Source: Minisyncoccia bacterium (GTDB lineage Bacteria; Patescibacteriota; Minisyncoccia; Phycocordibacterales; DATDWN01). Taken from it: 64,000 bases of DNA. The stretch spans positions 108,610-172,609 of the forward strand of contig JBAQTF010000010.1 of NCBI GenBank assembly GCA_049296855.1, read 5' to 3'. Below the pieces are notes generated by a model. That model was not told the origin of the DNA and did no database searches. It saw only the letters and a list, made by a program, of their open reading frames with translations. Each line of letters starts with the position of its first letter. Position 1 is the stretch's first letter. Positions 1 to 64,000 of the stretch are shown piece after piece. Position numbers and translations under genes: made by a program.

Positions 1-2
1 CG

Positions 3-314
3 GTGTTTTATAATTCTCCATTCAAAAGAGGTGTCTGTACAAAGGTAACTACAAAAACTCCAAAGAAACCTAACTCAGCTATTCGAAAATACGCTCGTGT
101 ACGCCTTACAAACGGCATGGAAGTTTCAGCCTATATTCCAGGAATGGGACATAACTTGCAGGAACACTCTGTAGTCTTACTCCGAGGTGGAAAAGTAAAA
201 GATGTTGGTCTACGATATACTATTGTTCGAGGTATGTTAGATGCAACTGGCGTAGAGAAGAGAATGAAAGGTAGATCACGGTACGGTGCAAAGCGTCCTA
301 AGGCTGCGAAGTAA
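3..314 (+). CDS. rpsL: 30S ribosomal protein S12, 5'-truncated at the window edge
   Basis: The translation [40 protein letters not shown]...[13 protein letters not shown] is a canonical S12 core. The ORF runs in from the window start. Confidence 0.9.
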
Positions 315-379
315 CCTGAGCAGCACTTATGCTCGAGGTAATCCCCGGGCGAAAGGCTAAAAAAATAATTTAAATAATC

Positions 380-850
380 ATGCGAAGAAAAGTAACTAAC
401 AGAAACATAGTAGGAAAGGATAACGTATACCAATCAGAAAAAGTTGGGAAATTTATAAACTACATAATGATACGTGGTCAGAAAGAAACGGCGCGAAAGA
501 TTGTTTACGATGCATTCAACGTAATAAAAGAAAAAACAAAAACAGAAAACCCGATGGAAGTTTTTGATACAGCCTTGAAAAACACAGGACCTATGACAGA
601 AGTTAGATCTCGACGTGTTGGTGGTGCGAACTATCAAATTCCAAGAGAGGTCAGACCAGAAAGACGAGTTTTTCTTTCAATGAAATGGATCATTGAATCA
701 GCACGTAGTGGAAAGGGTAGCAAGATGGCTTCTCGACTCGCAGACGAAATAATTTTGGCTTCAAAAAACGAAGGTAAGGCAGTGAAAAAACGCGAAGATA
801 CTCATAAGATGGCTGAAGCGAACAAGGCATTCGCCCATTTCGCCTGGTAA
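380..850 (+). CDS. rpsG: 30S ribosomal protein S7
   Basis: The S7 family sequence is recognisable and the position after rpsL matches the str operon order. Confidence 0.9.
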   Translation: MRRKVTNRNIVGKDNVYQSEKVGKFINYIMIRGQKETARKIVYDAFNVIKEKTKTENPMEVFDTALKNTGPMTEVRSRRVGGANYQIPREVRPERRVFLSMKWIIESARSGKGSKMASRLADEIILASKNEGKAVKKREDTHKMAEANKAFAHFAW

Positions 851-1039
851 TCGGCTTCCAAATTTGGCGAACTCCTTGTTTCGTATTGAAAAATTCTCGT
901 CACCGTACTGTTGTACGTCTCCTCTCATTTTCCAATTCTCAACATCGGATTTCATCCAGATTTGAAACCCTCCAAAACTTTATCTACTTGACAATACGTA
1001 CTTATGTATGTTACGCTTGTGGTTAGAAGGAGACTAACA

Positions 1040-1213
1040 ATGTTTGTTCCATTCTTTTTAGTAGGATTGATACTCGCCGGACATTCTCGGGAAAACATTG
1101 AGAACGGATGGTTTTTCAAAGACTACCGTAATCTCTCTGTCGGATTGATTCAAGGAGTATTCTGTCTTACACTTTTCATTCTACCATTTTTTCTGATTGG
1201 TACGAAAATGTGA
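1040..1213 (+). CDS. hypothetical small two-helix membrane protein
   Basis: There is an AAGGAG motif 7 nt upstream of the internal ATG at 1040. The protein has two hydrophobic helices. A 9-bp hairpin with a T-rich tail follows at 1225-1262. Confidence 0.35.
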   Translation: MFVPFFLVGLILAGHSRENIENGWFFKDYRNLSVGLIQGVFCLTLFILPFFLIGTKM

Positions 1214-1283
1214 GACACGGCCAAAGATAGCCCAGTAACGTGCTGGGCTATTCGTTTGTAAAAAATTATCATAAAATACTCCT

Positions 1284-1481
1284 ATGGAAACATTTTTTGA
1301 CTTACTAAAAGATCCAGCTCATTGGGAGTTTGAACTATTTTTGATAATTATTTTTGACGTTATAATCGGACTTATCATTTGGCCGTACATACAAAAAGCT
1401 TTGGTACATCATAAATCTGATCATGAGAGACTTGAGGATTTAGAGAGGGAAGTTGAGAAGTTAAAAAATAATAGACAATAG
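1284..1481 (+). CDS. hypothetical small protein (one TM helix plus a charged coiled-coil tail)
   Basis: Only an ORF. It lies between rpsG and fusA and has no recognisable SD. Confidence 0.25.
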   Translation: METFFDLLKDPAHWEFELFLIIIFDVIIGLIIWPYIQKALVHHKSDHERLEDLEREVEKLKNNRQ

Positions 1482-1574
1482 TTACTCTTATTGCTCAAAA
1501 GAGCTTTTTAGTATATAGTTTTCCATGAATTGCCCTAGGGCTTTTTTGTTTAAATTAACTTCAAATTATTATTT

Positions 1575-3716
1575 ATGAACAGAGACTATTCATTGGACAA
1601 GGTGCGTAATTTTGGAATAATCGCACACATTGATGCAGGAAAAACAACGACCTCAGAGCGTGTGCTTTTCTATACTGGAATGACTCACAAAATAGGTGAG
1701 GTGCACGAGGGTGAAACAGTAACGGACTGGATGGAGCAGGAGAGAGAGCGTGGTATCACTATTACGGCGGCGGCTATTACATGTTTCTGGAATCCGACTT
1801 ACATGACCAAAGGCGCAAAACCTGAATATCGTTTTAATATTATTGACACCCCTGGACATATTGACTTTACTGCTGAAGTGAAGAGAAGTTTGAGAGTTTT
1901 GGACGGCGCGGTTGTTGTATTTGACGGTGTAGCTGGGGTAGAACCACAATCAGAAACAAACTGGAGATATGCCGACGACGCTCAGACCCCTAGAATTTGT
2001 TTTATAAATAAACTGGACCGAACTGGTGCATCTTTTGAACGTTCATACGCATCTATTTTGGAACGTCTTACAAAAAACGCTGTCCGAGTTCAAATCCCAA
2101 TTGGTCTTGAAGATAAATTCGAAGGAGTTATAGACCTTTTGAAAATGAAGGCCTACTATTTTGAAGGAAACATGGGAATGACTATTCGCGAAGAGGAAGT
2201 GCCTAGCGAGTACCTTGAGGAAGCAAAGAAATATCGTGCAGAGCTAATTGAGAAGATTGTTGAACAAGACGATATTCTCATGGCTGAATATCTCGAAGGA
2301 AAAGAACCGTCATATGATGTTTTGAAAAAAACTTTACGAAAAGCATCTCTTGAAGTAAAAATTATTCCAGTTTTTGCAGGTAGTGCTTTGAAAAACAAAG
2401 GTGTTCAGCTCATACTCGACGGTGTAGTTGATTATCTTCCATCTCCAGTTGATATGCCTCCTGTTAGAGGATTGGATCCTGAAACTGGTGAGGAGATATT
2501 TAGAACTGCATCTGACACAGAACCATTTGCTGCATTGGCTTTCAAACTACAGAACGATCCGTTTGTCGGACAGCTAACATTCTTCCGTGTATATTCTGGA
2601 ACAATCGAATCTGGAACATACATTTATAACTCAACAACTGGCGAGAAAGAACGTCTTGGACGTATCGTCCGACTTCAAGCAGACAAACGTGAAGAAGTGA
2701 AAAAAGTTTTCGCTGGAGAGATCGCAGCAGCGGTGGGACTTAAATCTGCAAAGACTTCTCACACACTTTGTGATGAAGACAAACCAATTATTCTCGACCC
2801 AATTAAATTCGTCGATCCTGTAGTATCTCTACGCATAGAGCCAAAGACAAAAGCTGACCAAGAGAAAATGGGTATGGCCATGAAAAAACTTTCTGATGAA
2901 GATCCAACTTTCGTTATTTCTTCAAATACTGACACTGGTGAGAGTATTATTTCTGGAATGGGTGAATTACACCTAGAAATAATGGTTGACCGTATGAAAC
3001 GTGAATTCGGAGTTGAAGTAAATGTTGGTAAACCGCAAGTAGCATACCGCGAAACTATTCTTGGCTCTGCCGAAGCTGAACATAAATACATCAAGCAAAC
3101 TGGAGGTAAAGGTCAATATGGTCACGTTAAACTTACTATCAAACCTCTTCCAAAAATTGAAGAAGGAAAGAAAATCCCAAAGAATGTTCACCGATACGAA
3201 GACTTTGAATTCATCGACTCAATCAAAGGAGGTGTTATTCCACAAGAGTTTATTCCTGCTGTTGAGAAGGGTGTTCATGAAGCCATGGACAGAGGAATCG
3301 TGGCTGGATACAAAATGGTAAATATTTCTTGTGAACTTACATTTGGTTCTTACCACGATGTGGACTCATCTGAAATTGCTTACAAAATTGCCGCTTCACA
3401 AGCTTTCCAAGACGCAGCAAAACGCGCACGACCTGTGATACTAGAACCAATCATGAAAGTCGAAGCTATAATGCCAGAACAGTTCATGGGAGACATCACA
3501 GGCTCACTTTCTGGAAAACGCGGACAAATAGAAGGAATGGCTGAGAGAGGAATGCTTCGAGTAATTCACGCCAAAGTGCCCCTTTCGGAAATGTTTGGAT
3601 ATACAACTGACATACGTTCAATGACACAAGGAAGAGGTTCGGTTCAGATGGAATTTGATCACTACGAAGTGGTACCAGCGAATGTCGAGAAAGTGATTGT
3701 TGAGAGTCGAAAATAA
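1575..3716 (+). CDS. fusA: elongation factor G
   Basis: It has a GTPase G1 motif ([10 protein letters not shown]) and the domains of EF-G. The full length is 713 aa. Confidence 0.95.
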
Positions 3717-3732
3717 CAACTTAGTTTGCAAT

Positions 3733-3763
3733 AAGGTGTTGCTACATAGCAACGCCTTTTTAG
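3733..3763 (+). terminator. rho-independent terminator after fusA
   Basis: The hairpin ggtgttgcta-cat-agcaacgcc is followed by ttttt. Confidence 0.5.
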
Positions 3764-3806
3764 TTTAACTTTGACTTGGAAAGTGGAAGTACTCCTGTGA
3801 TAGAAT

Positions 3807-4952
3807 ATGTATATGTTAGATTCTATGTATAGATCGGGCAGAGAAGAGGGTCAACCATTTGATGTGTTGGATTCACAGAGAGATCCAAATCATCGAGGAG
3901 GTGGGGCAACAAGAATTAAAATAAGGTTTGAAAAACTTAGAAAACCAACAGAGCTGGAGCCATTGTATGAAGAAAAGATTAAAGATAAAAAACCTGTAGA
4001 AACTATTATCACTGCTCTTAAAAAAGCTAGGGAGGAAGAACCCGAAAGATTCAAAGCACCAAGAGTATTAGTTTCTCATATAAATAAACTAGTTTTAGGT
4101 GGACGTAAATTAAAGGCTTTAGCTTTTGATATAGAAGAAGCAACATCAACTGATGAAATAAGAAAAATTTTAAATTCAAAATTCGAAAAAGATTTAATAA
4201 CAAAAAACGAAAGAGATGAAATGCTCACTTTGTTAGATGACTCAAGAACAGGAGATCAAAAAGAAGAAACCGTAACTCCTGAAAAACTGCAAGAAGAAGT
4301 GACAACTGTACAACCAGAAATCATAGAAAATATTCCAGAAGAAGGGCATCCTCTGCAAATTAAACGGAAAAAGATTGACATGCTGAAAAATAGTTACGGA
4401 ATTGTCATTGAACATGTCGGGGGAACACACTCGCAGTTAGAACAACGTATTATTGACAAGTCAAATGCACTATGGAAGGGTAATGACAGAGACGTTACGG
4501 TAGCTTCATTTTTAATGTCTGGTGAGGTTCAAAATTTCGAAAAACAGCCAGAAATAAAGCCAGTTTTTGAACAATCAGTTGATATACCAGTGGTAAATAC
4601 AACTGAACAAGAAGTGAAGGATGGTCCTGAAATAAAACAAGAAACATCTGAGTTATCAACAGGGGCAATAGAAGTAAAAAAAGAAGATAAAACAGAAAAA
4701 GCATCAACCAGAGAAGAAGAAACTTCTCCTGTAGAATTTGAAGGAAAAAATGTTCAAATTGTTCGCAGAGGAAAGAATTCTATTAAAGTCCTATTCGATG
4801 GAAAAGAAATCGCTATCGGATTAATAACTTCAAAAGGCCCGAGTATCAAAATTAAGAATGAGTTCAAAGCTGGATGGTTATTTGCTCCAACAGATGCAGA
4901 AAGAGCATTTCAAAAAGCCCTAAAATTAATAAAAACTTTCAAAATAAACTAA
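3807..4952 (+). CDS. hypothetical highly charged (K/E-rich) soluble protein
   Basis: A 381-aa ORF with no TM helix and no recognisable motif. It sits between fusA and tuf. Confidence 0.5.
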   Translation: MYMLDSMYRSGREEGQPFDVLDSQRDPNHRGGGATRIKIRFEKLRKPTELEPLYEEKIKDKKPVETIITALKKAREEEPERFKAPRVLVSHINKLVLGGRKLKALAFDIEEATSTDEIRKILNSKFEKDLITKNERDEMLTLLDDSRTGDQKEETVTPEKLQEEVTTVQPEIIENIPEEGHPLQIKRKKIDMLKNSYGIVIEHVGGTHSQLEQRIIDKSNALWKGNDRDVTVASFLMSGEVQNFEKQPEIKPVFEQSVDIPVVNTTEQEVKDGPEIKQETSELSTGAIEVKKEDKTEKASTREEETSPVEFEGKNVQIVRRGKNSIKVLFDGKEIAIGLITSKGPSIKIKNEFKAGWLFAPTDAERAFQKALKLIKTFKIN

Positions 4953-4955
4953 CTC

Positions 4956-5252
4956 ATGGATATTTTATCAAAAGATTTAATCAAAGAATGGAATATGACC
5001 TCTCTTTCGCCAATAGAACAAAGAGTGGAAGTTTTGCGTATTGGAGAAATTTTATACCAAGCATTACTGGTAAAATCTTTGGACATACTTTCAGAAAAAG
5101 ATGAGAGTGAGCTAGATACATTACTTGATATTGACACTACTACCACAGAAGACGTTATCCTTTTTCTCAAGTCAAAAATACCCACATTTGATCGATTAAT
5201 CAAAGATTTACACAAAGAATTAAAAAACGAACTGCTTATTCACTCTTCCTAG
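4956..5252 (+). CDS. hypothetical acidic helical protein
   Basis: A 98-aa ORF that starts 4 nt after the previous gene and runs in the same direction. Confidence 0.4.
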   Translation: MDILSKDLIKEWNMTSLSPIEQRVEVLRIGEILYQALLVKSLDILSEKDESELDTLLDIDTTTTEDVILFLKSKIPTFDRLIKDLHKELKNELLIHSS

Positions 5253-5263
5253 TAACAATTGCT

Positions 5264-5292
5264 TGACTATTCCTAACCTTTTGTCTACTATG
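5264..5292 (+). promoter_or_regulatory. sigma70-like promoter upstream of tuf (TTGACT-N17-TACTAT)
   Basis: The -35 TTGACT is at 5264-5269, the spacer is 17 nt, and the -10 TACTAT is at 5287-5292. Confidence 0.45.
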
Positions 5293-5432
5293 ATAGACAA
5301 CGCGAAAGCGGTTTTTATTCAGTTTTAATTTCAGTTTTAATTTCTTGGGAAGTTTCAGAGGCTTAGGTTTCTCGAACATTAAGCTTTCGAAATTTCCAAA
5401 GAAAAATTATTAATTAACATAACAACAAACAT

Positions 5433-6638
5433 ATGGCAGATTCAGCAGTATTTGATCGAAGTAAACCGCACATAAACGTGGGAACAATCGGTCACGTTGA
5501 CCATGGAAAGACTACAATAACAGCAGCTATTTTAACTGTGCTTAGCAGGGCAGGAAACGGTTTTTCAGCTACAGTAAAAGGCGTTGATCAAATTGACTCC
5601 GCTCCTGAGGAAAAAGCACGTGGAATTACTATCGCACTTTCTCACAGTGAATATGCAACTCCTACTCGTCACTATGCTCACGTAGATGCGCCTGGTCACG
5701 CTGACTATATTAAAAACATGATTACTGGTGCCGCTCAAATGGACGGTGCTGTACTCGTAGTAGCAGCAACTGATGGTGTGATGCCTCAAACAAGAGAACA
5801 CGTTCTACTTGCAAAACAAGTTGGAGTTCCAAAAATAATTGTATTTCTAAACAAATGCGACATGGTACCTGACAAAGAACTTATTGATTTGGTTGAGGAG
5901 GAAGTTCGAGAACTCCTTACAAAACAAGGCTTTGATGGTGCAAACGTTCCTATTATTCGAGGTTCAGGATTGAAGGCTCTTGAGTCAAAAGATAACTCTG
6001 ATGAATGGGCAAAGAAAATTCTTGAACTTGCAAACGCGCTTGATACATATTTCCCAATTCCAGAGCGAGATTTAGAGAAACCATTTCTTATGCCAGTTGA
6101 AGATATATTCTCAATCGAAGGACGAGGTACTGTAGTAACAGGACGTATTGAAAGAGGAGTCGTAAAAGTCGGTGAAGAAATTGAATGTATTGGTTTGAAA
6201 GATACACAAAAATACACAGTTACTGGTATTGAAATGTTCAACAAATCACTTGACCAAGGTCAAGCTGGAGACAACGCCGGAATATTGCTTCGAGGTGCAA
6301 AGAAAGAAGAAATTCACCGAGGACAAGTTCTTGCAAAACCAAAAACTGTAACTCCTCACACAGAGTTCACAGCTGAAGTCTACATTCTAAAAAAAGAGGA
6401 AGGTGGACGACACACGCCATTCTTCTCTGGTTACAAGCCACAATTCTACATCCGAACCACAGACGTTACAGGAGATGTGACTCTAAACGACGGAGTAGAA
6501 ATGGTTATGCCAGGAGACACAGTTACTTTCAAAGTAAAACTTGTTGCTCCAGTTGCGCTTGAAGATAAGACTAGATTTGCTATCCGAGAGGGGGGAAAGA
6601 CAGTCGGCGCCGGCGTCGTCACCAAAATAATCGCTTAG
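5433..6638 (+). CDS. tuf: elongation factor Tu
   Basis: It has the GHVDHGKTT motif and the full EF-Tu architecture. Confidence 0.95.
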
Positions 6639-6791
6639 AGAACTTCCAAATCTGGCGAATTTCTGTGTTCTCGGTTTTACTTACTCCACGCGCAGTACTC
6701 TAGTACAGCTTGGTCGCAAGCAAAACCTACGAACTTCGAAATTCATCTAGATTGTTAGAGTTTTTGTTACTATCACTTGCGGAGGAGATAC

Positions 6792-6983
6792 ATGTCTCAA
6801 GATCCAGTTTCGACACAGTCAGAAACAGCGAAGAAAAAGAAAGATCCGATCGATGTTCTGCGAGAACATATGGTTGGTGTCCAAGCATACGGGTATTCTT
6901 GGATGCATCCATCTGATATTGTGAGGGCAATCGATCAAGCAAAAAATGGAACACTGGGCCCATTCAAGCCAAATTTTTCGTAG
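6792..6983 (+). CDS. hypothetical small protein (64 aa)
   Basis: GGAGG lies 6 nt upstream of the ATG. A long hairpin terminator follows immediately at 6984-7035. Confidence 0.4.
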   Translation: MSQDPVSTQSETAKKKKDPIDVLREHMVGVQAYGYSWMHPSDIVRAIDQAKNGTLGPFKPNFS

Positions 6984-7035
6984 TCGCCTCGGGGGGAAAC
7001 CAAATCGGTTTCTCTCCGAGGCGGTTTTCTTTAAC
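6984..7035 (+). terminator. rho-independent terminator
   Basis: The outer stem cgcctcgg...ccgaggcg encloses a nested stem ggaaacc/ggtttc, and the tail is gttttctttaac. Confidence 0.6.
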
Positions 7036-7073
7036 TAAATACTTGACCCCCGAACTAAAATTTAGTTCGGGGG

Positions 7074-7102
7074 TTGAATAAAAAAACATTATCTGCTAGT
7101 AT
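7074..7102 (+). promoter_or_regulatory. promoter TTGAAT-N17-TAGTAT upstream of rpsJ
   Basis: The -35 is at 7074-7079 and the -10 TAGTAT is at 7097-7102, preceded by tctgc. The same tctgcTAGTAT motif recurs at 7881-7892 and 14619-14629. Confidence 0.55.
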
Positions 7103-7120
7103 CTGTAAATCTCAATTGAC

Positions 7121-7525
7121 ATGGCTACAAAAGAAGTAAAAACAAAAAAGACAGCTCCGAAAGCTACAGCTAAAAAAACGGTAACAAAAGCTGTAAAAGC
7201 TCCTGCAAAGGCAGATGTTATTTCAAAACTGCGAATACGTGTTCGTGCTTATGAATACAAAATCCTTGATTTGTCAGTGAAACAGATTATCGATACAGCT
7301 CTTCGCTATGATGCAAAAGTAGAAGGACCAATACCTCTTCCTACAGAAATAAAGAAATACACAGTAAATCGTTCAGCTTTCGTTTACAAAAATGCACGTG
7401 AACAATTTGAAATGCGAGTACACAAACGAGTTATAGATATTTTAAATCCAACTCCAAAAATAATGGAAGCTCTGACAAATCTCAGTTTGCCTAGCGGTGT
7501 GAATATAGACGTTAAGATTATATAA
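7121..7525 (+). CDS. rpsJ: 30S ribosomal protein S10 with a Lys/Ala-rich N-terminal extension of about 30 aa
   Basis: The S10 core is RIRVRAYEYKILD...LPTEIKKYTVNRSAFV. The N-terminal tail is KTKKTAPKATAKK. Confidence 0.9.
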   Translation: MATKEVKTKKTAPKATAKKTVTKAVKAPAKADVISKLRIRVRAYEYKILDLSVKQIIDTALRYDAKVEGPIPLPTEIKKYTVNRSAFVYKNAREQFEMRVHKRVIDILNPTPKIMEALTNLSLPSGVNIDVKII

Positions 7526-7552
7526 AAACAACTTCGAAAGAAGTTGTTTTTA
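7524..7552 (+). terminator. rho-independent terminator after rpsJ
   Basis: The hairpin aaaaacaacttc-gaaa-gaagttgttttt has a GNRA-like loop. Confidence 0.55.
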
Positions 7553-7834
7553 TTAGATTATGTTGTTATTCTAAAGCTTTGGGGGTGTTCTGTGAGAACT
7601 GAAGTCATTTGTAGCAAGAATCCAAATCTTAAGATCGGCAAAATCTACCGGGGTCTAGACAGTGGACCGTGGAAGTATGGACCGTTACCCAATCAATGTT
7701 TTATGGTGATAAGTAAAAGTACCGCCGAAGCATGGATTGAATGCAATGTAGCTTGGGGTGGACCTCGCGACCATTTTGAAATGCTTGTCGATATCAATGG
7801 TCCATGGTTCTACTACGAGATTCAAACGGACTGA
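7544..7834 (+). CDS. hypothetical small Cys/Trp-rich protein (about 80-96 aa; likely GTG start at 7591)
   Basis: The ORF lies between S10 and L3. GGGGGT sits 5 nt upstream of the GTG at 7591, and the local GC is higher than the surroundings. Confidence 0.3.
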   Translation: MFLLDYVVILKLWGCSVRTEVICSKNPNLKIGKIYRGLDSGPWKYGPLPNQCFMVISKSTAEAWIECNVAWGGPRDHFEMLVDINGPWFYYEIQTD

Positions 7835-7863
7835 TTTGCTTAGGCAAGTCAGTCCTTCGTCTA

Positions 7864-7892
7864 TTGATTTAAAAAAGGATATCTGCTAGTAT
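7864..7892 (+). promoter_or_regulatory. promoter TTGATT-N17-TAGTAT upstream of rplC
   Basis: The -35 is at 7864-7869 and tctgcTAGTAT spans 7882-7892. Confidence 0.5.
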
Positions 7893-8002
7893 AGCCAAAT
7901 CGCCGAAGAGGCTTTTTTAATGAGTGACTAGTGAAGGGCAATGTTCGGAAAATCTTTCCGATTACTGTCCGCAAATCGTCACTCCAAAATAGTATTAAGC
8001 AT

Positions 8003-8614
8003 ATGAAGTTTATATTGGGAACAAAAGTAAATATGACTCAAATCTTTGACGACAAAGGTTTGGTACACCCAGTAACTGTTCTGAAAGCAGGACCTGTGGT
8101 TGTTACTGCCGTAAAAACAATCACGACTGATGGTTACAACGCTGTTCAAGTCGGTTTTGGAAAACGAGCAGAGAAAAATATCACAAAAGCTGTAAAAGGA
8201 CAAATGAAAGGTGGCAATTATATGTATCTACGCGAGTTCAAAACAGAAACTGAGCCAACTTTCAAAATTGGTGACAGTATCGATCTCTCCACTTTCACAG
8301 CAGGGGATTTGGTCACTGTTTCAAGTATTTCAAAAGGGAAAGGTTTTCAGGGTGTGGTAAAGCGACATGGTTTCGGCGGTGCTCCACGCTCACATGGACA
8401 AAAACACTCAGAACGTGAGCCAGGTTCTATCGGAGGAGGAGGGCGCGACGGCGGTCGTGTTGCAAAAGGCAAGAGAATGGCTGGAAGAATGGGCGGTGAT
8501 AGAATCACAAGTAAAGGTCTGACCGTTGTATCCGTTAAAACAGAAACCGGCGAGATTTTTATACAAGGAGCTATTCCTGGACGACGTGGGACCCTTGTCG
8601 AAATAAACGGATAA
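8003..8614 (+). CDS. rplC: 50S ribosomal protein L3
   Basis: The N-terminus MKFILGTKVNMTQIF is canonical for L3. The track ORF starts 24 codons upstream, so I chose the internal start at 8003. Confidence 0.9.
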   Translation: MKFILGTKVNMTQIFDDKGLVHPVTVLKAGPVVVTAVKTITTDGYNAVQVGFGKRAEKNITKAVKGQMKGGNYMYLREFKTETEPTFKIGDSIDLSTFTAGDLVTVSSISKGKGFQGVVKRHGFGGAPRSHGQKHSEREPGSIGGGGRDGGRVAKGKRMAGRMGGDRITSKGLTVVSVKTETGEIFIQGAIPGRRGTLVEING

Positions 8615-8629
8615 TTTTAAATTTATAAA

Positions 8630-9349
8630 ATGGAAAAGAAAGTAGTAAAAAAGAATACAAAAACTGACCATCTTATTCCGAACGCTTTAGAAGCAACAGT
8701 TTATAACCAAGAAGGAAAAGAGTCTGGAAAAATAAAAATTCCAGAAAATGTTTTTGGTCTAAGATGGAATGCTGACTTAGTTCACCAGGTAGTTGTTTCT
8801 ATGGAATCAGGTGCTAGAACAAACGTGGCTCATACAAAAAACCGTGGAGAAGTATCTGGAGGTGGAAAAAAACCATGGCAACAAAAGGGAACCGGTCGCG
8901 CACGACACGGCTCAACTCGTTCACCAATATGGCGACACGGAGGAGTTACTCATGGTCCTAGAAATGACAAAAGCTACGAGAAAAAAATAAATAAGAAGAT
9001 GAAAGCAAAGGCTTTATATACTATTCTTTCAGCAAAATACAAAAAAGGTGAAGTTATGTTTGTTGATGACATATCACTTCGAGTTATCAAGACAAAAAAT
9101 GCACTAGGAGTTCTCTCAAATCTTTCAAAAGTAAAAGGTTTTAACGACTTACTATCAAAACGAAAAAATTCTGCTTATATAAATCTTGCTTCAAAAGACA
9201 TCACTACCGAGAAGAGTTTCCGAAATTTTGGAAACTTAGAGGTTGATGAGATTCGAAACATGAACCCCTTAGACCTTATGAAATATAAATACGTTATTAT
9301 TTCAGACGGAGTTAAAGGTCTGCCACAAATCTCTGAAAAATTAAACTAA
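8630..9349 (+). CDS. rplD: 50S ribosomal protein L4
   Basis: It carries the GGGKKPWQQKGTGRARHGS motif. Confidence 0.9.
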   Translation: MEKKVVKKNTKTDHLIPNALEATVYNQEGKESGKIKIPENVFGLRWNADLVHQVVVSMESGARTNVAHTKNRGEVSGGGKKPWQQKGTGRARHGSTRSPIWRHGGVTHGPRNDKSYEKKINKKMKAKALYTILSAKYKKGEVMFVDDISLRVIKTKNALGVLSNLSKVKGFNDLLSKRKNSAYINLASKDITTEKSFRNFGNLEVDEIRNMNPLDLMKYKYVIISDGVKGLPQISEKLN

Positions 9350-9353
9350 ATGT

Positions 9354-9635
9354 ATGAAAAAAGACCTAAATAATATTTTAAAACATCCTCATGTCACAGA
9401 AAAGGCTTCTTTCAAATCAGAAACTGGAGTTTATGTCTTTAATATTGACCCAAAGTCTACAAAAGCACAGGTGACAGAAGCTTTTAAAGAAAAATATAAA
9501 TTTTCTCCAGTGAAAGTTTCTACTGTAACTATACCAGCAAAACGAGTATTTGTACGAGGAAAAATTGGAAAGAAATCAGGTTACAAAAAGGCATATATAT
9601 ACCTAAAGAAAGGGGATAAAATAGAAACATTGTAA
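9354..9635 (+). CDS. rplW: 50S ribosomal protein L23
   Basis: The size and sequence are L23-like, and the position follows L4. Confidence 0.85.
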   Translation: MKKDLNNILKHPHVTEKASFKSETGVYVFNIDPKSTKAQVTEAFKEKYKFSPVKVSTVTIPAKRVFVRGKIGKKSGYKKAYIYLKKGDKIETL

Positions 9636-9651
9636 TTCCTAATTTATAAAC

Positions 9652-10494
9652 ATGAAACGATATAAACCAACATCAAAATCTCGCCGAGGAATGACAACTA
9701 TTTCTTTTGGTGATTTCATAACTACAAACGAACCTGAGAAATCTTTGACTCACGGTTTTAGACGCCTTATGGGACGAAACCATCATGGTCATATTACAAC
9801 TCGCCACAAAGGAGGAGGTCACAAAAGACTTTTCCGTGAGATTGATTTTCGATACAACAAAATAAACGTCCCATATACAATCAAAACCGTCGAGTATGAT
9901 CCGAACAGAAGTGGATTTATCGGTCTTGCTCAATACAAAGACGGTGAAAAAAGATATGTCCTACTTCCGAGTTCAGTTAAAGTAGGAGATGTTCTTGTAA
10001 CATCTGAAAATGCAGAACAGAAAACTGGAAATAGACTACAACTCAAAAATATAAACGTTGGTACCTTTGTTTACAACGTAGAAGTAAAGCCTCAGGGTGG
10101 TGCAAAACTTGCCCGTTCTGCTGGAAACTATGTAGAAGTCATTGCAAAAGATGCTGGGTATGTTGATATCAAACTTCCTTCAACAGAAGTAAGAAAAATA
10201 AAAGACACAGCATGGGCATCTATCGGGGATGTTTCAAACAACGAGAATCGTCTAGTAAATCTAGGTAAAGCAGGACGTTCAAGATGGCTTGGTATTCGTC
10301 CAACAGTCCGCGGTACAGCTCAAAACCCAGTTGACCACCCATACGGAGGTGGAGAAGGTAGACAAGGCCGAGGACGCAGACGAGCAATCTCTGTATACGG
10401 TAAACCAACAGGAAAAGGCCAAAAATCTCGAACTCCAAAGAAGTACTCAAATAAATTCATTGTTTCTAGACGCCGAGTTGGAAAAAACAAATAA
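9652..10494 (+). CDS. rplB: 50S ribosomal protein L2
   Basis: It carries the L2 signature HKGGGHKR...GRNHHGHITTRHKGGG. Confidence 0.95.
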   Translation: MKRYKPTSKSRRGMTTISFGDFITTNEPEKSLTHGFRRLMGRNHHGHITTRHKGGGHKRLFREIDFRYNKINVPYTIKTVEYDPNRSGFIGLAQYKDGEKRYVLLPSSVKVGDVLVTSENAEQKTGNRLQLKNINVGTFVYNVEVKPQGGAKLARSAGNYVEVIAKDAGYVDIKLPSTEVRKIKDTAWASIGDVSNNENRLVNLGKAGRSRWLGIRPTVRGTAQNPVDHPYGGGEGRQGRGRRRAISVYGKPTGKGQKSRTPKKYSNKFIVSRRRVGKNK

Positions 10495-10571
10495 TTTCGG
10501 TCTTTTCGCTCTATAAACTAAGAAACTCTTCAAGGTTCGACCTTGAAGTAGCAACGATGATATGCCTGATT

Positions 10572-10600
10572 GACATTCCTCTGGGTTTTGTATAGTATAA
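10572..10600 (+). promoter_or_regulatory. strong promoter TTGACA-N17-TAGTAT in the rplB-rpsS intergenic region
   Basis: The -35 TTGACA is at 10572-10577, the spacer is 17 nt, and the -10 TAGTAT is at 10595-10600. Confidence 0.55.
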
Positions 10601-10606
10601 ACGCCA

Positions 10607-10685
10607 CTAAGGCTATGAGCCTTTTTACATTCTGTTTGCGGTATTAGGTAAGTCAGTACCACTAACGATGTGGTTTTTGTTTTGA
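10607..10685 (+). ncRNA. candidate small RNA or leader transcript (about 80 nt)
   Basis: It starts just after the promoter above and ends at the hairpin ccac-taacgat-gtgg (10661-10675), which is followed by tttttgtttt. It contains no ORF. Confidence 0.3.
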
Positions 10686-10828
10686 CAAATAGGCAAAATG
10701 AATTCATCTGCGTTGTTGCTGTTCAATTTTGTTCATTCACCTTACTTTTGTAAGGCTTAATCACAAAATCTCCAGCACCTAGCATCTGAATCCATTTAGC
10801 CAATTTGTCTAAGTAGACAAATTAAAAA

Positions 10829-11179
10829 ATGACAAGATCATCCAAAAAAGGTCCATACGTTGACGAACGACTCCTTAAAAAGATTGAGGGCAAGAAATCC
10901 AGTGAAACTGGGGTTATTAAGACATGGTCACGAGCATGCGTAATCTCTCCTGAAATGGTTGGGTTTATTTTTGGTGTTCACAACGGCAAAACTCACATTG
11001 AAGTCTCTGTATCTGAAGACATGGTTGGTCACAGACTAGGTGAGTTCTCTCCAACAAAGAAATTCATAAAACACGGAGGTAAAATGCAGAAAGAGCTTGA
11101 GATGAAGAAGAAAGAAGGTGAAATCGCTTCTGCCCAATCTGCAAAAGCTACAACAGCGGAAGCTGGAGCTAAAAAATAA
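10829..11179 (+). CDS. rpsS: 30S ribosomal protein S19 with a K/A-rich C-terminal extension
   Basis: The S19 core is [12 protein letters not shown]...HNGKTHIEV. Confidence 0.9.
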
Positions 11180-11184
11180 TTATT

Positions 11185-11607
11185 ATGAAAACAGCCAAAG
11201 CAACACTTTCAAGTTTCCGACAAGCTCCTCGTAAAATGCGAATGGTTGTTAATGCTGTAAGAGGGAAAAAAGTTTCCGAAGCTTTAGTCAATTTGGACTT
11301 TATCGCCAAAAAAGCTTCTCTCCCAGTAAAAACTCTTATAATGTCGGCTCTAGCAAATGCAAAAGCTCTTGATATTCCAACAGAGAACTTAATTATAAAA
11401 ACTATAAAAGTAGATGGAGGCGCTATCCTATATAGACGACGTCCAGCAGCTAGGGGGAGTGCTCATCCTATACGAAAGAGAACTTCTAGTATTTTTGTAG
11501 AGCTAGGTGAGGCAATTAGTAAAAAGAAAGTTAAAGTTGTAAAAGAAACTCCAAAGGCTGAAGTAGTTGCACCAAAAGAAAAGACTAAAAAATCAATAAA
11601 GAAATAA
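11185..11607 (+). CDS. rplV: 50S ribosomal protein L22 with a C-terminal extension
   Basis: The sequence is L22-like and the gene order is conserved. Confidence 0.9.
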   Translation: MKTAKATLSSFRQAPRKMRMVVNAVRGKKVSEALVNLDFIAKKASLPVKTLIMSALANAKALDIPTENLIIKTIKVDGGAILYRRRPAARGSAHPIRKRTSSIFVELGEAISKKKVKVVKETPKAEVVAPKEKTKKSIKK

Positions 11608-11608
11608 A

Positions 11609-12271
11609 ATGACACATACCGTACATCCATACTCACATAGACTAGGCATCATAAGAGATTGGAAATCTCGATGGTTTGGTGTAAAAAATAAATACAAAGA
11701 ATTTTTGAAAAGTGATGTCCTTTTGCGTGAATATCTTGAGAAAAAACTTCGTGGAATGTATGTCAGTAATATCGAGATGGAGAGGGGAGAAAAAATTCTA
11801 AGAATTATTATCGAGACTTCACGACCTGGTATGATAATCGGTCGTTCAGGAGATGGCGCAGTGAAATTAAAGAACGATGTACTGGCTTTTCTCGCTAAAT
11901 ACAAACTTTCTTCAGGTGGAGAAGTTAAAATTGACATAAAAGAAATAAAATCCCCAGAGTCTAATTCAGCTATTGTTGCTCAGATGATTGCAGACGGTCT
12001 TGAGAAAAGGCTTCCTTTCCGACGTGTGACAAAACAAATGGTTGAAAAAGTGATGGCTAATCGAGACGTTTTGGGAGTAAAAATAGAACTTTCAGGACGA
12101 CTTGGGGGTGCATCAATGGCTCGACAAGAAAAAATAAAGAAAGGACGAGTTCCACTTCAGACTTTCCGAGCAGATGTTGATTTCACAAAATACGAAGCAA
12201 GACTTCCATACGGTGGAATAGGAATAAAAGTTTGGATATATAAAGGAGATATTTTTTCTTCAAAAAAATAA
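11609..12271 (+). CDS. rpsC: 30S ribosomal protein S3
   Basis: It has the S3 KH domain and C-terminal domain. Confidence 0.9.
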   Translation: MTHTVHPYSHRLGIIRDWKSRWFGVKNKYKEFLKSDVLLREYLEKKLRGMYVSNIEMERGEKILRIIIETSRPGMIIGRSGDGAVKLKNDVLAFLAKYKLSSGGEVKIDIKEIKSPESNSAIVAQMIADGLEKRLPFRRVTKQMVEKVMANRDVLGVKIELSGRLGGASMARQEKIKKGRVPLQTFRADVDFTKYEARLPYGGIGIKVWIYKGDIFSSKK

Positions 12272-12286
12272 TTTCTAAAAAATACC

Positions 12287-12712
12287 ATGTTACTACCAAA
12301 AAAAGTGAAATACAGAAAGTGGCACACGATGCGAAAAAACGCTAACAAAGTTGGAGTGGCTTCTCGTGGTACAACAATTAGCTTTGGTTCACACGGTTTA
12401 AAAGCTCTCCAAGGTGCACGCATCATGTCAAACCAACTCGAAGCTGCTAGAAAAGCTCTTTCCAGAGAAGGAGGAAAAACAGGTAAGATCTGGATTCGTA
12501 TCTTTCCAGACATGCCTCTAACAAAAAAACCGGCTGAAGTAAAACTCGGTAAAGGAAAAGGAGATTTATTCGGATATTGTGCTCCTGTAAAGCCAGGACG
12601 AGTTATTTTTGAGATAGATGGTGTTACAGACGCAGTGGCTAGAGAAGCGTTACGAAAAGCTGGAACAAAGCTTCCTTTAAAGACAAAAGTAATAGCTTTG
12701 CATCATAACTAA
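12287..12712 (+). CDS. rplP: 50S ribosomal protein L16
   Basis: The L16 family sequence is recognisable. Confidence 0.9.
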   Translation: MLLPKKVKYRKWHTMRKNANKVGVASRGTTISFGSHGLKALQGARIMSNQLEAARKALSREGGKTGKIWIRIFPDMPLTKKPAEVKLGKGKGDLFGYCAPVKPGRVIFEIDGVTDAVAREALRKAGTKLPLKTKVIALHHN

Positions 12713-12717
12713 AACAA

Positions 12718-12909
12718 ATGAAAAAGCCGATGAAAAATTTAATAAAGAAAACTCCAAAAGAACTCGGGGCTCTGCTCACTGAAAAGAGCTTGGCTTTGCG
12801 AACATTTCGATTTTCTGTCGCCGGTAGTAATACACGAAATGTCAAAGAAGGAAATGCTTTGAAAAAAGATATCGCTCGAATAAAGACTTTGTTAAACCAA
12901 AAGAAATAA
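12718..12909 (+). CDS. rpmC: 50S ribosomal protein L29
   Basis: The size (63 aa) and the position fit L29. Confidence 0.8.
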   Translation: MKKPMKNLIKKTPKELGALLTEKSLALRTFRFSVAGSNTRNVKEGNALKKDIARIKTLLNQKK

Positions 12910-12923
12910 TAGAATAAAATTTT

Positions 12924-13178
12924 ATGACTACTCAAATATCAAAAAGAAAAACAATGAACGGTATTGTGACTTCAAATAAAATGAAAGATACTGTTGTCGT
13001 AGAAGTGTCACGTTTTGTAAAACATCCAAAGTATGATAAATATATCTCTATAAACAAAAAGTTTAAAGCTCACGATGCTGGAAACATGAAGAAAATAGGG
13101 GATAGGGTTACAATAGAAGAATGTGCACCCATTTCAAAAGATAAGAAATTCCGAATTATTCCGGATTCTAAAATTTAA
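12924..13178 (+). CDS. rpsQ: 30S ribosomal protein S17
   Basis: The motif GIVTSNKMKDTVVVEV...HPKYDKY is S17-like. Confidence 0.85.
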   Translation: MTTQISKRKTMNGIVTSNKMKDTVVVEVSRFVKHPKYDKYISINKKFKAHDAGNMKKIGDRVTIEECAPISKDKKFRIIPDSKI

Positions 13179-13194
13179 AATTGAAAATTATTTT

Positions 13195-13572
13195 ATGATA
13201 CAACCACGTTCAATAGTTAAAATAGCTGACAACACAGGAGCAAAGCTCGGAAGAATTTTTAAAGTGCTTGGAAGCTCAAAAAAAAGATACGCTTCGATAG
13301 GGGAGCTTGTTGTACTTTCTGTTCAAAAGGCAGAACCTCGAAAAACAACAAAGAAAAAAGATGTCTTGTACGCTATAGTTGTCAGACAAAAATCACCTTT
13401 CAGACGAAAGGATGGTTCATACTTACGTTTTGATGAAAATGCAGTTGTTATTGTCACAAAAGATGCTAAGAAAAAGGAGCCTGTAGCTGGTCGTATTTTC
13501 GGTCCAATTCCTCGAGAAATCGGTGAGGTTGGTTATCAAAAAATCATCTCTCTAGCCCCCGAAGTTGTATAA
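13195..13572 (+). CDS. rplN: 50S ribosomal protein L14
   Basis: The N-terminus [17 protein letters not shown] is canonical for L14. I chose the internal start at 13195. Confidence 0.9.
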
Positions 13573-13586
13573 TAATCTTTCAAATT

Positions 13587-13835
13587 ATGAAAATTAAAAA
13601 AGACGACAAAGTAATAGTGCTGACAGGCAAAGACAAAGGTAAAACTGGAGTCGTGTCCAAAGCTTTTCCAAAAGAAAACAGAGTCATTGTTTCTGGTATA
13701 AACGTATTAAAAGTACACCAAAAACCAAGACGATCTGGTGAGAAAGGACAGATCATAGATAAAGCAATGCCGATACACGTATCAAACGTTAAATTATCGG
13801 AGAAAAAGACAAAACAGAAACCAAAGGCAAATTAA
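13587..13835 (+). CDS. rplX: 50S ribosomal protein L24
   Basis: It has an L24 KOW motif. Confidence 0.85.
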
Positions 13836-13891
13836 CATTAGGCGTAAGCTACAACAACAAAGAAATAAAAATCCCACTTTAAACTAAACGT

Positions 13892-14500
13892 ATGGAATCA
13901 ATCAAATCAAAAACAGAAAAAGCATTTGAAACTCTCAAAGGAGAATTTGGTTACAAAAACGCTATGCAAGCACCAAAAATAGAAAAGGTTGTGGTTTCTT
14001 GCGGTGTTGGCTCTCAGAAAGATAAAAAGAAATTAGAACTTGTTGCTGACAGACTTGCAAAAATCACTGGACAGAAACCTGTACGAAAAGGTGCAAAGAT
14101 TTCCATAGCTTCTTTCAAAGTTAGAGCCGGAGATACAGTTGGTATGCAAGTTACTCTCCGTGGAGCACGAATGTATGACTTTCTAGACAGACTAGTAAAC
14201 ATTGCCCTACCTCGAACAAAAGACTTTCGTGGTATCTCTACGAACAGTATAGACGAAATGGGCAACTACACTTTAGGAATAAAAGAGCACACCATCTTTC
14301 CAGAAACAGGAGATGAAGAGCTCAAAGACGTTTTTGGTCTTGCTGTAACGATAGTTACAAACGTATCTGACAAAAAGCAAACGAAAGCTTTTCTAACTCA
14401 CCTCGGCTTTCCTTTCAAAAAAATAGAAACGGGTAAAGAAGTCAAAGAGAAGAAAGTGGAAGTAAAACCAAAGAAGAAGGTTGTAGAAAAAGTAGCTTAA
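13892..14500 (+). CDS. rplE: 50S ribosomal protein L5 with a K-rich C-terminal extension
   Basis: The L5 family sequence is recognisable. Confidence 0.9.
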   Translation: MESIKSKTEKAFETLKGEFGYKNAMQAPKIEKVVVSCGVGSQKDKKKLELVADRLAKITGQKPVRKGAKISIASFKVRAGDTVGMQVTLRGARMYDFLDRLVNIALPRTKDFRGISTNSIDEMGNYTLGIKEHTIFPETGDEELKDVFGLAVTIVTNVSDKKQTKAFLTHLGFPFKKIETGKEVKEKKVEVKPKKKVVEKVA

Positions 14501-14555
14501 ACGGTCACTCTGGTGATCAATTTCTATTTGGCCAGTAACAACGGATAGCTTTCTA

Positions 14556-14600
14556 AAGTCAGCCTACACTCACCATCGAGTGTCGGCTGTTTCGTTTTTA
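14556..14600 (+). terminator. rho-independent terminator after rplE
   Basis: The stem cagcctacactc pairs with gagtgtcggctg over 12 bp with one mismatch. It is followed by tttcgtttttatt. Confidence 0.55.
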
Positions 14601-14629
14601 TTGACTTTCTGTATTCATATTGCTAGTAT
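14601..14629 (+). promoter_or_regulatory. promoter TTGACT-N17-TAGTAT upstream of rpsN
   Basis: The -35 is at 14601-14606 and the -10 TAGTAT is at 14624-14629, preceded by ttgc. Confidence 0.55.
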
Positions 14630-14664
14630 TACCCTCGAGCTTCAAGGCTCTATTTTTAATAGAA

Positions 14665-14850
14665 ATGGCAAAAACATCAGTTAAAGCACGGGCGGCAAAA
14701 AAGCCCAAGTTTAGTACTCGGGCAACAAACCGATGCTTTCGATGTGGACGTGGGAGGGGATTTATGAGAGACTTTGGTCTCTGCCGAATCTGCTTCCGAG
14801 AGTTGGCCAATGAGGGCAAAATCCCAGGAATTAAGAAGAGTTCTTGGTAG
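14665..14850 (+). CDS. rpsN: 30S ribosomal protein S14 type Z (Zn-ribbon form)
   Basis: The protein is 61 aa and has the Cys cluster CFRCGRGRG...CRIC. I chose the internal ATG at 14665. Confidence 0.85.
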
Positions 14851-15043
14851 TCGCTCTGGTCTTTTTGTTCGATTTCTTCGTTTTCAGTTTTGTTTCCTCC
14901 ACGCGCAGTACGATTTGTACAGCTTGGTCACAAACAAAACCTCAAGCCTCGAACTCGAACAAAAATCCGCAGAGCTTGCACAAGTAGTTTCGGTAAGTCT
15001 TTGTTCACTAGAACGAGATACTACCAAGATATAATACAAAAAT

Positions 15044-15430
15044 ATGGATCCAGTATCAGACATGATTGTACGAATAAAGAACGCTTATGATTCAAAAAAA
15101 GAATCTGTGGTTTTACCTTGTTCAAAACTAAAACTTGCTATCCTTGATGTATTAATGAAAGAAGGATTTGTAAAATCCGTTGGGAAAAAAGGAAAGAAAA
15201 TAGCAAAATTTATTGAGGTAGGTTTAATCTACGATAACGGAACCCCTCGAGTTAGTGGAATAGAACGAGTTTCAAAAACATCAAAACGAATTTATAACAA
15301 AGTGAAAGATATAAAAAAGGTCAAAAGTGGAATCGGTTCACTAATACTTTCAACTCCAAAAGGTATTATGACAGACAAGGTAGCAAAGGAAGCGAAGGTT
15401 GGAGGCGAAGCATTGTTCAAAATCTGGTAA
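15044..15430 (+). CDS. rpsH: 30S ribosomal protein S8
   Basis: The S8 family sequence is recognisable. Confidence 0.9.
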   Translation: MDPVSDMIVRIKNAYDSKKESVVLPCSKLKLAILDVLMKEGFVKSVGKKGKKIAKFIEVGLIYDNGTPRVSGIERVSKTSKRIYNKVKDIKKVKSGIGSLILSTPKGIMTDKVAKEAKVGGEALFKIW

Positions 15431-15449
15431 AACTATATTAATTAATCAT

Positions 15450-15983
15450 ATGTCACGTATAGGAAAAAAAGTAATAGCAATTCCAAAAGGTACAGAAGTA
15501 ACAATGTCTCCTGGTGTTATTACTGTAAAAGGACCTCTTGGAACTTTGACTAAGAAATTCAAAAATGAGATTGTCATTACTATTGGAGCGACTGAAATAA
15601 CACTTATACCAAAACGAGTCACTCTAGAAAACAAGGCTTTGTGGGGAACATATGCTTCTCACATTATGAATATGATAGATGGTGTTACAAAACCATATGT
15701 TAAGAAATTAATACTTGAAGGTATTGGATACAAATCAGAGGTAAAGGGTACGAACCTAGTTTTAGCTCTTGGTTTTTCACATCCAGTTATTGTGCCGATT
15801 CCAACTACACTAAAGGTGACAGCAGAAAAGAACGTAATAACTGCCACAGGTAGTGATAAAGAAGTCGTTGGTGAGTTCGTTGCAAAAGTTCGAGCACTGA
15901 AAAAACCTGAACCTTATAAAGGAAAGGGAATGAGATACGAAGGTGAGGTAATTAAACGCAAACAGGGCAAGAAAACTGCTTAA
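15450..15983 (+). CDS. rplF: 50S ribosomal protein L6
   Basis: The N-terminus MSRIGKKVIAIPKG is canonical for L6. Confidence 0.9.
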   Translation: MSRIGKKVIAIPKGTEVTMSPGVITVKGPLGTLTKKFKNEIVITIGATEITLIPKRVTLENKALWGTYASHIMNMIDGVTKPYVKKLILEGIGYKSEVKGTNLVLALGFSHPVIVPIPTTLKVTAEKNVITATGSDKEVVGEFVAKVRALKKPEPYKGKGMRYEGEVIKRKQGKKTA

Positions 15984-16013
15984 AATAATTTCTAATTTTC
16001 AATTTCTAAAAAA

Positions 16014-16364
16014 ATGAAATCATCAAGTTTAAAAAAAGAAAAGAGGACAAGACGACATGTAAGAATACGTGCAAATATTTCTGGTACAAGTGTAATACCT
16101 CGTCTTTCTATCTTTAAATCTAACAAACACGTATCAGCTCAACTTGTTGATGATGAAAAAAATGTAACAATAGCTGGTAGTCATTCACGCAATGTAAAAG
16201 GAAAAACTATGATGGAAAAGTCAGTGCTCGTTGGAGAAGATATTGCAAAGAAAGCAGAAGCCTTGAAAGTAAAAAAAGTCGTCTTCGATCGGGGAGGCTT
16301 TATATATACTGGATGTGTTAAAGCACTTGCAGACGGTGCACGCAAAGGAGGATTGAAATTTTAG
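16014..16364 (+). CDS. rplR: 50S ribosomal protein L18
   Basis: The L18 family sequence is recognisable. Confidence 0.85.
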   Translation: MKSSSLKKEKRTRRHVRIRANISGTSVIPRLSIFKSNKHVSAQLVDDEKNVTIAGSHSRNVKGKTMMEKSVLVGEDIAKKAEALKVKKVVFDRGGFIYTGCVKALADGARKGGLKF

Positions 16365-16390
16365 AAATTGAAAATTAGAAATTAATTACT

Positions 16391-16975
16391 ATGGAACCAG
16401 ATGAAATAAAAATTGAAGAAGAAATATTGGTAGATCCTGCACCTATAACGGAAGAAGTTGCTCCTGTATCTGCACCTTCTCCTCGCGAGTTCCGAAAAAA
16501 CTCTCGAAAAGCTCATCCTAGAAGAGAAGCTCGTGTCAAACCTGAGTTTGACCAGAAAATTATAAGTATTCGCCGAGTAACTCGTGTGGTTACTGGTGGA
16601 CGAAGATTCGCTTTCTCTGTTGGTATCGTTATTGGCGACAGGAAGGGTCGTGTCGGAGTTGGATTAGGAAAAGCAGGAGATACGCCACTTGCTATCGACA
16701 AAGCTGTTAGAAATGCTAGAAAGAACATGATAAAAGTTAACTTAACAAAACATGGTAGTATTCATCACGAAGTTTTCGCAAAATATTCAAGTTCACGAGT
16801 ACTGATAATGCGAGCTCCGGGAAAAGGTATTCTCGCTGGTAGTTCTGTTCGAACTGTTCTAGAATTCGCTGGTATAAAAGAAGTAAGTAGTAAGATATTC
16901 TCTCGAAGTAAGAACAAAATAAACAATGCTAAGGCCGCAATAAAGGCATTGAAGCAGTTGAAACTAAAGAAATAA
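16391..16975 (+). CDS. rpsE: 30S ribosomal protein S5 with an N-terminal extension
   Basis: The S5 dsRBD and C-terminal domain are present. Confidence 0.9.
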   Translation: MEPDEIKIEEEILVDPAPITEEVAPVSAPSPREFRKNSRKAHPRREARVKPEFDQKIISIRRVTRVVTGGRRFAFSVGIVIGDRKGRVGVGLGKAGDTPLAIDKAVRNARKNMIKVNLTKHGSIHHEVFAKYSSSRVLIMRAPGKGILAGSSVRTVLEFAGIKEVSSKIFSRSKNKINNAKAAIKALKQLKLKK

Positions 16976-16976
16976 T

Positions 16977-17420
16977 ATGCAAACACACAATTTAAAAAGA
17001 CAGCATCCGAATAAAAAGGCACAATTAGTCGGTCGTGGCGGCACTCGTGGAAAAACATCTGGCCGTGGGACAAAAGGTCAGAACGCTAGAGCAGGTCACA
17101 AGAAACGGCCAGAAATCCGGGATTTTATTAAAAGGATTCCAAAACTTCGTGGACGAGGTAAAAACCTAAACACAACTATAGAAACTAAGCCATTGGTTGT
17201 AAATATTGGCGTCCTAAATAAATTCTTTAAAGATGGCGACATCGTTACTCCAGCTACTCTTGTAAAATCTGACATCACTCCAAAAACTGCAGGAGCTAAT
17301 CCATCTGTTAAAATACTTGCTACAGGAGAGTTAACAAAGAAATTGACATTCAAAGGATGCTTAGTCTCAGAGGGAGCAAAAGTAGCGATAGAAAAGGCTG
17401 GTGGGAAAATAATATCATAA
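16977..17420 (+). CDS. rplO: 50S ribosomal protein L15
   Basis: The L15 family sequence is recognisable. It follows rpsE directly, with no L30 gene in between. Confidence 0.85.
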   Translation: MQTHNLKRQHPNKKAQLVGRGGTRGKTSGRGTKGQNARAGHKKRPEIRDFIKRIPKLRGRGKNLNTTIETKPLVVNIGVLNKFFKDGDIVTPATLVKSDITPKTAGANPSVKILATGELTKKLTFKGCLVSEGAKVAIEKAGGKIIS

Positions 17421-17424
17421 TTTT

Positions 17425-18696
17425 ATGTCAGAATTCATAAACAAACTGAAGTCAGTCTTTCAAGATAAAATCTTAAGAAAGCGAATGTTTTTCACACTCG
17501 CGGCTCTAGTTGTGTTTCGAATACTTGCGGCAATCCCAATTTCTGGAGTTGATCATGCTAAACTTGCACAATTTTTCTCAAGTAACCAATTCTTTGGTCT
17601 CTTGAACATTTTCTCTGGCGGTGGATTATCTCAACTCTCTATCGTTATGCTTGGAGTAGGTCCGTACATCACTGGTTCTATTATAATGCAACTCTTGACA
17701 ATTATGTCTCCGAAACTAAAGGAGATGTATCAGGAAGAAGGAGAGGCTGGACGACGCAGATTTGCACAGTATGGAAGAATTCTTACAATTCCTCTAGCAC
17801 TATTACAGTCTTTCAGTTTTATAAAAATTCTAGAAAATCAACAGATTCTAGGGCATCTTTCACTGTTTCCTTTAGCAACAAACTTACTCATTATCACTGC
17901 TGGTTCAGTTCTTCTTATGTGGATCGGCGAGTTAATTTCCGAATACGGTATTGGAAACGGAGTTAGTTTAATAATCTTCGCTGGTATCGTTGCTGGACTA
18001 CCTGTATCTATAGCTCAGGTTTTTTATTCTTATGATGTGTCACAAATACCTCTATATCTAGCCTTTATCGTTGCTGCAACGTTTGTCATAGTCGGCGTTG
18101 TTGTCATTACAGAAGCAGAGAGACCTATCCCTGTTACATATGCAAAACAAGTCCGCGGAAATAAAGTTTACGGTGGAACCTCAAGTTACATTCCTCTACG
18201 AATAAATCAGGCTGGAGTTATTCCAATAATCTTTGCTCTGTCTATACTTTTGTTTCCTCAAATGATTTTGAGATTCTTGCAAAACATCAGTAACGTGACT
18301 ATACAATCAATATCTTCGACTCTTCTAAGTATTCTGGCTAACCAGTGGTTCTACGGAATTATGTATTTCTTCCTAGTATTTATTTTCACTTACTTCTATA
18401 CAGCTGTTACTTTTGACCCAGATCAAATTTCAACAAGTCTTCAGAAAAATGGAGCTTTTATTCCGGGAGTACGACCAGGTAAATCAACTTCAGACCATAT
18501 CGCAAAAATACTAACCAGATTAACTCTAGTTGGGGCGTTATTCCTAGGTTTCATAGCTGTTCTCCCTCTTATTATGAGTGGTGTTACTGGTATCACAGCG
18601 GTATCTGTTGGTGGGACATCTCTTCTTATCGTCGTGTCAGTAGTAATCGACCTCATCAAAAAAATTGACGCGCAGGTCTCAATTAGGGAGTACTAG
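17425..18696 (+). CDS. secY: preprotein translocase subunit SecY
   Basis: It has 10 TM helices and SecY motifs. Confidence 0.95.
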   Translation: MSEFINKLKSVFQDKILRKRMFFTLAALVVFRILAAIPISGVDHAKLAQFFSSNQFFGLLNIFSGGGLSQLSIVMLGVGPYITGSIIMQLLTIMSPKLKEMYQEEGEAGRRRFAQYGRILTIPLALLQSFSFIKILENQQILGHLSLFPLATNLLIITAGSVLLMWIGELISEYGIGNGVSLIIFAGIVAGLPVSIAQVFYSYDVSQIPLYLAFIVAATFVIVGVVVITEAERPIPVTYAKQVRGNKVYGGTSSYIPLRINQAGVIPIIFALSILLFPQMILRFLQNISNVTIQSISSTLLSILANQWFYGIMYFFLVFIFTYFYTAVTFDPDQISTSLQKNGAFIPGVRPGKSTSDHIAKILTRLTLVGALFLGFIAVLPLIMSGVTGITAVSVGGTSLLIVVSVVIDLIKKIDAQVSIREY

Positions 18697-18783
18697 GGTT
18701 TAAAAGTAGAAAGTTAAAAGCAAGATGCTATAATGTATCTGTATTACTTTCAACTTTAAAACTTTCTAACTTTTTACTTCCAC

Positions 18784-19371
18784 ATGTCTCCACAAACTTT
18801 TGTTTTTATTGGACGGTCTGGTTGCGGAAAAGGAACACAGGCAGATCTGTTAATGAAAAAACTGAAAGAAAAACAGCCAGACGATTTTATTTTTTATCTT
18901 GAAACTGGTCAAAAATTCCGTGATTTCATTTCTGCCTCTGGATATTCAAACCAATTAGCAAAAACAATTCAAGATAAAGGTGCGTTGCAACCGTCTTTTC
19001 TGGCTGTCTGGATTTGGTCAGATATTTTAATAGAAAAATTAAGGAAAGATGACCATCTTTTCATCGATGGAACACCTAGAAAGCTTGGAGAAGCTATAAT
19101 ATTTTTTGAAGCTCTTAAATTTTATTCTCGAAAACCAAATGTTATATATATAAATGTTTCTCGTACATGGTCCGAGGAGCGCCTCTCTGAACGTCATCGA
19201 TCTGATGATATGTTTGCGCTAGTGAAAAAACGACTAGACTGGTTTGATTCAGAAGTTATGCCAGCAGTTGAATATTTCAAAGATAGTTTAGATGTTAATT
19301 TTTTTGATGTAAATGGTGAGAGGTCTATAGAAGATATTCATACCGACATTGTCTCAAAGCTAAAATGGTAA
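18784..19371 (+). CDS. adk: adenylate kinase
   Basis: It has the P-loop GRSGCGKGTQ. Confidence 0.85.
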   Translation: MSPQTFVFIGRSGCGKGTQADLLMKKLKEKQPDDFIFYLETGQKFRDFISASGYSNQLAKTIQDKGALQPSFLAVWIWSDILIEKLRKDDHLFIDGTPRKLGEAIIFFEALKFYSRKPNVIYINVSRTWSEERLSERHRSDDMFALVKKRLDWFDSEVMPAVEYFKDSLDVNFFDVNGERSIEDIHTDIVSKLKW

Positions 19372-19531
19372 AATAGTTGAAATTATCTCATCTGCGTTGT
19401 TGCTAGTTTTATTTTTTCCGTGCGCAGTAGGTTTACTACAGCTTGGTCAAAAATAAAACGTCGCGCCTAGCATCTGAAACAATTTCAACTATTTTACAAG
19501 TACCAAATTTCATGTAATGTAATGATATAAC

Positions 19532-20299
19532 ATGATTAAACTGAAAAAACCAGAGGAAATAGAGATCCTAAAAGAGGGCGGAAAACGTCATGCTTTTATT
19601 CTATCGGAAATAGTAAAAGCGGTCGCACCCGGTGTATCAACAGACGACCTTGAGGAGCTAGCCAGAAGACTAATAAAAGAAAGTAATGATACGGCGGCGT
19701 TTTTAAATTACACTCCACGTGGTGCAAAGAGAGCATATCCGGCTAGTTTATGTGTATCAATCAACAACGAGATTGTCCATGGTATACCGAACGAGAAACC
19801 AACCATTCTGCAGGAAGGTGACATTGTTTCTCTCGATCTCGGTCTTGTTCACAAAGGCTTGATTACTGATAGTGCTGTAACTATTGGAGTTGGGGAAATA
19901 TCTGATAAAGATGCAAAACTTTTAAAACACTGCAAAGAAGCTCTTGACCTTGGAATCAAAGCTGCACGTGGTGGAGCCCATGTAGGTGATGTAGGAGAAG
20001 CAATAGGAGTATTCTCTAGGAAACTGGGCTATGGACTCTGTGAAGGCTTATCTGGCCATGGTGTAGGGTATAAAGTGCATGAAGACCCTTTTATACCAAA
20101 CGAAGGGCGAAAGGGTGAAGGTGAAATACTACGGCCTGGTATGGTCATTGCTATTGAGCCAATGCTAACTTTGGGTGGAGATAAAATAGTTTTGGCCAAT
20201 GATGGATATACTTACAAAACAGCCGATGGATCAAATGCTTGTCATTTTGAACATACTATAGTCATAACTGATGGAGATCCGATTGTGTTGACAAAATAA
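19532..20299 (+). CDS. map: type I methionine aminopeptidase
   Basis: Metal-binding residues of MetAP are present in the C-terminal half. Confidence 0.9.
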   Translation: MIKLKKPEEIEILKEGGKRHAFILSEIVKAVAPGVSTDDLEELARRLIKESNDTAAFLNYTPRGAKRAYPASLCVSINNEIVHGIPNEKPTILQEGDIVSLDLGLVHKGLITDSAVTIGVGEISDKDAKLLKHCKEALDLGIKAARGGAHVGDVGEAIGVFSRKLGYGLCEGLSGHGVGYKVHEDPFIPNEGRKGEGEILRPGMVIAIEPMLTLGGDKIVLANDGYTYKTADGSNACHFEHTIVITDGDPIVLTK

Positions 20300-20320
20300 T
20301 TAAGATATCATAATAAAGCA

Positions 20321-20938
20321 ATGACGGACAAAAAGACTCATCCAAAAAAAGAAAGAACTTTAATTATTATAAAACCTGATGGAGTGCAGAGAACTCTTAT
20401 CGGAGAAATAATAAAACGCTATGAACGAGTGGGCTTGAAACTAATAGCTATGAAAATGGTCGTCCCAACAGAGGATCACATTGAAAAACACTACACTTTA
20501 GATCCAGATTGGCGAAGAACTACTGGAGAAAAAACTATTGCTAGTTATATAAAAAAAGGTGACACTCCTTGGACAATAGATCCCCTAGAAGTGACTCGAG
20601 TGCTTCTGACTACTTTGAAAAAGTATATGGCTTCTGGGCCAGTTATAGCTATGGTTTGGGAAGGGGTTCACTCGGTAGAAATAGTTAGGAAAATAACTGG
20701 CGGAACGGAACCAAGATCATCTGATGTTGGAACTATACGTGGTGACTTTGTTATTGATTCATACATTGTTTCAGACGTAGACAAAAGAGCAGTGAGAAAT
20801 CTCGTCCACGCGTCAGGAACACCCGCAGAGGCAGAGATGGAAATAAATCACTGGTTCAAACAAGAAGAGTTGCTTGATTACAGGTTGATCCAAGATGAGA
20901 TTTTGTATGATGTTAACCTAGACGGAATTCTCGAATAA
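20321..20938 (+). CDS. ndk: nucleoside-diphosphate kinase with insertions
   Basis: The N-terminal NDK motif IIKPDGVQR...IGEII is present. At 205 aa the protein is longer than a typical NDK. Confidence 0.75.
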   Translation: MTDKKTHPKKERTLIIIKPDGVQRTLIGEIIKRYERVGLKLIAMKMVVPTEDHIEKHYTLDPDWRRTTGEKTIASYIKKGDTPWTIDPLEVTRVLLTTLKKYMASGPVIAMVWEGVHSVEIVRKITGGTEPRSSDVGTIRGDFVIDSYIVSDVDKRAVRNLVHASGTPAEAEMEINHWFKQEELLDYRLIQDEILYDVNLDGILE

Positions 20939-20972
20939 TTTTTATACAGCACGATTATTTTGTTAGTGCAAG

Positions 20973-21000
20973 TTGAATCAGGTTCTACTAGTAGTATAAT
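20973..21000 (+). promoter_or_regulatory. promoter TTGAAT-N16-TATAAT
   Basis: The -35 is at 20973-20978 and the -10 TATAAT is at 20995-21000. Confidence 0.45.
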
Positions 21001-21202
21001 GAAATCAGGATTACGTTTGATATTTTCCGACTAATCATATTTTAGGGAGCTCTACATTTTTGTACCACGATGAGCGTCTTCGGACATTCTGACGAGTACA
21101 TCTGCGGGCACCCACCTAGATTTTTACTAGGGGAATATCTACGTAATCCCATTAATATACTCACGTAATGCGTGGGTATTTTAATTTTGTTATAATTAGC
21201 CG

Positions 21203-21610
21203 ATGTTAAAAACTTCTCTATTTAGAAAATCTGTCACACTGTTTTTAATAATCTTCTTCTTAAAGAAAATTGCCGAAATCTTTTATTTCCACTGGACGTT
21301 ATGGTGGTACGACGTGATATTACACTCTCTATCTGGTGGCCTAATTGGTCTAACTATAGTTTTGGTTTGGTCTAACTATCACGGACTGGAAAACTCCAAC
21401 AAATTAAAGATTATAACAACTACTCTTCTATTAGCTTTTATAATTGGTCTTTTGTGGGAAATTTTTGAGCTTTATTCAGGTGATACTTCTTTTAATGATG
21501 GCATCGTATACATAAGAGACACGGCTTCAGACCTCATAGCTGACGTCTGTGGTTCATTTTTTGGACTATTGTATGCCTATAACAAAGAACTAAAGGTAGA
21601 AAAAATATGA
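21203..21610 (+). CDS. hypothetical membrane protein
   Basis: It has about 4 TM helices. Confidence 0.4.
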   Translation: MLKTSLFRKSVTLFLIIFFLKKIAEIFYFHWTLWWYDVILHSLSGGLIGLTIVLVWSNYHGLENSNKLKIITTTLLLAFIIGLLWEIFELYSGDTSFNDGIVYIRDTASDLIADVCGSFFGLLYAYNKELKVEKI

Positions 21611-23010
21611 GCGATCTACAAATTACATTTTTTGGAGGAGTAGGCACAGTAACTGGTGCTAATTTTCTTTTAGAATCTCTCCAGACTAAATTACTAGTAG
21701 ATTGTGGACTTATTCAGGGCGTAAAAGAAAGTGCTCTGGAAAATAAAAAACTGTTCCCTTATGACGTAAAAAGTATTAATTATCTTTTCATCACTCACGC
21801 TCATATGGATCATATCGGTAGAGTGTGCAAATTAGTCAGAGATGGCTTTCGAGGGACTATCTACTCAACTCCTGAGACCAAAGAGTTGGCTCAGGTCATG
21901 ATTGTGGATGCAATGAAAGTTATGGAAATGAATTACAGAGAAGCTCCTCTGGACATGAAGGAGCCACCACTCTATGACACAAATGATTTTAATGTAACTT
22001 TTTCTCTTTGGAATACTATTCCGTACCATATACAAACAAAAATAAATGACGAGTTTTCTGTATACCTAAAAGATGCTGGACATATACTAGGGTCTTCGAT
22101 GTACGAGTTCAGCTACAAAAATCTTCGTGGGCCATGGAGTAGTAAACCGAAGAAAATTGTTTTTACAGGAGATTCAGGTAATTCACCAGCACCATTACTC
22201 AAAGATACGGAACTAATCACGGACGCTGATTATCTAATAGTAGACTCAGTTTACGGAGACAGAAATCATGAACCAAAAGATGAGAGGGATGAAAAATTCC
22301 GTCGTATTTCAACAGAGACAATACAAGCGAACGGCGCTCTGGTCATTCCTGCCTTTTCTATAGAACGTACGCAAGTTATTTTATATGAATTAAATAATTT
22401 GGTCGAAGAACATAAAATCCCATCTGTTCCTATTTTTCTCGATTCTCCTCTTGGAAGCAAAGTGACTGCTATTTACGCCCACACGATAAGAGACTTTAAT
22501 TCCGGAGTTCAAAAAGAAATAAAAGATGGGGATGATATTTTTCAATTTCCAAAATTAACTATTACTCATGGTTCGCGAGATTCACAAGATATAATAAACA
22601 CACCAAATCCAAAGATAATAATCGCAGGATCGGGTATGTCGTCTGGTGGCAGAGTAGTTGGTCATGAAATACATTTTCTCCCTGACCCAAAGTCGACGAT
22701 TCTTCTTATGGGTTATCAAGCTGTTGGAACTCTTGGCCGTCGTATACAAGACAGACCAAAAGAAGTGGAGATAAAAGACAGTATAATACCTATACGTGCT
22801 CGTATAGAGATGATTTCTGGCTACTCCTCTCACAAGGATTCCGATGGCTTAGTTAATATGGTTTCTGACACATCAAAAACAGTTAAAAAAGTCTTTGTCG
22901 TCATGGGTGAACCAAAATCATCAACATTCTTAGTCCAACGACTTCGGGACGAACTAGAGGTGGATGCTATTTATCCCGAGAGAGGAAAAGTATATGATTT
23001 GAGTAAATAA
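21607..23010 (+). CDS. MBL-fold beta-CASP ribonuclease (RNase J/CPSF-like)
   Basis: It has the HxHxDH motif (HAHMDH) and a beta-CASP C-terminal region. Confidence 0.7.
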   Translation: MSDLQITFFGGVGTVTGANFLLESLQTKLLVDCGLIQGVKESALENKKLFPYDVKSINYLFITHAHMDHIGRVCKLVRDGFRGTIYSTPETKELAQVMIVDAMKVMEMNYREAPLDMKEPPLYDTNDFNVTFSLWNTIPYHIQTKINDEFSVYLKDAGHILGSSMYEFSYKNLRGPWSSKPKKIVFTGDSGNSPAPLLKDTELITDADYLIVDSVYGDRNHEPKDERDEKFRRISTETIQANGALVIPAFSIERTQVILYELNNLVEEHKIPSVPIFLDSPLGSKVTAIYAHTIRDFNSGVQKEIKDGDDIFQFPKLTITHGSRDSQDIINTPNPKIIIAGSGMSSGGRVVGHEIHFLPDPKSTILLMGYQAVGTLGRRIQDRPKEVEIKDSIIPIRARIEMISGYSSHKDSDGLVNMVSDTSKTVKKVFVVMGEPKSSTFLVQRLRDELEVDAIYPERGKVYDLSK

Positions 23011-23038
23011 CAAAAAACCGCCATCTGGCGGTTTTTTG
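23011..23038. terminator. bidirectional terminator
   Basis: The hairpin aaaaaaccgcca-tctg-gcggtttttt sits between two convergent genes. Confidence 0.6.
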
Positions 23039-23383
23039 TTATTTAGCTAGTGCTACTACTTTCTTAAATGTTTCTGGATTTTGTTCTGCTAAGTTTGCGA
23101 GAATCTTTCGATCGATTAGGATTCCTTTTTTCTTTAGCCCACCTATTACTCTACTGTATGAAGTTCCGAGCTCTTTTACCGCATATGAGATTTTTACGTT
23201 CCACATCTTGCGAGCATCACCTTTTTTATCTCGTCTATGTGCAAAAGAATATGCTCCAGCGTGAAGAATAGCTTCTTTTGCCTGTCGTTCCTTTGTAGAT
23301 CGTCCATGTCGAAAACCCTTTGTCCTCGCAAGTCGTGATCGGCGCCTCTTCAATGCATTTACTGCTTTTTTTACTCTTGTCAT
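23039..23383 (-). CDS. rplT: 50S ribosomal protein L20
   Basis: The L20 family sequence is recognisable. Confidence 0.9.
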   Translation of the reverse strand: MTRVKKAVNALKRRRSRLARTKGFRHGRSTKERQAKEAILHAGAYSFAHRRDKKGDARKMWNVKISYAVKELGTSYSRVIGGLKKKGILIDRKILANLAEQNPETFKKVVALAK

Positions 23384-23406
23384 ATGTTGTTCTTATTATT
23401 TTTGTA

Positions 23407-23595
23407 TTACTTCTTTATATAGAAAGCTATGTCTTTATTACTCATGTTAAAAGTTACATCTCGGTTTGAAGCGAGTTGTGCTCGGCGAGTTTTTTTTGCT
23501 CGAAAGTGATTCCGCCCAGTTGCACGAGCTTTTATTTTGCCGTTCTTAGAAATTTTTAATCTCTTTGTAAAACTTTTGTTTGTTTTTGTACTCAT
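23407..23595 (-). CDS. rpmI: 50S ribosomal protein L35
   Basis: It is a small basic protein lying between infC and rplT. Confidence 0.75.
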   Translation of the reverse strand: MSTKTNKSFTKRLKISKNGKIKARATGRNHFRAKKTRRAQLASNRDVTFNMSNKDIAFYIKK

Positions 23596-23602
23596 AATTT
23601 TA

Positions 23603-24130
23603 TTATGCACGCTCGATAATGATGGATAACCCTTTTGGACTCTTTTTGGCTGGATCAGCCACTTTGTATTCTTCAGTAATAAGCTTTAACACACGTTCCA
23701 TACGTTCTTGTAAGAACTTCATGTCCATGTATTTTGTTCTTCCTGGGAGAAAAAGATCTATTTTGATGCGATTTCCTTCCTTTAACCACTGTGACGCTTT
23801 CTTGGCTTTAAGCTCTAAATCGTGGTCTCCGGTGCCTACTTTTACCTGTATATTCTTAACTTCTACTATATGAGCCTTGGTTTTAGCCACCTTTAGCTTC
23901 TTATTTTCAGCATACTGAAATTTACCATAATCCATGATTTTTGCAACCGGTGGATTAGCTTTTGGCGATATTTCGATGAGATCTAGTCCAGTCTCTCTAG
24001 CTTTGTCCAAGGCAACTTTAAAGGAGACAACCCCGAGATTTGTACCATCTTCCATAATGACACGAAGTTCAGGTGCTGTTATTTGGTTATTTATTCTTAT
24101 ATGTGTAGACAAAATTTTTAGAAATCCCAT
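23603..24130 (-). CDS. infC: translation initiation factor IF-3
   Basis: The IF3 N- and C-domains are recognisable. The true start may be a non-ATG codon. Confidence 0.85.
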   Translation of the reverse strand: MGFLKILSTHIRINNQITAPELRVIMEDGTNLGVVSFKVALDKARETGLDLIEISPKANPPVAKIMDYGKFQYAENKKLKVAKTKAHIVEVKNIQVKVGTGDHDLELKAKKASQWLKEGNRIKIDLFLPGRTKYMDMKFLQERMERVLKLITEEYKVADPAKKSPKGLSIIIERA

Positions 24131-24302
24131 ATTCGGCCAATCTCATCGTCTAAAATTTAGAAAACATCTTCACCATACTATGCGTATGTCTCAGATGATT
24201 TTCCAAATTTTATACATGATCTTGTCTCAAATCTGAAATTTCTTTATTAAGCTTATAATAATGTGAGGAAAATATAGCACGTTTTCCCTACGTACGCAAT
24301 TA

Positions 24303-24941
24303 CTACTGCACTTTTAGAGTCTTCAGGATAGATTCAAAGATTTGTGTAGATTTTTCTTTATTTATTATACCAGGAACAGCGAGTGCTTTGTCCATATTTT
24401 CTGTATCAATAGCTCCGGTGAATACAGTTATCAATTCCTCACGAGTGACAAGTGTTTTGCTGTTGTCGATAGGGAAATAGTATGTTGTTTGTCCGCAACC
24501 TTCTGCTCCTTCGAATATTTTAAAACCTTTTAACTCTCCAACACTGTATTCATCAATAAACCCAGGAGACACCACCACTTCTCCATTCACAAAATTTTCC
24601 TGTGGTATGTAAGGACTTTCTGTTTTCATTGTCTCAACCAAACCTTTATTGACGACATGAAAAACAACATTAAAATCAGTCAGAGTCGGTATTGTCATAT
24701 CACCCTCACCTTTGAAATCACAATAGTCGTGATGTGTGAAGGGAACTTCGTGGTGAAGCGTTACTTCACCAGATGTTGTGGACGCTGTTAGAATTTTCGG
24801 ATACGTGAAAGAAATTCCAGATGTGGAGTTTCTATAATTTGAAACCGTTGTATCAACAGGAGTTTTGTTCGTTTTCTTATAGTACCAAAAACCACCAACA
24901 GCAAGAATAATTATAATAAATGGAAGAATTAATTTTTTCAC
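24303..24941 (-). CDS. hypothetical secreted protein with a signal peptide
   Basis: It has an N-terminal hydrophobic signal and no known motif. Confidence 0.5.
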   Translation of the reverse strand: MKKLILPFIIIILAVGGFWYYKKTNKTPVDTTVSNYRNSTSGISFTYPKILTASTTSGEVTLHHEVPFTHHDYCDFKGEGDMTIPTLTDFNVVFHVVNKGLVETMKTESPYIPQENFVNGEVVVSPGFIDEYSVGELKGFKIFEGAEGCGQTTYYFPIDNSKTLVTREELITVFTGAIDTENMDKALAVPGIINKEKSTQIFESILKTLKVQ

Positions 24942-25025
24942 AAAAAGAAGTATAACGCAGGAGACGGATTAACCAGTTGTTTATTACAAAACAAAAACTC
25001 CTATTCGGGAGTTTTTGTTAATTTG

Positions 25026-25421
25026 TGGAGAAGGAGAGAATTGAACTCTCGTGCAAATAAGATTTGATAATGTTTCTACACGACGTATTCAATTTAATTT
25101 TCTCGACTTCTATTCTTTAAATTGAAAAAATAAACAGAAGTCCAGTTTTCTTTTTCTCGAAACTAACTCGAAACTAAGTTAGCTTCCAGTCCGATGATAT
25201 ATCAATCACTTACCGTAACAGACTTAGGGTAGTGACCGCTCACTGAGTTTAATCTAAAAGATTAGACGAAAGCGAGAGCAAACTCATTCGCCATAAATGG
25301 TGAACGAACTGCTTTTGCAAAGGTGTTTTTAGCATCTATGCTTTGAAGCCTTTTAAAGAGTTACTCCAGCTCTGTCGTGCACATTGTCAAAGAATTTATC
25401 TGTCTAAACCTGTCATCCCCC
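25026..25421 (-). ncRNA. ssrA: tmRNA (ssrA)
   Basis: On the minus strand the T-arm GAGAG-TTCAATT-CTCTC is followed by CTTCTCCA, giving an acceptor 3' strand and a discriminator A. The 5' end is GGGGGAU, which provides the G3.U pair. A tag reading frame encodes ANEFALAFV* (25262-25291). The gene lies next to smpB. Confidence 0.6.
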
Positions 25422-25573
25422 CGGAATCAAGCTCCTTTTTATTATAATGTTTTTGGAATATCGCGGAATGCGTGAAGCATGAGCGTTAAAGAAAATTTTC
25501 AACAGAAAATTATTCTGGTTCCAAAAATATTATAATAAAAAAGAGCTAAACTTTGGGCGAACGATAGGGAACA

Positions 25574-26017
25574 TTATCTATCACTGTACTCACGTCTTGT
25601 TTGTTTTTCGGTATCACGCTTTTTCAGCGTTTCTCGTTTATCGAACTTTTTCTTACCACGTCCGACGCCAAGATCCACCTTTAAAACTCTGCCCTCATTG
25701 TACACTGAAAGTGGTACTATTGTCAATCCTTTGGCTTTCTCAATATCAGCCAGAGTTTTTATCTCATTCTTGGTCAAAAGAAGCTTACGGTTACGGTGGG
25801 CATCATAGTCTTTAGGGGTATTTTCGGGCTGATATGGCGGTATAAAGGCGTTTATAAGGAAAGCCTCACCTCCACGTGCTGTGACGTATGAACCCTCCAA
25901 TGAACCCTGTCCTTTGCGGAGGGATTTAACCTCAAAACCAAAAAGTTCTATACCAGCAGTATATTTGTCGGTAATTTCGTAGTTAAAATGGGCTTTTTTA
26001 TTGCTTATTAACGCCAT
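25574..26017 (-). CDS. smpB: SsrA-binding protein SmpB
   Basis: The SmpB family sequence is recognisable. Confidence 0.9.
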   Translation of the reverse strand: MALISNKKAHFNYEITDKYTAGIELFGFEVKSLRKGQGSLEGSYVTARGGEAFLINAFIPPYQPENTPKDYDAHRNRKLLLTKNEIKTLADIEKAKGLTIVPLSVYNEGRVLKVDLGVGRGKKKFDKRETLKKRDTEKQTRREYSDR

Positions 26018-26084
26018 ATTTTACGATTATAACACATTTTTTCGAGCTTTTATTTCCAGACTTTTCGTGTATACTGGGGCTAAT

Positions 26085-28028
26085 ATGAGTATTAATTCAC
26101 CGGAAAACCCAGAAAAAAAGAAGATTATTATAAGAAAAACAAATAAAGGAAATCGAGATCCTGAGGGAAGCTCTTTAATAACCTATGTTGTTTCTGTATT
26201 AGTTATATTTATCGCACTTTCTGCTTTATACTCTTTTATATCTAGTTCGACTTCAAAAAAGACTGAACAAATAGCACTCTCGGACTTAACTTCTGACATA
26301 AAATCTGGACTCGTCACCACCATAATAGTTCGAGGCGATACTCTAGAAGCAAACTATAAATCAGGAACAACAACTACTTCAAAAAAAGAAGAAGGAGTAG
26401 CACTATCACAGACTCTTGTTAATTACGGATTAACAAAAGAAGAAATAGCAAAAATTAAAATTGATATAAAAAACGAAAATAGTCTGGGATATTGGTTTAT
26501 AAATCTTTCTCCTATAATTTTCCCCATTTTATTTATATTAGTTTTTATTTGGTTTATTACTCGACAAGTTAAAGGCGCTGGAATGCAAGCCCTGACTTTT
26601 GGTCAATCAAAAGCTCGCATGATAGACCCAAATGATAAAAGTCAAAGAGTAACTTTCAAAGATGTTGCCGGTAGTAAAGAAGCGAAAGAGGAACTGTCTG
26701 AAATAGTAGATTTTCTCCGTAATCCGAAAAAATTCCTCGATATTGGTGCACGAATCCCAAAAGGAATTCTTCTAATGGGTGCCCCTGGTACTGGTAAAAC
26801 GCTATTAGCTCGTGCTGTAGCAGGGGAAGCTGGTGTGGCATTTTTCTCAATCTCTGGTTCAGAATTCGTCGAGATGTTCGTTGGTGTTGGAGCCTCTCGT
26901 GTTAGAGATTTGTTTTTAATGGCCAAGAAAAATGCTCCTTCTATTATTTTCGTAGATGAAATCGACGCTGTCGGTCGTGTTAGAGGCGTCGGTGCGGGAG
27001 GGGGAAATGACGAAAGAGAGCAGACATTAAACCAGATTCTTGTTGAGATGGATGGGTTTGAACCAAACGAAAAAGTAATCGTCATGGCAGCAACAAACAG
27101 ACCAGACGTTCTAGACCCCGCATTACTGCGACCCGGAAGATTTGATCGTAGAGTGACTCTTGATTTGCCTGACCGAAAAGACCGTGAAGATATCCTGAAA
27201 GTCCACAGCGTAAAAAAACCTTTTGCCGAAGATGTGAATCTTCAAGTCATCGCGGAAAGAACACCGGGATTCTCTGGAGCAGATTTGTATTCACTTATGA
27301 ACGAGGGTGCGATCCTTGCTGCTCGTGAAAATCGTACAAAAGTTTCCCAATACGATCTTATACGTTCTATTGAGAAAGTAATGCTTGGACCAGAACGCAA
27401 GAGCCATATTCTGTCTAAGAAAGAAAAGGAAATTACTGCATATCATGAGGCTGGACATGCTGTACTCGCGTCAATCCTTCCATACGCTGATCCAGTTCAC
27501 AAAATTTCTATAATCGCTCGCGGTCGAGCTCTAGGTTACGTTTTCAAACTTTCTCTTGAAGATAAAAAATTACAATCTAAAAAAGAGTTCTTGGATGATA
27601 TTGCTGTCTCTCTCGGTGGATATGTTACGGAGAAAATGCTTTTTGACGACCTAACGACTGGTCCATCAAATGATTTGCAAGTTTCAACAGCTCTGGCTCG
27701 AGACATGGTTACAAAATACGGCATGTCGGATATGCTCGGACCTGTCGCCCTAGAAGGGCAGGGGGGTAGAGTTTTGTTTGGAAGAGGAGTGGAAGAGAAA
27801 GAGTTCTCTCAGAAAGTCGCGGCGGATATAGATAGTGAAGTAAGCCGTATCATGAGAGAAGCTCATGAAAAAGCAAGTAAAGTAATAACAGAAAACAGAA
27901 AACTTCTGGATGTTATAGCAAGACGACTGATAGAGAAAGAAACTATTGAACGTGCTGAATTCGAAACTATTTTAATAGCCAACGGTGTTACCCCAAAAAA
28001 GAAGCTAGATATAGAACACCAGGTCTAA
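26085..28028 (+). CDS. ftsH: ATP-dependent zinc metalloprotease FtsH
   Basis: It has AAA+ Walker A/B motifs, the SRH region and the HEAGH zinc site. I chose the internal start at 26085 to avoid overlap with smpB. Confidence 0.95.
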
Positions 28029-28073
28029 TTGACTTATTTATTGATTTGATGTATTCTGTACTTGGAGGTGCCG

Positions 28074-28280
28074 GTGATTGAACAATGTAAGAAGTTAGCT
28101 GTTGCAAACAGTAAGCTTGTTCCTTGTAACGGCCCTGTCGAACCTGTCCTGACAGAAATGGGAAAACGAGTCTCGTTGGACTACGTCTGTATGAAATGCG
28201 GACAAGCCCAATCAAGTGAGGCGATTTCCGTCCAGGTGTGGGATCCTAACGAGGATTCCTATAGGAGACTGGATAACTAG
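28074..28280 (+). CDS. hypothetical small protein with four Cys (Zn-ribbon-like)
   Basis: GGAGGTG lies upstream of a GTG start. The Cys residues are spaced CxxxxxC...CMKC. A terminator hairpin follows at 28283-28320. Confidence 0.35.
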   Translation: MIEQCKKLAVANSKLVPCNGPVEPVLTEMGKRVSLDYVCMKCGQAQSSEAISVQVWDPNEDSYRRLDN

Positions 28281-28377
28281 GCCGACATTCATTACGAGTG
28301 TCGGCCTATCGCTTTGTTTATTAATTCATTTTTCATAAAGTATGCTAATTTGTTATAGTTACCTTGTACCAAATCCG

Positions 28378-28451
28378 CCTGTAGCTCAGTTGGTTAGAGC
28401 ATCGAGCTTATACCTCGAGGGTCCCACGTTCGAGTCGTGGCAGGCGGACAA
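28378..28451 (+). tRNA. tRNA-Ile with anticodon UAU
   Basis: The molecule folds as a cloverleaf. The acceptor stem is CCGCCTG/CAGGCGG, the D-arm is GCTC-AGTTGGTTA-GAGC, the anticodon stem-loop is TCGAG-CTTATAC-CTCGA, and the T-arm is CCACG-TTCGAGT-CGTGG. The discriminator is A and CCA is not encoded. Confidence 0.8.
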
Positions 28452-28455
28452 GCGA

Positions 28456-28485
28456 AAAAATCTCCACTGCTGGAGATTTTTTCAG
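28456..28485 (+). terminator. terminator after the tRNA
   Basis: The hairpin atctcca-ctgc-tggagat is followed by tttttt. Confidence 0.6.
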
Positions 28486-28671
28486 ACTTGTTCGAGCCGA
28501 AGCTATATTTTTTAGTAGGAAAATAAGCGAGACGGGGTCGAGGAAATTTTGTTTTGACGAAAACAAAATTATCCGTGACGATAAGCCGAATCTACACGTT
28601 TACTTGCAAAACCCACTGTAGACTTGTAATATTTCTTTAGAACGTTCACCATCTTTCAAAGGATAATTCTT

Positions 28672-28890
28672 ATGTTTAAGTATTGTGGATTCCAAGTCGA
28701 AAAAGCGAGATTTTGCGAGATTAAATTCGCAGAAAAATTTATCGATCAAGGTGGTCGACTTATGTACAAAACTGGAGAGCTAGAATGTACGTGGTTTAAT
28801 AACGGTTTTGTCAGTATTTTCACCCTTCGAACAGAAGAATCTGAGAGGGAATTTCTCAGAGTTATAAAGAGTAATCCAAAAAACAAGTAG
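28672..28890 (+). CDS. hypothetical small protein
   Basis: The ORF is preceded by TTGCAA-N17-TAATAT and AAGGA. Confidence 0.3.
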   Translation: MFKYCGFQVEKARFCEIKFAEKFIDQGGRLMYKTGELECTWFNNGFVSIFTLRTEESEREFLRVIKSNPKNK

Positions 28891-28936
28891 GCTCGTGGAA
28901 AAGCAGACTGCACGTCGCTTACCACGAGCTTTTCCA

Positions 28937-31105
28937 TTATTCAAAATGTATCTTCTTTGTCTGTGTTTTAAAATAATCTATAATTAATGGGTACTTTTTG
29001 AATTCAGAATCTTCCTCAACTATTCGTGTCGCCTCGAAACGAGAAGCTTCTACCATTTTTATATTTTTAATAGCTTCCATGGCGATATCCGAGATGCCCC
29101 ACTGTTTTCTACCGTATAATTCTCCAGCTCCACGTTGTGACAAATCAAACTCAGCAAGCTCAAAACCGTTTTTTGCAGTTACCAAAGCCTTTAATCTATC
29201 TCTAGTTTTTTGTCCGCTACTTTCAGAAAAAACGTAACAATACGCTTGATGATTAGAACGTATCACTCGTCCACGAAGTTGATGAAGTTGGGAAAGTCCA
29301 AATCTCTCAGCACCTTCTATAACAATCGAGGTCGCATTTGGAACATTCACACCAACCTCAACGACAGAGGTAGCCACCAGTATTTTTGTTTTTCCACTAG
29401 AAAAGTCATCCATCACTTTTTCTTTTTCAACCGGAGTCATTTTACTATGAAGAATTGCAATGGAATATTCTGGAAAAACTTCTTTTTTTAGTCTCTCTGC
29501 CTCGAGATTTACCGACTTTGCAATAATAGCTAACTCTTTTGTTGGATCGGGTTCTTCTATACGTGGACAAATAACATACAGTTGTCTTCCAGCCTTTAAT
29601 TCTGTTCGTATTGCTTCGTATGCGATATTTCGCTCTGTTGGTAAAATTATTTTTGTAATAATAGGTTTTCGCCCGTGAGGCATCTGATCAAGAAGAGTTA
29701 TATCTAAATCTCCGTAAATAGTTAGAGCCAGAGTACGAGGAATAGGGGTTGCTGTCATTGAAAGTAGGTGGGGAGTCAGTTCATTCTTAGTTGTCAGTTT
29801 TTGTCTCTGTAATGTACCGAAACGATGTTGTTCATCTATTACAACATAAGCAAGATGTTTAAACGTCACGGATTTCTGAATCAGTGCATGAGTCCCTATC
29901 AAAATGGGTACTTCCCCATTTGCAACCCATTTTAAGAGTTGTGTACGTGAAATTTTTGTCGGTCTACTTGGATTACTTTTGGACGGGAAAATCTGACAAC
30001 CACTACCAGTGATAAGTCCGATTTTGACGGGAAGATGTTCAAAATAAGTTATAAAATTTTCATAGTGCTGTTTAGCCAATATTTCCGTCGGAACCATATA
30101 GGCCGTCTGTAGATTCCCATAATCTTTACCGATTGGTCTTGTAATAGTAACTGCATATATAGTTGTTGCTGCGACAGCAGTTTTGCCAGAACCTACGTCT
30201 CCTTCGAGTAAACGAGACATAGGATAACCTCTTTTGAAATCATTGTTTATTGATTTAATTGCTTGTAATTGTGACTCTGTTGATTCAAAGGGAAATCTTT
30301 TTACGAATTCCGTAATATCTTTTTCATTAATTTCAATTTTGAAAGCGTTTTTTTTGCTCCAAAGTTTCTTCTCTTTTTGTTTTTGAAGCTGAATGAAAAA
30401 TATTTCTTGGAAAGCAAACCTTTTACGAGCAGATAAGGCATCCGCCTCTTTTTTAGGAGTGTGGATCCATATGAGAGCAGTGCGAATGTTTGGTAAATTG
30501 TATTTTTTTAAAATATCTTCTGGTATTGGATCAACTAGAGCGTCGAGGACTCCCTTTGACATAAGTTTTTGCATAGCATGATATATCCAATTTGAACTTA
30601 TTCCTCTACTCTCTGGATAAACAGGATATAGGACATGACTGTTGTCTATATTTTTTATATCTTTACCAAAAAGTGAGTCTCCTACGGCAGTGGGTAAATT
30701 ATTAACTACCTCTATTTTAGGGTTACTCATGTACAACTCTGATTTCCTTTCACTTACTTTTCCGAGAACTCGAACTAACTGGCCCCCATGTACCATTTTT
30801 GCAATGTAAGGCTGATTGAACCAAACCACTTTTATTTTTCCCGTCTCGTCTTCTACAACACCCTCAGACATCGGGATCTTTTTAATCCAAGCCTTACTAG
30901 TTTTAAGCCCTGAGATTTTTCCAAATACCACAGCAGTGTCTCCTTTTAAAATATTTTCAATAGTCTTTATTTGACTAGTATCTCCGTATCGAACGGGAAA
31001 GTAGTAAAGTAAGTCTTCGACTGTAGAAATACCCATTTTGAGCAGAGCTTTCTTTTGAATCTCAACTAATCGGAAAATTTTATCTAATCTGATGTGCAAA
31101 TCCAT
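28937..31105 (-). CDS. recG: ATP-dependent DNA helicase RecG
   Basis: It has a wedge domain, SF2 helicase motifs and a DEQH box. Confidence 0.9.
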   Translation of the reverse strand: MDLHIRLDKIFRLVEIQKKALLKMGISTVEDLLYYFPVRYGDTSQIKTIENILKGDTAVVFGKISGLKTSKAWIKKIPMSEGVVEDETGKIKVVWFNQPYIAKMVHGGQLVRVLGKVSERKSELYMSNPKIEVVNNLPTAVGDSLFGKDIKNIDNSHVLYPVYPESRGISSNWIYHAMQKLMSKGVLDALVDPIPEDILKKYNLPNIRTALIWIHTPKKEADALSARKRFAFQEIFFIQLQKQKEKKLWSKKNAFKIEINEKDITEFVKRFPFESTESQLQAIKSINNDFKRGYPMSRLLEGDVGSGKTAVAATTIYAVTITRPIGKDYGNLQTAYMVPTEILAKQHYENFITYFEHLPVKIGLITGSGCQIFPSKSNPSRPTKISRTQLLKWVANGEVPILIGTHALIQKSVTFKHLAYVVIDEQHRFGTLQRQKLTTKNELTPHLLSMTATPIPRTLALTIYGDLDITLLDQMPHGRKPIITKIILPTERNIAYEAIRTELKAGRQLYVICPRIEEPDPTKELAIIAKSVNLEAERLKKEVFPEYSIAILHSKMTPVEKEKVMDDFSSGKTKILVATSVVEVGVNVPNATSIVIEGAERFGLSQLHQLRGRVIRSNHQAYCYVFSESSGQKTRDRLKALVTAKNGFELAEFDLSQRGAGELYGRKQWGISDIAMEAIKNIKMVEASRFEATRIVEEDSEFKKYPLIIDYFKTQTKKIHFE

Positions 31106-31195
31106 GAAGGTAGTTTAGCACTTTTTATTAATTACACCTCCAGAAAAAGCCTAAATAAGCCCTTGCAAAAATGAATCTTTTGTGATATCCTGTGC

Positions 31196-31465
31196 TTGAT
31201 GCTTACGAAAATGAAAAAAACGAAGGTAATCAAGGGTGTACAGGTTCACGAGAAGGACACTGGCTCTCCTGAGGTACAAATCGCTATTTTGACTCGTCGA
31301 ATTGACGAACTTGCTTCGCATTTGAAGAAAAATGCTAAAGATAACCATTCTAGACGTGGCTTACTACAGATGGTTGCTAATAGAAAGTCTCACATGAAAT
31401 ATCTAGAGAAGAAGAGTCCTCGAAGATATAACTCTCTTATCAAGAAAATCGGTTTGAAGAAGTAA
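31196..31465 (+). CDS. rpsO: 30S ribosomal protein S15
   Basis: The S15 family sequence is recognisable. Confidence 0.9.
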   Translation: MMLTKMKKTKVIKGVQVHEKDTGSPEVQIAILTRRIDELASHLKKNAKDNHSRRGLLQMVANRKSHMKYLEKKSPRRYNSLIKKIGLKK

Positions 31466-31541
31466 ATACTCTTGAGTTTTTGTTCGTGATACAATGTAGG
31501 TAGGTTTATTTTTAATATTGTTAGTCTAATTTTTTAATATA

Positions 31542-32090
31542 ATGAGTGTAATAAAACACAAAAATCAACGAGTTGGTATTTTTATTGATACCCAAAACCT
31601 TTACCATTGCGCTAAAAATATTTATGGAGCGAAGGTTAACTTCGATCAAGTGGTCAAAGATGGTCTATCAGGAAGACTGTTAACTAGAGCAGTAGCCTAC
31701 GTTATCACCACAGAGTCAGGTGAAGAGAAAAATTTTTTTGAAGCTCTAGGAAAAATGGGAATAGAAACAAAAACAAAAAATTTACAGATTTTCTCTGGAG
31801 GAGCAAAAAAGGCTGATTGGGATGTGGGACTTGCAGTAGACGCTATCAAATTAGCGCCGAAACTTGATGCAATCATTCTTGTCACAGGTGATGGAGATTT
31901 TGTCCCACTTATTGAATATTTACAAAATGTTGGTTGTCAGGTAGAAGTTATGTCTTTTGGTAAAGCCACATCAGCAAAACTTATAGAAGTAAGTGACGAC
32001 TTTATAGACCTAGACACAAACCCAGTCAAATACCTTATTGGTTTCGGAGGAAACAAACGTATACGCAGAGGACCACGTACTTCACAATAA
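31542..32090 (+). CDS. NYN/LabA-like (PIN-like) domain protein
   Basis: The N-terminal motif VGIFIDTQNL is NYN-like, and acidic residues are conserved. Confidence 0.7.
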   Translation: MSVIKHKNQRVGIFIDTQNLYHCAKNIYGAKVNFDQVVKDGLSGRLLTRAVAYVITTESGEEKNFFEALGKMGIETKTKNLQIFSGGAKKADWDVGLAVDAIKLAPKLDAIILVTGDGDFVPLIEYLQNVGCQVEVMSFGKATSAKLIEVSDDFIDLDTNPVKYLIGFGGNKRIRRGPRTSQ

Positions 32091-32189
32091 AAAATTTAGT
32101 GATACTCTACAAAAATATCACTAGTATTAAGCTCTTTTTGTGCTGTTAACTTCTAACAAAATTACTATAATTCTGCTACAATACTGGAA

Positions 32190-33047
32190 ATGAATCCTGA
32201 AGAAAATAAAGAAGTAAGGAATGAAATCAAGACCCTTCGTACGTACAAAGGGGACATCGAAGATGCTATATCAGAAAATAAAACCTCCTCTACTACTATA
32301 CTTGTTGCAGAACAGGAAAAGAGAGGCTTTGCTCCACTCCCTTCCGAAGAAAGTGGTCAGGTGAAAAATCGAAATAAAATTATTATTATAGGTGGAGGAG
32401 TTTTACTTTTTCTTGGTCTATTTATTGTAGGTGGAGTATATTATCTGAAATCCGAAAGTGTAGTAATAATAGAAAGAAAAATAAAAACTCCTATAGGGTT
32501 CTCTTTAGAAAAAACCTTGCTGGTAGCAAGTTCAACAAAAGAACAACTTAGAAAACAAATTCTCTCTGAAAAAAACTCGTTTAGTATGCCTAAAAACTCT
32601 GTACTTTATATAAATACTGTGGACCCAAATGGCTACTCAACCAGCCCATCAAATTTTCTATCTATTATTACCACCAAGACCCCATCAACACTAGGAAGAT
32701 CAGTCGGAGACGAGTACATGCTAGGAGCTTATGCTTCTGGAACAAACGAACCATTTATTATTTTTACTACAAACGATTTTCCGACAAGCTATTCGGGAAT
32801 GCTCAGTTGGGAAAAAACTATGGCGTCTGACGTTGGATGGTTATTTGGAATAAATGAACAGGATATGTCAGCTAAATTTCTAGATGAAGAATCACAAAAT
32901 AGAGACTTGCGTATATTAAAAAATAACAACGGAAAAATAATTCTACTTTACACAATTGTAGATAAAGATGCGATTATTATCACGAGTAGTCAAAATATAT
33001 TGAACGCTTTGATAGAAAAATACATCATAAATAAACAGATAAGATAA
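32190..33047 (+). CDS. hypothetical single-pass membrane protein
   Basis: It has one TM helix after a charged N-terminus. Confidence 0.45.
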   Translation: MNPEENKEVRNEIKTLRTYKGDIEDAISENKTSSTTILVAEQEKRGFAPLPSEESGQVKNRNKIIIIGGGVLLFLGLFIVGGVYYLKSESVVIIERKIKTPIGFSLEKTLLVASSTKEQLRKQILSEKNSFSMPKNSVLYINTVDPNGYSTSPSNFLSIITTKTPSTLGRSVGDEYMLGAYASGTNEPFIIFTTNDFPTSYSGMLSWEKTMASDVGWLFGINEQDMSAKFLDEESQNRDLRILKNNNGKIILLYTIVDKDAIIITSSQNILNALIEKYIINKQIR

Positions 33048-33094
33048 GACTTGTGACGACTATTTCCCAAGATAGACTGTGATATAATCAGTCT

Positions 33095-33454
33095 ATGTTA
33101 GACACAAAACATTTCAAAAAACTCCTAGAAAAAGAGGTGGAACTCCTGGAGAGTGAACTCTCTACTATAGGTCGAAAAAATCCAGACAATCCATCTGATT
33201 GGGAAGCTGTAGAAAAAAATAACGATAGAGATACTGCAGAAGACGTTGAAGTAGCTGACAGTATGGAAGAATTCGAAGTGAACAGATCGATACTAACTCA
33301 ACTTGAAATAAGACTTAATGAAACAAAAAACGCTCTTATAAAGATAGAAAAGGGGAACTATGGGATTTGTGAAAAAGGAGGTGAACCTATTGAGGAAGAT
33401 AGATTGGAAGCCAACCCTTCAGCAACAACTTGCAAAAAACATATGGGTGAGTAG
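33095..33454 (+). CDS. DksA/TraR-family C4 zinc-finger protein
   Basis: It has a coiled-coil and a C-terminal CxxC...CxxC-like Cys cluster (ICEKGGEPIEEDRLEANPSATTCKKHM). Confidence 0.55.
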   Translation: MLDTKHFKKLLEKEVELLESELSTIGRKNPDNPSDWEAVEKNNDRDTAEDVEVADSMEEFEVNRSILTQLEIRLNETKNALIKIEKGNYGICEKGGEPIEEDRLEANPSATTCKKHMGE

Positions 33455-33465
33455 ACTACCAGGTT

Positions 33466-35031
33466 ATGGTAGCTAAGATATTCAGTGCACAGGCAACACT
33501 CCTTTCAGCTCAAATAATAGACATAGAGGTAGATTTATCGCGAGGTTTGCATTCATTTTCTATTGTTGGGTTAGCAGACAAATCAGTGGATGAAAGTAAA
33601 GACCGTGTCGGTGCCGCTATAAAAAACTCTGGATGGAAATCTCCAAAAAATAAAAACCAGAAAGTGGTAGTTTCTCTTGCCCCAGCAGATGTGAAGAAAG
33701 AAGGACCTATTTTTGATCTGCCTATTGCACTTGCTTATCTCATCGCATCAGAAGATATAAAAGCCGATACAAAAAACAAATTGTTTATTGGGGAACTTTC
33801 TCTCGACGGAGAACTGCGTCCGATAAAGGGAGCTCTGCCCATCGCTCAAAAAGCTAAAAAGGAGGGTTTTAAGGAAATATTTTTACCTCTAGAAAATGCG
33901 CAGGAAGCTTCCAATATCGCTGATATAAAAATATATGGAGCAAAAAGTCTTTTGGAGATAGTTAAACATATAAATACCAAAGAAATTGTAGAAGATAAAA
34001 ATCCCATACCTCATGTGGAGATGTCGGTTTATAAAAGTAAAAAGAAAAAGAAATTATCTCGAGAAATTGATATTGATTTTGCAGATGTAAAAGGTCAGGA
34101 ATCTGCTAAGCGAGGTTTGGAGATTGCGGCTAGTGGCGGACATAATATCATAATGTATGGTCCACCTGGTACAGGAAAAACCATGTTGGCCAGAGCATTC
34201 ACTCATCTACTTCCATCACTATCATTTGACGACCAGCTCGAAGTAACTTCGATATATTCTATTGGAGGAATACTACAGGAAGATCTTATTGAACATCCAC
34301 CATTTCGTTCACCACACCATACCGCGTCATATGTATCACTCGTCGGTGGAGGAGCCAATTTAAAACCAGGGGAGGTGACTCTTGCACACAAAGGGGTACT
34401 TTTCCTAGATGAATTTCCAGAATTTGATAAAAAGGTTTTAGAAAGTCTGAGACAGCCATTAGAGGACAGGGAGGTAACAGTCTCTCGCGCGAAAGGTTCT
34501 GTTAAATATCCAGCACATTTTATACTCATCGCCACAATGAATCCCTGTCCTTGTGGAAACTATGGAGTAAAAGGTAAAGAGTGTATTTGCTCTGCCCAAA
34601 ATATAGAAAAATATAAAAGAAAACTTTCCGGACCAATCATGGACCGTATTGACTTATGGGTCGAGGTTTCAAAAGTCGAGCACACTAAACTGACCGATAG
34701 TCGCGACATGCACGAAAGTACAAAAGACAAAAAGTTTCGAGTACAAAAGGCTCGTAAAATGCAGGAGGATAGATATAAAGATCTAAAGTTAAAAATAAAA
34801 ACAAACGCACAGCTTAGTCCAAAAGATTTGGTAAGACACACCAAACTTTCGGACAAAGTAAAAGAAACTCTTAACATTTCCGCAAAACAACTAGACCTCT
34901 CCGCCCGTTCCTACCACCGAATCATAAAACTGGCTCGAACTATCGCCGACATGGAAAGCTCTGTTGAAATATCCGAAGGGCACATTCTCGAAGCCTTACA
35001 GTATCGCCCTAAAAGATTCCAAGGAATATAG
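33466..35031 (+). CDS. comM: YifB/ComM family Mg-chelatase-like AAA+ ATPase
   Basis: It has a Lon-like N-domain, a Walker A motif (GPPGTGKT) and a ChlI-like C-terminus. Confidence 0.85.
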   Translation: MVAKIFSAQATLLSAQIIDIEVDLSRGLHSFSIVGLADKSVDESKDRVGAAIKNSGWKSPKNKNQKVVVSLAPADVKKEGPIFDLPIALAYLIASEDIKADTKNKLFIGELSLDGELRPIKGALPIAQKAKKEGFKEIFLPLENAQEASNIADIKIYGAKSLLEIVKHINTKEIVEDKNPIPHVEMSVYKSKKKKKLSREIDIDFADVKGQESAKRGLEIAASGGHNIIMYGPPGTGKTMLARAFTHLLPSLSFDDQLEVTSIYSIGGILQEDLIEHPPFRSPHHTASYVSLVGGGANLKPGEVTLAHKGVLFLDEFPEFDKKVLESLRQPLEDREVTVSRAKGSVKYPAHFILIATMNPCPCGNYGVKGKECICSAQNIEKYKRKLSGPIMDRIDLWVEVSKVEHTKLTDSRDMHESTKDKKFRVQKARKMQEDRYKDLKLKIKTNAQLSPKDLVRHTKLSDKVKETLNISAKQLDLSARSYHRIIKLARTIADMESSVEISEGHILEALQYRPKRFQGI

Positions 35032-35070
35032 TTTATTGAACTCATCGATATGTAGTATACTCGGACATAT

Positions 35071-36561
35071 ATGTCCGAACACAAAATCATCCTCTCGATT
35101 GCTTTTGTGTCAGGTATGGCGATTACCGCTATGGAAATCTCCGCCTCTCGACTTCTAGCCCCATATTTTGGGACTTCACTTTTTGTCTGGACTAATATAA
35201 TCAGTGTTGTACTTTTGGCACTTTCTATCGGGTATTATTTTGGAGGGAAGATGTCAGAAAAAAATCCCGATCTAAGTTTTTTATTTAGAATCATTTTATC
35301 AGCTGGATTATTATGCATATTTTCACCATTACTTATACAGCTACTGTTAATAACATTAGTAGTTGTCTTACCGTCTTCTATCTCTTTATTTATTATTCTA
35401 GGATCTCTTTTATTTTCGATTATTTTATTTGGCGTTCCTTTGGTACTTCTTGGGATGACTAGTCCTTTCTTGATTAAAATAGCAACAATTAATGAAGAAA
35501 AAGTTGGTGATATCTCTGGAAAAATATTTGCCTTTTCTACTATAGGAAGTCTTTTTGGAACATTTTTACCGACATTTATTTTTATTCCGTTTCTTGGAAC
35601 AAAAATAACCATAATGTTTTTCTCCGGAATATTGATCGTCTTAGGTAGTTTTGGCTTGAAAAGAAAATGGTTCTTCGTAACCACAGCGGTAATTATTGCT
35701 ATGCTTTTTTCTCCATTAAAAATACTTGAGCCAGTAGATAAAATACTTGCCGAGAAAGATTCTTTCTACCAATTTATCCAGATAAAAGAAAAAAATGGTA
35801 TACGTCATCTATCAACCGATGGAGGTTTGGGTATACAATCTATATATAATCCAAAACAAGTAACGACTGGAGAATATTATGATTCATTCATGTTGTTACC
35901 ATATTTATTTAACAAAAAGGATCCAGTTAATGTTCTTATTATAGGTCTAGCTGGGGGAACTATAGCCAGAGGACTCTATTCTGAATTCGGAACACGAGTC
36001 AGAATGGACGGAGTAGAGATTGATCCGAAAATTATAGAGTTATCAAAAAAATATCTTGATTTAGAAAGTATCCCCATAAATATTTACGAAACTGATGGAC
36101 GTGTTTTTCTACAGTCAAGTTCTAAAAAATACGACGTTATTATAGTTGATGCTTATCAAAACGAATTTCATGTCCCTTGGACAATGACCACGAAAGAATT
36201 CTGGCAAACTACTCTACAACATCTGACTGAAAAGGGGATTGTAGCAATTAATGTCATATCCCCCAACAGGAAATCCCTACTGATTGAAGCTATAACTAAT
36301 ACTATTTCTTCTGTCTTAAGTTACACTATCGTAGCTCACCCTGGAGACAATAATAATTTTAATTATTTCGTCATTGGAAGTAAAAACAAAATAGAAACTG
36401 CTCTTTTAAAAAATGCTCATAATCTAGAACTAGCAAAGACTGGAGAGAAAATTATAAATAGTGCAGAGATTGTCACGTTCGAACCTCAAGAAAGAATCTT
36501 AACTGATGACAAAGCACCAGTCGAATTCCTTACTGACACCACATTTCTAAATTATTTTTAG
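35071..36561 (+). CDS. fused polytopic membrane domain plus spermidine synthase-like methyltransferase-fold domain
   Basis: There are about 7 TM helices, followed by GLAGG...DVIIVDAYQN, which is a spermine/spermidine synthase fold. Confidence 0.65.
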   Translation: MSEHKIILSIAFVSGMAITAMEISASRLLAPYFGTSLFVWTNIISVVLLALSIGYYFGGKMSEKNPDLSFLFRIILSAGLLCIFSPLLIQLLLITLVVVLPSSISLFIILGSLLFSIILFGVPLVLLGMTSPFLIKIATINEEKVGDISGKIFAFSTIGSLFGTFLPTFIFIPFLGTKITIMFFSGILIVLGSFGLKRKWFFVTTAVIIAMLFSPLKILEPVDKILAEKDSFYQFIQIKEKNGIRHLSTDGGLGIQSIYNPKQVTTGEYYDSFMLLPYLFNKKDPVNVLIIGLAGGTIARGLYSEFGTRVRMDGVEIDPKIIELSKKYLDLESIPINIYETDGRVFLQSSSKKYDVIIVDAYQNEFHVPWTMTTKEFWQTTLQHLTEKGIVAINVISPNRKSLLIEAITNTISSVLSYTIVAHPGDNNNFNYFVIGSKNKIETALLKNAHNLELAKTGEKIINSAEIVTFEPQERILTDDKAPVEFLTDTTFLNYF

Positions 36562-36722
36562 TAAAAAATTAAAACAACATTCGAAAACGACACGTTAGAA
36601 CTTTCACAATCTGGATACAGTTCTAGGCGGAAAGGTAAATGGGCAAGGAGACGTACATGTGGTACGTTGACGAGAATATTTGCCTTTCCAACAACGAAAT
36701 GTGCCAGATTTGGAAGTTCTAA

Positions 36723-37847
36723 CTAGAATGGATTCTTGGCTCCGCGGATTTCAAAGTGTAGATGCGTGCCGGTTATCCCCTTAACGCTACCGGAATGTCC
36801 CATTTTACCTATAACTTGTCCTTGCTGTACATGATCACCAACGTTAACTAAAGTTGCGCTTAAATGTCCGTACAGAGTCTGAGTACCATTTCCGTGTTTG
36901 AGTACGATATAAGAACCATAACCACCATTCCATCCAGTTGCTCGAGAAATGATTACATCTCCCTCGGCCGAAGCGAGAATGTTTGAACCGTATGCTGAAG
37001 CAAGATCAACACCGTTGTGGCCGTGAATACCTTGAGTTTTTATACCGCCTATAATAGGTCGCATGTAATAACCAGCATAAACAGGATAGGAGGGACCAGT
37101 TTTACCAACACCACCAGAAGTAGAGCCAGAAATAGTAACCGCTTCACCATCTGGAACAACGATAATATCTCCTATGGCCAATTTATCATCCTTATTTAAA
37201 TTATTATATTGCAAAATTTCATCTAAATCTCCTTTATGAAGTTTAGCTATACTTTGCAGAGTATCACCAGACTTTACGATATGTTGTATCCCAGAAATAG
37301 GGAGAATGACCAGAGTCTGACCGGAAGTTATAGTATTTCCTTTTATATCGTTTGCCCAACGTACAGTATTTACGCTGACACCAAACATTTTGGCTATAGC
37401 AGGTAGTGTATCTCCAGAATGAACTACGTAGACACTAATCTGATCTTCGTCTAGTGATTTCATCAATGAAGTAGGTGGAGGTACAGTTTCTGGAGAAAGA
37501 GATGTCCCTTCAACAATAGCTAACTCTCCAGTCGAAGTCGCACCTTGACCAGGAGAATTGACTGCCTGAAGTAAAAACATGTTTTGAGAATTTAAAACTA
37601 CCTCTTCAGCCTGTACCTTTTCTGTACAAAAAATCCAAAGAAAACATGTGGTAGAACCCTTAGCACTTACTGTATTAGGCATAAAAATAGACACAAATAA
37701 AACAGGCAAAACCACAGTGTTGCAAAGTAGAAAATTACATATGTTCACCACAGAAAGGCGAGATCCCACGTGACGGCATTTAACAATAAACGCCCTACCC
37801 ATGCTTTTAAGACCTGTCCAGAACAGTGGATCTTGTAGTAGACCCAA
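36723..37847 (-). CDS. LysM-domain M23 peptidoglycan endopeptidase
   Basis: It has two LysM motifs and the M23 zinc motif HxxxD...HLHFE. The start is uncertain. Confidence 0.8.
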   Translation of the reverse strand: MGLLQDPLFWTGLKSMGRAFIVKCRHVGSRLSVVNICNFLLCNTVVLPVLFVSIFMPNTVSAKGSTTCFLWIFCTEKVQAEEVVLNSQNMFLLQAVNSPGQGATSTGELAIVEGTSLSPETVPPPTSLMKSLDEDQISVYVVHSGDTLPAIAKMFGVSVNTVRWANDIKGNTITSGQTLVILPISGIQHIVKSGDTLQSIAKLHKGDLDEILQYNNLNKDDKLAIGDIIVVPDGEAVTISGSTSGGVGKTGPSYPVYAGYYMRPIIGGIKTQGIHGHNGVDLASAYGSNILASAEGDVIISRATGWNGGYGSYIVLKHGNGTQTLYGHLSATLVNVGDHVQQGQVIGKMGHSGSVKGITGTHLHFEIRGAKNPF

Positions 37848-38033
37848 AATAAACTAAATATTAACTTGTATTCAGAAAAACAGAATTGAAATATGGCTCT
37901 GCCTAGCCGTATTTGTATATCTAAAGTACGGTACCCACTCATTATATACGCTCAAAATTCGGGGTCAATGAAAGTTATTAACAGGGTATAAAACTAAATA
38001 TTAAGCAAATTTGACACGTGTTATGATTGTGAA

Positions 38034-38699
38034 ATGGGCTATCTAAAGAAAGTTATTATGCATCCAGTCGGAGTTGTAATTATTTCTATTGTTTTGATAG
38101 TTTTAAGTAATTATCCAAGTTTCTTTTTATCCAAATACGGACTCCTGACAAAGGGAAGCTTAGGATTTTTGTATTTTGTGAACCTTAGTGCTCTAATCTT
38201 GTTATTTATAGTTCCAATATTAATAATAAAATTTATCCTAAAAAGGCCTTTGGAAGAGTTTGGCTTATCTAGCCCTAAAAACTGGAATGAGGCAGTTAAA
38301 CTTACAACTTTAGCTACAATAGTTCTTCTTTCGATTCTTTTTTTTATAGCAAAAGATTCTGGTTTTCAAAAATTCTATGCTGTAAAGGAAGGTTTTGGTG
38401 TCTTTTTTCTATTAGCTACTCTTGGAAGTGGTATCTACTATGTTGGTGAGGAATTTTTGTTCCGAGGATTTATGTTTTTTGCACTTTCGGAGAGAGTTCA
38501 CTTTCATAGCTTTTGGATAACAAGCCTTGTTTTCGCTTTACTACATGCAACAAAACCGAGCGGAGAGGTTATTTTTGCTTTTATTTCAAGCTTAATATTT
38601 TGTTATCTATCTCAAAAAACAAGATCATTTTTACCGGCATTTGCAGTACATTTTATAATCGCACTTGGTTTTAATCTAATGGTCATGTTTCATTATTAA
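38034..38699 (+). CDS. CPBP-family (CAAX/Abi) intramembrane metalloprotease
   Basis: The EExxxR, FxxxH and HxxxN-type motifs (EEFLFRG...LLHA) lie in a multi-TM protein. Confidence 0.65.
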   Translation: MGYLKKVIMHPVGVVIISIVLIVLSNYPSFFLSKYGLLTKGSLGFLYFVNLSALILLFIVPILIIKFILKRPLEEFGLSSPKNWNEAVKLTTLATIVLLSILFFIAKDSGFQKFYAVKEGFGVFFLLATLGSGIYYVGEEFLFRGFMFFALSERVHFHSFWITSLVFALLHATKPSGEVIFAFISSLIFCYLSQKTRSFLPAFAVHFIIALGFNLMVMFHY

Positions 38700-38730
38700 T
38701 ACTCATATTTAACAATGTTATAATCACAAA

Positions 38731-40677
38731 GTGAATTATCTAGAATCTCTAAACGAAGGGCAAAAGAGAGCAGTGTTGGCAACAGAAGGGCCGATACTTA
38801 TTGTTGCTGGAGCTGGAGCTGGAAAAACAAAAACCATAACGCACAGAATACTACATCTTATTGTCTCTGGAATTTCTCCTGATAGGATCCTTGCAATTAC
38901 TTTCACCAACAAAGCAGCTAGAGAAATGCGAGAAAGAGTTAGGGACTTGATTGAAAAAGACAAAAATCTTGCTCATTTTCGAAAATCAATGCCATTCATG
39001 AGTACTTTTCACTCACTTGGTGTACAAATCATCAAAGAAAACTCTGAGCTTCTCAAACTGCCCAGACATTTTAATATTTTTGATACGACTGACTCAAAAA
39101 AAGTTTTGAAGAGTGTTTTGCAAGAGTTAGGTGTAGATCCAAAAGAACATTTGGACAAAATTAGACATACGATCTCGAGGGAAAAAGGTAAAGGGAACAG
39201 CCTAGGGGAATATCTTGAAATCGGAGCCTTTGACTACAACTCCGAGCTAACGAAAAAAGCTTGGGTAAAATATGAAGAAACTCTTGGGATAGAACATGCT
39301 CTAGATTTTGACGATCTTCTTTTAAAAACACTAAAACTTCTACAAAAGTTTCCAGAAATTCTAGAAAAATATCAGGATAAATTCTTGTATATTCACATAG
39401 ACGAATACCAAGATACAAATAAAGTTCAGAATACGATCGTTGAGTTATTAGCGAAAAAGCATCGAAATATCTGTGTCGTCGGCGACACCGACCAAAATAT
39501 TTACAGTTGGAGAGGAGCTGAAATAAAAAATATGTTACATTTTGAAAAAACCTATCCAGAAGTAGAAACCATTTTTCTAGAACAAAACTATCGCTCAACA
39601 AAAAACATACTGGCCGTTGCTAATGAAATAATTGAGAAAAATAACTTTCGTATACCAAAAAAGCTGTTTACTCAAAACGAAAATGGTGAAAAAATAGCTG
39701 TGTTTGAAGCTAGAAACGAAATGGGCGAGGCACATTTTATTGCCTTAAAATCGAAAGAGTTAATATCAAACGGTGTTATAGCCGACAATATAGCTGTTTT
39801 ATACAGAGCAAATTTCCAATCACGTGTTTTGGAAGACGCTTTTCTGTCATACGGAGTGGCGTATCAGATGGTTGGTACAAAGTTTTTTGAGAGAAAAGAA
39901 ATAAAAGACTGTGTTAGTTTTATAAAAGCATCGCTTGGATCTAACTCTGAGAACCTCAGTGATTTTAGTCGAATAATAAACATTCCCCCAAGAGGGATTG
40001 GAAAAGTTACTCTGGAAAAAATAATGTCTGGGCATGAGAGCGAACTGCCAGAAGGAACTAAAGTAAAGATAAATAATTTTCGTAAAATGCTGGGCGACTT
40101 TAAAAGTATCATTTTAAACCAAAGACCATCTGAGGCCTTGAAATATATTATAAAAACTTCTGGTATCGAAAATATGTATAACACTGGGACAGAGGAAGAC
40201 ACTGAGAGACTGGAAAATGTTATGGAACTGGTTACTCTTGGGACTAGATATGATGCATATGTGGGTGAGGAAGGTATTGAGAAATTTCTGACGGACGTAG
40301 CTCTAACGTCGGACCAAGACTCACTTGACGAAACAAAAAGTGGAGTAAAGTTGATGACGGTACACGCATCAAAAGGGCTAGAATTTAAATATGTTTTTGT
40401 TTGTGGACTGGAAGATGGATTATTTCCACACAGTGGGATGAACAAGGATAGAAAATCTGGTGAGGACGGAGAGGAGGAGAGGCGTCTTTTTTATGTTGCT
40501 GTTACTAGAGCGGGTAAAAAACTTTTTTTGACATGGGCCAGAACACGTACTATATTTGGAACAATAGAGATAAATTTGATGTCAGAGTTTATTGAAGATA
40601 TACCAGAAAAATACACTGAACCCGAGTCTTATTCTGAGAAAACTATACACTCACCACTTTTCAGTATTGATTTTTAA
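38731..40677 (+). CDS. uvrD: UvrD/PcrA-family DNA helicase
   Basis: It has a Walker A motif (AGAGAGKT) and the UvrD helicase motifs. Confidence 0.9.
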   Translation: MNYLESLNEGQKRAVLATEGPILIVAGAGAGKTKTITHRILHLIVSGISPDRILAITFTNKAAREMRERVRDLIEKDKNLAHFRKSMPFMSTFHSLGVQIIKENSELLKLPRHFNIFDTTDSKKVLKSVLQELGVDPKEHLDKIRHTISREKGKGNSLGEYLEIGAFDYNSELTKKAWVKYEETLGIEHALDFDDLLLKTLKLLQKFPEILEKYQDKFLYIHIDEYQDTNKVQNTIVELLAKKHRNICVVGDTDQNIYSWRGAEIKNMLHFEKTYPEVETIFLEQNYRSTKNILAVANEIIEKNNFRIPKKLFTQNENGEKIAVFEARNEMGEAHFIALKSKELISNGVIADNIAVLYRANFQSRVLEDAFLSYGVAYQMVGTKFFERKEIKDCVSFIKASLGSNSENLSDFSRIINIPPRGIGKVTLEKIMSGHESELPEGTKVKINNFRKMLGDFKSIILNQRPSEALKYIIKTSGIENMYNTGTEEDTERLENVMELVTLGTRYDAYVGEEGIEKFLTDVALTSDQDSLDETKSGVKLMTVHASKGLEFKYVFVCGLEDGLFPHSGMNKDRKSGEDGEEERRLFYVAVTRAGKKLFLTWARTRTIFGTIEINLMSEFIEDIPEKYTEPESYSEKTIHSPLFSIDF

Positions 40678-40688
40678 ACATTATTAAT

Positions 40689-41501
40689 ATGATCAAAACT
40701 AAAAAATCTCTTGGTCAGCACTTCTTAAACTCTGAAGAGATAATAAAAGATATTGTTTCCGCTGGAAAGGTGATCCCAACAGACACAGTTCTAGAAATAG
40801 GACCTGGGCAAGGGATTTTGACTAAAAAATTACTCTCAACTGGAGCGCATGTTATTAGTGTAGAAAAAGACGACAGGTTGATACCAGAACTCCAAAAAAC
40901 TTTTGTAAAAGAAATTTCTCTAAAAAATCTTGATCTTATACATGCTGATATTTTAGATATTGGACTGCCTCACATTACACATAGTCAATATAAAGTTGTT
41001 GCTAACATTCCTTACTACATCACAGGACAAATCATAAGAATGTTTTTGGAAAGTGATAAACAGCCAACCTCTATGACACTCCTTATACAAAAAGAAGTTG
41101 CTGAACGTATAATAGCGAAACCTGCCCACGCAGGTGGGAACGGTAAAGAGAGTTTACTTTCACTTTCTGTCAAAGTTTTTGGAAATCCGAAGTTAGTAAA
41201 AATTGTTCCACGTAACGCATTCACACCACAACCAAATGTTGACTCAGCTGTTCTAAACATAGAAAATATATCCAAAAATAACTTCTCAAAGGGGACCCCT
41301 TTGCGAATGACGGAGGAGCAGTTTTTTAGATTGATACATGCTGGATTTTCCCACAAACGTAAACAGCTCTTACCCAATCTATCCAGTTTGTATAAAAAAG
41401 AAAATTTAGTAAAGGCATTTGATATTTGTGGTATAAATCTAAAAGCTCGTGCCGAGGACATTCCCCTCGATACATGGATAAAACTTTGCAACATACTTTA
41501 A
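40689..41501 (+). CDS. rsmA: 16S rRNA (adenine1518/1519-N6)-dimethyltransferase
   Basis: It has the LGQHFL and EIGPGxG SAM motifs. Confidence 0.9.
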   Translation: MIKTKKSLGQHFLNSEEIIKDIVSAGKVIPTDTVLEIGPGQGILTKKLLSTGAHVISVEKDDRLIPELQKTFVKEISLKNLDLIHADILDIGLPHITHSQYKVVANIPYYITGQIIRMFLESDKQPTSMTLLIQKEVAERIIAKPAHAGGNGKESLLSLSVKVFGNPKLVKIVPRNAFTPQPNVDSAVLNIENISKNNFSKGTPLRMTEEQFFRLIHAGFSHKRKQLLPNLSSLYKKENLVKAFDICGINLKARAEDIPLDTWIKLCNIL

Positions 41502-41503
41502 TC

Positions 41504-43186
41504 ATGATCAGGAAGATTCTAATAAAAATAGAGAGCGTAGAAATGAGCCTAAGCCAATGGATTTATGGATTTATGGGTATATTGTTTGTGCGTTTTATAT
41601 TTGAATTACTCTCTAGTCCAGCAAGAAAAAATACTATATTGTTTAATCCAATCACTCTTGTGCATTATGGTCTTTTTTGGATTACATTGACATTGGGTCT
41701 AATTATTATTGTTGGATTTTTTAGTAAAAATTATTTATCCACTTCAAAAATCGCTCTGTTTGGGCTACCTATAATATGGTTGGCACCGATTTTTGACATC
41801 ATAATAAGTAGGGGAAACGGATATACACAGTCATATATTTTCGATAACGGATATAAATTAATCTTTGATTTTTTTACTTTCTTTGGTTCAAATCTAAAAT
41901 GGGGAGCAACTTATGGTATTAGAATTGAAATGTTAATAGTACTTATTGGCGTCGGTTGGTATCTTAGAAAATCTGAAATCCGATGGATAAAAACTTTTGC
42001 TGGTATTTTTTCTGTGTATATCTTAGGTTTTATTATGGCTAGTTGGCCTGGAATTTTGTATACGATTTCTCACATTAATGCTGAAATTGGTACACTTCCA
42101 GATATATTTAACCCGAACGGAACTCTTCCTCAGATATATAACTTTTTTGGACAGGCAGTCTTTCAATCGACAATATCACACAATACCCTTTACGAGGGAA
42201 TGTCTTCAGTATCTACTTCAAGATTTTTTGAGCTAGGTTTTGACAAACTTTCATCTCAAATACTGTTTATTGTTTCATGTTTTTTAACAAATTTATTGTT
42301 TTGGAAAATCGATAAGAAAAAATTTATTGCCGTTATTAAAAATATCAGGTTAGAACGTATCGGGTCATACCTTGCACTGCTCTTATGTGGAATGGGTTTT
42401 GCATATATAAATGGATTAAGTAGTCACTTTGTATGGTCAGACATTTTTGGAGTGGTCTGTTTATTTATTTCGTGGATTAGTCTGTGGATGTATGCAGTGC
42501 ACGAGAACGACATTGCTGATGTCGCTATAGATGAAATATCCAATAAAGAAAGGCCTCTTATAAAAAGAGATTTGGCAAAAAAAGAGATGCAGGAAACAGG
42601 ATATATTTGGCTAGTCATAGCTATTTTAGGCGCTTTCTGTGCCGGATTTTACCCGTTTTTTATGAGTTTGGTTTACATTTTTTCCTCACACATATATTCA
42701 TCTCCGCCATTACGTTTAAGACGGTTTCCTTTAATACCATCGTTCCTTATAGGCGTAGCTTCACTTGCCACAATACTAGCTGGATTTTTCTTTATTTCAG
42801 TTGATAAAAATCCAGAAACTTTCCCAATAATTCTGGCTGTAGGAATAGTTGTTATGGTGACACTCGCCATAAACGTAAAAGATATGAAAGACATTGAGGG
42901 GGATAGAGTAAATGGAATAATGACTTTACCTGTAATATTTGAAAAGAATGGTCCAAAAGTAGTGGGGCTGTGTTTTGCTTTAAGTTTTTTGCTATTTCCT
43001 TTTTTCTTATCTTTTTATTTTCTTTATATCATTTCCATACCAGCAGCAATCATAGGATACAGATTGGTTATAAAAAAACCCTACAGCGAAAAACCTATTT
43101 TCATTCTTCGATTCACATTTCTCTTATGTGTTGGGATTGTCTATATAGGAATACTTTGGTTGGTTAACACAATGTTGTTGCAATAA
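41504..43186 (+). CDS. polytopic membrane protein with a C-terminal UbiA-family prenyltransferase domain
   Basis: It has the Asp-rich motif NDIADVAIDE and many TM helices. I chose the start at 41504 to avoid overlap with rsmA. Confidence 0.55.
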   Translation: MIRKILIKIESVEMSLSQWIYGFMGILFVRFIFELLSSPARKNTILFNPITLVHYGLFWITLTLGLIIIVGFFSKNYLSTSKIALFGLPIIWLAPIFDIIISRGNGYTQSYIFDNGYKLIFDFFTFFGSNLKWGATYGIRIEMLIVLIGVGWYLRKSEIRWIKTFAGIFSVYILGFIMASWPGILYTISHINAEIGTLPDIFNPNGTLPQIYNFFGQAVFQSTISHNTLYEGMSSVSTSRFFELGFDKLSSQILFIVSCFLTNLLFWKIDKKKFIAVIKNIRLERIGSYLALLLCGMGFAYINGLSSHFVWSDIFGVVCLFISWISLWMYAVHENDIADVAIDEISNKERPLIKRDLAKKEMQETGYIWLVIAILGAFCAGFYPFFMSLVYIFSSHIYSSPPLRLRRFPLIPSFLIGVASLATILAGFFFISVDKNPETFPIILAVGIVVMVTLAINVKDMKDIEGDRVNGIMTLPVIFEKNGPKVVGLCFALSFLLFPFFLSFYFLYIISIPAAIIGYRLVIKKPYSEKPIFILRFTFLLCVGIVYIGILWLVNTMLLQ

Positions 43187-43214
43187 AAAACAAATCGCAT
43201 GATATAATAGCAAA

Positions 43215-44030
43215 ATGCCTAGCCGTAAAATTCTAACTGTTCTTATCATATGTATCGCTACTATTACATCAACTTGGATTTTACTTCGCATACCAAAAAA
43301 TACCAGCTCTGGAATTCAGAACTCTGAATCCGTCACTGTAAGTTCATACAGAAACATAACGGCGACAACTAGTGATGATTGGAAAAAAGTTATAATTGAC
43401 TTTAATGAAAAAAATCAAAATGTCACGACAAATACAAACCTGCCAGAAGTAATAACCTTAACCAGTGCCTTAGCAAAAGACATATTCGCAAGGGCGTTAA
43501 TGATGGCAAAAGGAGGAGGAGCCCCTAATGAAGAAAATATGAACAAAATGATGCAGTCAATATTATCTTCACCAGAATACTTAAAGAATGGAGGAGCTTT
43601 GTATATAGTTTCAAATTTACATGTAACTGATAAAAACGACAAATTTACAGAAGCTAAATACAAAGAAACTTTTGAGAAAAGCCTTTATGAAAGAATGAAA
43701 CAGGCTGAAGGCAAGGATGACCCTATGGCAATATTAGTGAGAGCATCCGAAGAAAACAACGAGAAAATAATTATGGAAATGGATCCTATAATTAAAGCAA
43801 ACAAAGACTTTATTAACGACTTATTAAACATGGAGGTACCCATTAGTGTTGTAAAAATACACTTAGATATCCTCAATGCAGCAAGTGACATACTTGCAAA
43901 CATTGAAGATCTTCGTTTAACTTTTGAGGATCCTGTCAGAAGTCTTCGAGGCTTAAGCCAATACACTCAACATTTAGATAACTTTACGACATCACTTCAA
44001 AACATGATCTCATACTTTGAGAAAAATTAG
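43215..44030 (+). CDS. hypothetical secreted protein (signal peptide)
   Basis: It has an N-terminal signal anchor and no known motif. Confidence 0.45.
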   Translation: MPSRKILTVLIICIATITSTWILLRIPKNTSSGIQNSESVTVSSYRNITATTSDDWKKVIIDFNEKNQNVTTNTNLPEVITLTSALAKDIFARALMMAKGGGAPNEENMNKMMQSILSSPEYLKNGGALYIVSNLHVTDKNDKFTEAKYKETFEKSLYERMKQAEGKDDPMAILVRASEENNEKIIMEMDPIIKANKDFINDLLNMEVPISVVKIHLDILNAASDILANIEDLRLTFEDPVRSLRGLSQYTQHLDNFTTSLQNMISYFEKN

Positions 44031-44039
44031 GGCTAATAA

Positions 44040-46184
44040 TTGAGCTTTAAGGAAAAGACTTTTCAACAGAAAGGCTGGTTTTTAAAAGACACATTGGTAT
44101 ATAATGTAGGTGTTATATGTCTTTTTAAAAATACCTTGAAAAGTAATAATTTTATTAAGAAAAACTTGGTTATTGTTGCTTTGTTGTTGTCTTTTCTGGT
44201 TCCCCAAAAGAGTCATGCTTATGCTGGAGTTGTAGATGTTGTTATTGACCCAGCCCATATAACAAAATCTGTTATAAATGGAATTCAACTTGCAAAATCA
44301 TTCGCAATGTTTGCTGCGAACACTCTTGCATGGAGATATGCTAAATCACTTGTTCAAGATATAACTGGTTCAACAGTAAATTGGATAAACTCTGGATTCG
44401 AAGGTAATCCAGCATACATAACAGACCCTAGTCAGTTTTTCCTCGATATAGCGGATGATACTGCTGGAGAATTTCTTTCTGGAACAAGGCTAAACGTACT
44501 CTGTACGCCTTTTAGAGGACCAGTTAGATTGGCCCTACTTAATAGCTATCTAAGAAATACTAATAATCAACAATATGCCTGTACATTGTCAAAAATACTA
44601 AACAATTATGACGCCTTTACAAATGATTTCAGTGTCGGAGGATGGGATGGTTGGTTTGAAGTAACTCAAAGTACTGGTGGTAATCCATACTATGTAGCAC
44701 TTTCTACACAAAACGAAATGCTAGATAAAGTTGCTTCTGAACAAACTATCTACAAAGAACAGTCAACACAAAGTGGAGGATTTTTGTCAATGGAGAAATG
44801 TAGACCTGAAGACACAGTAACAGCTGGAAATCAAGCAGCTATGTCAGCTAAATTTGGAAGATCATTAAATGTTGGGGATTGTACTGGTAAAAAAGAAGTG
44901 GTTACACCGGGAAGCGTCATAGCAGACCAACTAAATACTCAACTACCTACGGGAGTACGTTCACTAGAATTAGCTGACTCACTAGGAGAAATAATTAACG
45001 CAGCTATATCAATGCTAACCACAAAAATCCTGGGTCCTGGTCAAGGTCTTCGAGGACTGACTGGTCAATTACCTCCAGGGGCTAGTAGCTCGGGATTTCC
45101 AGTTCTAGACGTAACTGGTGATAACCCAGTGACTCATTATCTAGGTACATTTTATGAAGATGCCAGAGCGACAGCTATTGACATGGAAGATGGTGATATA
45201 ACCAGCAGAATAGTAACAAGTGGAGGTGTTAATTATAATACTATCGGAACTTATAAAATCACGTATAGTGTGACCAATTCTAGAGGCAATACTGCGACCG
45301 CAGTTAGAACAGTCATAGTAAGACCGTTTCAAGAGCCAGGTGCTGGAACTGGAGAGACTTGTGTAGATGGTATCAAAAATCAAGACGAGACAGGAATTGA
45401 TACGGGAGGGATTTGTGGAAGTGGGACTATAGCAACTTGTTCCGATGGTATTAGAAATCAAGATGAAACGGGAATTGATGTTGGTGGGATTTGTGGAATT
45501 GGAAGTTCTGCACCAGTAATAACCTCGATTAGTCCTACAGGAGTTTTACTTGGAGTGGCAACAACAATGACTATTACTGGTAATAACCTAACATCTAGTG
45601 TGCAGTTCACTGATAGTACAGGAAAGGTATTTAATGTAACAGGGACAGTCATAAACGGTGGTACGCAAACTAGAGTATCAGTACCAACAAACCTAGCTCC
45701 TAACGTTACAACTCTAAAAGTATTAAATGGTGGATTTGCATCAAACGCAGTATCATTCATCGTAACTGTATCACCGACTTGTGTCGCCGGATCAAATGAA
45801 ATGTCTTGTGTTGCACCTAACCAAGCTAATCTAGTTTCAGAAGTGATTAAATATTTAATTAGCAAAGGACAAACATTTAACATAAATAACAGTTGTGACT
45901 TCTATGAGATAACTAAACGTGTAGCCTGGGCTCTAAGAAGTACAGACGGCGGATTACTGACAAGTCCTGGTTCTGGATGTAACGCAAATTCTGTTGTCAT
46001 GATAAGTTACATAGATAACTCTCGCGTTAAAATACTATTTTGGGATAACAACGGCTTATTGTTACCAGGTTCTGTCAGATGGGATCCTTTCCCACAAAGT
46101 AACGATGGAAGTATTGTTTATATCCCACCAGTCGATCCAGGTGATCCAGCTAATGCTTGTTACTTAGCAAAAACTCCTTGCTAA
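44040..46184 (+). CDS. large secreted surface protein with an Ig-like domain, two tandem Cys-containing repeats and an IPT/TIG-like domain
   Basis: The motif GTYKITYSVTNSRGNTATAVRTVIV is Ig-like. The repeat CxDGIxNQDETGIDxGGICGxG occurs twice (nt 45361-45516). ITSISPTGV...TITGNNL is IPT-like. The start is uncertain. Confidence 0.55.
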   Translation: MSFKEKTFQQKGWFLKDTLVYNVGVICLFKNTLKSNNFIKKNLVIVALLLSFLVPQKSHAYAGVVDVVIDPAHITKSVINGIQLAKSFAMFAANTLAWRYAKSLVQDITGSTVNWINSGFEGNPAYITDPSQFFLDIADDTAGEFLSGTRLNVLCTPFRGPVRLALLNSYLRNTNNQQYACTLSKILNNYDAFTNDFSVGGWDGWFEVTQSTGGNPYYVALSTQNEMLDKVASEQTIYKEQSTQSGGFLSMEKCRPEDTVTAGNQAAMSAKFGRSLNVGDCTGKKEVVTPGSVIADQLNTQLPTGVRSLELADSLGEIINAAISMLTTKILGPGQGLRGLTGQLPPGASSSGFPVLDVTGDNPVTHYLGTFYEDARATAIDMEDGDITSRIVTSGGVNYNTIGTYKITYSVTNSRGNTATAVRTVIVRPFQEPGAGTGETCVDGIKNQDETGIDTGGICGSGTIATCSDGIRNQDETGIDVGGICGIGSSAPVITSISPTGVLLGVATTMTITGNNLTSSVQFTDSTGKVFNVTGTVINGGTQTRVSVPTNLAPNVTTLKVLNGGFASNAVSFIVTVSPTCVAGSNEMSCVAPNQANLVSEVIKYLISKGQTFNINNSCDFYEITKRVAWALRSTDGGLLTSPGSGCNANSVVMISYIDNSRVKILFWDNNGLLLPGSVRWDPFPQSNDGSIVYIPPVDPGDPANACYLAKTPC

Positions 46185-46246
46185 GGATGAAAAATCTGCC
46201 GTACATTCTAACTAATAGTAGAAAATGACATTGAATAAATCCGATT

Positions 46247-48796
46247 ATGTTTAGAAAAATAACCCAACTAAAATCAGTAGGACATAGCGGTAAAAAATAT
46301 TTCACTCGTGGAGCAATGTCGTTTTTCACTATAGGACTAATACTGGTTATATTTGTGGGAATTTTTAGTCCTGTTGTGAAAATACAAGCACAAGGGATAC
46401 CAGGACAATCATATACAGACATGGGAACTTGTACAGGTAATAATGGAAATTTTAGTGAACGACTGATGCGTGGTGATTGTCAGCAACTGATAGATCAGGG
46501 TATTATTCTTGGAGGAGTGTTCACCCCAGATCCACCTCCACCAGAACCTCCTGCCGCACCAGAACCTCCTAAAACAGACTGTGGTTTTTCTCCATCTACT
46601 TGGACAGATTGTTTCGAAAATGTCATCCAAACCATATTCGTAGCTATACTCAAAATGATGAGTTGGATTACTGGAATCGCTGGTTTACTACTAAACTTTG
46701 TACTGAAGTACACCATTCTAGATATGAAGGTAAATATAGATGGATTAACGGGTATAAACACTGCTTGGAAAATCCTGCGTGATTTGATGAACATTGCATT
46801 TATATTCCTTCTTATATATGAGGGTATAAAAATGATAATAGGACAGAGTAGCACAAATGACGTTAGAAAATTCATCACTGGACTTGTTCTGGCTTCACTT
46901 TTGATAAACTTTAGTTTATTTTTTACCAAAGTGATGATAGATGCATCAAACATTGTTACTATAGGATTCTACCAAGCAATCCTTGTTCCACCTCCCGGTT
47001 CAACTGTTCCTATCGCAGAATATGGGCTCTCTGATCCAATCGCTAGAGCACTGGGACTAGCCGGTTTGTTTGGTGCAACTGGCGATCCAGGTTTTGCTGG
47101 TGGAAACGACATGGGAGGTATACTCATTATGGCTCTTGGATCGGGAATGGTGCTTTTGGTTTCTGCTTTTGTTTTCTTTGCTGTATCTATACTGTTTATT
47201 ATCCGATATATTGCTCTCATAATTCTGATGATGCTATCTCCGATTGCTTATATGGGTATAGCTTTACCTTTTGTAAGTGGTTATGCCAAAGACTGGTGGA
47301 AAGCATTTAATAGTCAGATTATTTTTGGACCAGTCTATATGATTATGACTTGGGTCATACTGACACTTATGTCTAGTCCTGGTTTTGGTATGCAAGGAAG
47401 TTTTGTAAAGTTGTTTAACGATCCAACAAAACCAAGCTTTAGTAACATAGGTCTTCTATTTAATTTTGCTTTAATTATTGGACTTCTCATAGCTTCTCTT
47501 CTTATCGCCAAAAAGGTTTCTTCCAATGGTTCAAATCATATCGCCAATGCAACAAGCAGACTCTCTGCATTTGCTGGTGGAGTGGTAATAGGTGGCGGTG
47601 CAAGACTAATGAGAAACACGGTTGGTAGAGCTGGAGCTGATAGCGCAAACAATGAGGATTTAAAAGAAAGAGCAACGAGAGAAAGATTTGGATTGATAGA
47701 TAAAACCAAGGGAGCTTGGGCCAAAAGCTCACTCGCTGCAGCTAATAAAGCCGCAACAAGTAGTTTTGACGCTCGTGCAACAAGTAGTTTTGAAGGAGTA
47801 GCTAAAGCATCTGGTATGGGTTTTGGAAAAGTTGATGTCAAAAAAGAAAATTTCAAAGCGATTAAAGAAGCTCAAGGAAAAGCTGCTGAAGAAAAAGCAA
47901 AACAATATAAACCAACTGATCTTGCTGTCGAACAAGCTAAAGCAAAACTTAATGAAAAAACTGACGAAGGACAGAAGTTTAGAGATGAAGAGGCGGAGAG
48001 AAAGAGGGCTCATGATATTTATATAAAATCGGATGACTACAAAAATTCTAATGAGTATGAGAATATTCAAAAATTAGAGGATGATAATAGAAGAGATAAA
48101 ATCAAAGTTAGAGATGATAAAGTAGATATCAAATATTCGCAACAAAAACTTGATGACCTAAGAATTAAAATGGACGAATATGCGGAAAATACACCAGAAA
48201 AAACTCAGATTAGAGATAAGATAGATATTCTACAAAAAGAAACTGCCAGAAAACAGGAGTTGCTAAGAGGACTAGAGAATCTTGTTACAAGTCGAGGGGA
48301 TACAATAGATGAGTATGAATTCAACATAGTTAACTATATGTCTGAAGAAAAGAAAGCACTCATTGCAACCGCAGGAGGAACAAAGAACGAGAAAGGCCCA
48401 GGTGGAGTAGATGTGATAAAAGACCAGGCCGGAAATACTGTTGATAGAAAGGTTAAATCTGCATATGAACAAAGAACAGAAGCTACAGCAAGTAGAATTG
48501 AAAACGCTGGACCTATGTGGAGATATGCAGCAAATACTGTTGGAATTGCAGCTAATGTTGTTGGAGTTCCTCTTGTTTCCATTCCAAAAACAAAAGCTGA
48601 CAGAGATGAATTGGCTAGAAGAGTTAGAAAGGCATCGGCTCCGAAAAACGCAGCCCAGCTCCGAAAAGAAGCTGAGAAACTAGAAAAAAAAGAAAGGGTA
48701 GCGAGGGGTGAAAAAGATGAAGATGAGGAAGAAACACCTGAACCAACACCAGCTCCAACACCAACACCAGCTCCAGAAAATCCACCAACAACTTAA
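46247..48796 (+). CDS. VirB6/TrbL-like polytopic membrane protein with a long coiled-coil C-terminal domain
   Basis: It has an N-terminal signal/anchor, a Cys-containing extracytoplasmic loop and about 7 TM helices. The C-terminus is a 400-aa charged coiled-coil that ends in a PT-rich tail. Confidence 0.45.
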   Translation: MFRKITQLKSVGHSGKKYFTRGAMSFFTIGLILVIFVGIFSPVVKIQAQGIPGQSYTDMGTCTGNNGNFSERLMRGDCQQLIDQGIILGGVFTPDPPPPEPPAAPEPPKTDCGFSPSTWTDCFENVIQTIFVAILKMMSWITGIAGLLLNFVLKYTILDMKVNIDGLTGINTAWKILRDLMNIAFIFLLIYEGIKMIIGQSSTNDVRKFITGLVLASLLINFSLFFTKVMIDASNIVTIGFYQAILVPPPGSTVPIAEYGLSDPIARALGLAGLFGATGDPGFAGGNDMGGILIMALGSGMVLLVSAFVFFAVSILFIIRYIALIILMMLSPIAYMGIALPFVSGYAKDWWKAFNSQIIFGPVYMIMTWVILTLMSSPGFGMQGSFVKLFNDPTKPSFSNIGLLFNFALIIGLLIASLLIAKKVSSNGSNHIANATSRLSAFAGGVVIGGGARLMRNTVGRAGADSANNEDLKERATRERFGLIDKTKGAWAKSSLAAANKAATSSFDARATSSFEGVAKASGMGFGKVDVKKENFKAIKEAQGKAAEEKAKQYKPTDLAVEQAKAKLNEKTDEGQKFRDEEAERKRAHDIYIKSDDYKNSNEYENIQKLEDDNRRDKIKVRDDKVDIKYSQQKLDDLRIKMDEYAENTPEKTQIRDKIDILQKETARKQELLRGLENLVTSRGDTIDEYEFNIVNYMSEEKKALIATAGGTKNEKGPGGVDVIKDQAGNTVDRKVKSAYEQRTEATASRIENAGPMWRYAANTVGIAANVVGVPLVSIPKTKADRDELARRVRKASAPKNAAQLRKEAEKLEKKERVARGEKDEDEEETPEPTPAPTPTPAPENPPTT

Positions 48797-48801
48797 AATA
48801 T

Positions 48802-49557
48802 ATGGATAATCAACAAGAAATACCGGAATACATAAAAAATCTACCAAAACCAGTGCAAGATGTAGTTCTTGATGGCGTTTGGGAGAGTAGAACGACTGAA
48901 ATTGCCAAAAAATATGCTCTTAATCCAATTCAGACTGACGGTTTAATAAATTCTGTACTTTTTATTTTAATTGGTCTGGATAAACCTGATGATTTTTTGG
49001 AGAGAATAATTAACGATCTTGGAATATCAAGTCTTCTTGCTGAGCAAATATTGGAAGATGTAAACAATCGAGTATTTGAGTACGCTATAAAAGAAATTGG
49101 TGGTAAAAGTAAATCAGAATTAGCACAAAACATTCCAAGTTCTGTTCCAATTCAATCTAAGACTGTCGAGGGTAGGGTAGAGATAAGACCTGAAAATTTG
49201 CCTAGTAAAAACATCACGACCACGCAAGAAAAACCACCAGCACCAAAATACGTACCAACCTACAAACCAACTGCCACAGTTTTAAACGACCCATCTCTAC
49301 ACCATGAACTACCCAAAGTAGCTCCTGAACCATCACGTATAATATACAAACCCAATGCTTCATCTGAACCCATTCAACAACCAATTCCTGTTCCACGTTT
49401 CGTTCCAAAACCAGTGACAGATATGTCTGCACAGACAGGAACTCTAACTGTACAAACTAGTAAACCACTAGAAACTGTCGCACTAGCTAAGACCGAACAA
49501 AAAGAAAAACCTCCAGAAAGATATACTATCGACCCCTATAGAGAACCAATAGAATAA
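48802..49557 (+). CDS. hypothetical protein with a Pro-rich C-terminal half
   Basis: Only an ORF. It is co-directional with the rest of the cluster. Confidence 0.4.
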   Translation: MDNQQEIPEYIKNLPKPVQDVVLDGVWESRTTEIAKKYALNPIQTDGLINSVLFILIGLDKPDDFLERIINDLGISSLLAEQILEDVNNRVFEYAIKEIGGKSKSELAQNIPSSVPIQSKTVEGRVEIRPENLPSKNITTTQEKPPAPKYVPTYKPTATVLNDPSLHHELPKVAPEPSRIIYKPNASSEPIQQPIPVPRFVPKPVTDMSAQTGTLTVQTSKPLETVALAKTEQKEKPPERYTIDPYREPIE

Positions 49558-49558
49558 A

Positions 49559-49993
49559 ATGAAATACCAAGTACCACAATTTATAGATGTGGAGGACAAA
49601 ATAGTCGGCCCTTTTACTGTAAAACAATTCATTTATGTCGTCGGTGGGGCGGGAATGGCTTTTATTATATACAGATTTCTACCAATATACATATCTGTAA
49701 TACTCTTAGCTGTGACAATCCCTCTTTCTCTAGCACTAGCTTTTTATAAAGTAAATAACAAACCTTTTATTGACTTTCTTGAGTCAGCTTTTCTCTACTA
49801 CACAAAAAACAACTTATACATCTGGAAAAAGGAGGAGAAAAAGATTGCGGAGTCGGAAATCAAAGCGACCAGAATGACACAAGTTCATGTTCCAAGACTT
49901 TCTGACAGTAAATTAAAAGAGCTTTCGTGGTCGCTCGATATTAATGAAAATCTAAATCCACTTACAGGTGATGACGGAAAGAATACCAAATAA
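49559..49993 (+). CDS. PrgI/VirB3-like small membrane protein
   Basis: The protein is 144 aa and has a hydrophobic hairpin (VVGGAGMAFIIY...ILLAVTIPLSLALAF). Its start codon overlaps the stop of the preceding gene, and a VirB4-like gene lies downstream. Confidence 0.4.
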   Translation: MKYQVPQFIDVEDKIVGPFTVKQFIYVVGGAGMAFIIYRFLPIYISVILLAVTIPLSLALAFYKVNNKPFIDFLESAFLYYTKNNLYIWKKEEKKIAESEIKATRMTQVHVPRLSDSKLKELSWSLDINENLNPLTGDDGKNTK

Positions 49994-50070
49994 TTTCTAA
50001 TTTCTAGTTCATTAAAACCGTAGTTTTTAGAAATTGAAAATTAGAAATTACTTTATGTTATAATAAAATC

Positions 50071-50709
50071 ATGACTGCATCTTCAAAAGCAACACAGGAG
50101 TTCGTTCCAATAAAAGAAGTGCGCGACGGCATTATCGTCTTAAAAAGTGGCTCAATGCGAGCTATCGTTCTAGCCTCTTCATTAAACTTCAGTCTAAAGT
50201 CAGAAGACGAGAGAAACGCTATCATATTGCAATTTCAAGATTTTCTTAACTCATTAGACTTTGCAGTACAAATTTCTATAGAGTCCAGACGACTGGATAT
50301 AAGACCGTACTTAGCCCTTTTAGAGGATCGTTACAAAGAACAGATAAATGAACTGATGAAAATCCAGACCAGAGAATACATAGAGTTCGTCAAAAAATTT
50401 ACCGAAACGACAAATATCATGACGAAAAGTTTCTTTGTCGTTGTTTCATATGATCCAGCTATAATAAGCATGAAAAGTGGTATGATGAGCGGTTTATTTC
50501 AGAAAAAGTCTAATGCACAAGAAACCGCTGATAAAAAAGCTGGGTTCGAAGAAAACAAAACTCAACTAGAACAGCGTGTTTCAGTAGTAGAACAGGGCCT
50601 ATCTCGATGTGGAATACGTGTGATAAGACTAGGAACAGAAGAGGTTGTAGAATTGTTCTATAAAATATTTAATCCTGGAGATACGGAGAAACCAATAAAA
50701 GTTAGTTAA
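50071..50709 (+). CDS. hypothetical cytoplasmic protein, possibly an accessory or N-terminal-domain partner of the VirB4-like ATPase
   Basis: A 212-aa ORF lying 9 nt upstream of the ATPase gene. Confidence 0.4.
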   Translation: MTASSKATQEFVPIKEVRDGIIVLKSGSMRAIVLASSLNFSLKSEDERNAIILQFQDFLNSLDFAVQISIESRRLDIRPYLALLEDRYKEQINELMKIQTREYIEFVKKFTETTNIMTKSFFVVVSYDPAIISMKSGMMSGLFQKKSNAQETADKKAGFEENKTQLEQRVSVVEQGLSRCGIRVIRLGTEEVVELFYKIFNPGDTEKPIKVS

Positions 50710-50718
50710 AACAAATTT

Positions 50719-52521
50719 ATGGGAATGTTTGATTTTTTAAAAACAAAAAAAGAAGAATCTCAAATTTCTACTATTCTGCCTCAGACTATTGCTGATTCTT
50801 CTACACTAGAACTGAAAGATATTATTGCTCCAAGTGCCCTAAAAGTCTCCCCAAAGGAGGTCAATCTTGGTGAGAAAGTCCTACGAAGTTTCTTTGTTAT
50901 CTCTTACCCAAGATACCTGTCTGAAAACTGGTTTGCACCAATTATCAATTTAGACAAAGTTTTTGACATTTCCATTTTTATATCACCAATAGAAACGGCT
51001 CAGGTTTTGCGTACCTTTCAAAAAAAAGTAGCTGAAGTTCAGAGCCAGATAAACGCCAGGGAAGCCAAAGGTCTTGTGCGAAACCCAATGCTAGACACAG
51101 CTTATCAGGACCTAGAGAACCTGCGTGATCGACTACAACAAGCTCAGGAGCGTTTATTTGACGTCGGACTATATGTCACTATATACGGAGAATCGGATGG
51201 GGAATTGGACAAAATTGAGTCTGAAATAAAATCCATCCTTGAAGCAAAACTGGTTTATGTAAAACCAGCACTGTTCCAACAGGAACAGGGTTTCAAAACA
51301 ACAATTCCTCTTGGTACTGATGAATTAAAAGTTTACAGTAAACTTAATTCTTCGCCACTTTCATCTCTGTTTCCTTTTGTCTCTTTTGACCTAACATCAG
51401 ACAGGGGAATTCTCTATGGAATAAACAGACACAACTCATCTCTCGTTCTTTTTGATAGATTCTCTCTGGAAAACTACAACTCAATTATATTTGCAAAATC
51501 TGGTTCAGGAAAATCATACTCAACAAAAATTGAGATTCTTCGTACTCTTATGTTTGATACAGATGTTATTGTTATTGACCCAGAAAAAGAATATGAGTAT
51601 TTATCAGAAGCCGTCGGAGGAAGATACTTCAACATTTCACTTAACTCTGAACACCACATCAATCCTTTCGAACTCTCTATTCCTGGAGAAGGAGAATCAT
51701 TCGCTAATGTTTTACGCTCTAACATTATAAATCTGGTTGGGCTTTTCCGTTTGATGATGGGAGGCTTAACCCCAGAGGAAGATGCTATCGTTGACAGGGC
51801 AATAACTGAAACATACGCTTTAAAAGACATCACCGTTGATACAAACTTTGAAAATGTAGAGCCACCACTTATGTCTGACTTTGAACTAGTGCTTTCTGGT
51901 ATGGAGGGAGGAGATTCACTGGCCCAGAGACTGACAAAATACACTAGAGGTACTTGGGCAGGATTTATAAACAGGCCTAGTAATATAGACATAAACAAGA
52001 AATTTGTGGTTTTTTCACTGCGAGATATGGAGGACGAACTCAAGCCTATAGCTATGTACATCATTATGCACTTTATGTGGAATATGATTAGGAAAAAACT
52101 AAAAAAGCGCCTCTTAGTCATTGATGAAGCGTGGTGGATGATGAAGTCGGAAGACACAGCATCTTTCCTACTCTCTCTTGCAAAACGCGGAAGAAAATAT
52201 TATCTAGGACTTGCAACTATCACTCAGGACGTGGATGATTTTATGAAATCCCCATATGGGGTGCCGATTATTACGAACTCTTCTATACAGATTTTACTAA
52301 AACAATCTCCGAGCTCAATAGATAAACTACAACAAACATTTAACCTGACAGATGAGGAAAAATATCTTCTTCTTGAATCAGATGTGGGAGAAGGAATATT
52401 CTTTGCTGGACTAAAGCATGTGGCAATAAAAATTATTGCTTCTTATACAGAGGACCAGATTATAACTTCTGATCCATCACAGATTTTGGCTATAAAAAAA
52501 GCTAAAGCGGATTTGATGTAA
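50719..52521 (+). CDS. VirB4/TraE/PrgJ-like conjugation-type ATPase
   Basis: The N-terminal region (IAPSALKVSPKEV...ISYPRYLSENWFAPIINLD) is typical of Gram-positive VirB4 homologues. It has a Walker A motif (AKSGSGKSY) and a Walker B motif (LLVIDEAWWMM). Confidence 0.75.
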   Translation: MGMFDFLKTKKEESQISTILPQTIADSSTLELKDIIAPSALKVSPKEVNLGEKVLRSFFVISYPRYLSENWFAPIINLDKVFDISIFISPIETAQVLRTFQKKVAEVQSQINAREAKGLVRNPMLDTAYQDLENLRDRLQQAQERLFDVGLYVTIYGESDGELDKIESEIKSILEAKLVYVKPALFQQEQGFKTTIPLGTDELKVYSKLNSSPLSSLFPFVSFDLTSDRGILYGINRHNSSLVLFDRFSLENYNSIIFAKSGSGKSYSTKIEILRTLMFDTDVIVIDPEKEYEYLSEAVGGRYFNISLNSEHHINPFELSIPGEGESFANVLRSNIINLVGLFRLMMGGLTPEEDAIVDRAITETYALKDITVDTNFENVEPPLMSDFELVLSGMEGGDSLAQRLTKYTRGTWAGFINRPSNIDINKKFVVFSLRDMEDELKPIAMYIIMHFMWNMIRKKLKKRLLVIDEAWWMMKSEDTASFLLSLAKRGRKYYLGLATITQDVDDFMKSPYGVPIITNSSIQILLKQSPSSIDKLQQTFNLTDEEKYLLLESDVGEGIFFAGLKHVAIKIIASYTEDQIITSDPSQILAIKKAKADLM

Positions 52522-52541
52522 ATCGTGTTAAAATAAAAGTT

Positions 52542-52970
52542 ATGGGAGACGACGCTAAAATAAAAGACACCACACTATTCCTCATGATTGCCGTGGCACT
52601 GTCTTTTGATTTTTTACAAGCACTTATTGGTTGGATTCCAATAGTAGGCAATATTATGTCTGACCTTATGAGTGTTTTTATCTGTTTAACTTTTGTTTTT
52701 TGGTTTATGATGGTTGGGATAAAGATTAGCCAAAAAAGAATTATGGCTTTGGTTGGTGGAGGAGCGGTTGAAATAATTCCTTTTATAAATATACTACCTG
52801 CTTGGACTGCCGTGGTCGTTTATATTGTGGGCACAACAAGAATCAAAGAACTTACTGCCGAACATCCAAAACTAGCCAGAGGTGCAATGGCTGCTGGGGG
52901 TAAAATAAAAAGTATGGCTAAAGGCAAAACGGAAGAGACCGAATCAGAGACTGCGGAAGTAGTTGCTTAA
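52542..52970 (+). CDS. hypothetical 3-4 TM membrane protein
   Basis: Hydrophobic segments are present. Confidence 0.45.
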   Translation: MGDDAKIKDTTLFLMIAVALSFDFLQALIGWIPIVGNIMSDLMSVFICLTFVFWFMMVGIKISQKRIMALVGGGAVEIIPFINILPAWTAVVVYIVGTTRIKELTAEHPKLARGAMAAGGKIKSMAKGKTEETESETAEVVA

Positions 52971-54045
52971 TGTGCATAAATATATAGTGAAAAGTAGGTG
53001 CTATGGTACAATTAGGCTAATGAGAATTTCTATTTTTTCATTGTTAATTCTATGCTTACTCTTCTTCTTTAGTTTTGACGTAAACGTACGAGCCGAAGAC
53101 ACGGTAATGGCTAAAGACAAGATAAATGTCGAGTTAATCCCAGCAATCCCTAAAGCACATGAAATTGTCACTGCTTTTCTAACAAGCTTTATGACGAACA
53201 TAAATGCAGCTGATATCACTTGGAAAATAGATGGTAAAACTCAAAAAACTGGGACTGGTGAGACAAAATTTCAATTTACTTTGAGTAGTATAAATACAAC
53301 CACCAATCTGGAAGTTACAGTCATCACAGCAGAAGGTGAAACTGTAGTAAGTGAGTATAGTATAAAACCTGCTGATATTGACTTGATTTGGCAAGCAAAA
53401 AGTTTTGTCCCACCTTTTTATAAGGGTAAGGCTATTTTTAGTCATCAAAACGAGATTACTTTCGTAGCCGTACCACACATTGCTTCTGGTAGTGGAGAAA
53501 TCCCCGCAAAAAATCTAATCTATAAATGGTCAAAAGACGGCAGAGTGTTAGAAAGTGATTCTGGGTACGGAAAAAACACATTGACTATGACTGGACCGAT
53601 CATATCTCGACCATTCACTATATATGTAGAAGTAACAACACTAAATACACCGGACAAAGGTTTTTCTTTTACAAATATAACTCCAGCCTTACCGTCCATC
53701 GTTTTTTACAAAAAAGATCCACTTTATGGAATTGAATTTCAAAAAGCTTTAAGTGGTATTATAGATATGGGCAATCTAAGTGAGATGGTTATTATTGCAG
53801 AACCTTTTTTCTACGGGACTACAAATGCTGGGGCATCTGAGTTAACATATAAATGGACTGTTAATGGAACAGTTGTAAACAGTGATCCGCGACAAACAGT
53901 GCAAGTCTTTAGAGTAAAAGAAGGGACTTATGGAACTTCAAACATTTCTCTATCGATTGAAAATAGCCTTAAAATATTTCAGTATGTTTCGAGTAATTTT
54001 AAATTAAAGTTTGGAAAATCAACAACAGAAAATGTAGCTTTTTGA
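52963..54045 (+). CDS. hypothetical secreted beta-rich protein
   Basis: It has a signal peptide (from about 53020) and no known motif. Confidence 0.45.
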   Translation: MLNVHKYIVKSRCYGTIRLMRISIFSLLILCLLFFFSFDVNVRAEDTVMAKDKINVELIPAIPKAHEIVTAFLTSFMTNINAADITWKIDGKTQKTGTGETKFQFTLSSINTTTNLEVTVITAEGETVVSEYSIKPADIDLIWQAKSFVPPFYKGKAIFSHQNEITFVAVPHIASGSGEIPAKNLIYKWSKDGRVLESDSGYGKNTLTMTGPIISRPFTIYVEVTTLNTPDKGFSFTNITPALPSIVFYKKDPLYGIEFQKALSGIIDMGNLSEMVIIAEPFFYGTTNAGASELTYKWTVNGTVVNSDPRQTVQVFRVKEGTYGTSNISLSIENSLKIFQYVSSNFKLKFGKSTTENVAF

Positions 54046-54062
54046 TAATATACGACTAAACC

Positions 54063-54905
54063 ATGCAAACTCTATTTACAACAACAGCCCGTCTAACTCT
54101 AGGTCTCCTCATATGTCTTTGTCTGTTTACTACTGTATATGCCACGGATTATGCTGTTTTAGTTAACCTTCCAGGGGTTGGAGCAACAACAAATTTAACC
54201 TCATATGTTCCTGCAATTTTTAAACTCTCCATGGGTATAGCGGCAGCTATGGCTTTTGCTGTACTTACATTTGGTGGAATCGTATATGCAACGTCAGATG
54301 CTATTTCAGGAAAAGATGACGGCAAAAGATATATGGAAAATGCGATTTGGGGACTACTTCTAGTTATTGGGGCTTATGCTATTTTGTGGACAATAAATCC
54401 ACAAATTCTTTCTTTTGAACTAACACTTAAAGCACCAGAAATCAAAGCAGGAGCTTCAAATGTCTCCGACCAAGGAACACCATTAGATGCAGATCAACTA
54501 GGTGATGATGCTCGTATAAGATCCTACTTATCAACAAACGGTGTTTCTGTTAACAGTCCCGCTTGTACAGCAGGAAATACTATTGGATGTACTAATGTAA
54601 ATGCACTCCCTCCTAATGCACAGGCAGCACTTATATACATAAAGGCGAATTGTTCCTGTTCTGTAGTAATAACGGGTGGAACAGAAGGTGGACATAAATC
54701 ACACGGACCCAACCTAGCAGTAGTTGATTTGAGAGCTGATGTTAATTTAAATAAATATATTAATGGAGATGCTAACACACCACCAAACAACACCACTATT
54801 CAAAAGAACGTTAATGGTGCTAATGTACAATTTACATTTGAAACTACTGGTGGTGGTACGGGAGGTACATCATCAGGGCCACATTGGCACACAGTAATAA
54901 ACTAA
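54063..54905 (+). CDS. TrbC/VirB2-like pilin with a C-terminal extension of about 150 aa
   Basis: It has a long signal peptide, two hydrophobic helices separated by a short charged loop, and a Gly/Thr-rich tail. Confidence 0.45.
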   Translation: MQTLFTTTARLTLGLLICLCLFTTVYATDYAVLVNLPGVGATTNLTSYVPAIFKLSMGIAAAMAFAVLTFGGIVYATSDAISGKDDGKRYMENAIWGLLLVIGAYAILWTINPQILSFELTLKAPEIKAGASNVSDQGTPLDADQLGDDARIRSYLSTNGVSVNSPACTAGNTIGCTNVNALPPNAQAALIYIKANCSCSVVITGGTEGGHKSHGPNLAVVDLRADVNLNKYINGDANTPPNNTTIQKNVNGANVQFTFETTGGGTGGTSSGPHWHTVIN

Positions 54906-54906
54906 T

Positions 54907-56130
54907 ATGTCGAAAAAAACTATTATTATAATATCTACAGTACTCGGTCTTCTTTTGATATTTCTAGTTGTTTACTTTTTATTCTTTCAAAGTGGTCCAA
55001 GCACTCCTGGCGGAATAATTTCTGGATTCAAAAGTTTCTTTCCTTTTGGTGGTGATAACCTGCCTCCACCGACCCCCACATCAGAACCAACACCCACACC
55101 TACTCCAACCCATACTCCAAACACAGACTTTACCCAAAAGCTACGCAAACTCTCTACGAACCCCGTGGCTGGGGCTGGGATAGTGGACACCAAAGCCGGA
55201 AGTGTTGTTCGTTATATAGAAAAAGCAACTGGACATATATTTGAAATTGAACTTTTTTCTCCAAAACAAGGTCGTATTTCGAATACCACTATACCAGTAG
55301 TGTACAACGCTATATGGGGCAACAAGAACAACTCCCTAGTTTCGCAATACTTAAAAGATGACAATCGAACAATAGATACTTATTCATTAGCAATAAAAGA
55401 ACTCTCCACAACAACTGAAAACATTGTTTCCGGAGTAGCCCTACCTCTAAATGTAAATCAGGTAAGTGCTTTAGGTGACAGCATTTTCTACCTAGAGCAA
55501 CTAAAAGACTCTTCCGCAGGGTATATTTCAAAATTTGATGGAAGTTCAAAAAAACAAATATGGAATTCGCCACTCTCGGAATTATTATCTCAGTATGTAA
55601 ATACGAAAATAATAGCCCTAACCACTAAACCCCTATCAGATGTAGCGGGATATCTATATTTTGTAGACGCAACAACCGGACAAGTGAAAAAAATCTTGGG
55701 GGATATACTTGGCTTAGCCACTCTGGTAAACGGCTCTGCTTCGCAAGTACTTTATTTAAATCAAGAAAATTCTATTAGCTTAAACCTGTTCAATTCCAAA
55801 GATAACTCTAGAACAAACATCTCCCCGACAACATTTCCAGAAAAATGTGTCTGGAGCAAAAAAGACGAGTCGATTGTTTACTGTGCTGTACCGAAAGGAA
55901 GTCTTAATGGCGAGAGTCTGACAAATTGGTATAAAGGATTTATTTTATACAGTGACGATATTTGGAAATATGATCTAAAAAATAACACTTCGAATATTAT
56001 AGAAGATTTAAATAGTGACTCTGGAGAAAATATTGATGTTATAAAACCAATACTATCCGAAAATGAACAATATCTGGTGTTTATGAATAAGTTAGATAAT
56101 TTTTTATGGAGCTTGGACTTAACTAAGTAG
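54907..56130 (+). CDS. membrane-anchored protein with a PT-rich linker and a beta-rich ectodomain
   Basis: It has an N-terminal TM helix and the linker PTPTSEPTPTPTPTHTP. Confidence 0.45.
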   Translation: MSKKTIIIISTVLGLLLIFLVVYFLFFQSGPSTPGGIISGFKSFFPFGGDNLPPPTPTSEPTPTPTPTHTPNTDFTQKLRKLSTNPVAGAGIVDTKAGSVVRYIEKATGHIFEIELFSPKQGRISNTTIPVVYNAIWGNKNNSLVSQYLKDDNRTIDTYSLAIKELSTTTENIVSGVALPLNVNQVSALGDSIFYLEQLKDSSAGYISKFDGSSKKQIWNSPLSELLSQYVNTKIIALTTKPLSDVAGYLYFVDATTGQVKKILGDILGLATLVNGSASQVLYLNQENSISLNLFNSKDNSRTNISPTTFPEKCVWSKKDESIVYCAVPKGSLNGESLTNWYKGFILYSDDIWKYDLKNNTSNIIEDLNSDSGENIDVIKPILSENEQYLVFMNKLDNFLWSLDLTK

Positions 56131-56133
56131 TTA

Positions 56134-56853
56134 TTACATCACTATCGCAGATTTATGATACTTCTTTCGTATATATATCTCCTGACCAATGGCGAAAACA
56201 TTGCTTGTGATTAAGTATAGAGCAACGGCAGATGAGATGGTGTAAGCAATGAAAGCCATAAGAATAGGGAAAAAGTATTTCATCTGCATTGACATAGCTT
56301 TTGCTATATCACTTTGGGTGTCTCCAGGGGAACTCTGTGGTGTAGAGAAGCTTATCTGAAAATATGATGTTACACCTGCAATAACAGCTAAAAATAAACT
56401 TTTTTCGGCGATATCAATCAACCCCAAAAACATCATATTTGGCGGAACTGGAGAGCTGATAAATGAATATAATAAAGTACTGTCTATATTAGGAAGTCCT
56501 GATTTCAAAAAAACTTGGTATAAACCAATGAGGAGTGGGAGTTGAATAATGAGTATAATTAAACCAGAAAATGGGTTTATATTGTTTTCTTTGTAGTACT
56601 CCATCGTCTTTTTCGTCTGCTCCTCCTTACTATCTTTATGTTTTTCTTTTATTTGTTGTAGATCTTTCTCTATACTTTTCATTTGAAGTTGAGCTTTTGA
56701 CGCTTTAATAGACAGAGGTAACATTATTATTTTCACCACTATAGTGAAAATAATAATGATGATTCCAGCATCAAAAAAAGGGAGTAGCCCAACAAGAGCT
56801 ATAAGGCCATTGTATAGAGGTTTAGATATAATTGTGTGAAAAATTGAAGACAT
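56134..56853 (-). CDS. yidC: membrane protein insertase YidC/Oxa1 (short form)
   Basis: It has the 5-TM YidC core, and rnpA lies immediately upstream. Confidence 0.85.
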   Translation of the reverse strand: MSSIFHTIISKPLYNGLIALVGLLPFFDAGIIIIIFTIVVKIIMLPLSIKASKAQLQMKSIEKDLQQIKEKHKDSKEEQTKKTMEYYKENNINPFSGLIILIIQLPLLIGLYQVFLKSGLPNIDSTLLYSFISSPVPPNMMFLGLIDIAEKSLFLAVIAGVTSYFQISFSTPQSSPGDTQSDIAKAMSMQMKYFFPILMAFIAYTISSAVALYLITSNVFAIGQEIYIRKKYHKSAIVM

Positions 56854-56857
56854 TTGA

Positions 56858-57208
56858 CTATTCTAACACACCAGACTCTGAAAGTAAGCTTTTGACTTCT
56901 TTTTCAAGATCCAAAAATTTTGGTGGTTTATTGCTTTTTTTGAAAGAGAAAAAGCAGATAAACCCAGGTTTTATTATACTCAAATATTGACTAACTATAG
57001 AGTAACCTCTCCTGCGATATTTATTCCTATCAACCGCCTTTTTGGAAACCTTTTTGGAAACCGAGAAAGAAAACTTGCTGTCTTTTGAGATTGGAGAGGT
57101 ACTATCTTTTATAACATACATTAAAAGGTGAGGGGAGTTATATCTTTTTCCTTTAGAAAGGATATTTCCAAATTCCTTCCTTGATATTCTCCTTTTTCTT
57201 GGAAGCAT
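56858..57208 (-). CDS. rnpA: ribonuclease P protein component
   Basis: It is a small basic protein lying between rpmH and yidC. Confidence 0.8.
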   Translation of the reverse strand: MLPRKRRISRKEFGNILSKGKRYNSPHLLMYVIKDSTSPISKDSKFSFSVSKKVSKKAVDRNKYRRRGYSIVSQYLSIIKPGFICFFSFKKSNKPPKFLDLEKEVKSLLSESGVLE

Positions 57209-57214
57209 ATTATC

Positions 57215-57352
57215 TAGACTGTGCTCAGTTTAGCCCGGCCTTTTCTTCGGCGTCTAAGTAGAGTGTTTCTTCCAGTCTTTGATGAGCTACGAACAAGAAA
57301 GCCGTGAGATTTAGCTCTTTTTCTTTTTTTTGGTTGATATGTTTGAGACATG
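57215..57352 (-). CDS. rpmH: 50S ribosomal protein L34
   Basis: The translation is [45 protein letters not shown]. It is 45 aa, which is why it is missing from the ORF track. Confidence 0.85.
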
Positions 57353-57456
57353 ATGAATAGAGATTTGTACCATAATTACTGTTAACAACTTATACACATA
57401 TTATTAACATATCCACGACTTTTTAACAAGTACTTTATTTTTTAGTTTTCTATATA
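57353..57456. promoter_or_regulatory. oriC-associated region upstream of dnaA with DnaA-box-like 9-mers
   Basis: TTATACACA is at 57391-57399 and ATATCCACG is at 57410-57418. The region lies between the divergent rpmH and dnaA genes. Confidence 0.5.
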
Positions 57457-58806
57457 ATGGTACCCATGATAGAAAATAAGAAACTCTGGGATAGTGTTTT
57501 AGTTGAGATGGAATTAAATCTTTCTAAACCCAACTTCAACACATGGTTTAAAGACACTCACATAATCAAACATGAAGATGGCACTATCTATCTTGGAGTT
57601 CCAAACACTTTTGTTCAAGACTGGCTCGGAAGTAAGTTCCATAACTCAATACTAAAAGCACTACGTGGTATTTCTCAAAACGTTCAATCTCTACAATATG
57701 TAATTTCAAAAGATGAGGTGAAGGAAAAACAGACACAGGACAAACCAATTCAACAAACAAAAGAGCTACCAATCCAAGATACTTATATAAACAAGGAAGA
57801 TAACCTCAATCCTCGCTATACTTTTGAGAATTTTGTTGTGGGACCGTTCAATGAATTCGCTAATGCAGCCTCTCAAGCAATCATTAAAAAACCTGGGATC
57901 GTATATAATCCTCTTTTTATCTATGGTGGAACCGGTCACGGAAAAACACACCTGATCCAAGCTATTGGAAATCATTTAAAAAATTCGAGTAATAAAAAAG
58001 TCTTTTATACTACTTCAGAAAAGTTTTTTCAGGAGTATGTAAATGCACTTCAACTAAACAAGCCAAACTTTTTTAAAGAAAAATACAGAAAATACGATGT
58101 TCTTATTATGGATGACATCCAGTTTTTCTCTGGGAAAATGCAAGCACAGGAACAACTATTTCATTTATTCAACCATTTATATGAAAACAATAAACAAATC
58201 ATATTTTCGTCAGATAAACACCCCGGTCTCATCCAAGATCTAGAGGAAAGAATGAAATCGAGATTTAGTGCTGGTATGGTTGTGGACATACCCACACCAG
58301 ATAACGAGTCCAGAGTTGCTATTATCAAGTCAAAATCAAGTAATACAGCTTATCCATTCTCAAAAGAAGTTGTGGAGTATCTAGCTTATTCCATTGTTGG
58401 AAATATAAGAGAACTTGAGGGTATTATCAACTCTATTACATGTCAGTCCGAACTTAAAGGACGGGAATTGTCACTATCTGAGGTCAAAAATTTTGTAAAA
58501 AACAACACAAAACCCAAAAAATTAGCCTCTACTAAAGAAGTAGTAAAAACTGTGGCTGAATTCTATAACATAGAAGAGCAACTTATTTATGATAAAACTC
58601 GTAAAAAAGAAGTTATTAAACCCAGACAGATAATAATGTATATCCTACGTGAAGACTTTAACATCTCGTATCCTGCTATAGGAGAGAAGCTTGGTGGGAG
58701 AGACCACACAACAGTCATGCATTCGTGTGAAAAGATAAAAAATGATATGAAGGGTGATGATATGCTTATACAAGAAATAAATCAACTTCGATCTATTTTT
58801 GTGTAA
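57457..58806 (+). CDS. dnaA: chromosomal replication initiator DnaA
   Basis: It has an AAA+ Walker A motif (GGTGHGKTHL) and a C-terminal DNA-binding domain. Confidence 0.95.
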   Translation: MVPMIENKKLWDSVLVEMELNLSKPNFNTWFKDTHIIKHEDGTIYLGVPNTFVQDWLGSKFHNSILKALRGISQNVQSLQYVISKDEVKEKQTQDKPIQQTKELPIQDTYINKEDNLNPRYTFENFVVGPFNEFANAASQAIIKKPGIVYNPLFIYGGTGHGKTHLIQAIGNHLKNSSNKKVFYTTSEKFFQEYVNALQLNKPNFFKEKYRKYDVLIMDDIQFFSGKMQAQEQLFHLFNHLYENNKQIIFSSDKHPGLIQDLEERMKSRFSAGMVVDIPTPDNESRVAIIKSKSSNTAYPFSKEVVEYLAYSIVGNIRELEGIINSITCQSELKGRELSLSEVKNFVKNNTKPKKLASTKEVVKTVAEFYNIEEQLIYDKTRKKEVIKPRQIIMYILREDFNISYPAIGEKLGGRDHTTVMHSCEKIKNDMKGDDMLIQEINQLRSIFV

Positions 58807-59033
58807 AACATTGTTTATATTATGTTGATAAGATATTTATAATATATTAATAAATAAAGGATAGAGTGTGGACGACTTGTTTATTTATTTAAATAGTATT
58901 AGGTTATACACATAGATAACTAATTTATACATGTAGGTATTTTAAAAAAATGGCTTATAATATAGATATATTATAAATATCCACAATTACACACCTATAG
59001 TAATAATTAGATCTTAAAAAAACAAAAAATATT
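58807..59033. promoter_or_regulatory. oriC / AT-rich DNA unwinding region with DnaA boxes between dnaA and dnaN
   Basis: TTATACACA is at 58904-58912, aTATCCACA is at 58977-58985 and TTACACACC is at 58987-58995. The region is extremely AT-rich. Confidence 0.55.
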
Positions 59034-60134
59034 ATGAATATAGAATGTATTAAAGAAAAATTAGTTTACGCTATATCTAAAGCGGAAAGAATTACTGGTA
59101 AAAATATAACCCTACCAGTTTTAAGTTGTGTTTTATTAGAAGCTAATAATTCTTTATTAACTATTAAAGCAACAAATCTTGATATTGGTATAGAGATCAC
59201 TCTTCCTGTAAAAGTTATTAAACCAGGTGTTGTAGCTGTTCCTGGGTCAATTTTATATAATTTTATTTCTAATATAACAAATGATAAAAATATTATATTG
59301 GAAGTTGTTGGTGGAAATTTAAAAATACAAACAAAACATTCAGAGTCTATTATAAAAACTTTTCCTATTGATGATTTTCCAAATATTCCAAAAGTTTTAA
59401 ATAATACACCTTTTACATTTAATATACCAAGTTTAATAAAAGGCTTTAAGTCGGTGATGTATAGTTCATCCGTTTCTACAATAAGACCAGTTTTATCTAG
59501 TGTACTAGTTGCTTCAGATGGTGATAGTATAAATTTTGTTGCGACAGATTCATTTAGGTTATCAGAAAAAAGAATCGGAGTAAAAAAACCAAAAGAGTTT
59601 AATCAAATACTCATTCCATTTAAAAACATTCCTGAAATAATTAGAACGTTAGAAGATATTAAAGAAGATGTTAGTGTTTGTTTAAATGATAATCAAATAT
59701 CTTTCTCACACAATGATATCTACATAACATCACGCGTTATTGATGGTGTTTTTCCTGATTATAAACAAATTATTCCAAAGGAAACAAAAACTGAAGTTAT
59801 TGTTTTAAAGCAAGATTTTATTAGTTCACTTAAAATATCCAATATTTTTTCTGATAAATTTAGTCAGGTGGTGTTTAATATATCACCAAAAAACAAGACA
59901 TTTAAAATAACCACCAAAAACATGGATATTGGAGAGAATATTAATACTCTAGACGCTGTTATAAAAGGGGATGAGATTAATATAAGTTTTAACTATAAAT
60001 ACATAATAGATTGTTTCCAATCGATTGATTCAGACAGTATCTCATTGTCTTTTTCTGATGTCAGTAAGCCCATGGTTATTAGGGGTGTGGGGGATAAAAG
60101 TTTTTTGTATCTTGTCATGCCTATGAATAAATAA
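59034..60134 (+). CDS. dnaN: DNA polymerase III beta sliding clamp
   Basis: It has the three-domain clamp architecture and follows dnaA. Confidence 0.9.
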   Translation: MNIECIKEKLVYAISKAERITGKNITLPVLSCVLLEANNSLLTIKATNLDIGIEITLPVKVIKPGVVAVPGSILYNFISNITNDKNIILEVVGGNLKIQTKHSESIIKTFPIDDFPNIPKVLNNTPFTFNIPSLIKGFKSVMYSSSVSTIRPVLSSVLVASDGDSINFVATDSFRLSEKRIGVKKPKEFNQILIPFKNIPEIIRTLEDIKEDVSVCLNDNQISFSHNDIYITSRVIDGVFPDYKQIIPKETKTEVIVLKQDFISSLKISNIFSDKFSQVVFNISPKNKTFKITTKNMDIGENINTLDAVIKGDEINISFNYKYIIDCFQSIDSDSISLSFSDVSKPMVIRGVGDKSFLYLVMPMNK

Positions 60135-60149
60135 TCCGGAATAAATAGT

Positions 60150-60404
60150 ATGTTTAATATTCAAAAATATTTAGAAAAATTTTCTAAAAACATACAATCT
60201 TCTGAAATTTATAAAAATCAAATATTAGATATAATAAACGACAATACAGGGTTAAAATTATCGGGTGCTGATATAGAAATAAAAAACTATATTGTTTATA
60301 TTAAATCTGGAGTAGCTGTAAAAAATAAAATATTTATTAGTAAAAATAAAATATTAGAATATATAGAAAAGTTAATGCCTATAAAAATAGTAGATATTAA
60401 ATAG
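60150..60404 (+). CDS. small protein downstream of dnaN, possibly DUF721/DciA-like
   Basis: An 84-aa ORF whose position matches that of yaaA/DUF721 genes. The similarity to those families is weak and based on pattern only. Confidence 0.35.
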   Translation: MFNIQKYLEKFSKNIQSSEIYKNQILDIINDNTGLKLSGADIEIKNYIVYIKSGVAVKNKIFISKNKILEYIEKLMPIKIVDIK

Positions 60405-60412
60405 AAATATTA

Positions 60413-62572
60413 TTACTGCAAAATACCTTGAGATCGAGCCCATATTTGTACAGGGTATTCCCAGCGCTCGAATTGGGGGTCGTCTAGTGGATTAGTTGGA
60501 GGTGGTCCTCTAGGGTCATCTTTGTTTAACCAGTATAGTATTGAGTGTACACCACCAGAAAGAAGCTCAATTACTCCTTTGTACGGTATGTTCGGATCAA
60601 TGACGGGGTTTTGTATAACATTTGATATTCCACCTTGCCATTTTCCTCTAAGTACTGGTTTTAAGTCATAAGAGTCTTCTTTTTGCGGATTATTAAGAGT
60701 TTCGTTAGGTACTGTTTTTAAGACTTCATCCATAAAAGCTCTCCACATTGGAGCCACAATAAGACCAGACACCTTCTTGGCCATAGGGGTGTTATCGTTA
60801 TTACCAGCCCACGTACCAACGACTACACTTGGTGTATAACCTACAATCCATGCATCTTTATAGTTGTTTGTGGTACCAGTTTTTACTGCCACAGCACGAT
60901 CAGGGAAGTAAATCACAGAGTTCGACCCATAAAGTGGTGTACGAGCGACATTATCAGATAATATATCTGATATTTTTCTTGCTACCTCTTGATCTAATAC
61001 CTGGGTTGGTCTTAGGTTTATTTCTTCTAAAACATTTCCCTTATTATCTTCCACTTTTACAATACCAGTATAAGGATTTCTTATTCCTTCAGTTGCGAAT
61101 ACACCATAGGCAGAGGTCATATCTAAGAGAGAAACCTCTCCGCCACCAAGGACTAATGTAAGTCCATACGCATTTGCATCACCTAGACTTTTTATTCCCA
61201 TATTTGTAGCTAGTTCTATGGAATCTTTTATTCCGGCGAGGTATAGAACTTTAACTGAAGGGATGTTGATAGATTGAGCTAAAGCCTCACGTAAAGTCAT
61301 TGGTCCACGAAACTTATCGTCATAGTTTCCTGGCGCGTAGCATTTGTCATCAGTAGTCATGTCTTCTTTCGGACACTTAGTAGAAAATTGTGTCTGTAGG
61401 TCAAACAGAACTGTATCTGGTGTGTATCCTTTTATAAATGCTTCGGCGTACACAAATGGTTTAAAAGTAGATCCTGGTTGTCTGTGTGCTGTTGTGACAT
61501 TAAAGTTCCCATCTATTTTGGTGTCAAAATAATCCCTTGAGCCGACCATAGTCAATATACCACCAGTTTTTGGATCTATAGCTACAAAAGCATCATTTGA
61601 TCCATTAAAGTTTTTCTCATTTGACTCGGCGTACTGTTTTGCGACAGCTTCGGCTTTTGCCTGAAGTTCGTAGTTTAATGTTGTTGTTACACGTAGTCCT
61701 CCTTGTTCAAGTACATCTAAACCATACTTTTGTTCTAGGTAGTCTTTTACAAACATTACAAAATGAGGGGCTTTTATATTACCACTGGATTTTGGTAGAA
61801 AATTAACAACTTCTTTTTTTGCATTTTCATATTCATCTATTGTTATTTTTTTGTCGTTAAACATTTCTCTTAAAACTACATTTTTTCTATTATCTAAATC
61901 GTTTTTATGTGTTCCGTATGGTGAATAGTATGTTGGTGCTTGAGGCAGAGAAGCTAAATAAGCCGCTTCAGCTAAAGTTACTTCACTTGCGGTTTTACCA
62001 AAGAATGCCTGACTGGCTTCTTCTACCCCATAAATACTTCCGCCGTATGGATTTTCATTAAGATACATATTGAGAATCTGATCTTTATTGAGAATTTTTT
62101 CTAATTTTAAAGCTAGAGCTATTTCTTTTAGTTTTCTTGTTATAGTTTTGTCTCCGATTAATATTGAATTTTTAATAACTTGTTGAGTTATAGTAGATCC
62201 TCCTTGGGAATATTGTCCTGTAAGCGCATTGACAAAAAGAGCACGAAGAAAAGATGTCGGCTTAAATCCTTTATGGGTATAGAAGTCTTTGTCTTCTATA
62301 GAAATAGTTGCTTCTTTTAAATATTGAGATATGTTTTCAAGTGGAACGATTGTTCTTTTTGTGTTCTGGTAGATATCATAAAGGAGAATTTTTCCAGTGT
62401 TATCATATATTTTTGTTGACTGTGCTATTTTTCTTTCCTCTATTGTTTCAAGGGCAGGGATTTTAAAAGTAGATATCCATATAAGTAAAATACCGGTAGC
62501 TAAAATACCACAAGATAGCAGAAAAACGATTAAATTACGTAATTTATGACGCACTAAAACACGTTTTTTCAT
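60413..62572 (-). CDS. class A penicillin-binding protein (transglycosylase/transpeptidase)
   Basis: It has GT51 motifs and the transpeptidase motifs STFKP and KTGT. I chose the start at 62572 (MKKRVLV...) to avoid overlap with tyrS. Confidence 0.9.
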   Translation of the reverse strand: MKKRVLVRHKLRNLIVFLLSCGILATGILLIWISTFKIPALETIEERKIAQSTKIYDNTGKILLYDIYQNTKRTIVPLENISQYLKEATISIEDKDFYTHKGFKPTSFLRALFVNALTGQYSQGGSTITQQVIKNSILIGDKTITRKLKEIALALKLEKILNKDQILNMYLNENPYGGSIYGVEEASQAFFGKTASEVTLAEAAYLASLPQAPTYYSPYGTHKNDLDNRKNVVLREMFNDKKITIDEYENAKKEVVNFLPKSSGNIKAPHFVMFVKDYLEQKYGLDVLEQGGLRVTTTLNYELQAKAEAVAKQYAESNEKNFNGSNDAFVAIDPKTGGILTMVGSRDYFDTKIDGNFNVTTAHRQPGSTFKPFVYAEAFIKGYTPDTVLFDLQTQFSTKCPKEDMTTDDKCYAPGNYDDKFRGPMTLREALAQSINIPSVKVLYLAGIKDSIELATNMGIKSLGDANAYGLTLVLGGGEVSLLDMTSAYGVFATEGIRNPYTGIVKVEDNKGNVLEEINLRPTQVLDQEVARKISDILSDNVARTPLYGSNSVIYFPDRAVAVKTGTTNNYKDAWIVGYTPSVVVGTWAGNNDNTPMAKKVSGLIVAPMWRAFMDEVLKTVPNETLNNPQKEDSYDLKPVLRGKWQGGISNVIQNPVIDPNIPYKGVIELLSGGVHSILYWLNKDDPRGPPPTNPLDDPQFERWEYPVQIWARSQGILQ

Positions 62573-62609
62573 CTTTCGTATTTTACCACATATATGATAA
62601 AGTAATAAT

Positions 62610-63824
62610 ATGTTTGGTCTCAATAAAGAAGCAAATATAGACACAGATTCGCATAAAATAGATGAACTTCTGGCTCGAGGAACAGAAGAAATTTTTATAA
62701 AAGAGCATCTTCGTGAAGCTCTTCTTTCAGGAAAACAACTACGCGTTAAATTGGGAATAGACCCTACTGGACCAGCTATTCACTTAGGTAGGGCTATTCC
62801 ATTACGAAAACTAAAAGCATTTCAAGACCTTGGGCATAAAGTTGTTCTTATTGTGGGTGATTTTACTGCCAAAATTGCTGATCCTTCAGATAAATTGGAA
62901 AAAAGACCGATGCTCACGGATGAGCAAATTAAAGAAAATCTTAAGGATTATTTAAAACAGATCGGCAAGGTTATTGATTTATCCAAAACTGAAATTCATT
63001 ATAATTCTGAATGGCAAAACAAAATGAATTCTTTAGAACTTAGCGAACTTCTAGAGTGTTTTAGTGTTCAGCAAATGACTAGAAGAAGAAATTTCAAAGA
63101 AAGGTTAGAACAAGGACAAGATATTTCTGTGGTTGAACTTATTTATCCAGCACTTCAAGGGTACGACAGTGTAAAAGTGAAGGCTGATGTAGAAATTGGA
63201 GGTTTTGATCAGTTGTTTAATTTGAAAGCAGGCCGGACAGTCCAAAAAAAATACGGACAAAAGGAACAAGATATTATGACCCTCTCTATGCTTTTGGGCA
63301 CAGATGGAAGAAAAATGTCTTCCTCGTGGGGGAATGTGATTTCTCTCCTCGATAGTTCGGATGACATGTTTGGAAAGATTATGTCTATTCAAGATAATCT
63401 TATTATCCAGTATTTTACTTTGTGTACAGATATAACAGCTGAGGAAATTTCGAGTATTGAAAACGAATTATCATCTGGGACAAATCCAAAAAACATAAAA
63501 TTAAGATTAGCTAGAGAAATAGTAAAAATATATCACGGAGAAGAAAAGGCACAGGAAGCGGAGGAGAATTTTGAAAACACTTTTGTAAAAGGTGGGGTAC
63601 CAGAGGATATTGTAGAGGTTACTGTTGCAAGTGAGGTAAAACTAATTGATGTTTTAATAGCAGAGCAGATAGTGGTTTCTAAGTCAGAGTTTAGAAGGCT
63701 TGTTTCTGAAGGAGCAATAACTAACATGGGGACAAGTGAGAAGGTGATTGACTCTGAAACAAAAGTTTTCTCTGGAGTCTACAAAATAGGTAAGAGGCGT
63801 TTTATAAAAATTAATGTCCTGTAA
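62610..63824 (+). CDS. tyrS: tyrosine--tRNA ligase
   Basis: It has a HIGH-like motif (HLG), a KMSKS-like motif (KMSSS) and a C-terminal S4 domain. Confidence 0.85.
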   Translation: MFGLNKEANIDTDSHKIDELLARGTEEIFIKEHLREALLSGKQLRVKLGIDPTGPAIHLGRAIPLRKLKAFQDLGHKVVLIVGDFTAKIADPSDKLEKRPMLTDEQIKENLKDYLKQIGKVIDLSKTEIHYNSEWQNKMNSLELSELLECFSVQQMTRRRNFKERLEQGQDISVVELIYPALQGYDSVKVKADVEIGGFDQLFNLKAGRTVQKKYGQKEQDIMTLSMLLGTDGRKMSSSWGNVISLLDSSDDMFGKIMSIQDNLIIQYFTLCTDITAEEISSIENELSSGTNPKNIKLRLAREIVKIYHGEEKAQEAEENFENTFVKGGVPEDIVEVTVASEVKLIDVLIAEQIVVSKSEFRRLVSEGAITNMGTSEKVIDSETKVFSGVYKIGKRRFIKINVL

Positions 63825-63830
63825 CAAATA

Positions 63831-63855
63831 AACACCGCGTATGCGGTGTTTATTT
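63831..63855. terminator. bidirectional terminator
   Basis: The hairpin aaacaccgc-gtat-gcggtgttt is followed by atttgtt. Confidence 0.55.
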
Positions 63856-64000
63856 GTTACCAGAGATCTATATCGTCGAAACTGTCTTCGGGAAGAACCT
63901 CTTCCTCCTCCTCAGCAAGGGTATCGAGCGAGTCATCTTCTACAGGAAGTTTTTTCCCCTTTTTTTTGCCGGGGACCAATTCATCATCCAAATCTTCGAC
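63856..64000 (-). CDS. 3' end of a gene encoding a protein with an acidic C-terminal tail (...EEEEEVLPEDSFDDIDLW); possibly an SSB-like tail
   Basis: The reading frame runs off the window end. The stop codon is at 63856-63858. Confidence 0.35.

Follow-up and report, generated by a model that had tools for sequence, protein, structure and literature searches.

Adjacent trsD-like and virB4 genes of a Minisyncoccia bacterium probably specify a single two-polypeptide VirB4 ATPase

The stretch of DNA analysed here in its entirety (64,000 nucleotides of contig JBAQTF010000010.1 of a Minisyncoccia bacterium, hereafter referred to as the window) harbors a T4SS-like cluster of 11 co-oriented genes (43215..56130, forward strand). 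Its products include a surface protein of the Ig-like type, a polytopic membrane protein of 849 aa, a PrgI-family protein, those of the trsD-like and virB4 genes, and several pilin-like proteins. Upstream, the cluster is bordered by ksgA and a UbiA-family gene, and downstream by yidC, rnpA, dnaA and dnaN. Neither a relaxase nor a VirD4-like domain was detected among the cluster genes or the remaining large ORFs of the 64-kb window; within this span, the hallmark of a conjugative T4SS, i.e., a relaxase and VirD4, the type IV coupling protein, accompanying the mating-pair formation genes, is not seen.

The trsD-like gene (50071..50709, forward strand) starts with ATG, encodes a protein of 212 aa, and is located immediately downstream of the gene for a PrgI-family (VirB3-like) membrane protein (49559..49993, forward strand; Pfam PrgI E 2.9e-10, 41 bits vs. 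a cutoff of 27). It is followed by virB4 (50719..52521, forward strand), also with an ATG start, encoding a 600-aa protein devoid of the N-terminal ca. 200 residues of VirB4. The junction of the two genes (50707..50718, forward strand) is formed by the TAA stop codon and 9 nt (AACAAATTT), the latter (50710-50718) representing the whole spacer before the virB4 ATG; it lacks a Shine-Dalgarno sequence and is in frame with this ATG. Hence, the reading frame continues unchanged from one ORF to the other across a single TAA (TAA-AAC-AAA-TTT, ...PIKVS*NKFMGMF...), a circumstance missed by the first-pass annotation, made from the sequence alone. Its other statements on the layout are borne out by the ORF list and the translation: the 212-aa ORF ends 9 nt upstream of the 600-aa ATPase, and the strings quoted from it are found at aa 17-33 (VRDGIIVLKSGSMRAIV) and aa 41-47 (SLKSEDE). 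In the deposited annotation, the two products are designated “hypothetical protein” and “DUF87 domain-containing protein”, respectively.

The identity of the larger product is straightforward. It passes the NCBIfam profile NF045971 (“VirB4-like conjugal transfer ATPase, CD1110 family”) with 369.2 bits vs. a cutoff of 325 (E 4e-110), and Pfam assigns P-loop_TraG, AAA_10 and DUF87 to it (PF19044, E 4.7e-30; PF12846, E 6.7e-13). Both Walker boxes reported earlier are in place: Walker A (FAKSGSGKSYS, aa 258-268; 51490..51522, forward strand) and Walker B (LLVIDEAWWMM, aa 465-475; 52111..52143, forward strand), comprising the general VirB4 motifs GxxGxGKS/T (KSGSGKSY, aa 260-267) and hhhhDE (LLVIDEAWW, aa 465-473). 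At the same time, the protein covers only positions 179-733 of the 752 in the CD1110 profile, the first ca. 178 being missing, and positions 265-724 of TIGR00929. The profile of the small-protein (TrsD) family finds no internal match in it (probability 0.3%). Of the N-terminal region typical of Gram-positive VirB4, with which the first-pass annotation had credited this ATPase, only the second half is present; the complete TrwK-like N-terminal domain that single-chain VirB4 combines with the ATPase domain is not. The 600-aa product thus represents the rest of the VirB4 N-terminal domain (ca. aa 1-245) and the RecA-like ATPase domain (ca. aa 247-600).

The region missing from the ATPase is the one to which the 212-aa ORF is related. 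Five independent VirB4/TrsD profiles of NCBIfam match it with E values from 1.6e-12 to 7e-6, always with their N-terminal parts: the CD1110 family (positions 2-120 of 752), TIGR00929 VirB4_CagE (4-174 of 792), Mbov_0397 VirB4 (100-234 of 894), TrbE (53-218 of 852) and, over nearly the full profile, TrsD/TraD (NF041427; 14-199 of 201, 26 bits, E 7e-6). The score of 26 bits stays far below the curated NF041427 cutoff of 200 bits, so that the ORF can be regarded as a TrsD/TraD homologue but not as a member of that family by the NCBI threshold. Aligned by hhalign with TrsD of S. aureus, the profile of the 212-aa protein matches at 13-208 against 33-217 (E 6e-5, probability 65%). It also displays the hallmarks of TrsD in the CONJScan/MPF_FATA sense (as in PMC12102498), e.g., a length of ca. 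200 aa, homology to the VirB4 N-terminus and location between a VirB3-like gene and virB4; the name in this sense was assigned from homology and the synteny of PrgI and the two halves rather than from a CONJScan TrsD HMM score. According to precomputed annotation, PF26593 (PF26593.2) is carried by P0001, a protein 100% identical to the 212-aa ORF, by all of its best 120 homologues and also, in its N-terminal part, by fused VirB4. No literature on PF26593 was found. The scan against the local Pfam-A copy, which is older than PF26593, yielded sub-threshold noise only (DUF2015; TraC_F_IV, E 0.09). Matches to T4 portal protein, obtained by phmmer against PDB sequences, were rejected as chance-level (E ca. 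0.7). Some of the stand-alone TrsD homologues bear long disordered C-terminal tails.

The structural comparison points in the same direction. The AlphaFold model of the 212-aa protein (pLDDT 82.8), searched against the PDB with Foldseek, retrieved 14 chains of R388 TrwK/VirB4 at probability 1.00, the next match having an E value of 0.26. These matches came without residue ranges, and the small protein is assigned to the TrwK N-terminus on the basis of the sequence-profile coordinates and the colinearity with fused forms described below. Together with the N-terminal profile matches, this fold match, confined to TrwK/VirB4, settles the homology check proposed for the ORF: its product is a TrsD-family protein, and its homology extends over approximately the first half of the N-terminal domain of VirB4.

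Fused orthologues, sought on the suggestion of the first-pass annotation, do exist. Single-chain VirB4 of ca. 790 aa occurs in Ca. Colwellbacteria. P0317 (797 aa) and at least 117 further proteins of this size are colinear with both ORFs of the window: among the best 120 homologues of P0317, 118 are 775-807 aa long and possess PF26593 along with the ATPase domains. In P0317, residues 1-214 match the first ORF at 43% identity and residues 229-791 the second at 54%, and only the concatenated 212-aa and 600-aa ORFs are colinear with single-chain VirB4. The model of the fused protein matches full-length TrwK over ca. 850 aligned columns (E 2e-25). Its pLDDT drops to 58-59 at residues 211-230, i.e., at the split site, with 83-86 in the flanks; the split falls within a linker of low model confidence and little conservation. 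With a sequence profile of the fused family, the only structure reached was the crystal structure of the VirB4 C-terminal domain, 4AG5 (E 6.9e-56, from position 445, corresponding to ca. aa 247 of the 600-aa ORF), and not TrwK. In a bootstrapped NJ tree of the N-parts, rooted on a saturated outgroup (16-18% identity), the fused sequences fall into a clade of 15 leaves together with 3 stand-alone ones, nested among stand-alone forms; the clade uniting the fused sequences with that of the window excludes at least three stand-alone sequences in 93% of the replicates and at least five in 78%. Two proteins of the fused clade, P0411 and P0507, had the appearance of recent re-splits; in P0411, this is due to an assembly gap of 100 N inside the gene.

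In related genomes, the two genes stay together. The halves are adjacent in all 78 informative species-level related loci, answering in the affirmative the adjacency check proposed earlier, and this pairing is far beyond chance. The gaps between them range from -4 to +523 nt, the frame offsets 0/1/2 occur 17, 32 and 29 times, the stop codon of the N-half is TAA in 48 loci, TAG in 16 and TGA in 14, and in six loci another gene is inserted between the halves. The best 120 homologues of each half are ca. 212 and ca. 603 aa long, respectively. The split is found in relatives at 62-84% identity (77-92% for the C half), where a conserved start, MG[IM]FDFLK, follows the junction, and the identical 212-aa protein is recorded on three contigs. 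The split is, therefore, an ancient and stably inherited gene fission, shared widely among the ultra-small Patescibacteria. Still, TrsD homologues of Gracilibacteria were reported to be non-adjacent to virB4 (PMC12102498), so the tight linkage is not universal.

Taken together, these observations suggest, with a probability of about 0.88, that the two ORFs jointly encode one VirB4 ATPase composed of two polypeptides. The earlier proposal of a split or accessory VirB4 domain, as opposed to an unrelated gene, holds in its first part and fails in its second: a split is preferred because the ATPase lacks the very region supplied by the small ORF, as seen from the complementary profile coordinates and the absence of a TrsD match inside it. 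The accessory reading, i.e., that TrsD is a paralogue, a further copy of the N-domain with a regulatory or adaptor role beside a complete VirB4, could draw on the non-adjacent Gracilibacteria homologues and on the disordered tails of some TrsD proteins, but is unlikely given that the 600-aa protein begins only at ca. position 179 of the CD1110 profile and contains no internal match to the TrsD family, that 212 and 600 aa add up to a fused VirB4 (ca. 790 aa) residue for residue, and that the fused model matches full-length TrwK. An unrelated neighbour gene resembling VirB4 N-termini by chance would be in line with the lack of significant matches in the local Pfam copy and with the chance-level portal-protein matches in the PDB sequences; five NCBIfam profiles matching with their N-termini, the TrwK/VirB4 fold match, the colinear fused homologues and PF26593 common to the stand-alone and fused forms leave next to no room for it.

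Two further explanations stem from the shared reading frame. According to one of them, a single-chain VirB4 of ca. 815 aa was broken recently by one in-frame TAA, be it a nonsense mutation, a pseudogene or a sequencing error. The common frame, with only the TAA and three codons between the ORFs, and the existence of single-chain versions speak for such an interruption. It is nevertheless hardly credible in view of the split in 78 of 78 informative relatives with varied stop codons, gaps and frames and sometimes an inserted gene, the identical protein on three contigs, the high conservation of both halves and of the start motif after the junction, and the tracing of the apparent recent split of P0411 to an assembly gap. 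The other explanation, programmed readthrough of the TAA at some frequency, yielding both separate TrsD and full-length fused VirB4, is compatible with the two ORFs being in frame, as they also are in 17 of the 78 relatives, and with the fused forms functional elsewhere. However, the remaining 61 would be unable to make the fusion in this way; TAA is the least leaky stop codon; and some of the in-frame pairs are 72-459 nt apart, with further stops or another gene in between. Since the offsets (17/32/29) are near random, the frame is not maintained by selection, and readthrough is regarded as highly improbable. The shared frame with a single TAA in the Minisyncoccia bacterium genome is a coincidence.

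For the two-polypeptide ATPase, the following scheme can be envisaged. The two chains would re-associate non-covalently and rebuild the N-terminal domain, as suggested by their complementarity, the fused homologues and the R388 structure. In the latter, VirB3 wraps around residues 15-400 of VirB4, its N-terminal domain, which alone makes up the dimer interface (PMC9259494); hence, by analogy, TrsD probably serves to dock the ATPase onto the membrane protein of the PrgI/VirB3 type whose gene lies just upstream. Regarding expression, an extended -10-like box, TGTTATAAT (50056..50064, forward strand), ends 6 nt before the trsD ATG and might act as the promoter (of the form TGnTATAAT) of a leaderless bicistronic trsD-virB4 transcript. 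In the window, 12 of 27 such boxes are situated 6-8 nt ahead of a long ORF; the next box, at 52526, precedes the gene after virB4. A strict TGnTAnAAT box is present ahead of trsD in only 18 of 80 relatives, and a generic scan for sigma-70 promoters and terminators gave fewer promoter-like sites than in shuffled sequence. The ATPase may be translated by termination–reinitiation coupling 9 nt past the trsD stop, in a genome without Shine-Dalgarno sequences, which would provide approximately equal amounts of both chains. The leaderless-promoter and coupling proposals were deduced entirely from motif positions.

A broader evolutionary scenario is more doubtful than the two-polypeptide reading itself. 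It would imply that a single ancient fission was inherited by both Patescibacteria and the plasmids of the pGO1/pSK41 type, that the origin of the Patescibacteria T4SS is tied specifically to the MPF_FATA subclass bearing TrsD, that the VirB4 of Colwellbacteria is a secondary re-fusion, and that the detached N-subdomain is functionally exploited; as a whole, it is considered possible but rather unlikely. The functional use is hinted at by the long disordered tails of many stand-alone TrsD proteins. If true, the detached subdomain could, e.g., allow TrsD and ATPase to be present in ratios that deviate from 1:1, or the ATPase to dock onto PrgI/VirB3 in a staged and regulated manner.

The practical consequences are more immediate. 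The Patescibacteria T4SS is reportedly essential for epibiotic growth and is among the few machines conserved in these reduced genomes; therefore, each of its components deserves correct annotation. Once TrsD is recognised as the N-terminal subdomain that VirB4 lacks, a structural hypothesis becomes available for a protein described without an assigned function. The same view means that, in these lineages, phylogenies and HMM searches based on VirB4 capture only a part of the protein, and that both chains need to be co-expressed in structural or biochemical work on these ATPases. Beyond these consequences for annotation, the finding is confirmatory and opens no new question.

The arrangement itself has been known since 2025. 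Quiñonero-Coronel et al. (2025, Microb Genom; PMC12102498) documented TrsD homologues beside virB4 and near dnaA as the commonest component of the Patescibacteria T4SS, adjoining virB4 in 1,664 of 2,272 cases and essential in S. epibionticum. These systems are chromosomal, origin-proximal and relaxase-less, and are thought to serve the epibiotic lifestyle and not conjugation (PMC12102498). The locus of the window is the same thing: a trsD-like gene of ca. 210 aa directly 5′ of virB4, in the vicinity of PrgI/VirB3 and of pilins resembling VirB2, and without a relaxase; the Paceibacteria locus of that study is likewise chromosomal and situated beside ksgA, rnpA, dnaA and dnaN, as is the cluster at 43215..56130. 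There, TrsD was treated as a “remote homology” with no function, and the truncation of VirB4, the split point equal to that of pGO1 and the fused forms of Colwellbacteria were not part of the description. What is added here is the complementarity of the halves, the fused clade and the coincidence of the split points.

The closest parallel outside this group is provided by the staphylococcal plasmids of the pGO1/pSK41 type (an MPF_FATA subclass; e.g., CP049370.1), where a VirB3-like gene is followed by those of TrsD (TraD; 227 aa) and, after a gap of 20 nt, the VirB4-like TrsE (TraE; 670 aa). The order TrsC–TrsD–TrsE of the S. aureus plasmid mirrors that of PrgI and the two halves in the window. 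The 600-aa ORF aligns with TrsE from residue 6 and residue 3, respectively (FLKTKKEE vs. FLKKKKQE), to 572/615 (E 4e-32), and this match of the C halves right from their first residues onward shows that the split point is common to both pairs. Their similarity is very low, ca. 16-17% in the N half and 23% in the C half, and, in contrast to the chromosomal system of the window, where neither a relaxase nor a coupling protein occurs in 64 kb, the pGO1/pSK41-type plasmid is conjugative and encodes a MOBQ relaxase. The main text of Guglielmini 2014 contains no explicit discussion of TrsD, and the pELF “TraD” is a VirD4-type protein and irrelevant here.

Single-chain VirB4 proteins (TrwK of R388, the CD1110 family of Clostridioides CTn2 and VirB4 of Ca. 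Colwellbacteria such as P0317) exhibit the fold and domain order of the concatenated ORFs of the window and share with them the Walker A/B ATPase core, VirB3 being the partner of the N-terminal domain. The difference is that the first ca. 200 residues form a separate polypeptide in the window, and the identity to TrwK amounts to only ca. 15-17%. Finally, VirB3-VirB4 fusions are known from some conjugative systems, with none reported in Patescibacteria (PMC12102498). They indicate evolutionary plasticity of the borders separating VirB3, the N-terminal domain of VirB4 and its ATPase domain, although the polarity is opposite: fusion in those systems and fission in the window.

The 212-aa ORF (50071–50709, + strand) and the 600-aa ATPase ORF (50719–52521, + strand) of the ORF listing, below called trsD and virB4, are separated by only 9 nt between the TAA of the former and the ATG of the latter. 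The motifs quoted in the first-pass annotation were all found in these ORFs: Walker A (FAKSGSGKSYS, aa 258–268) and Walker B (LLVIDEAWWMM, aa 465–475) in the 600-aa protein, VRDGIIVLKSGSMRAIV and SLKSEDE in the small one. It had gone unremarked there that both ORFs share one reading frame, with TAA-AAC-AAA-TTT as the sole spacer (...PIKVS*NKFMGMF...). Since a single TAA interrupts a common frame, three possibilities were checked, i.e., a recent nonsense mutation, a sequencing error, and programmed readthrough.

The split is real and old. The best 120 homologs of the small ORF are all 210–219 aa long and the best 120 of the ATPase all 600–625 aa; the named sources of both sets are nearly all Patescibacteria (Minisyncoccia, Paceibacterota, Zambryskibacteria), with one pair labelled Nitrospira. 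When 1.84 billion cluster representatives were screened exhaustively, 2,318 relatives of the small ORF were obtained (E up to 0.001); among the best 150, 149 stand alone (146–443 aa) and one has 797 aa. Of 80 species-level genome loci retrieved (62–84% identity), two were cut off by a contig edge; in all 78 informative ones the ATPase gene directly follows the small ORF, so the genes are neighbors in related genomes, as expected if the two are related in the way the first-pass annotation proposed. The junction itself is diverse: the gap ranges from −4 nt (ATGA overlap) to +523 nt, mostly −4 to +5 nt, the frame offset of the downstream start is 0, 1, or 2 in 17, 32, and 29 loci, and the small ORF ends in TAA (48), TAG (16), or TGA (14). 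Moreover, a whole extra small gene separates trsD and virB4 in six loci. Given this variety of gaps, frames, stops, and inserted genes, the in-frame TAA of the window is a coincidence expected about one time in three. The diversity of the junction across the 78 relatives effectively excludes a fresh mutation as the source of this TAA, and their frame offsets make a readthrough signal highly unlikely. Judging by the sequences, the two genes would be translated independently.

Five of the inserted genes (L001:6640–7086, L003:6640–7060, L024:6628–7091, L064:6613–7071, and L065:4315–4756, L-numbers denoting loci of relatives) encode a 23S_rRNA_IVP/four-helix-bundle protein (PF05635, E 1e-34 to 1e-38), and the sixth (L044:6619–7141) a PDDEXK_3 protein (PF13366). 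Short direct or inverted repeats flank each of the six, as in a small mobile cassette, and eight further loci carry AT-rich, repeat-like spacers of 72–122 nt at the junction. Many stand-alone TrsD homologs reach 300–440 aa owing to long, Pro/Ala/Gln/Thr-rich and apparently disordered C-terminal tails (e.g., P0335, P0287, P0342); the protein of the window has no such tail.

The 600-aa protein harbors P-loop_TraG, AAA_10, and DUF87 domains and scores 369 bits against NCBIfam CD1110 (VirB4-like conjugal transfer ATPases), above the curated cutoff of 325, covering only positions 179–733 of 752. The local Pfam copy gave no significant match for the 212-aa protein. Five VirB4-type profiles of NCBIfam align with it at their N-termini: Mbov_0397 VirB4 (positions 100–234 of 894, E 1.6e-12), TIGR00929 VirB4_CagE (4–174 of 792), CD1110 (2–120 of 752), TrbE (53–218 of 852), and the TrsD/TraD family model, which is covered nearly entirely (14–199 of 201). 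This bears out the suspected homology to VirB4 N-termini. These coordinates show that the two ORFs represent complementary, non-overlapping portions of VirB4. Were the small protein an extra paralogous copy, its counterpart should be present in the ATPase; as a control, the profile of the 212-aa family found no internal match in the 600-aa protein (hhalign probability 0.3%), so this explanation was rejected and the small protein is the missing piece. Hence, from the initial proposal of a split or accessory domain, the split-off part is supported and the accessory role is not.

The predicted fold agrees with this assignment. With 67 aligned sequences as input, AlphaFold2 gave a model of the 212-aa protein (mean pLDDT 82.8) for which Foldseek retrieved 14 PDB chains, each of them TrwK, the VirB4 of R388, from cryo-EM structures of its T4SS (probability 1.00, E 1e-4 to 5e-3; next match E 0.26). 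The model of P0317, a single-chain VirB4 of 797 aa from Ca. Colwellbacteria (pLDDT 71), aligned with full-length TrwK over ~850 columns (E 2e-25). Its pLDDT falls to 58–59 at residues 211–230 between flanks of 83–86, coinciding with the division point of the window genes; the dip is compatible with a flexible linker as the site of the split. The alignment of the fused-family profile with 4AG5, the crystal structure of the VirB4 C-terminal domain, begins at profile position 445, i.e., about residue 247 of the 600-aa protein, which places the split inside the N-terminal domain and not at its border with the ATPase. The N-terminal domain is thus divided between the two ORFs: about its first half is supplied by the 212-aa ORF, and its second half, together with the ATPase, by the 600-aa ORF.

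Fused orthologs do exist elsewhere, as the first-pass annotation had suggested checking. P0317 is colinear with the two ORFs (residues 1–214 are 43% identical to the small one, residues 229–791 are 54% identical to the ATPase), and 118 of its best 120 homologs are 775–807 aa long with PF26593 and ATPase domains. The other two are apparently short; of these, P0411 (a 600-aa ‘VirB4’ from a Colwellbacteria-like assembly) was rejected as genuinely short: a run of 100 N (L081:1546–1646) lies inside a fused ~800-aa gene and led gene callers to truncate the protein. In a bootstrapped NJ tree of the N parts, rooted on a saturated outgroup, the fused sequences and three stand-alone ones form a 15-leaf clade nested among stand-alone forms; re-fusion or repeated fission is possible from this topology.

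The pair belongs to a cluster of 11 co-oriented genes (about 43.2–56.1 kb). Upstream of the cluster lie uvrD, ksgA, and a UbiA-family gene; immediately downstream, at 56134–60134, yidC(−), rnpA(−), dnaA(+), and dnaN(+) occur in an order that probably marks the replication origin region, and GC content drops to 0.28 at 58–60 kb. No relaxase or coupling protein was found among the other large ORFs of the window, which are housekeeping genes. Within the cluster, one candidate adhesin of the cell surface is the 714-aa product of 44040–46184 (+, TTG start), which combines a bacterial surface Ig-like domain (PF16403, E 7e-20) with weak TIG-like repeats and a Cys-rich repeat that occurs twice (GIxNQDETGIDxGGICG). 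The polytopic protein encoded next (849 aa; 46247–48796, +) matches no Pfam or NCBIfam model; it has numerous predicted membrane helices, its C-terminal region is rich in Lys/Glu and its tail in Pro/Thr, and it occupies the expected position of a VirB6-like channel subunit. A 142-aa membrane protein directly after virB4 (52542–52970, +; no domain match) and a 280-aa protein (54063–54905, +) with a sub-threshold N-terminal T4SS_pilin match (E 5e-4) followed by ~170 extra residues may represent the VirB2-like pilins described in Patescibacteria.

In R388, the VirB4 N-terminal domain spans residues 15–400 (PMC9259494), and a PrgI-family (VirB3-like) gene directly precedes trsD in the window. TrsD would re-associate with the truncated VirB4, completing a domain that may provide much of the surface by which the ATPase is coupled to PrgI/VirB3 at the membrane. 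A Shine–Dalgarno motif is absent from all 22 gene starts examined in the window, so the genome seems to do without such sequences, and 12 of the 27 TGnTAnAAT extended −10-like boxes end 6–8 nt upstream of a long-ORF start codon; together these tentatively suggest that leaderless mRNAs are widespread in the genome. Such boxes precede trsD (TGTTATAAT, 50056–50064) and the gene following virB4 (52526–52534), and others lie at 43200–43208, 38716–38724, 21188–21196, 33080–33088, and 56860–56868 (−). From these positions, trsD and virB4 might form their own bicistronic unit, with the ATPase possibly translated by termination–reinitiation coupling over the 9-nt gap. Among 80 relatives, only 18 have the strict box ahead of trsD, although relaxed −10-like boxes are frequent at this position.

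Exactly this system of Patescibacteria was described by Quiñonero-Coronel et al. (2025), who found 2,272 TrsD homologs, 1,664 of them associated with virB4, a TrsD homolog essential in Ca. S. epibionticum, clusters mostly without relaxases, and, in Paceibacteria, their location near dnaA, dnaN, rnpA, and ksgA (PMC12102498). The finding is, hence, already known at the family level; added here are the explicit complementarity of both chains, i.e., a true fission, its confirmation at the level of the fold, the abundant fused clade in Colwellbacteria, and a fission point identical, within a few residues, to that of the pSK41-type TrsD/TrsE pair. In CP049370.1, a pSK41-type plasmid of S. aureus, TrsC (VirB3-like) is followed by TraD/TrsD (227 aa), a 20-nt gap, and TrsE (670 aa). 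The alignment of the window ATPase with TrsE starts right at both N-termini (residue 6 vs. 3, FLKTKKEE vs. FLKKKKQE) and runs to residues 572/615 (E 4e-32), and positions 13–208 of the 212-aa family profile align with TrsD 33–217 (E 6e-5), from which the coincidence of the break follows. This shared position possibly reflects inheritance of a single fission or, alternatively, a site at which breaks are strongly favored.

What the first reader, a model, noticed from the sequence alone, without database searches (positions are those of the whole stretch)
54063..54905. Pilin-like protein (TrbC/VirB2 topology) with an unusual Gly/Thr-rich C-terminal extension of 150 aa
A signal peptide is followed by two hydrophobic helices separated by a short charged loop (...GKDDGKRY...). 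That is the hallmark of T4SS pilins. Such pilins normally end after the second helix. Here a long GT-rich tail follows (TGGTEGG...GGGTGGTSSG). The tail could be a surface-displayed domain or a processing substrate.
Basis: inference. Interest (0 to 1): 0.6.

Follow-up and report, generated by a model that had tools for sequence, protein, structure and literature searches.

The report
Secretion-system pilin fused to wall-cutting enzyme
This gene from an ultrasmall Patescibacteria bacterium joins a type IV secretion pilin-like membrane stem to a folded, probably zinc-dependent, Hedgehog/DD-peptidase-like domain, so the "Gly/Thr-rich tail" is likely a cell-wall-cutting enzyme head, an arrangement I did not find described for these systems.

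Summary
The ORF 54063-54905 (+, 280 aa) is real. An identical protein is deposited for a Minisyncoccia (Patescibacteria/CPR) MAG. That signal is below Pfam's cut-off here but clear in orthologues. The gene sits in a conserved VirB6-PrgI/VirB3-TraC-like-VirB4 cluster next to yidC/dnaA.

The "Gly/Thr-rich tail" reading is wrong. Residues ~136-280 form a conserved globular domain (AlphaFold pLDDT 93) with invariant T207, H211, H214, D222, H274 and H276, near-invariant E260 and four conserved Cys. A sub-family with canonical spacing matches only Hedgehog N-terminal structures in the PDB (E 0.002; hhalign 95%). A second, divergent pilin-fused domain in the same genomic slot also matches only Hedgehog (E 0.007). 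The residue pattern is that of LAS / Hh-DD-peptidase (M15-type) zinc peptidases.

Foldseek found no structural match, and no curated family threshold is reached, so the enzyme assignment is probable rather than proven. At least 746 sequence clusters carry the domain, nearly always directly after the pilin module.

Best reading: a T4SS-tethered, extracytoplasmic peptidoglycan peptidase, possibly the missing VirB1 analogue. New variant of known kinds. Interest 0.62.

The parts
54063..54905 (+). Complete ORF (280 aa + TAA): pilin::LAS-like peptidase fusion
   Evidence: identical protein in NCBI; 17 nt after the upstream gene's stop; the next gene's ATG follows 1 nt after its own stop
54063..54143 (+). 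Signal peptide, residues 1-27 (…LFTTVYA | TDYAVL)
   Evidence: Hydrophobic segment 3-34; poorly conserved (24% mean identity), followed by the invariant Y30 and the L33/L36/P37 motif. The cleavage site is inferred.
54144..54428 (+). VirB2-like T4SS pilin module, residues 28-122: TM1 49-77 (54207-54293), loop SDAISGKDDGKRYMEN 78-93 (54294-54341), TM2 94-116 (54342-54410), ending in the conserved TINP motif
   Evidence: PF18895 hit at residues 51-101; 43/43 homologues match PF18895; helices 45-77 and 84-111 in the model; hydropathy; 57% mean identity
54411..54482 (+). Flexible linker, residues ~117-140
   Evidence: pLDDT 47-66; 25% mean identity and variable length among homologues
54483..54902 (+). 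C-terminal globular domain, residues ~141-280: Hedgehog/DD-peptidase (LAS)-like, predicted zinc hydrolase. Conserved Cys168, 176, 197, 199.
   Evidence: pLDDT 92.9, pTM 0.88; invariant residues; Hedgehog-only PDB hits via sub-family A4 and sister family A6; hhalign 95%
54672..54728 (+). Metal-site motif T204-GGTEGGH211-KS-H214-GPNLAVV-D222, aligning to Shh VTEGWDEDGHH..SLH141YEGRAVD148
54840..54842 (+). E260, candidate catalytic glutamate (Shh E177 position, 'YYE')
   Evidence: 42/43 conserved; aligned with Shh YYE (sister family) and in the non-significant full-family alignment
54843..54878 (+).
   Evidence: Absent or shortened in many homologues, e.g. …LEGDHWH; lowest entropy of the protein
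54882..54890 (+). H274-W-H276 (HxH motif)
   Evidence: Both His invariant in 43/43; 205 of 207 diverse domains end in H-x-H
46247..52521 (+). Upstream T4SS core genes of the same cluster: VirB6/TrbL_3-like (46247-48796), 251-aa ORF, PrgI/VirB3 (49559-49993), TraC-like (50071-50709), VirB4 ATPase (50719-52521)
   Evidence: Pfam; collinear orthologues in L001/L003
52542..56130 (+). Conserved unknown neighbours flanking the fusion gene: 142-aa ORF (52542-52970), 360-aa ORF (52963-54045), 407-aa ORF (54907-56130)
   Evidence: Same order in L001, L003, L006, 43-61% identity; no Pfam hit

Best explanation
The gene encodes a two-module envelope protein of the chromosomal type IV secretion system of a Paceibacteria-type Patescibacterium.

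Module 1 (residues 28-122) is a VirB2-like pilin hairpin. After Sec export and signal-peptide cleavage it sits in the membrane with both ends outside and the GKDDGKRY loop inside. From there it can dock to, or be extracted by, the VirB3/VirB4/VirB6 machine encoded just upstream.

Module 2 (residues ~141-280) is held on a ~25-residue flexible linker outside the membrane. It is a disulfide-stabilised LAS-type (Hedgehog/DD-peptidase, MEROPS M15-like) zinc hydrolase. H214, D222 and H276 (or H274) would bind Zn2+. E260 with H211/H274 would activate water. The likely substrate is the peptide stems or cross-links of peptidoglycan.

I propose it supplies the local cell-wall opening that VirB1/PrgK-type hydrolases supply in other T4SSs. 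The target would be the bacterium's own wall, and/or the wall of the host cell it attaches to if the pilin polymerises and carries the enzyme outward.

Shown: the ORF, its conservation, the pilin-family signal, the synteny, a folded C-domain, the invariant residue set, and specific but modest sequence similarity to Hedgehog-N/M15. Inferred: zinc binding, catalysis, peptidoglycan as substrate, topology, and the role in the T4SS.
For: (1) Pilin module. PF18895 matches at E 5e-4 here and in 43/43 homologues, best E 4.7e-12. Two long helices are modelled, and a signal peptide plus two TM segments are present.

(2) T4SS context. PrgI, a VirB4-type ATPase and TrbL_3/TraC-like orthologues lie immediately upstream. 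The whole 14-gene block up to dnaA/dnaN is collinear in three other genomes. No other pilin is found in the 64-kb window with the family HMM.

(3) The C-domain is a real domain. pLDDT is 92.9 and pTM 0.88. phmmer finds 746 cluster representatives at E<=1e-3.

(4) Catalytic-type constellation. T207, H211, H214, D222, H274 and H276 are invariant, and E260 is conserved in 42/43. 205 of 207 diverse domains end in HxH. 20 have exactly the Shh spacing H-x5-H-x6-D.

(5) Link to LAS enzymes.
- The profile of the canonical-spacing sub-family (A4) hits 23 Hedgehog-N chains and nothing else relevant in the PDB, E 0.002.
- hhalign of A4 against a Hedgehog profile gives Prob 95.2%, E 2.5e-8.
- Peptidase_M15_4 hits span 66 of 70 model positions at E 1.5e-3.
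- A sister family of pilin-fused domains in the same genomic slot independently hits only Hedgehog-N, E 0.007 over ~85 residues, and hhalign gives 69%.
- The A4 members are unambiguous homologues of the window's C-domain alone (E 1e-13 to 1e-14).

(6) The order of secondary-structure elements is helix, strand (ITGG), metal loop, strand (VVDL), helix, strands (…FE), strand (HWHTVI). It follows the sequence order seen in the Hedgehog alignments.

(7) Four conserved Cys and the topology argue for an extracytoplasmic location.

(8) Published surveys report that most Patescibacteria with VirB2-like pilins lack a recognisable VirB1 (PMC12102498).
Against: - The window protein itself gets no Pfam, NCBIfam or PDB sequence hit for its C-domain.
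- The broad family profile is only weakly similar to Hedgehog: hhalign 36% and 1.9% with 207 sequences.
- No curated threshold is reached by any member (M15_4 19.5 bits against 25; HH_signal 16.6 against 22.1).
- PHROGs and NCBIfam gave nothing.
- Spacing here is H-x7-D, not the canonical H-x6-D.
- The significant alignments cover mostly the metal-loop region (34-85 residues).
- The inter-helix loop is not net positive (3 K/R against 4 D/E), so the topology rests on the signal peptide and on analogy.
- Nothing tests zinc binding, activity, substrate or pilus formation.
Confidence: 0.6

Rival explanations
1. The pilin hairpin and the enzyme-like head are as described, but the head is a non-catalytic binding module. 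Like Hedgehog-N acting as a ligand, it would serve as an adhesin that recognises a host cell-wall or surface structure, at the membrane or on a pilus.
For: The closest detectable relatives are Hedgehog-N signalling domains. The fusion gene is the most divergent gene of the cluster: 41-45% identity against 88-91% for VirB4. Two very different head families occupy the same genomic slot, as expected for host-recognition proteins.
Against: Every residue needed for LAS catalysis is invariant or nearly so across sequences that are ~40% identical. That pattern is typical of active enzymes, whereas pseudo-enzymes such as Drosophila Hh lose these residues (PMC6027127). Binding and catalysis are also not mutually exclusive.
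Confidence: 0.13
2. The C-terminal domain is a previously undescribed metal-binding fold. Its H/H/D/E/HxH pattern resembles LAS enzymes only by convergence, and its activity is something other than a peptidoglycan peptidase.
For: There is no structural neighbour by Foldseek despite pLDDT 93. There is no Pfam, NCBIfam or PHROG family. The domain has an extra Cys-rich N-terminal sub-domain and a beta-hairpin that are absent from the Hedgehog alignment.
Against: Two independent profiles (A4 and A6) each retrieve only Hedgehog-N out of 177,635 PDB sequences. hhalign gives 95%. Peptidase_M15_4 aligns end to end. The order of motifs and secondary-structure elements is the LAS order.
Confidence: 0.15
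3. The protein is a precursor. The linker is cleaved, releasing a soluble wall hydrolase (or a diffusible factor), and the freed ~95-residue pilin then assembles into an ordinary VirB2-type pilus.
For: The linker is disordered and poorly conserved. T4SS pilins of other systems are C-terminally processed (established knowledge of TrbC/VirB2). Stand-alone secreted versions of the domain exist.
Against: No conserved cleavage motif is visible in the linker. The fusion is kept in 215 of 241 proteins that carry the domain, and most of the rest are fragments. No dedicated maturation peptidase is recognisable in the cluster.
Confidence: 0.08
4. One reading: an ordinary T4SS pilin carrying a low-complexity Gly/Thr-rich tail.
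For: G+T is mildly enriched, and a 12-residue Gly/Thr loop exists.
Against: The domain is folded at pLDDT 93. It has invariant polar and catalytic-type residues and conserved cysteines. Its entropy is close to background.
Confidence: 0.03

Closest known systems
VirB2-like pilins of Patescibacteria T4SS (Pfam PF18895 T4SS_pilin; Wang et al. 2023, PMC10633639; Quinonero-Coronel et al. 2025, PMC12102498)
   Same: Signal peptide plus helical hairpin. The PF18895 signal is present. The gene lies next to virB4, prgI and virB6 homologues, close to dnaA, in a chromosome without a recognisable relaxase nearby.
   Different: These pilins are described as small proteins, often in arrays of 2-11 divergent copies. 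Here a single copy is seen in the window, and it carries a 145-residue enzyme-like domain after the second helix. The papers I could search do not mention such a fusion.
Hh/DD-peptidase (LAS) zinc hydrolases: Sonic hedgehog N-domain, bacterial Hh-like proteins, MEROPS M15 D-Ala-D-Ala and L-Ala-D-Glu peptidases (PMC6027127)
   Same: A strand, then a His-bearing loop, H-x6/7-D, a helix, a Glu, and an HxH at the C-terminal strand. All the equivalents of Shh H135, H141, D148, E177, H181 and H183 are conserved.
   Different: H-x7-D instead of H-x6-D in this protein's sub-family. Only 2 residues separate the first two His, against 5 in Shh. There is an extra Cys-rich N-terminal sub-domain and a variable Gly/Thr loop before HxH. 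Shh's acidic Ca-site residues (E127, D130, D132, recalled rather than tested) fall where this protein has TGGTEGG, which is mostly Gly/Thr. No curated model threshold is met, and there is no Foldseek hit.
T4SS cell-wall hydrolases: VirB1 (lytic transglycosylase) and the membrane-anchored PrgK / TraG(pIP501) / TcpG enzymes of Gram-positive systems
   Same: An extracytoplasmic wall hydrolase encoded inside a T4SS cluster and tethered to the membrane. The proposed role is the same (inference; background).
   Different: A different catalytic class: LAS metallopeptidase rather than SLT, CHAP or muramidase. A different anchor: a pilin hairpin rather than a single TM helix. No homology was detected.
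F-type and T-type conjugative pilins (TraA, VirB2, TrbC; PF04956)
   Same: Two-helix membrane topology with a short cytoplasmic loop. Weak PF04956 hits appear in 4 of 43 relatives.
   Different: No PF04956 hit for this protein. No PDB pilin is retrieved by the family profile. Known pilins end shortly after helix 2 or are cyclised, and none carries an enzyme domain (own knowledge).

Membership tests
T4SS_pilin (PF18895), VirB2-like pilins of Patescibacteria | Match to the Pfam model at or above the gathering score (26.6 bits) | tested here: inconclusive
   The window protein scores 20.5 bits, E 5e-4, below the cut-off. Orthologues pass, e.g. P0080 44.6 bits and P0091 37.6 bits, and 43/43 match at E<=0.1.
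T4SS_pilin (PF18895), VirB2-like pilins of Patescibacteria | Signal peptide followed by two hydrophobic helices joined by a short polar loop | tested here: met
   Hydropathy segments 3-34, 49-78 and 93-116; helices 45-77 and 84-111
T4SS_pilin (PF18895), VirB2-like pilins of Patescibacteria | Encoded with VirB4, VirB3/PrgI and VirB6 homologues | tested here: met
T4SS_pilin (PF18895), VirB2-like pilins of Patescibacteria | Small protein ending soon after the second helix | tested here: not met
   164 further residues follow TM2, 140 of them a folded domain
T4SS_pilin (PF18895), VirB2-like pilins of Patescibacteria | Polymerises into an extracellular pilus | not testable with these tools
   Needs microscopy or biochemistry
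TrbC/VirB2 (PF04956) | Match to the Pfam model | tested here: not met
   No hit for the window protein at E<=10. 4 of 43 relatives hit at E>=0.014, below the cut-off.
LAS / Hh-DD-peptidase zinc hydrolases (MEROPS M15, Hedgehog-N) | H-x(6)-D zinc-ligand motif | tested here: inconclusive
   The window protein has H214-x7-D222, one residue longer. 170 of 207 relatives share this spacing, while 20 have H-x5-H-x6-D exactly as in Shh.
LAS / Hh-DD-peptidase zinc hydrolases (MEROPS M15, Hedgehog-N) | H-x-H motif near the C-terminus | tested here: met
   H274-W-H276, invariant in 43/43; 205 of 207 domains
LAS / Hh-DD-peptidase zinc hydrolases (MEROPS M15, Hedgehog-N) | Catalytic Glu shortly before HxH (Shh E177) | tested here: met
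   E260 is conserved in 42/43. It lies 13 residues before H274 here, but only 2-3 residues before in relatives that lack the Gly/Thr loop.
LAS / Hh-DD-peptidase zinc hydrolases (MEROPS M15, Hedgehog-N) | Significant sequence/profile similarity to family members | tested here: inconclusive
   Direct tests are negative: no hit for the window protein, and the family profile A3 gets no LAS hit in the PDB and hhalign 36%. Tests via homologous sub-families are positive: A4 against the PDB returns Hedgehog only, E 0.002; hhalign gives 95.2%; A6 against the PDB returns Hedgehog only, E 0.007. Pfam M15_4 and HH_signal stay below their cut-offs.
LAS / Hh-DD-peptidase zinc hydrolases (MEROPS M15, Hedgehog-N) | Hedgehog/DD-peptidase fold | tested here: inconclusive
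LAS / Hh-DD-peptidase zinc hydrolases (MEROPS M15, Hedgehog-N) | Binds Zn2+ and hydrolyses a peptide bond of peptidoglycan | not testable with these tools
   Biochemistry is required
VirB1 / Gram-positive T4SS peptidoglycan hydrolases | SLT, CHAP or muramidase catalytic domain | tested here: not met
   No such Pfam domain in this protein or in any gene of the cluster. It can therefore be only a functional analogue.

The most novel reading that the evidence does not exclude
The fusion protein is the major subunit of a conjugative-type pilus, and every subunit displays an active wall-degrading metallopeptidase on a flexible tether. This would be an enzymatically armed T4SS filament. Ultrasmall epibiotic Patescibacteria would use it to digest a path through their own wall and into the host's. 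The interchangeable enzyme heads (two divergent LAS families in the same genomic slot) would be tuned to the host's peptidoglycan chemistry.
Probability: 0.2. Interest if true: 0.85.

Novelty: new variant of a known kind. Interest (0 to 1): 0.62.

Why it matters
Patescibacteria make up a large share of bacterial diversity, and most appear to live attached to other cells. In the one genetically tractable species, the T4SS and its pilins are essential for epibiotic growth, yet what the system does is unknown (PMC10633639, PMC12857230). Surveys found VirB2-like pilins but usually no VirB1-type wall hydrolase (PMC12102498).

A pilin that carries its own wall-cutting enzyme would fill that gap for the Paceibacteria-type clusters. 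It would give a concrete, testable handle: one small domain and three or four point mutants. It would address how these cells get a secretion machine through a Gram-positive-type wall and perhaps into a host. It also defines a sizeable domain family (at least 746 clusters at 50% identity) that current Pfam, NCBIfam and PHROG models do not cover. Finally, it extends the bacterial side of the Hedgehog/DD-peptidase family.

Tried and rejected
- Pfam and NCBIfam on the protein and on its C-half alone gave only a sub-threshold pilin hit and noise: DUF3810, Tsi3, SpaA_4, SecY2 and a deacetylase.
- phmmer and profile searches of the PDB with the full protein, the C-domain, A1 and A3 gave nothing relevant. 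The CpaF hits at E~1 reflect a chance 'ISGGTGSGKT' resemblance to ITGGTEGGH.
- Foldseek of the full-length model returned histidine kinases at E>=0.05. That is an artefact of a helical hairpin followed by an alpha/beta domain.
- Foldseek of the C-domain model against the PDB and BFVD gave no significant hit.
- tblastn of a canonical-motif domain against 50,697 phage genomes gave only chance-level hits.
- PHROGs and NCBIfam on the A4 members gave nothing.
- A profile search of the 5.8-billion-protein set with A3 returned only the same family plus short stand-alone relatives without Pfam annotation. It gave no bridge to annotated M15 proteins.
- A search for a second pilin in the window with a family HMM found none. 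A more general PF18895 scan of all small ORFs was not run.
- DnaA-box counting across the window is not above chance.
- I considered and rejected a low-complexity or S-layer-like Gly/Thr tail, and a mis-called or fused ORF. Homologues of the same length, and synteny in four genomes, argue against an assembly artefact.
Full report
**The observation**

An ATG-to-TAA ORF occupies exactly 54063-54905 on the + strand and encodes 280 aa. It starts 17 nt after the stop of the upstream gene. The next gene's ATG follows one base after its stop, so it is packed in an operon. The identical protein is deposited as a hypothetical protein of a Minisyncoccia MAG, and 113 further homologues were found at E<=1e-3. 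Most are 260-330 aa and cover 90-100% of the query. They are named, where named at all, as Parcubacteria, Paceibacterota or Zambryskibacteria proteins, in two cases as 'pilin'. Minisyncoccia is a class of the phylum Minisyncoccota, i.e. Patescibacteria/CPR. The window has 34-40% GC throughout.

**N-terminal half**

Hydropathy gives three segments: 3-34, 49-78 and 93-116. The loop SDAISGKDDGKRYMEN lies between the last two. AlphaFold2 with a 43-sequence alignment models helices 45-77 and 84-111.

Pfam T4SS_pilin (PF18895) matches residues 51-101 at E 5e-4 and 20.5 bits, below the 26.6-bit cut-off. All 43 aligned homologues match the same model, the best at 4.7e-12, and several exceed the cut-off. 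It matches only four relatives, weakly. A family profile finds no solved pilin in the PDB.

**Context**

Upstream on the same strand lie:
- a VirB6/TrbL_3-type polytopic protein (46247-48796),
- a 251-aa ORF,
- PrgI/VirB3 (49559-49993),
- a TraC-like protein (50071-50709),
- a VirB4-type ATPase (50719-52521),
- two unknown ORFs.

Downstream lie a 407-aa unknown ORF, then yidC and rnpA on the other strand, then dnaA and dnaN.

The whole block is collinear in three other genomes (L001, L003, L006). The exception is the 142-aa ORF, which matched only L003 in BLASTP. BLASTP against L001 and L003 gives 88-91% identity for VirB4, 84% for DnaA, 79-81% for the TraC-like protein, and only 41-45% for the fusion protein.

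This is the origin-proximal chromosomal T4SS of Patescibacteria described by Quinonero-Coronel et al. 2025 (PMC12102498). With a family-specific HMM, no second pilin is found anywhere in the 64-kb window.

**C-terminal half: not a tail**

Composition is only mildly skewed. G+T is 22.7% against 13.2% in background, and 3.6% of background windows reach that value. Asn is the commonest residue, and entropy is 3.9 against 4.1 bits.

In the alignment (A1), T207, H211, H214, D222, H274 and H276 are invariant. E208, E260, W275 and Cys168/176/197/199 are nearly so.

Modelled alone with 67 sequences, residues 136-280 give pLDDT 92.9 and pTM 0.88. The element order is helix, short strand, helix 49-62, strand 66-70, loop, strand 85-89, helix 92-99, hairpin 110-125, strand 139-144 in domain numbering.

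TGGTEGGH is the best-conserved motif. GGGTGGTSSG is a variable loop between E260 and H274 that many relatives lack, e.g. …FILEGDHWHVP.

**What the domain is**

Direct searches fail. The window protein's C-domain gets no Pfam, NCBIfam or PDB hit, and the family profile A3 gets none either.

Some family members have a longer first loop with the classical S-x-H-x-x-G-x-A-x-D sequence. These give weak hits to Peptidase_M15_4 (E 1.5e-3, spanning 66 of 70 model positions) and to HH_signal (E 7e-3). One of them retrieves Sonic hedgehog structures at E 0.12.

A profile of 22 such domains (A4) retrieves 23 Hedgehog N-domain sequences at E 0.002-0.03. The only other hit is a single S-layer chain at E 1.4. 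hhalign of A4 gives Prob 89% against the ShhN sequence. Against a 26-sequence Hedgehog profile it gives Prob 95.2%, E 2.5e-8. These A4 proteins are clear homologues of the window's C-domain on its own (E 1e-13 to 1e-14 over residues 2-143), so the link is transitive.

The residue mapping is:

| Window protein | Shh equivalent | Role in Shh |
|---|---|---|
| H211 | H135 | |
| H214 | H141 | Zn ligand |
| D222 | D148 | Zn ligand |
| E260 | E177 | catalytic |
| H274 | H181 | |
| H276 | H183 | Zn ligand |

The Zn-ligand and E177 roles are taken from PMC6027127; the H135 and H181 numbering is recalled, not found in that paper. The paper gives H-x6-D plus H-x-H as the defining motif of Hh/DD-peptidases.

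In a sample of 207 diverse domains, 205 end in H-x-H. 170 have H-x2-H-x7-D, as here, and 20 have H-x5-H-x6-D, exactly as in Shh.

**An independent line**

About 30 hits share only the pilin part (50-65% identical) and carry another C-domain: W-x-ITEAYPP…H…CH-x2-GTC-I-DA … YEV … HF(S/H)V. This domain has no Pfam hit. Its profile (A6) again retrieves only Hedgehog N-domains from the PDB (22 of 22 hits, E 0.007). The alignment runs ~85 residues, from the preceding helix through the metal loop, the next helix and the YE. hhalign gives 69% against Hedgehog and 52% against A3 over 110 columns.

The gene sits in the same slot of the same cluster. Two divergent Hedgehog/DD-peptidase-like heads are therefore found on one conserved pilin stem at one locus.

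**Caveats**

- Foldseek found nothing significant for either model in the PDB or BFVD. M15A and M23 phage proteins appear only at E~0.7.
- The broad family profile is only weakly similar to Hedgehog: 36%, and 1.9% with 207 sequences, although that alignment places H..D, E and HxH correctly.
- PHROGs and NCBIfam give nothing.
- I rate the LAS-type assignment at about 0.75 and peptidoglycan as substrate at about 0.55.

**Architecture and spread**

phmmer of the C-domain against 1.84 billion cluster representatives gives 746 hits at E<=1e-3 and 177 at E<=1e-10. Of the 241 proteins in hand that carry the domain, 215 also match the pilin HMM immediately upstream, and most of the rest are fragments. 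Most longer proteins (up to 677 aa) also have the pilin module directly before the domain. P0199 and P0211 matched neither pilin model.

A few ~150-aa secreted stand-alone versions ending in HWD exist. One lies on a 1.8-Mb contig among ordinary metabolic genes.

Within the fusion, mean identity to the window protein is 57% for the pilin part, 25% for the linker and 42% for the head.

**Mechanism proposed**

The steps are as follows.
1. Sec export and signal-peptide cleavage leave the hairpin in the membrane with both ends outside, as in VirB2 topology (inferred).
2. The head, with two probable disulfides, hangs on a ~25-residue disordered linker (pLDDT 47-66).
3. As a LAS zinc peptidase it would cut peptidoglycan peptides next to the T4SS.

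This would replace the VirB1/PrgK-type hydrolase, which is not recognisable in the cluster and is reported missing from most Patescibacteria with VirB2-like pilins.

Whether the protein stays in the membrane or polymerises into a pilus coated with enzyme cannot be decided here. The fast evolution of the head and the exchange of head families would fit action on a host's wall.

**Literature**

I searched for VirB2, Patescibacteria, peptidoglycan, PF18895 and pilin fusions. I also read the main Patescibacteria T4SS papers and a 2025 T4SS review. None describes a pilin-hydrolase fusion. The library searched is incomplete, so prior description elsewhere cannot be excluded.

**Verdict**

- The feature is a conserved pilin::Hedgehog/DD-peptidase-like fusion. 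This is a new architectural variant built from two known kinds of module, plus a domain family not covered by current libraries.
- Interest is 0.62.

Noticed in passing
related proteins P0086-P0114; locus L006 10001-10861: A second family of pilin fusions has a different C-domain (ITEAYPP…CH..GTCIDA…YEV…HFSVY/HFHIK) in the same syntenic slot. It has no Pfam hit, but its profile retrieves only Hedgehog-N structures (E 0.007). The enzyme head looks exchangeable on a conserved pilin stem.
   Followed up: partly
proteins P0256, P0258/P0259, P0261-P0265; locus L005 6001-6489: Stand-alone secreted ~150-aa relatives of the C-domain end in H-W-D instead of H-W-H. One lies on a 1.8-Mb contig among ordinary metabolic genes, so it is probably not a Patescibacterium. 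The domain family therefore extends beyond the pilin fusion.
   Followed up: partly
window 54063-54905 compared with 50719-52521 and 57457-58806: The fusion gene is the most divergent gene of the conserved cluster: 41-45% identity to L001/L003 orthologues, against 88-91% for VirB4 and 84% for DnaA. That is the pattern expected for a surface-exposed or host-facing protein.
   Followed up: partly
window 36723-37847 (-): A separate cell-wall hydrolase with two LysM domains plus Peptidase_M23 (another LAS-type enzyme) lies about 6 kb upstream of the T4SS cluster on the opposite strand.
   Followed up: no
window 44040-46184 (+): A 714-aa protein with a Bact_surface_Ig-like domain (E 7e-20) sits at the head of the T4SS cluster. 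Orthologues are in the same position in L001, L003 and L006. It may be a surface adhesin of the system.
   Followed up: no
window 54907-56130 (+) and 52963-54045 (+): Two conserved unknown proteins flank the fusion gene in all four genomes. One is 407 aa with an N-terminal TM helix and a Pro/Thr-rich linker (PTPTSEPTPTPTPTHTP). The other is 360 aa with an N-terminal hydrophobic segment. Neither has a Pfam hit.
   Followed up: no
window 58807-59033 (dnaA-dnaN spacer) and 57209-57456: This is the most AT-rich stretch of the window (GC 0.28 for 58-60 kb). It has three 8/9 matches to the DnaA box in the dnaA-dnaN spacer and one upstream of dnaA, so it is plausibly oriC. The window-wide count of such matches is not above chance.
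   Followed up: partly
window 52542-52970 / 52963-54045: The 142-aa and 360-aa ORFs overlap by 8 nt. The listed TTG start of the 360-aa ORF is probably too far upstream, because a Met followed by a hydrophobic stretch (MRISIFSLLILC) lies 19 codons in.
   Followed up: no
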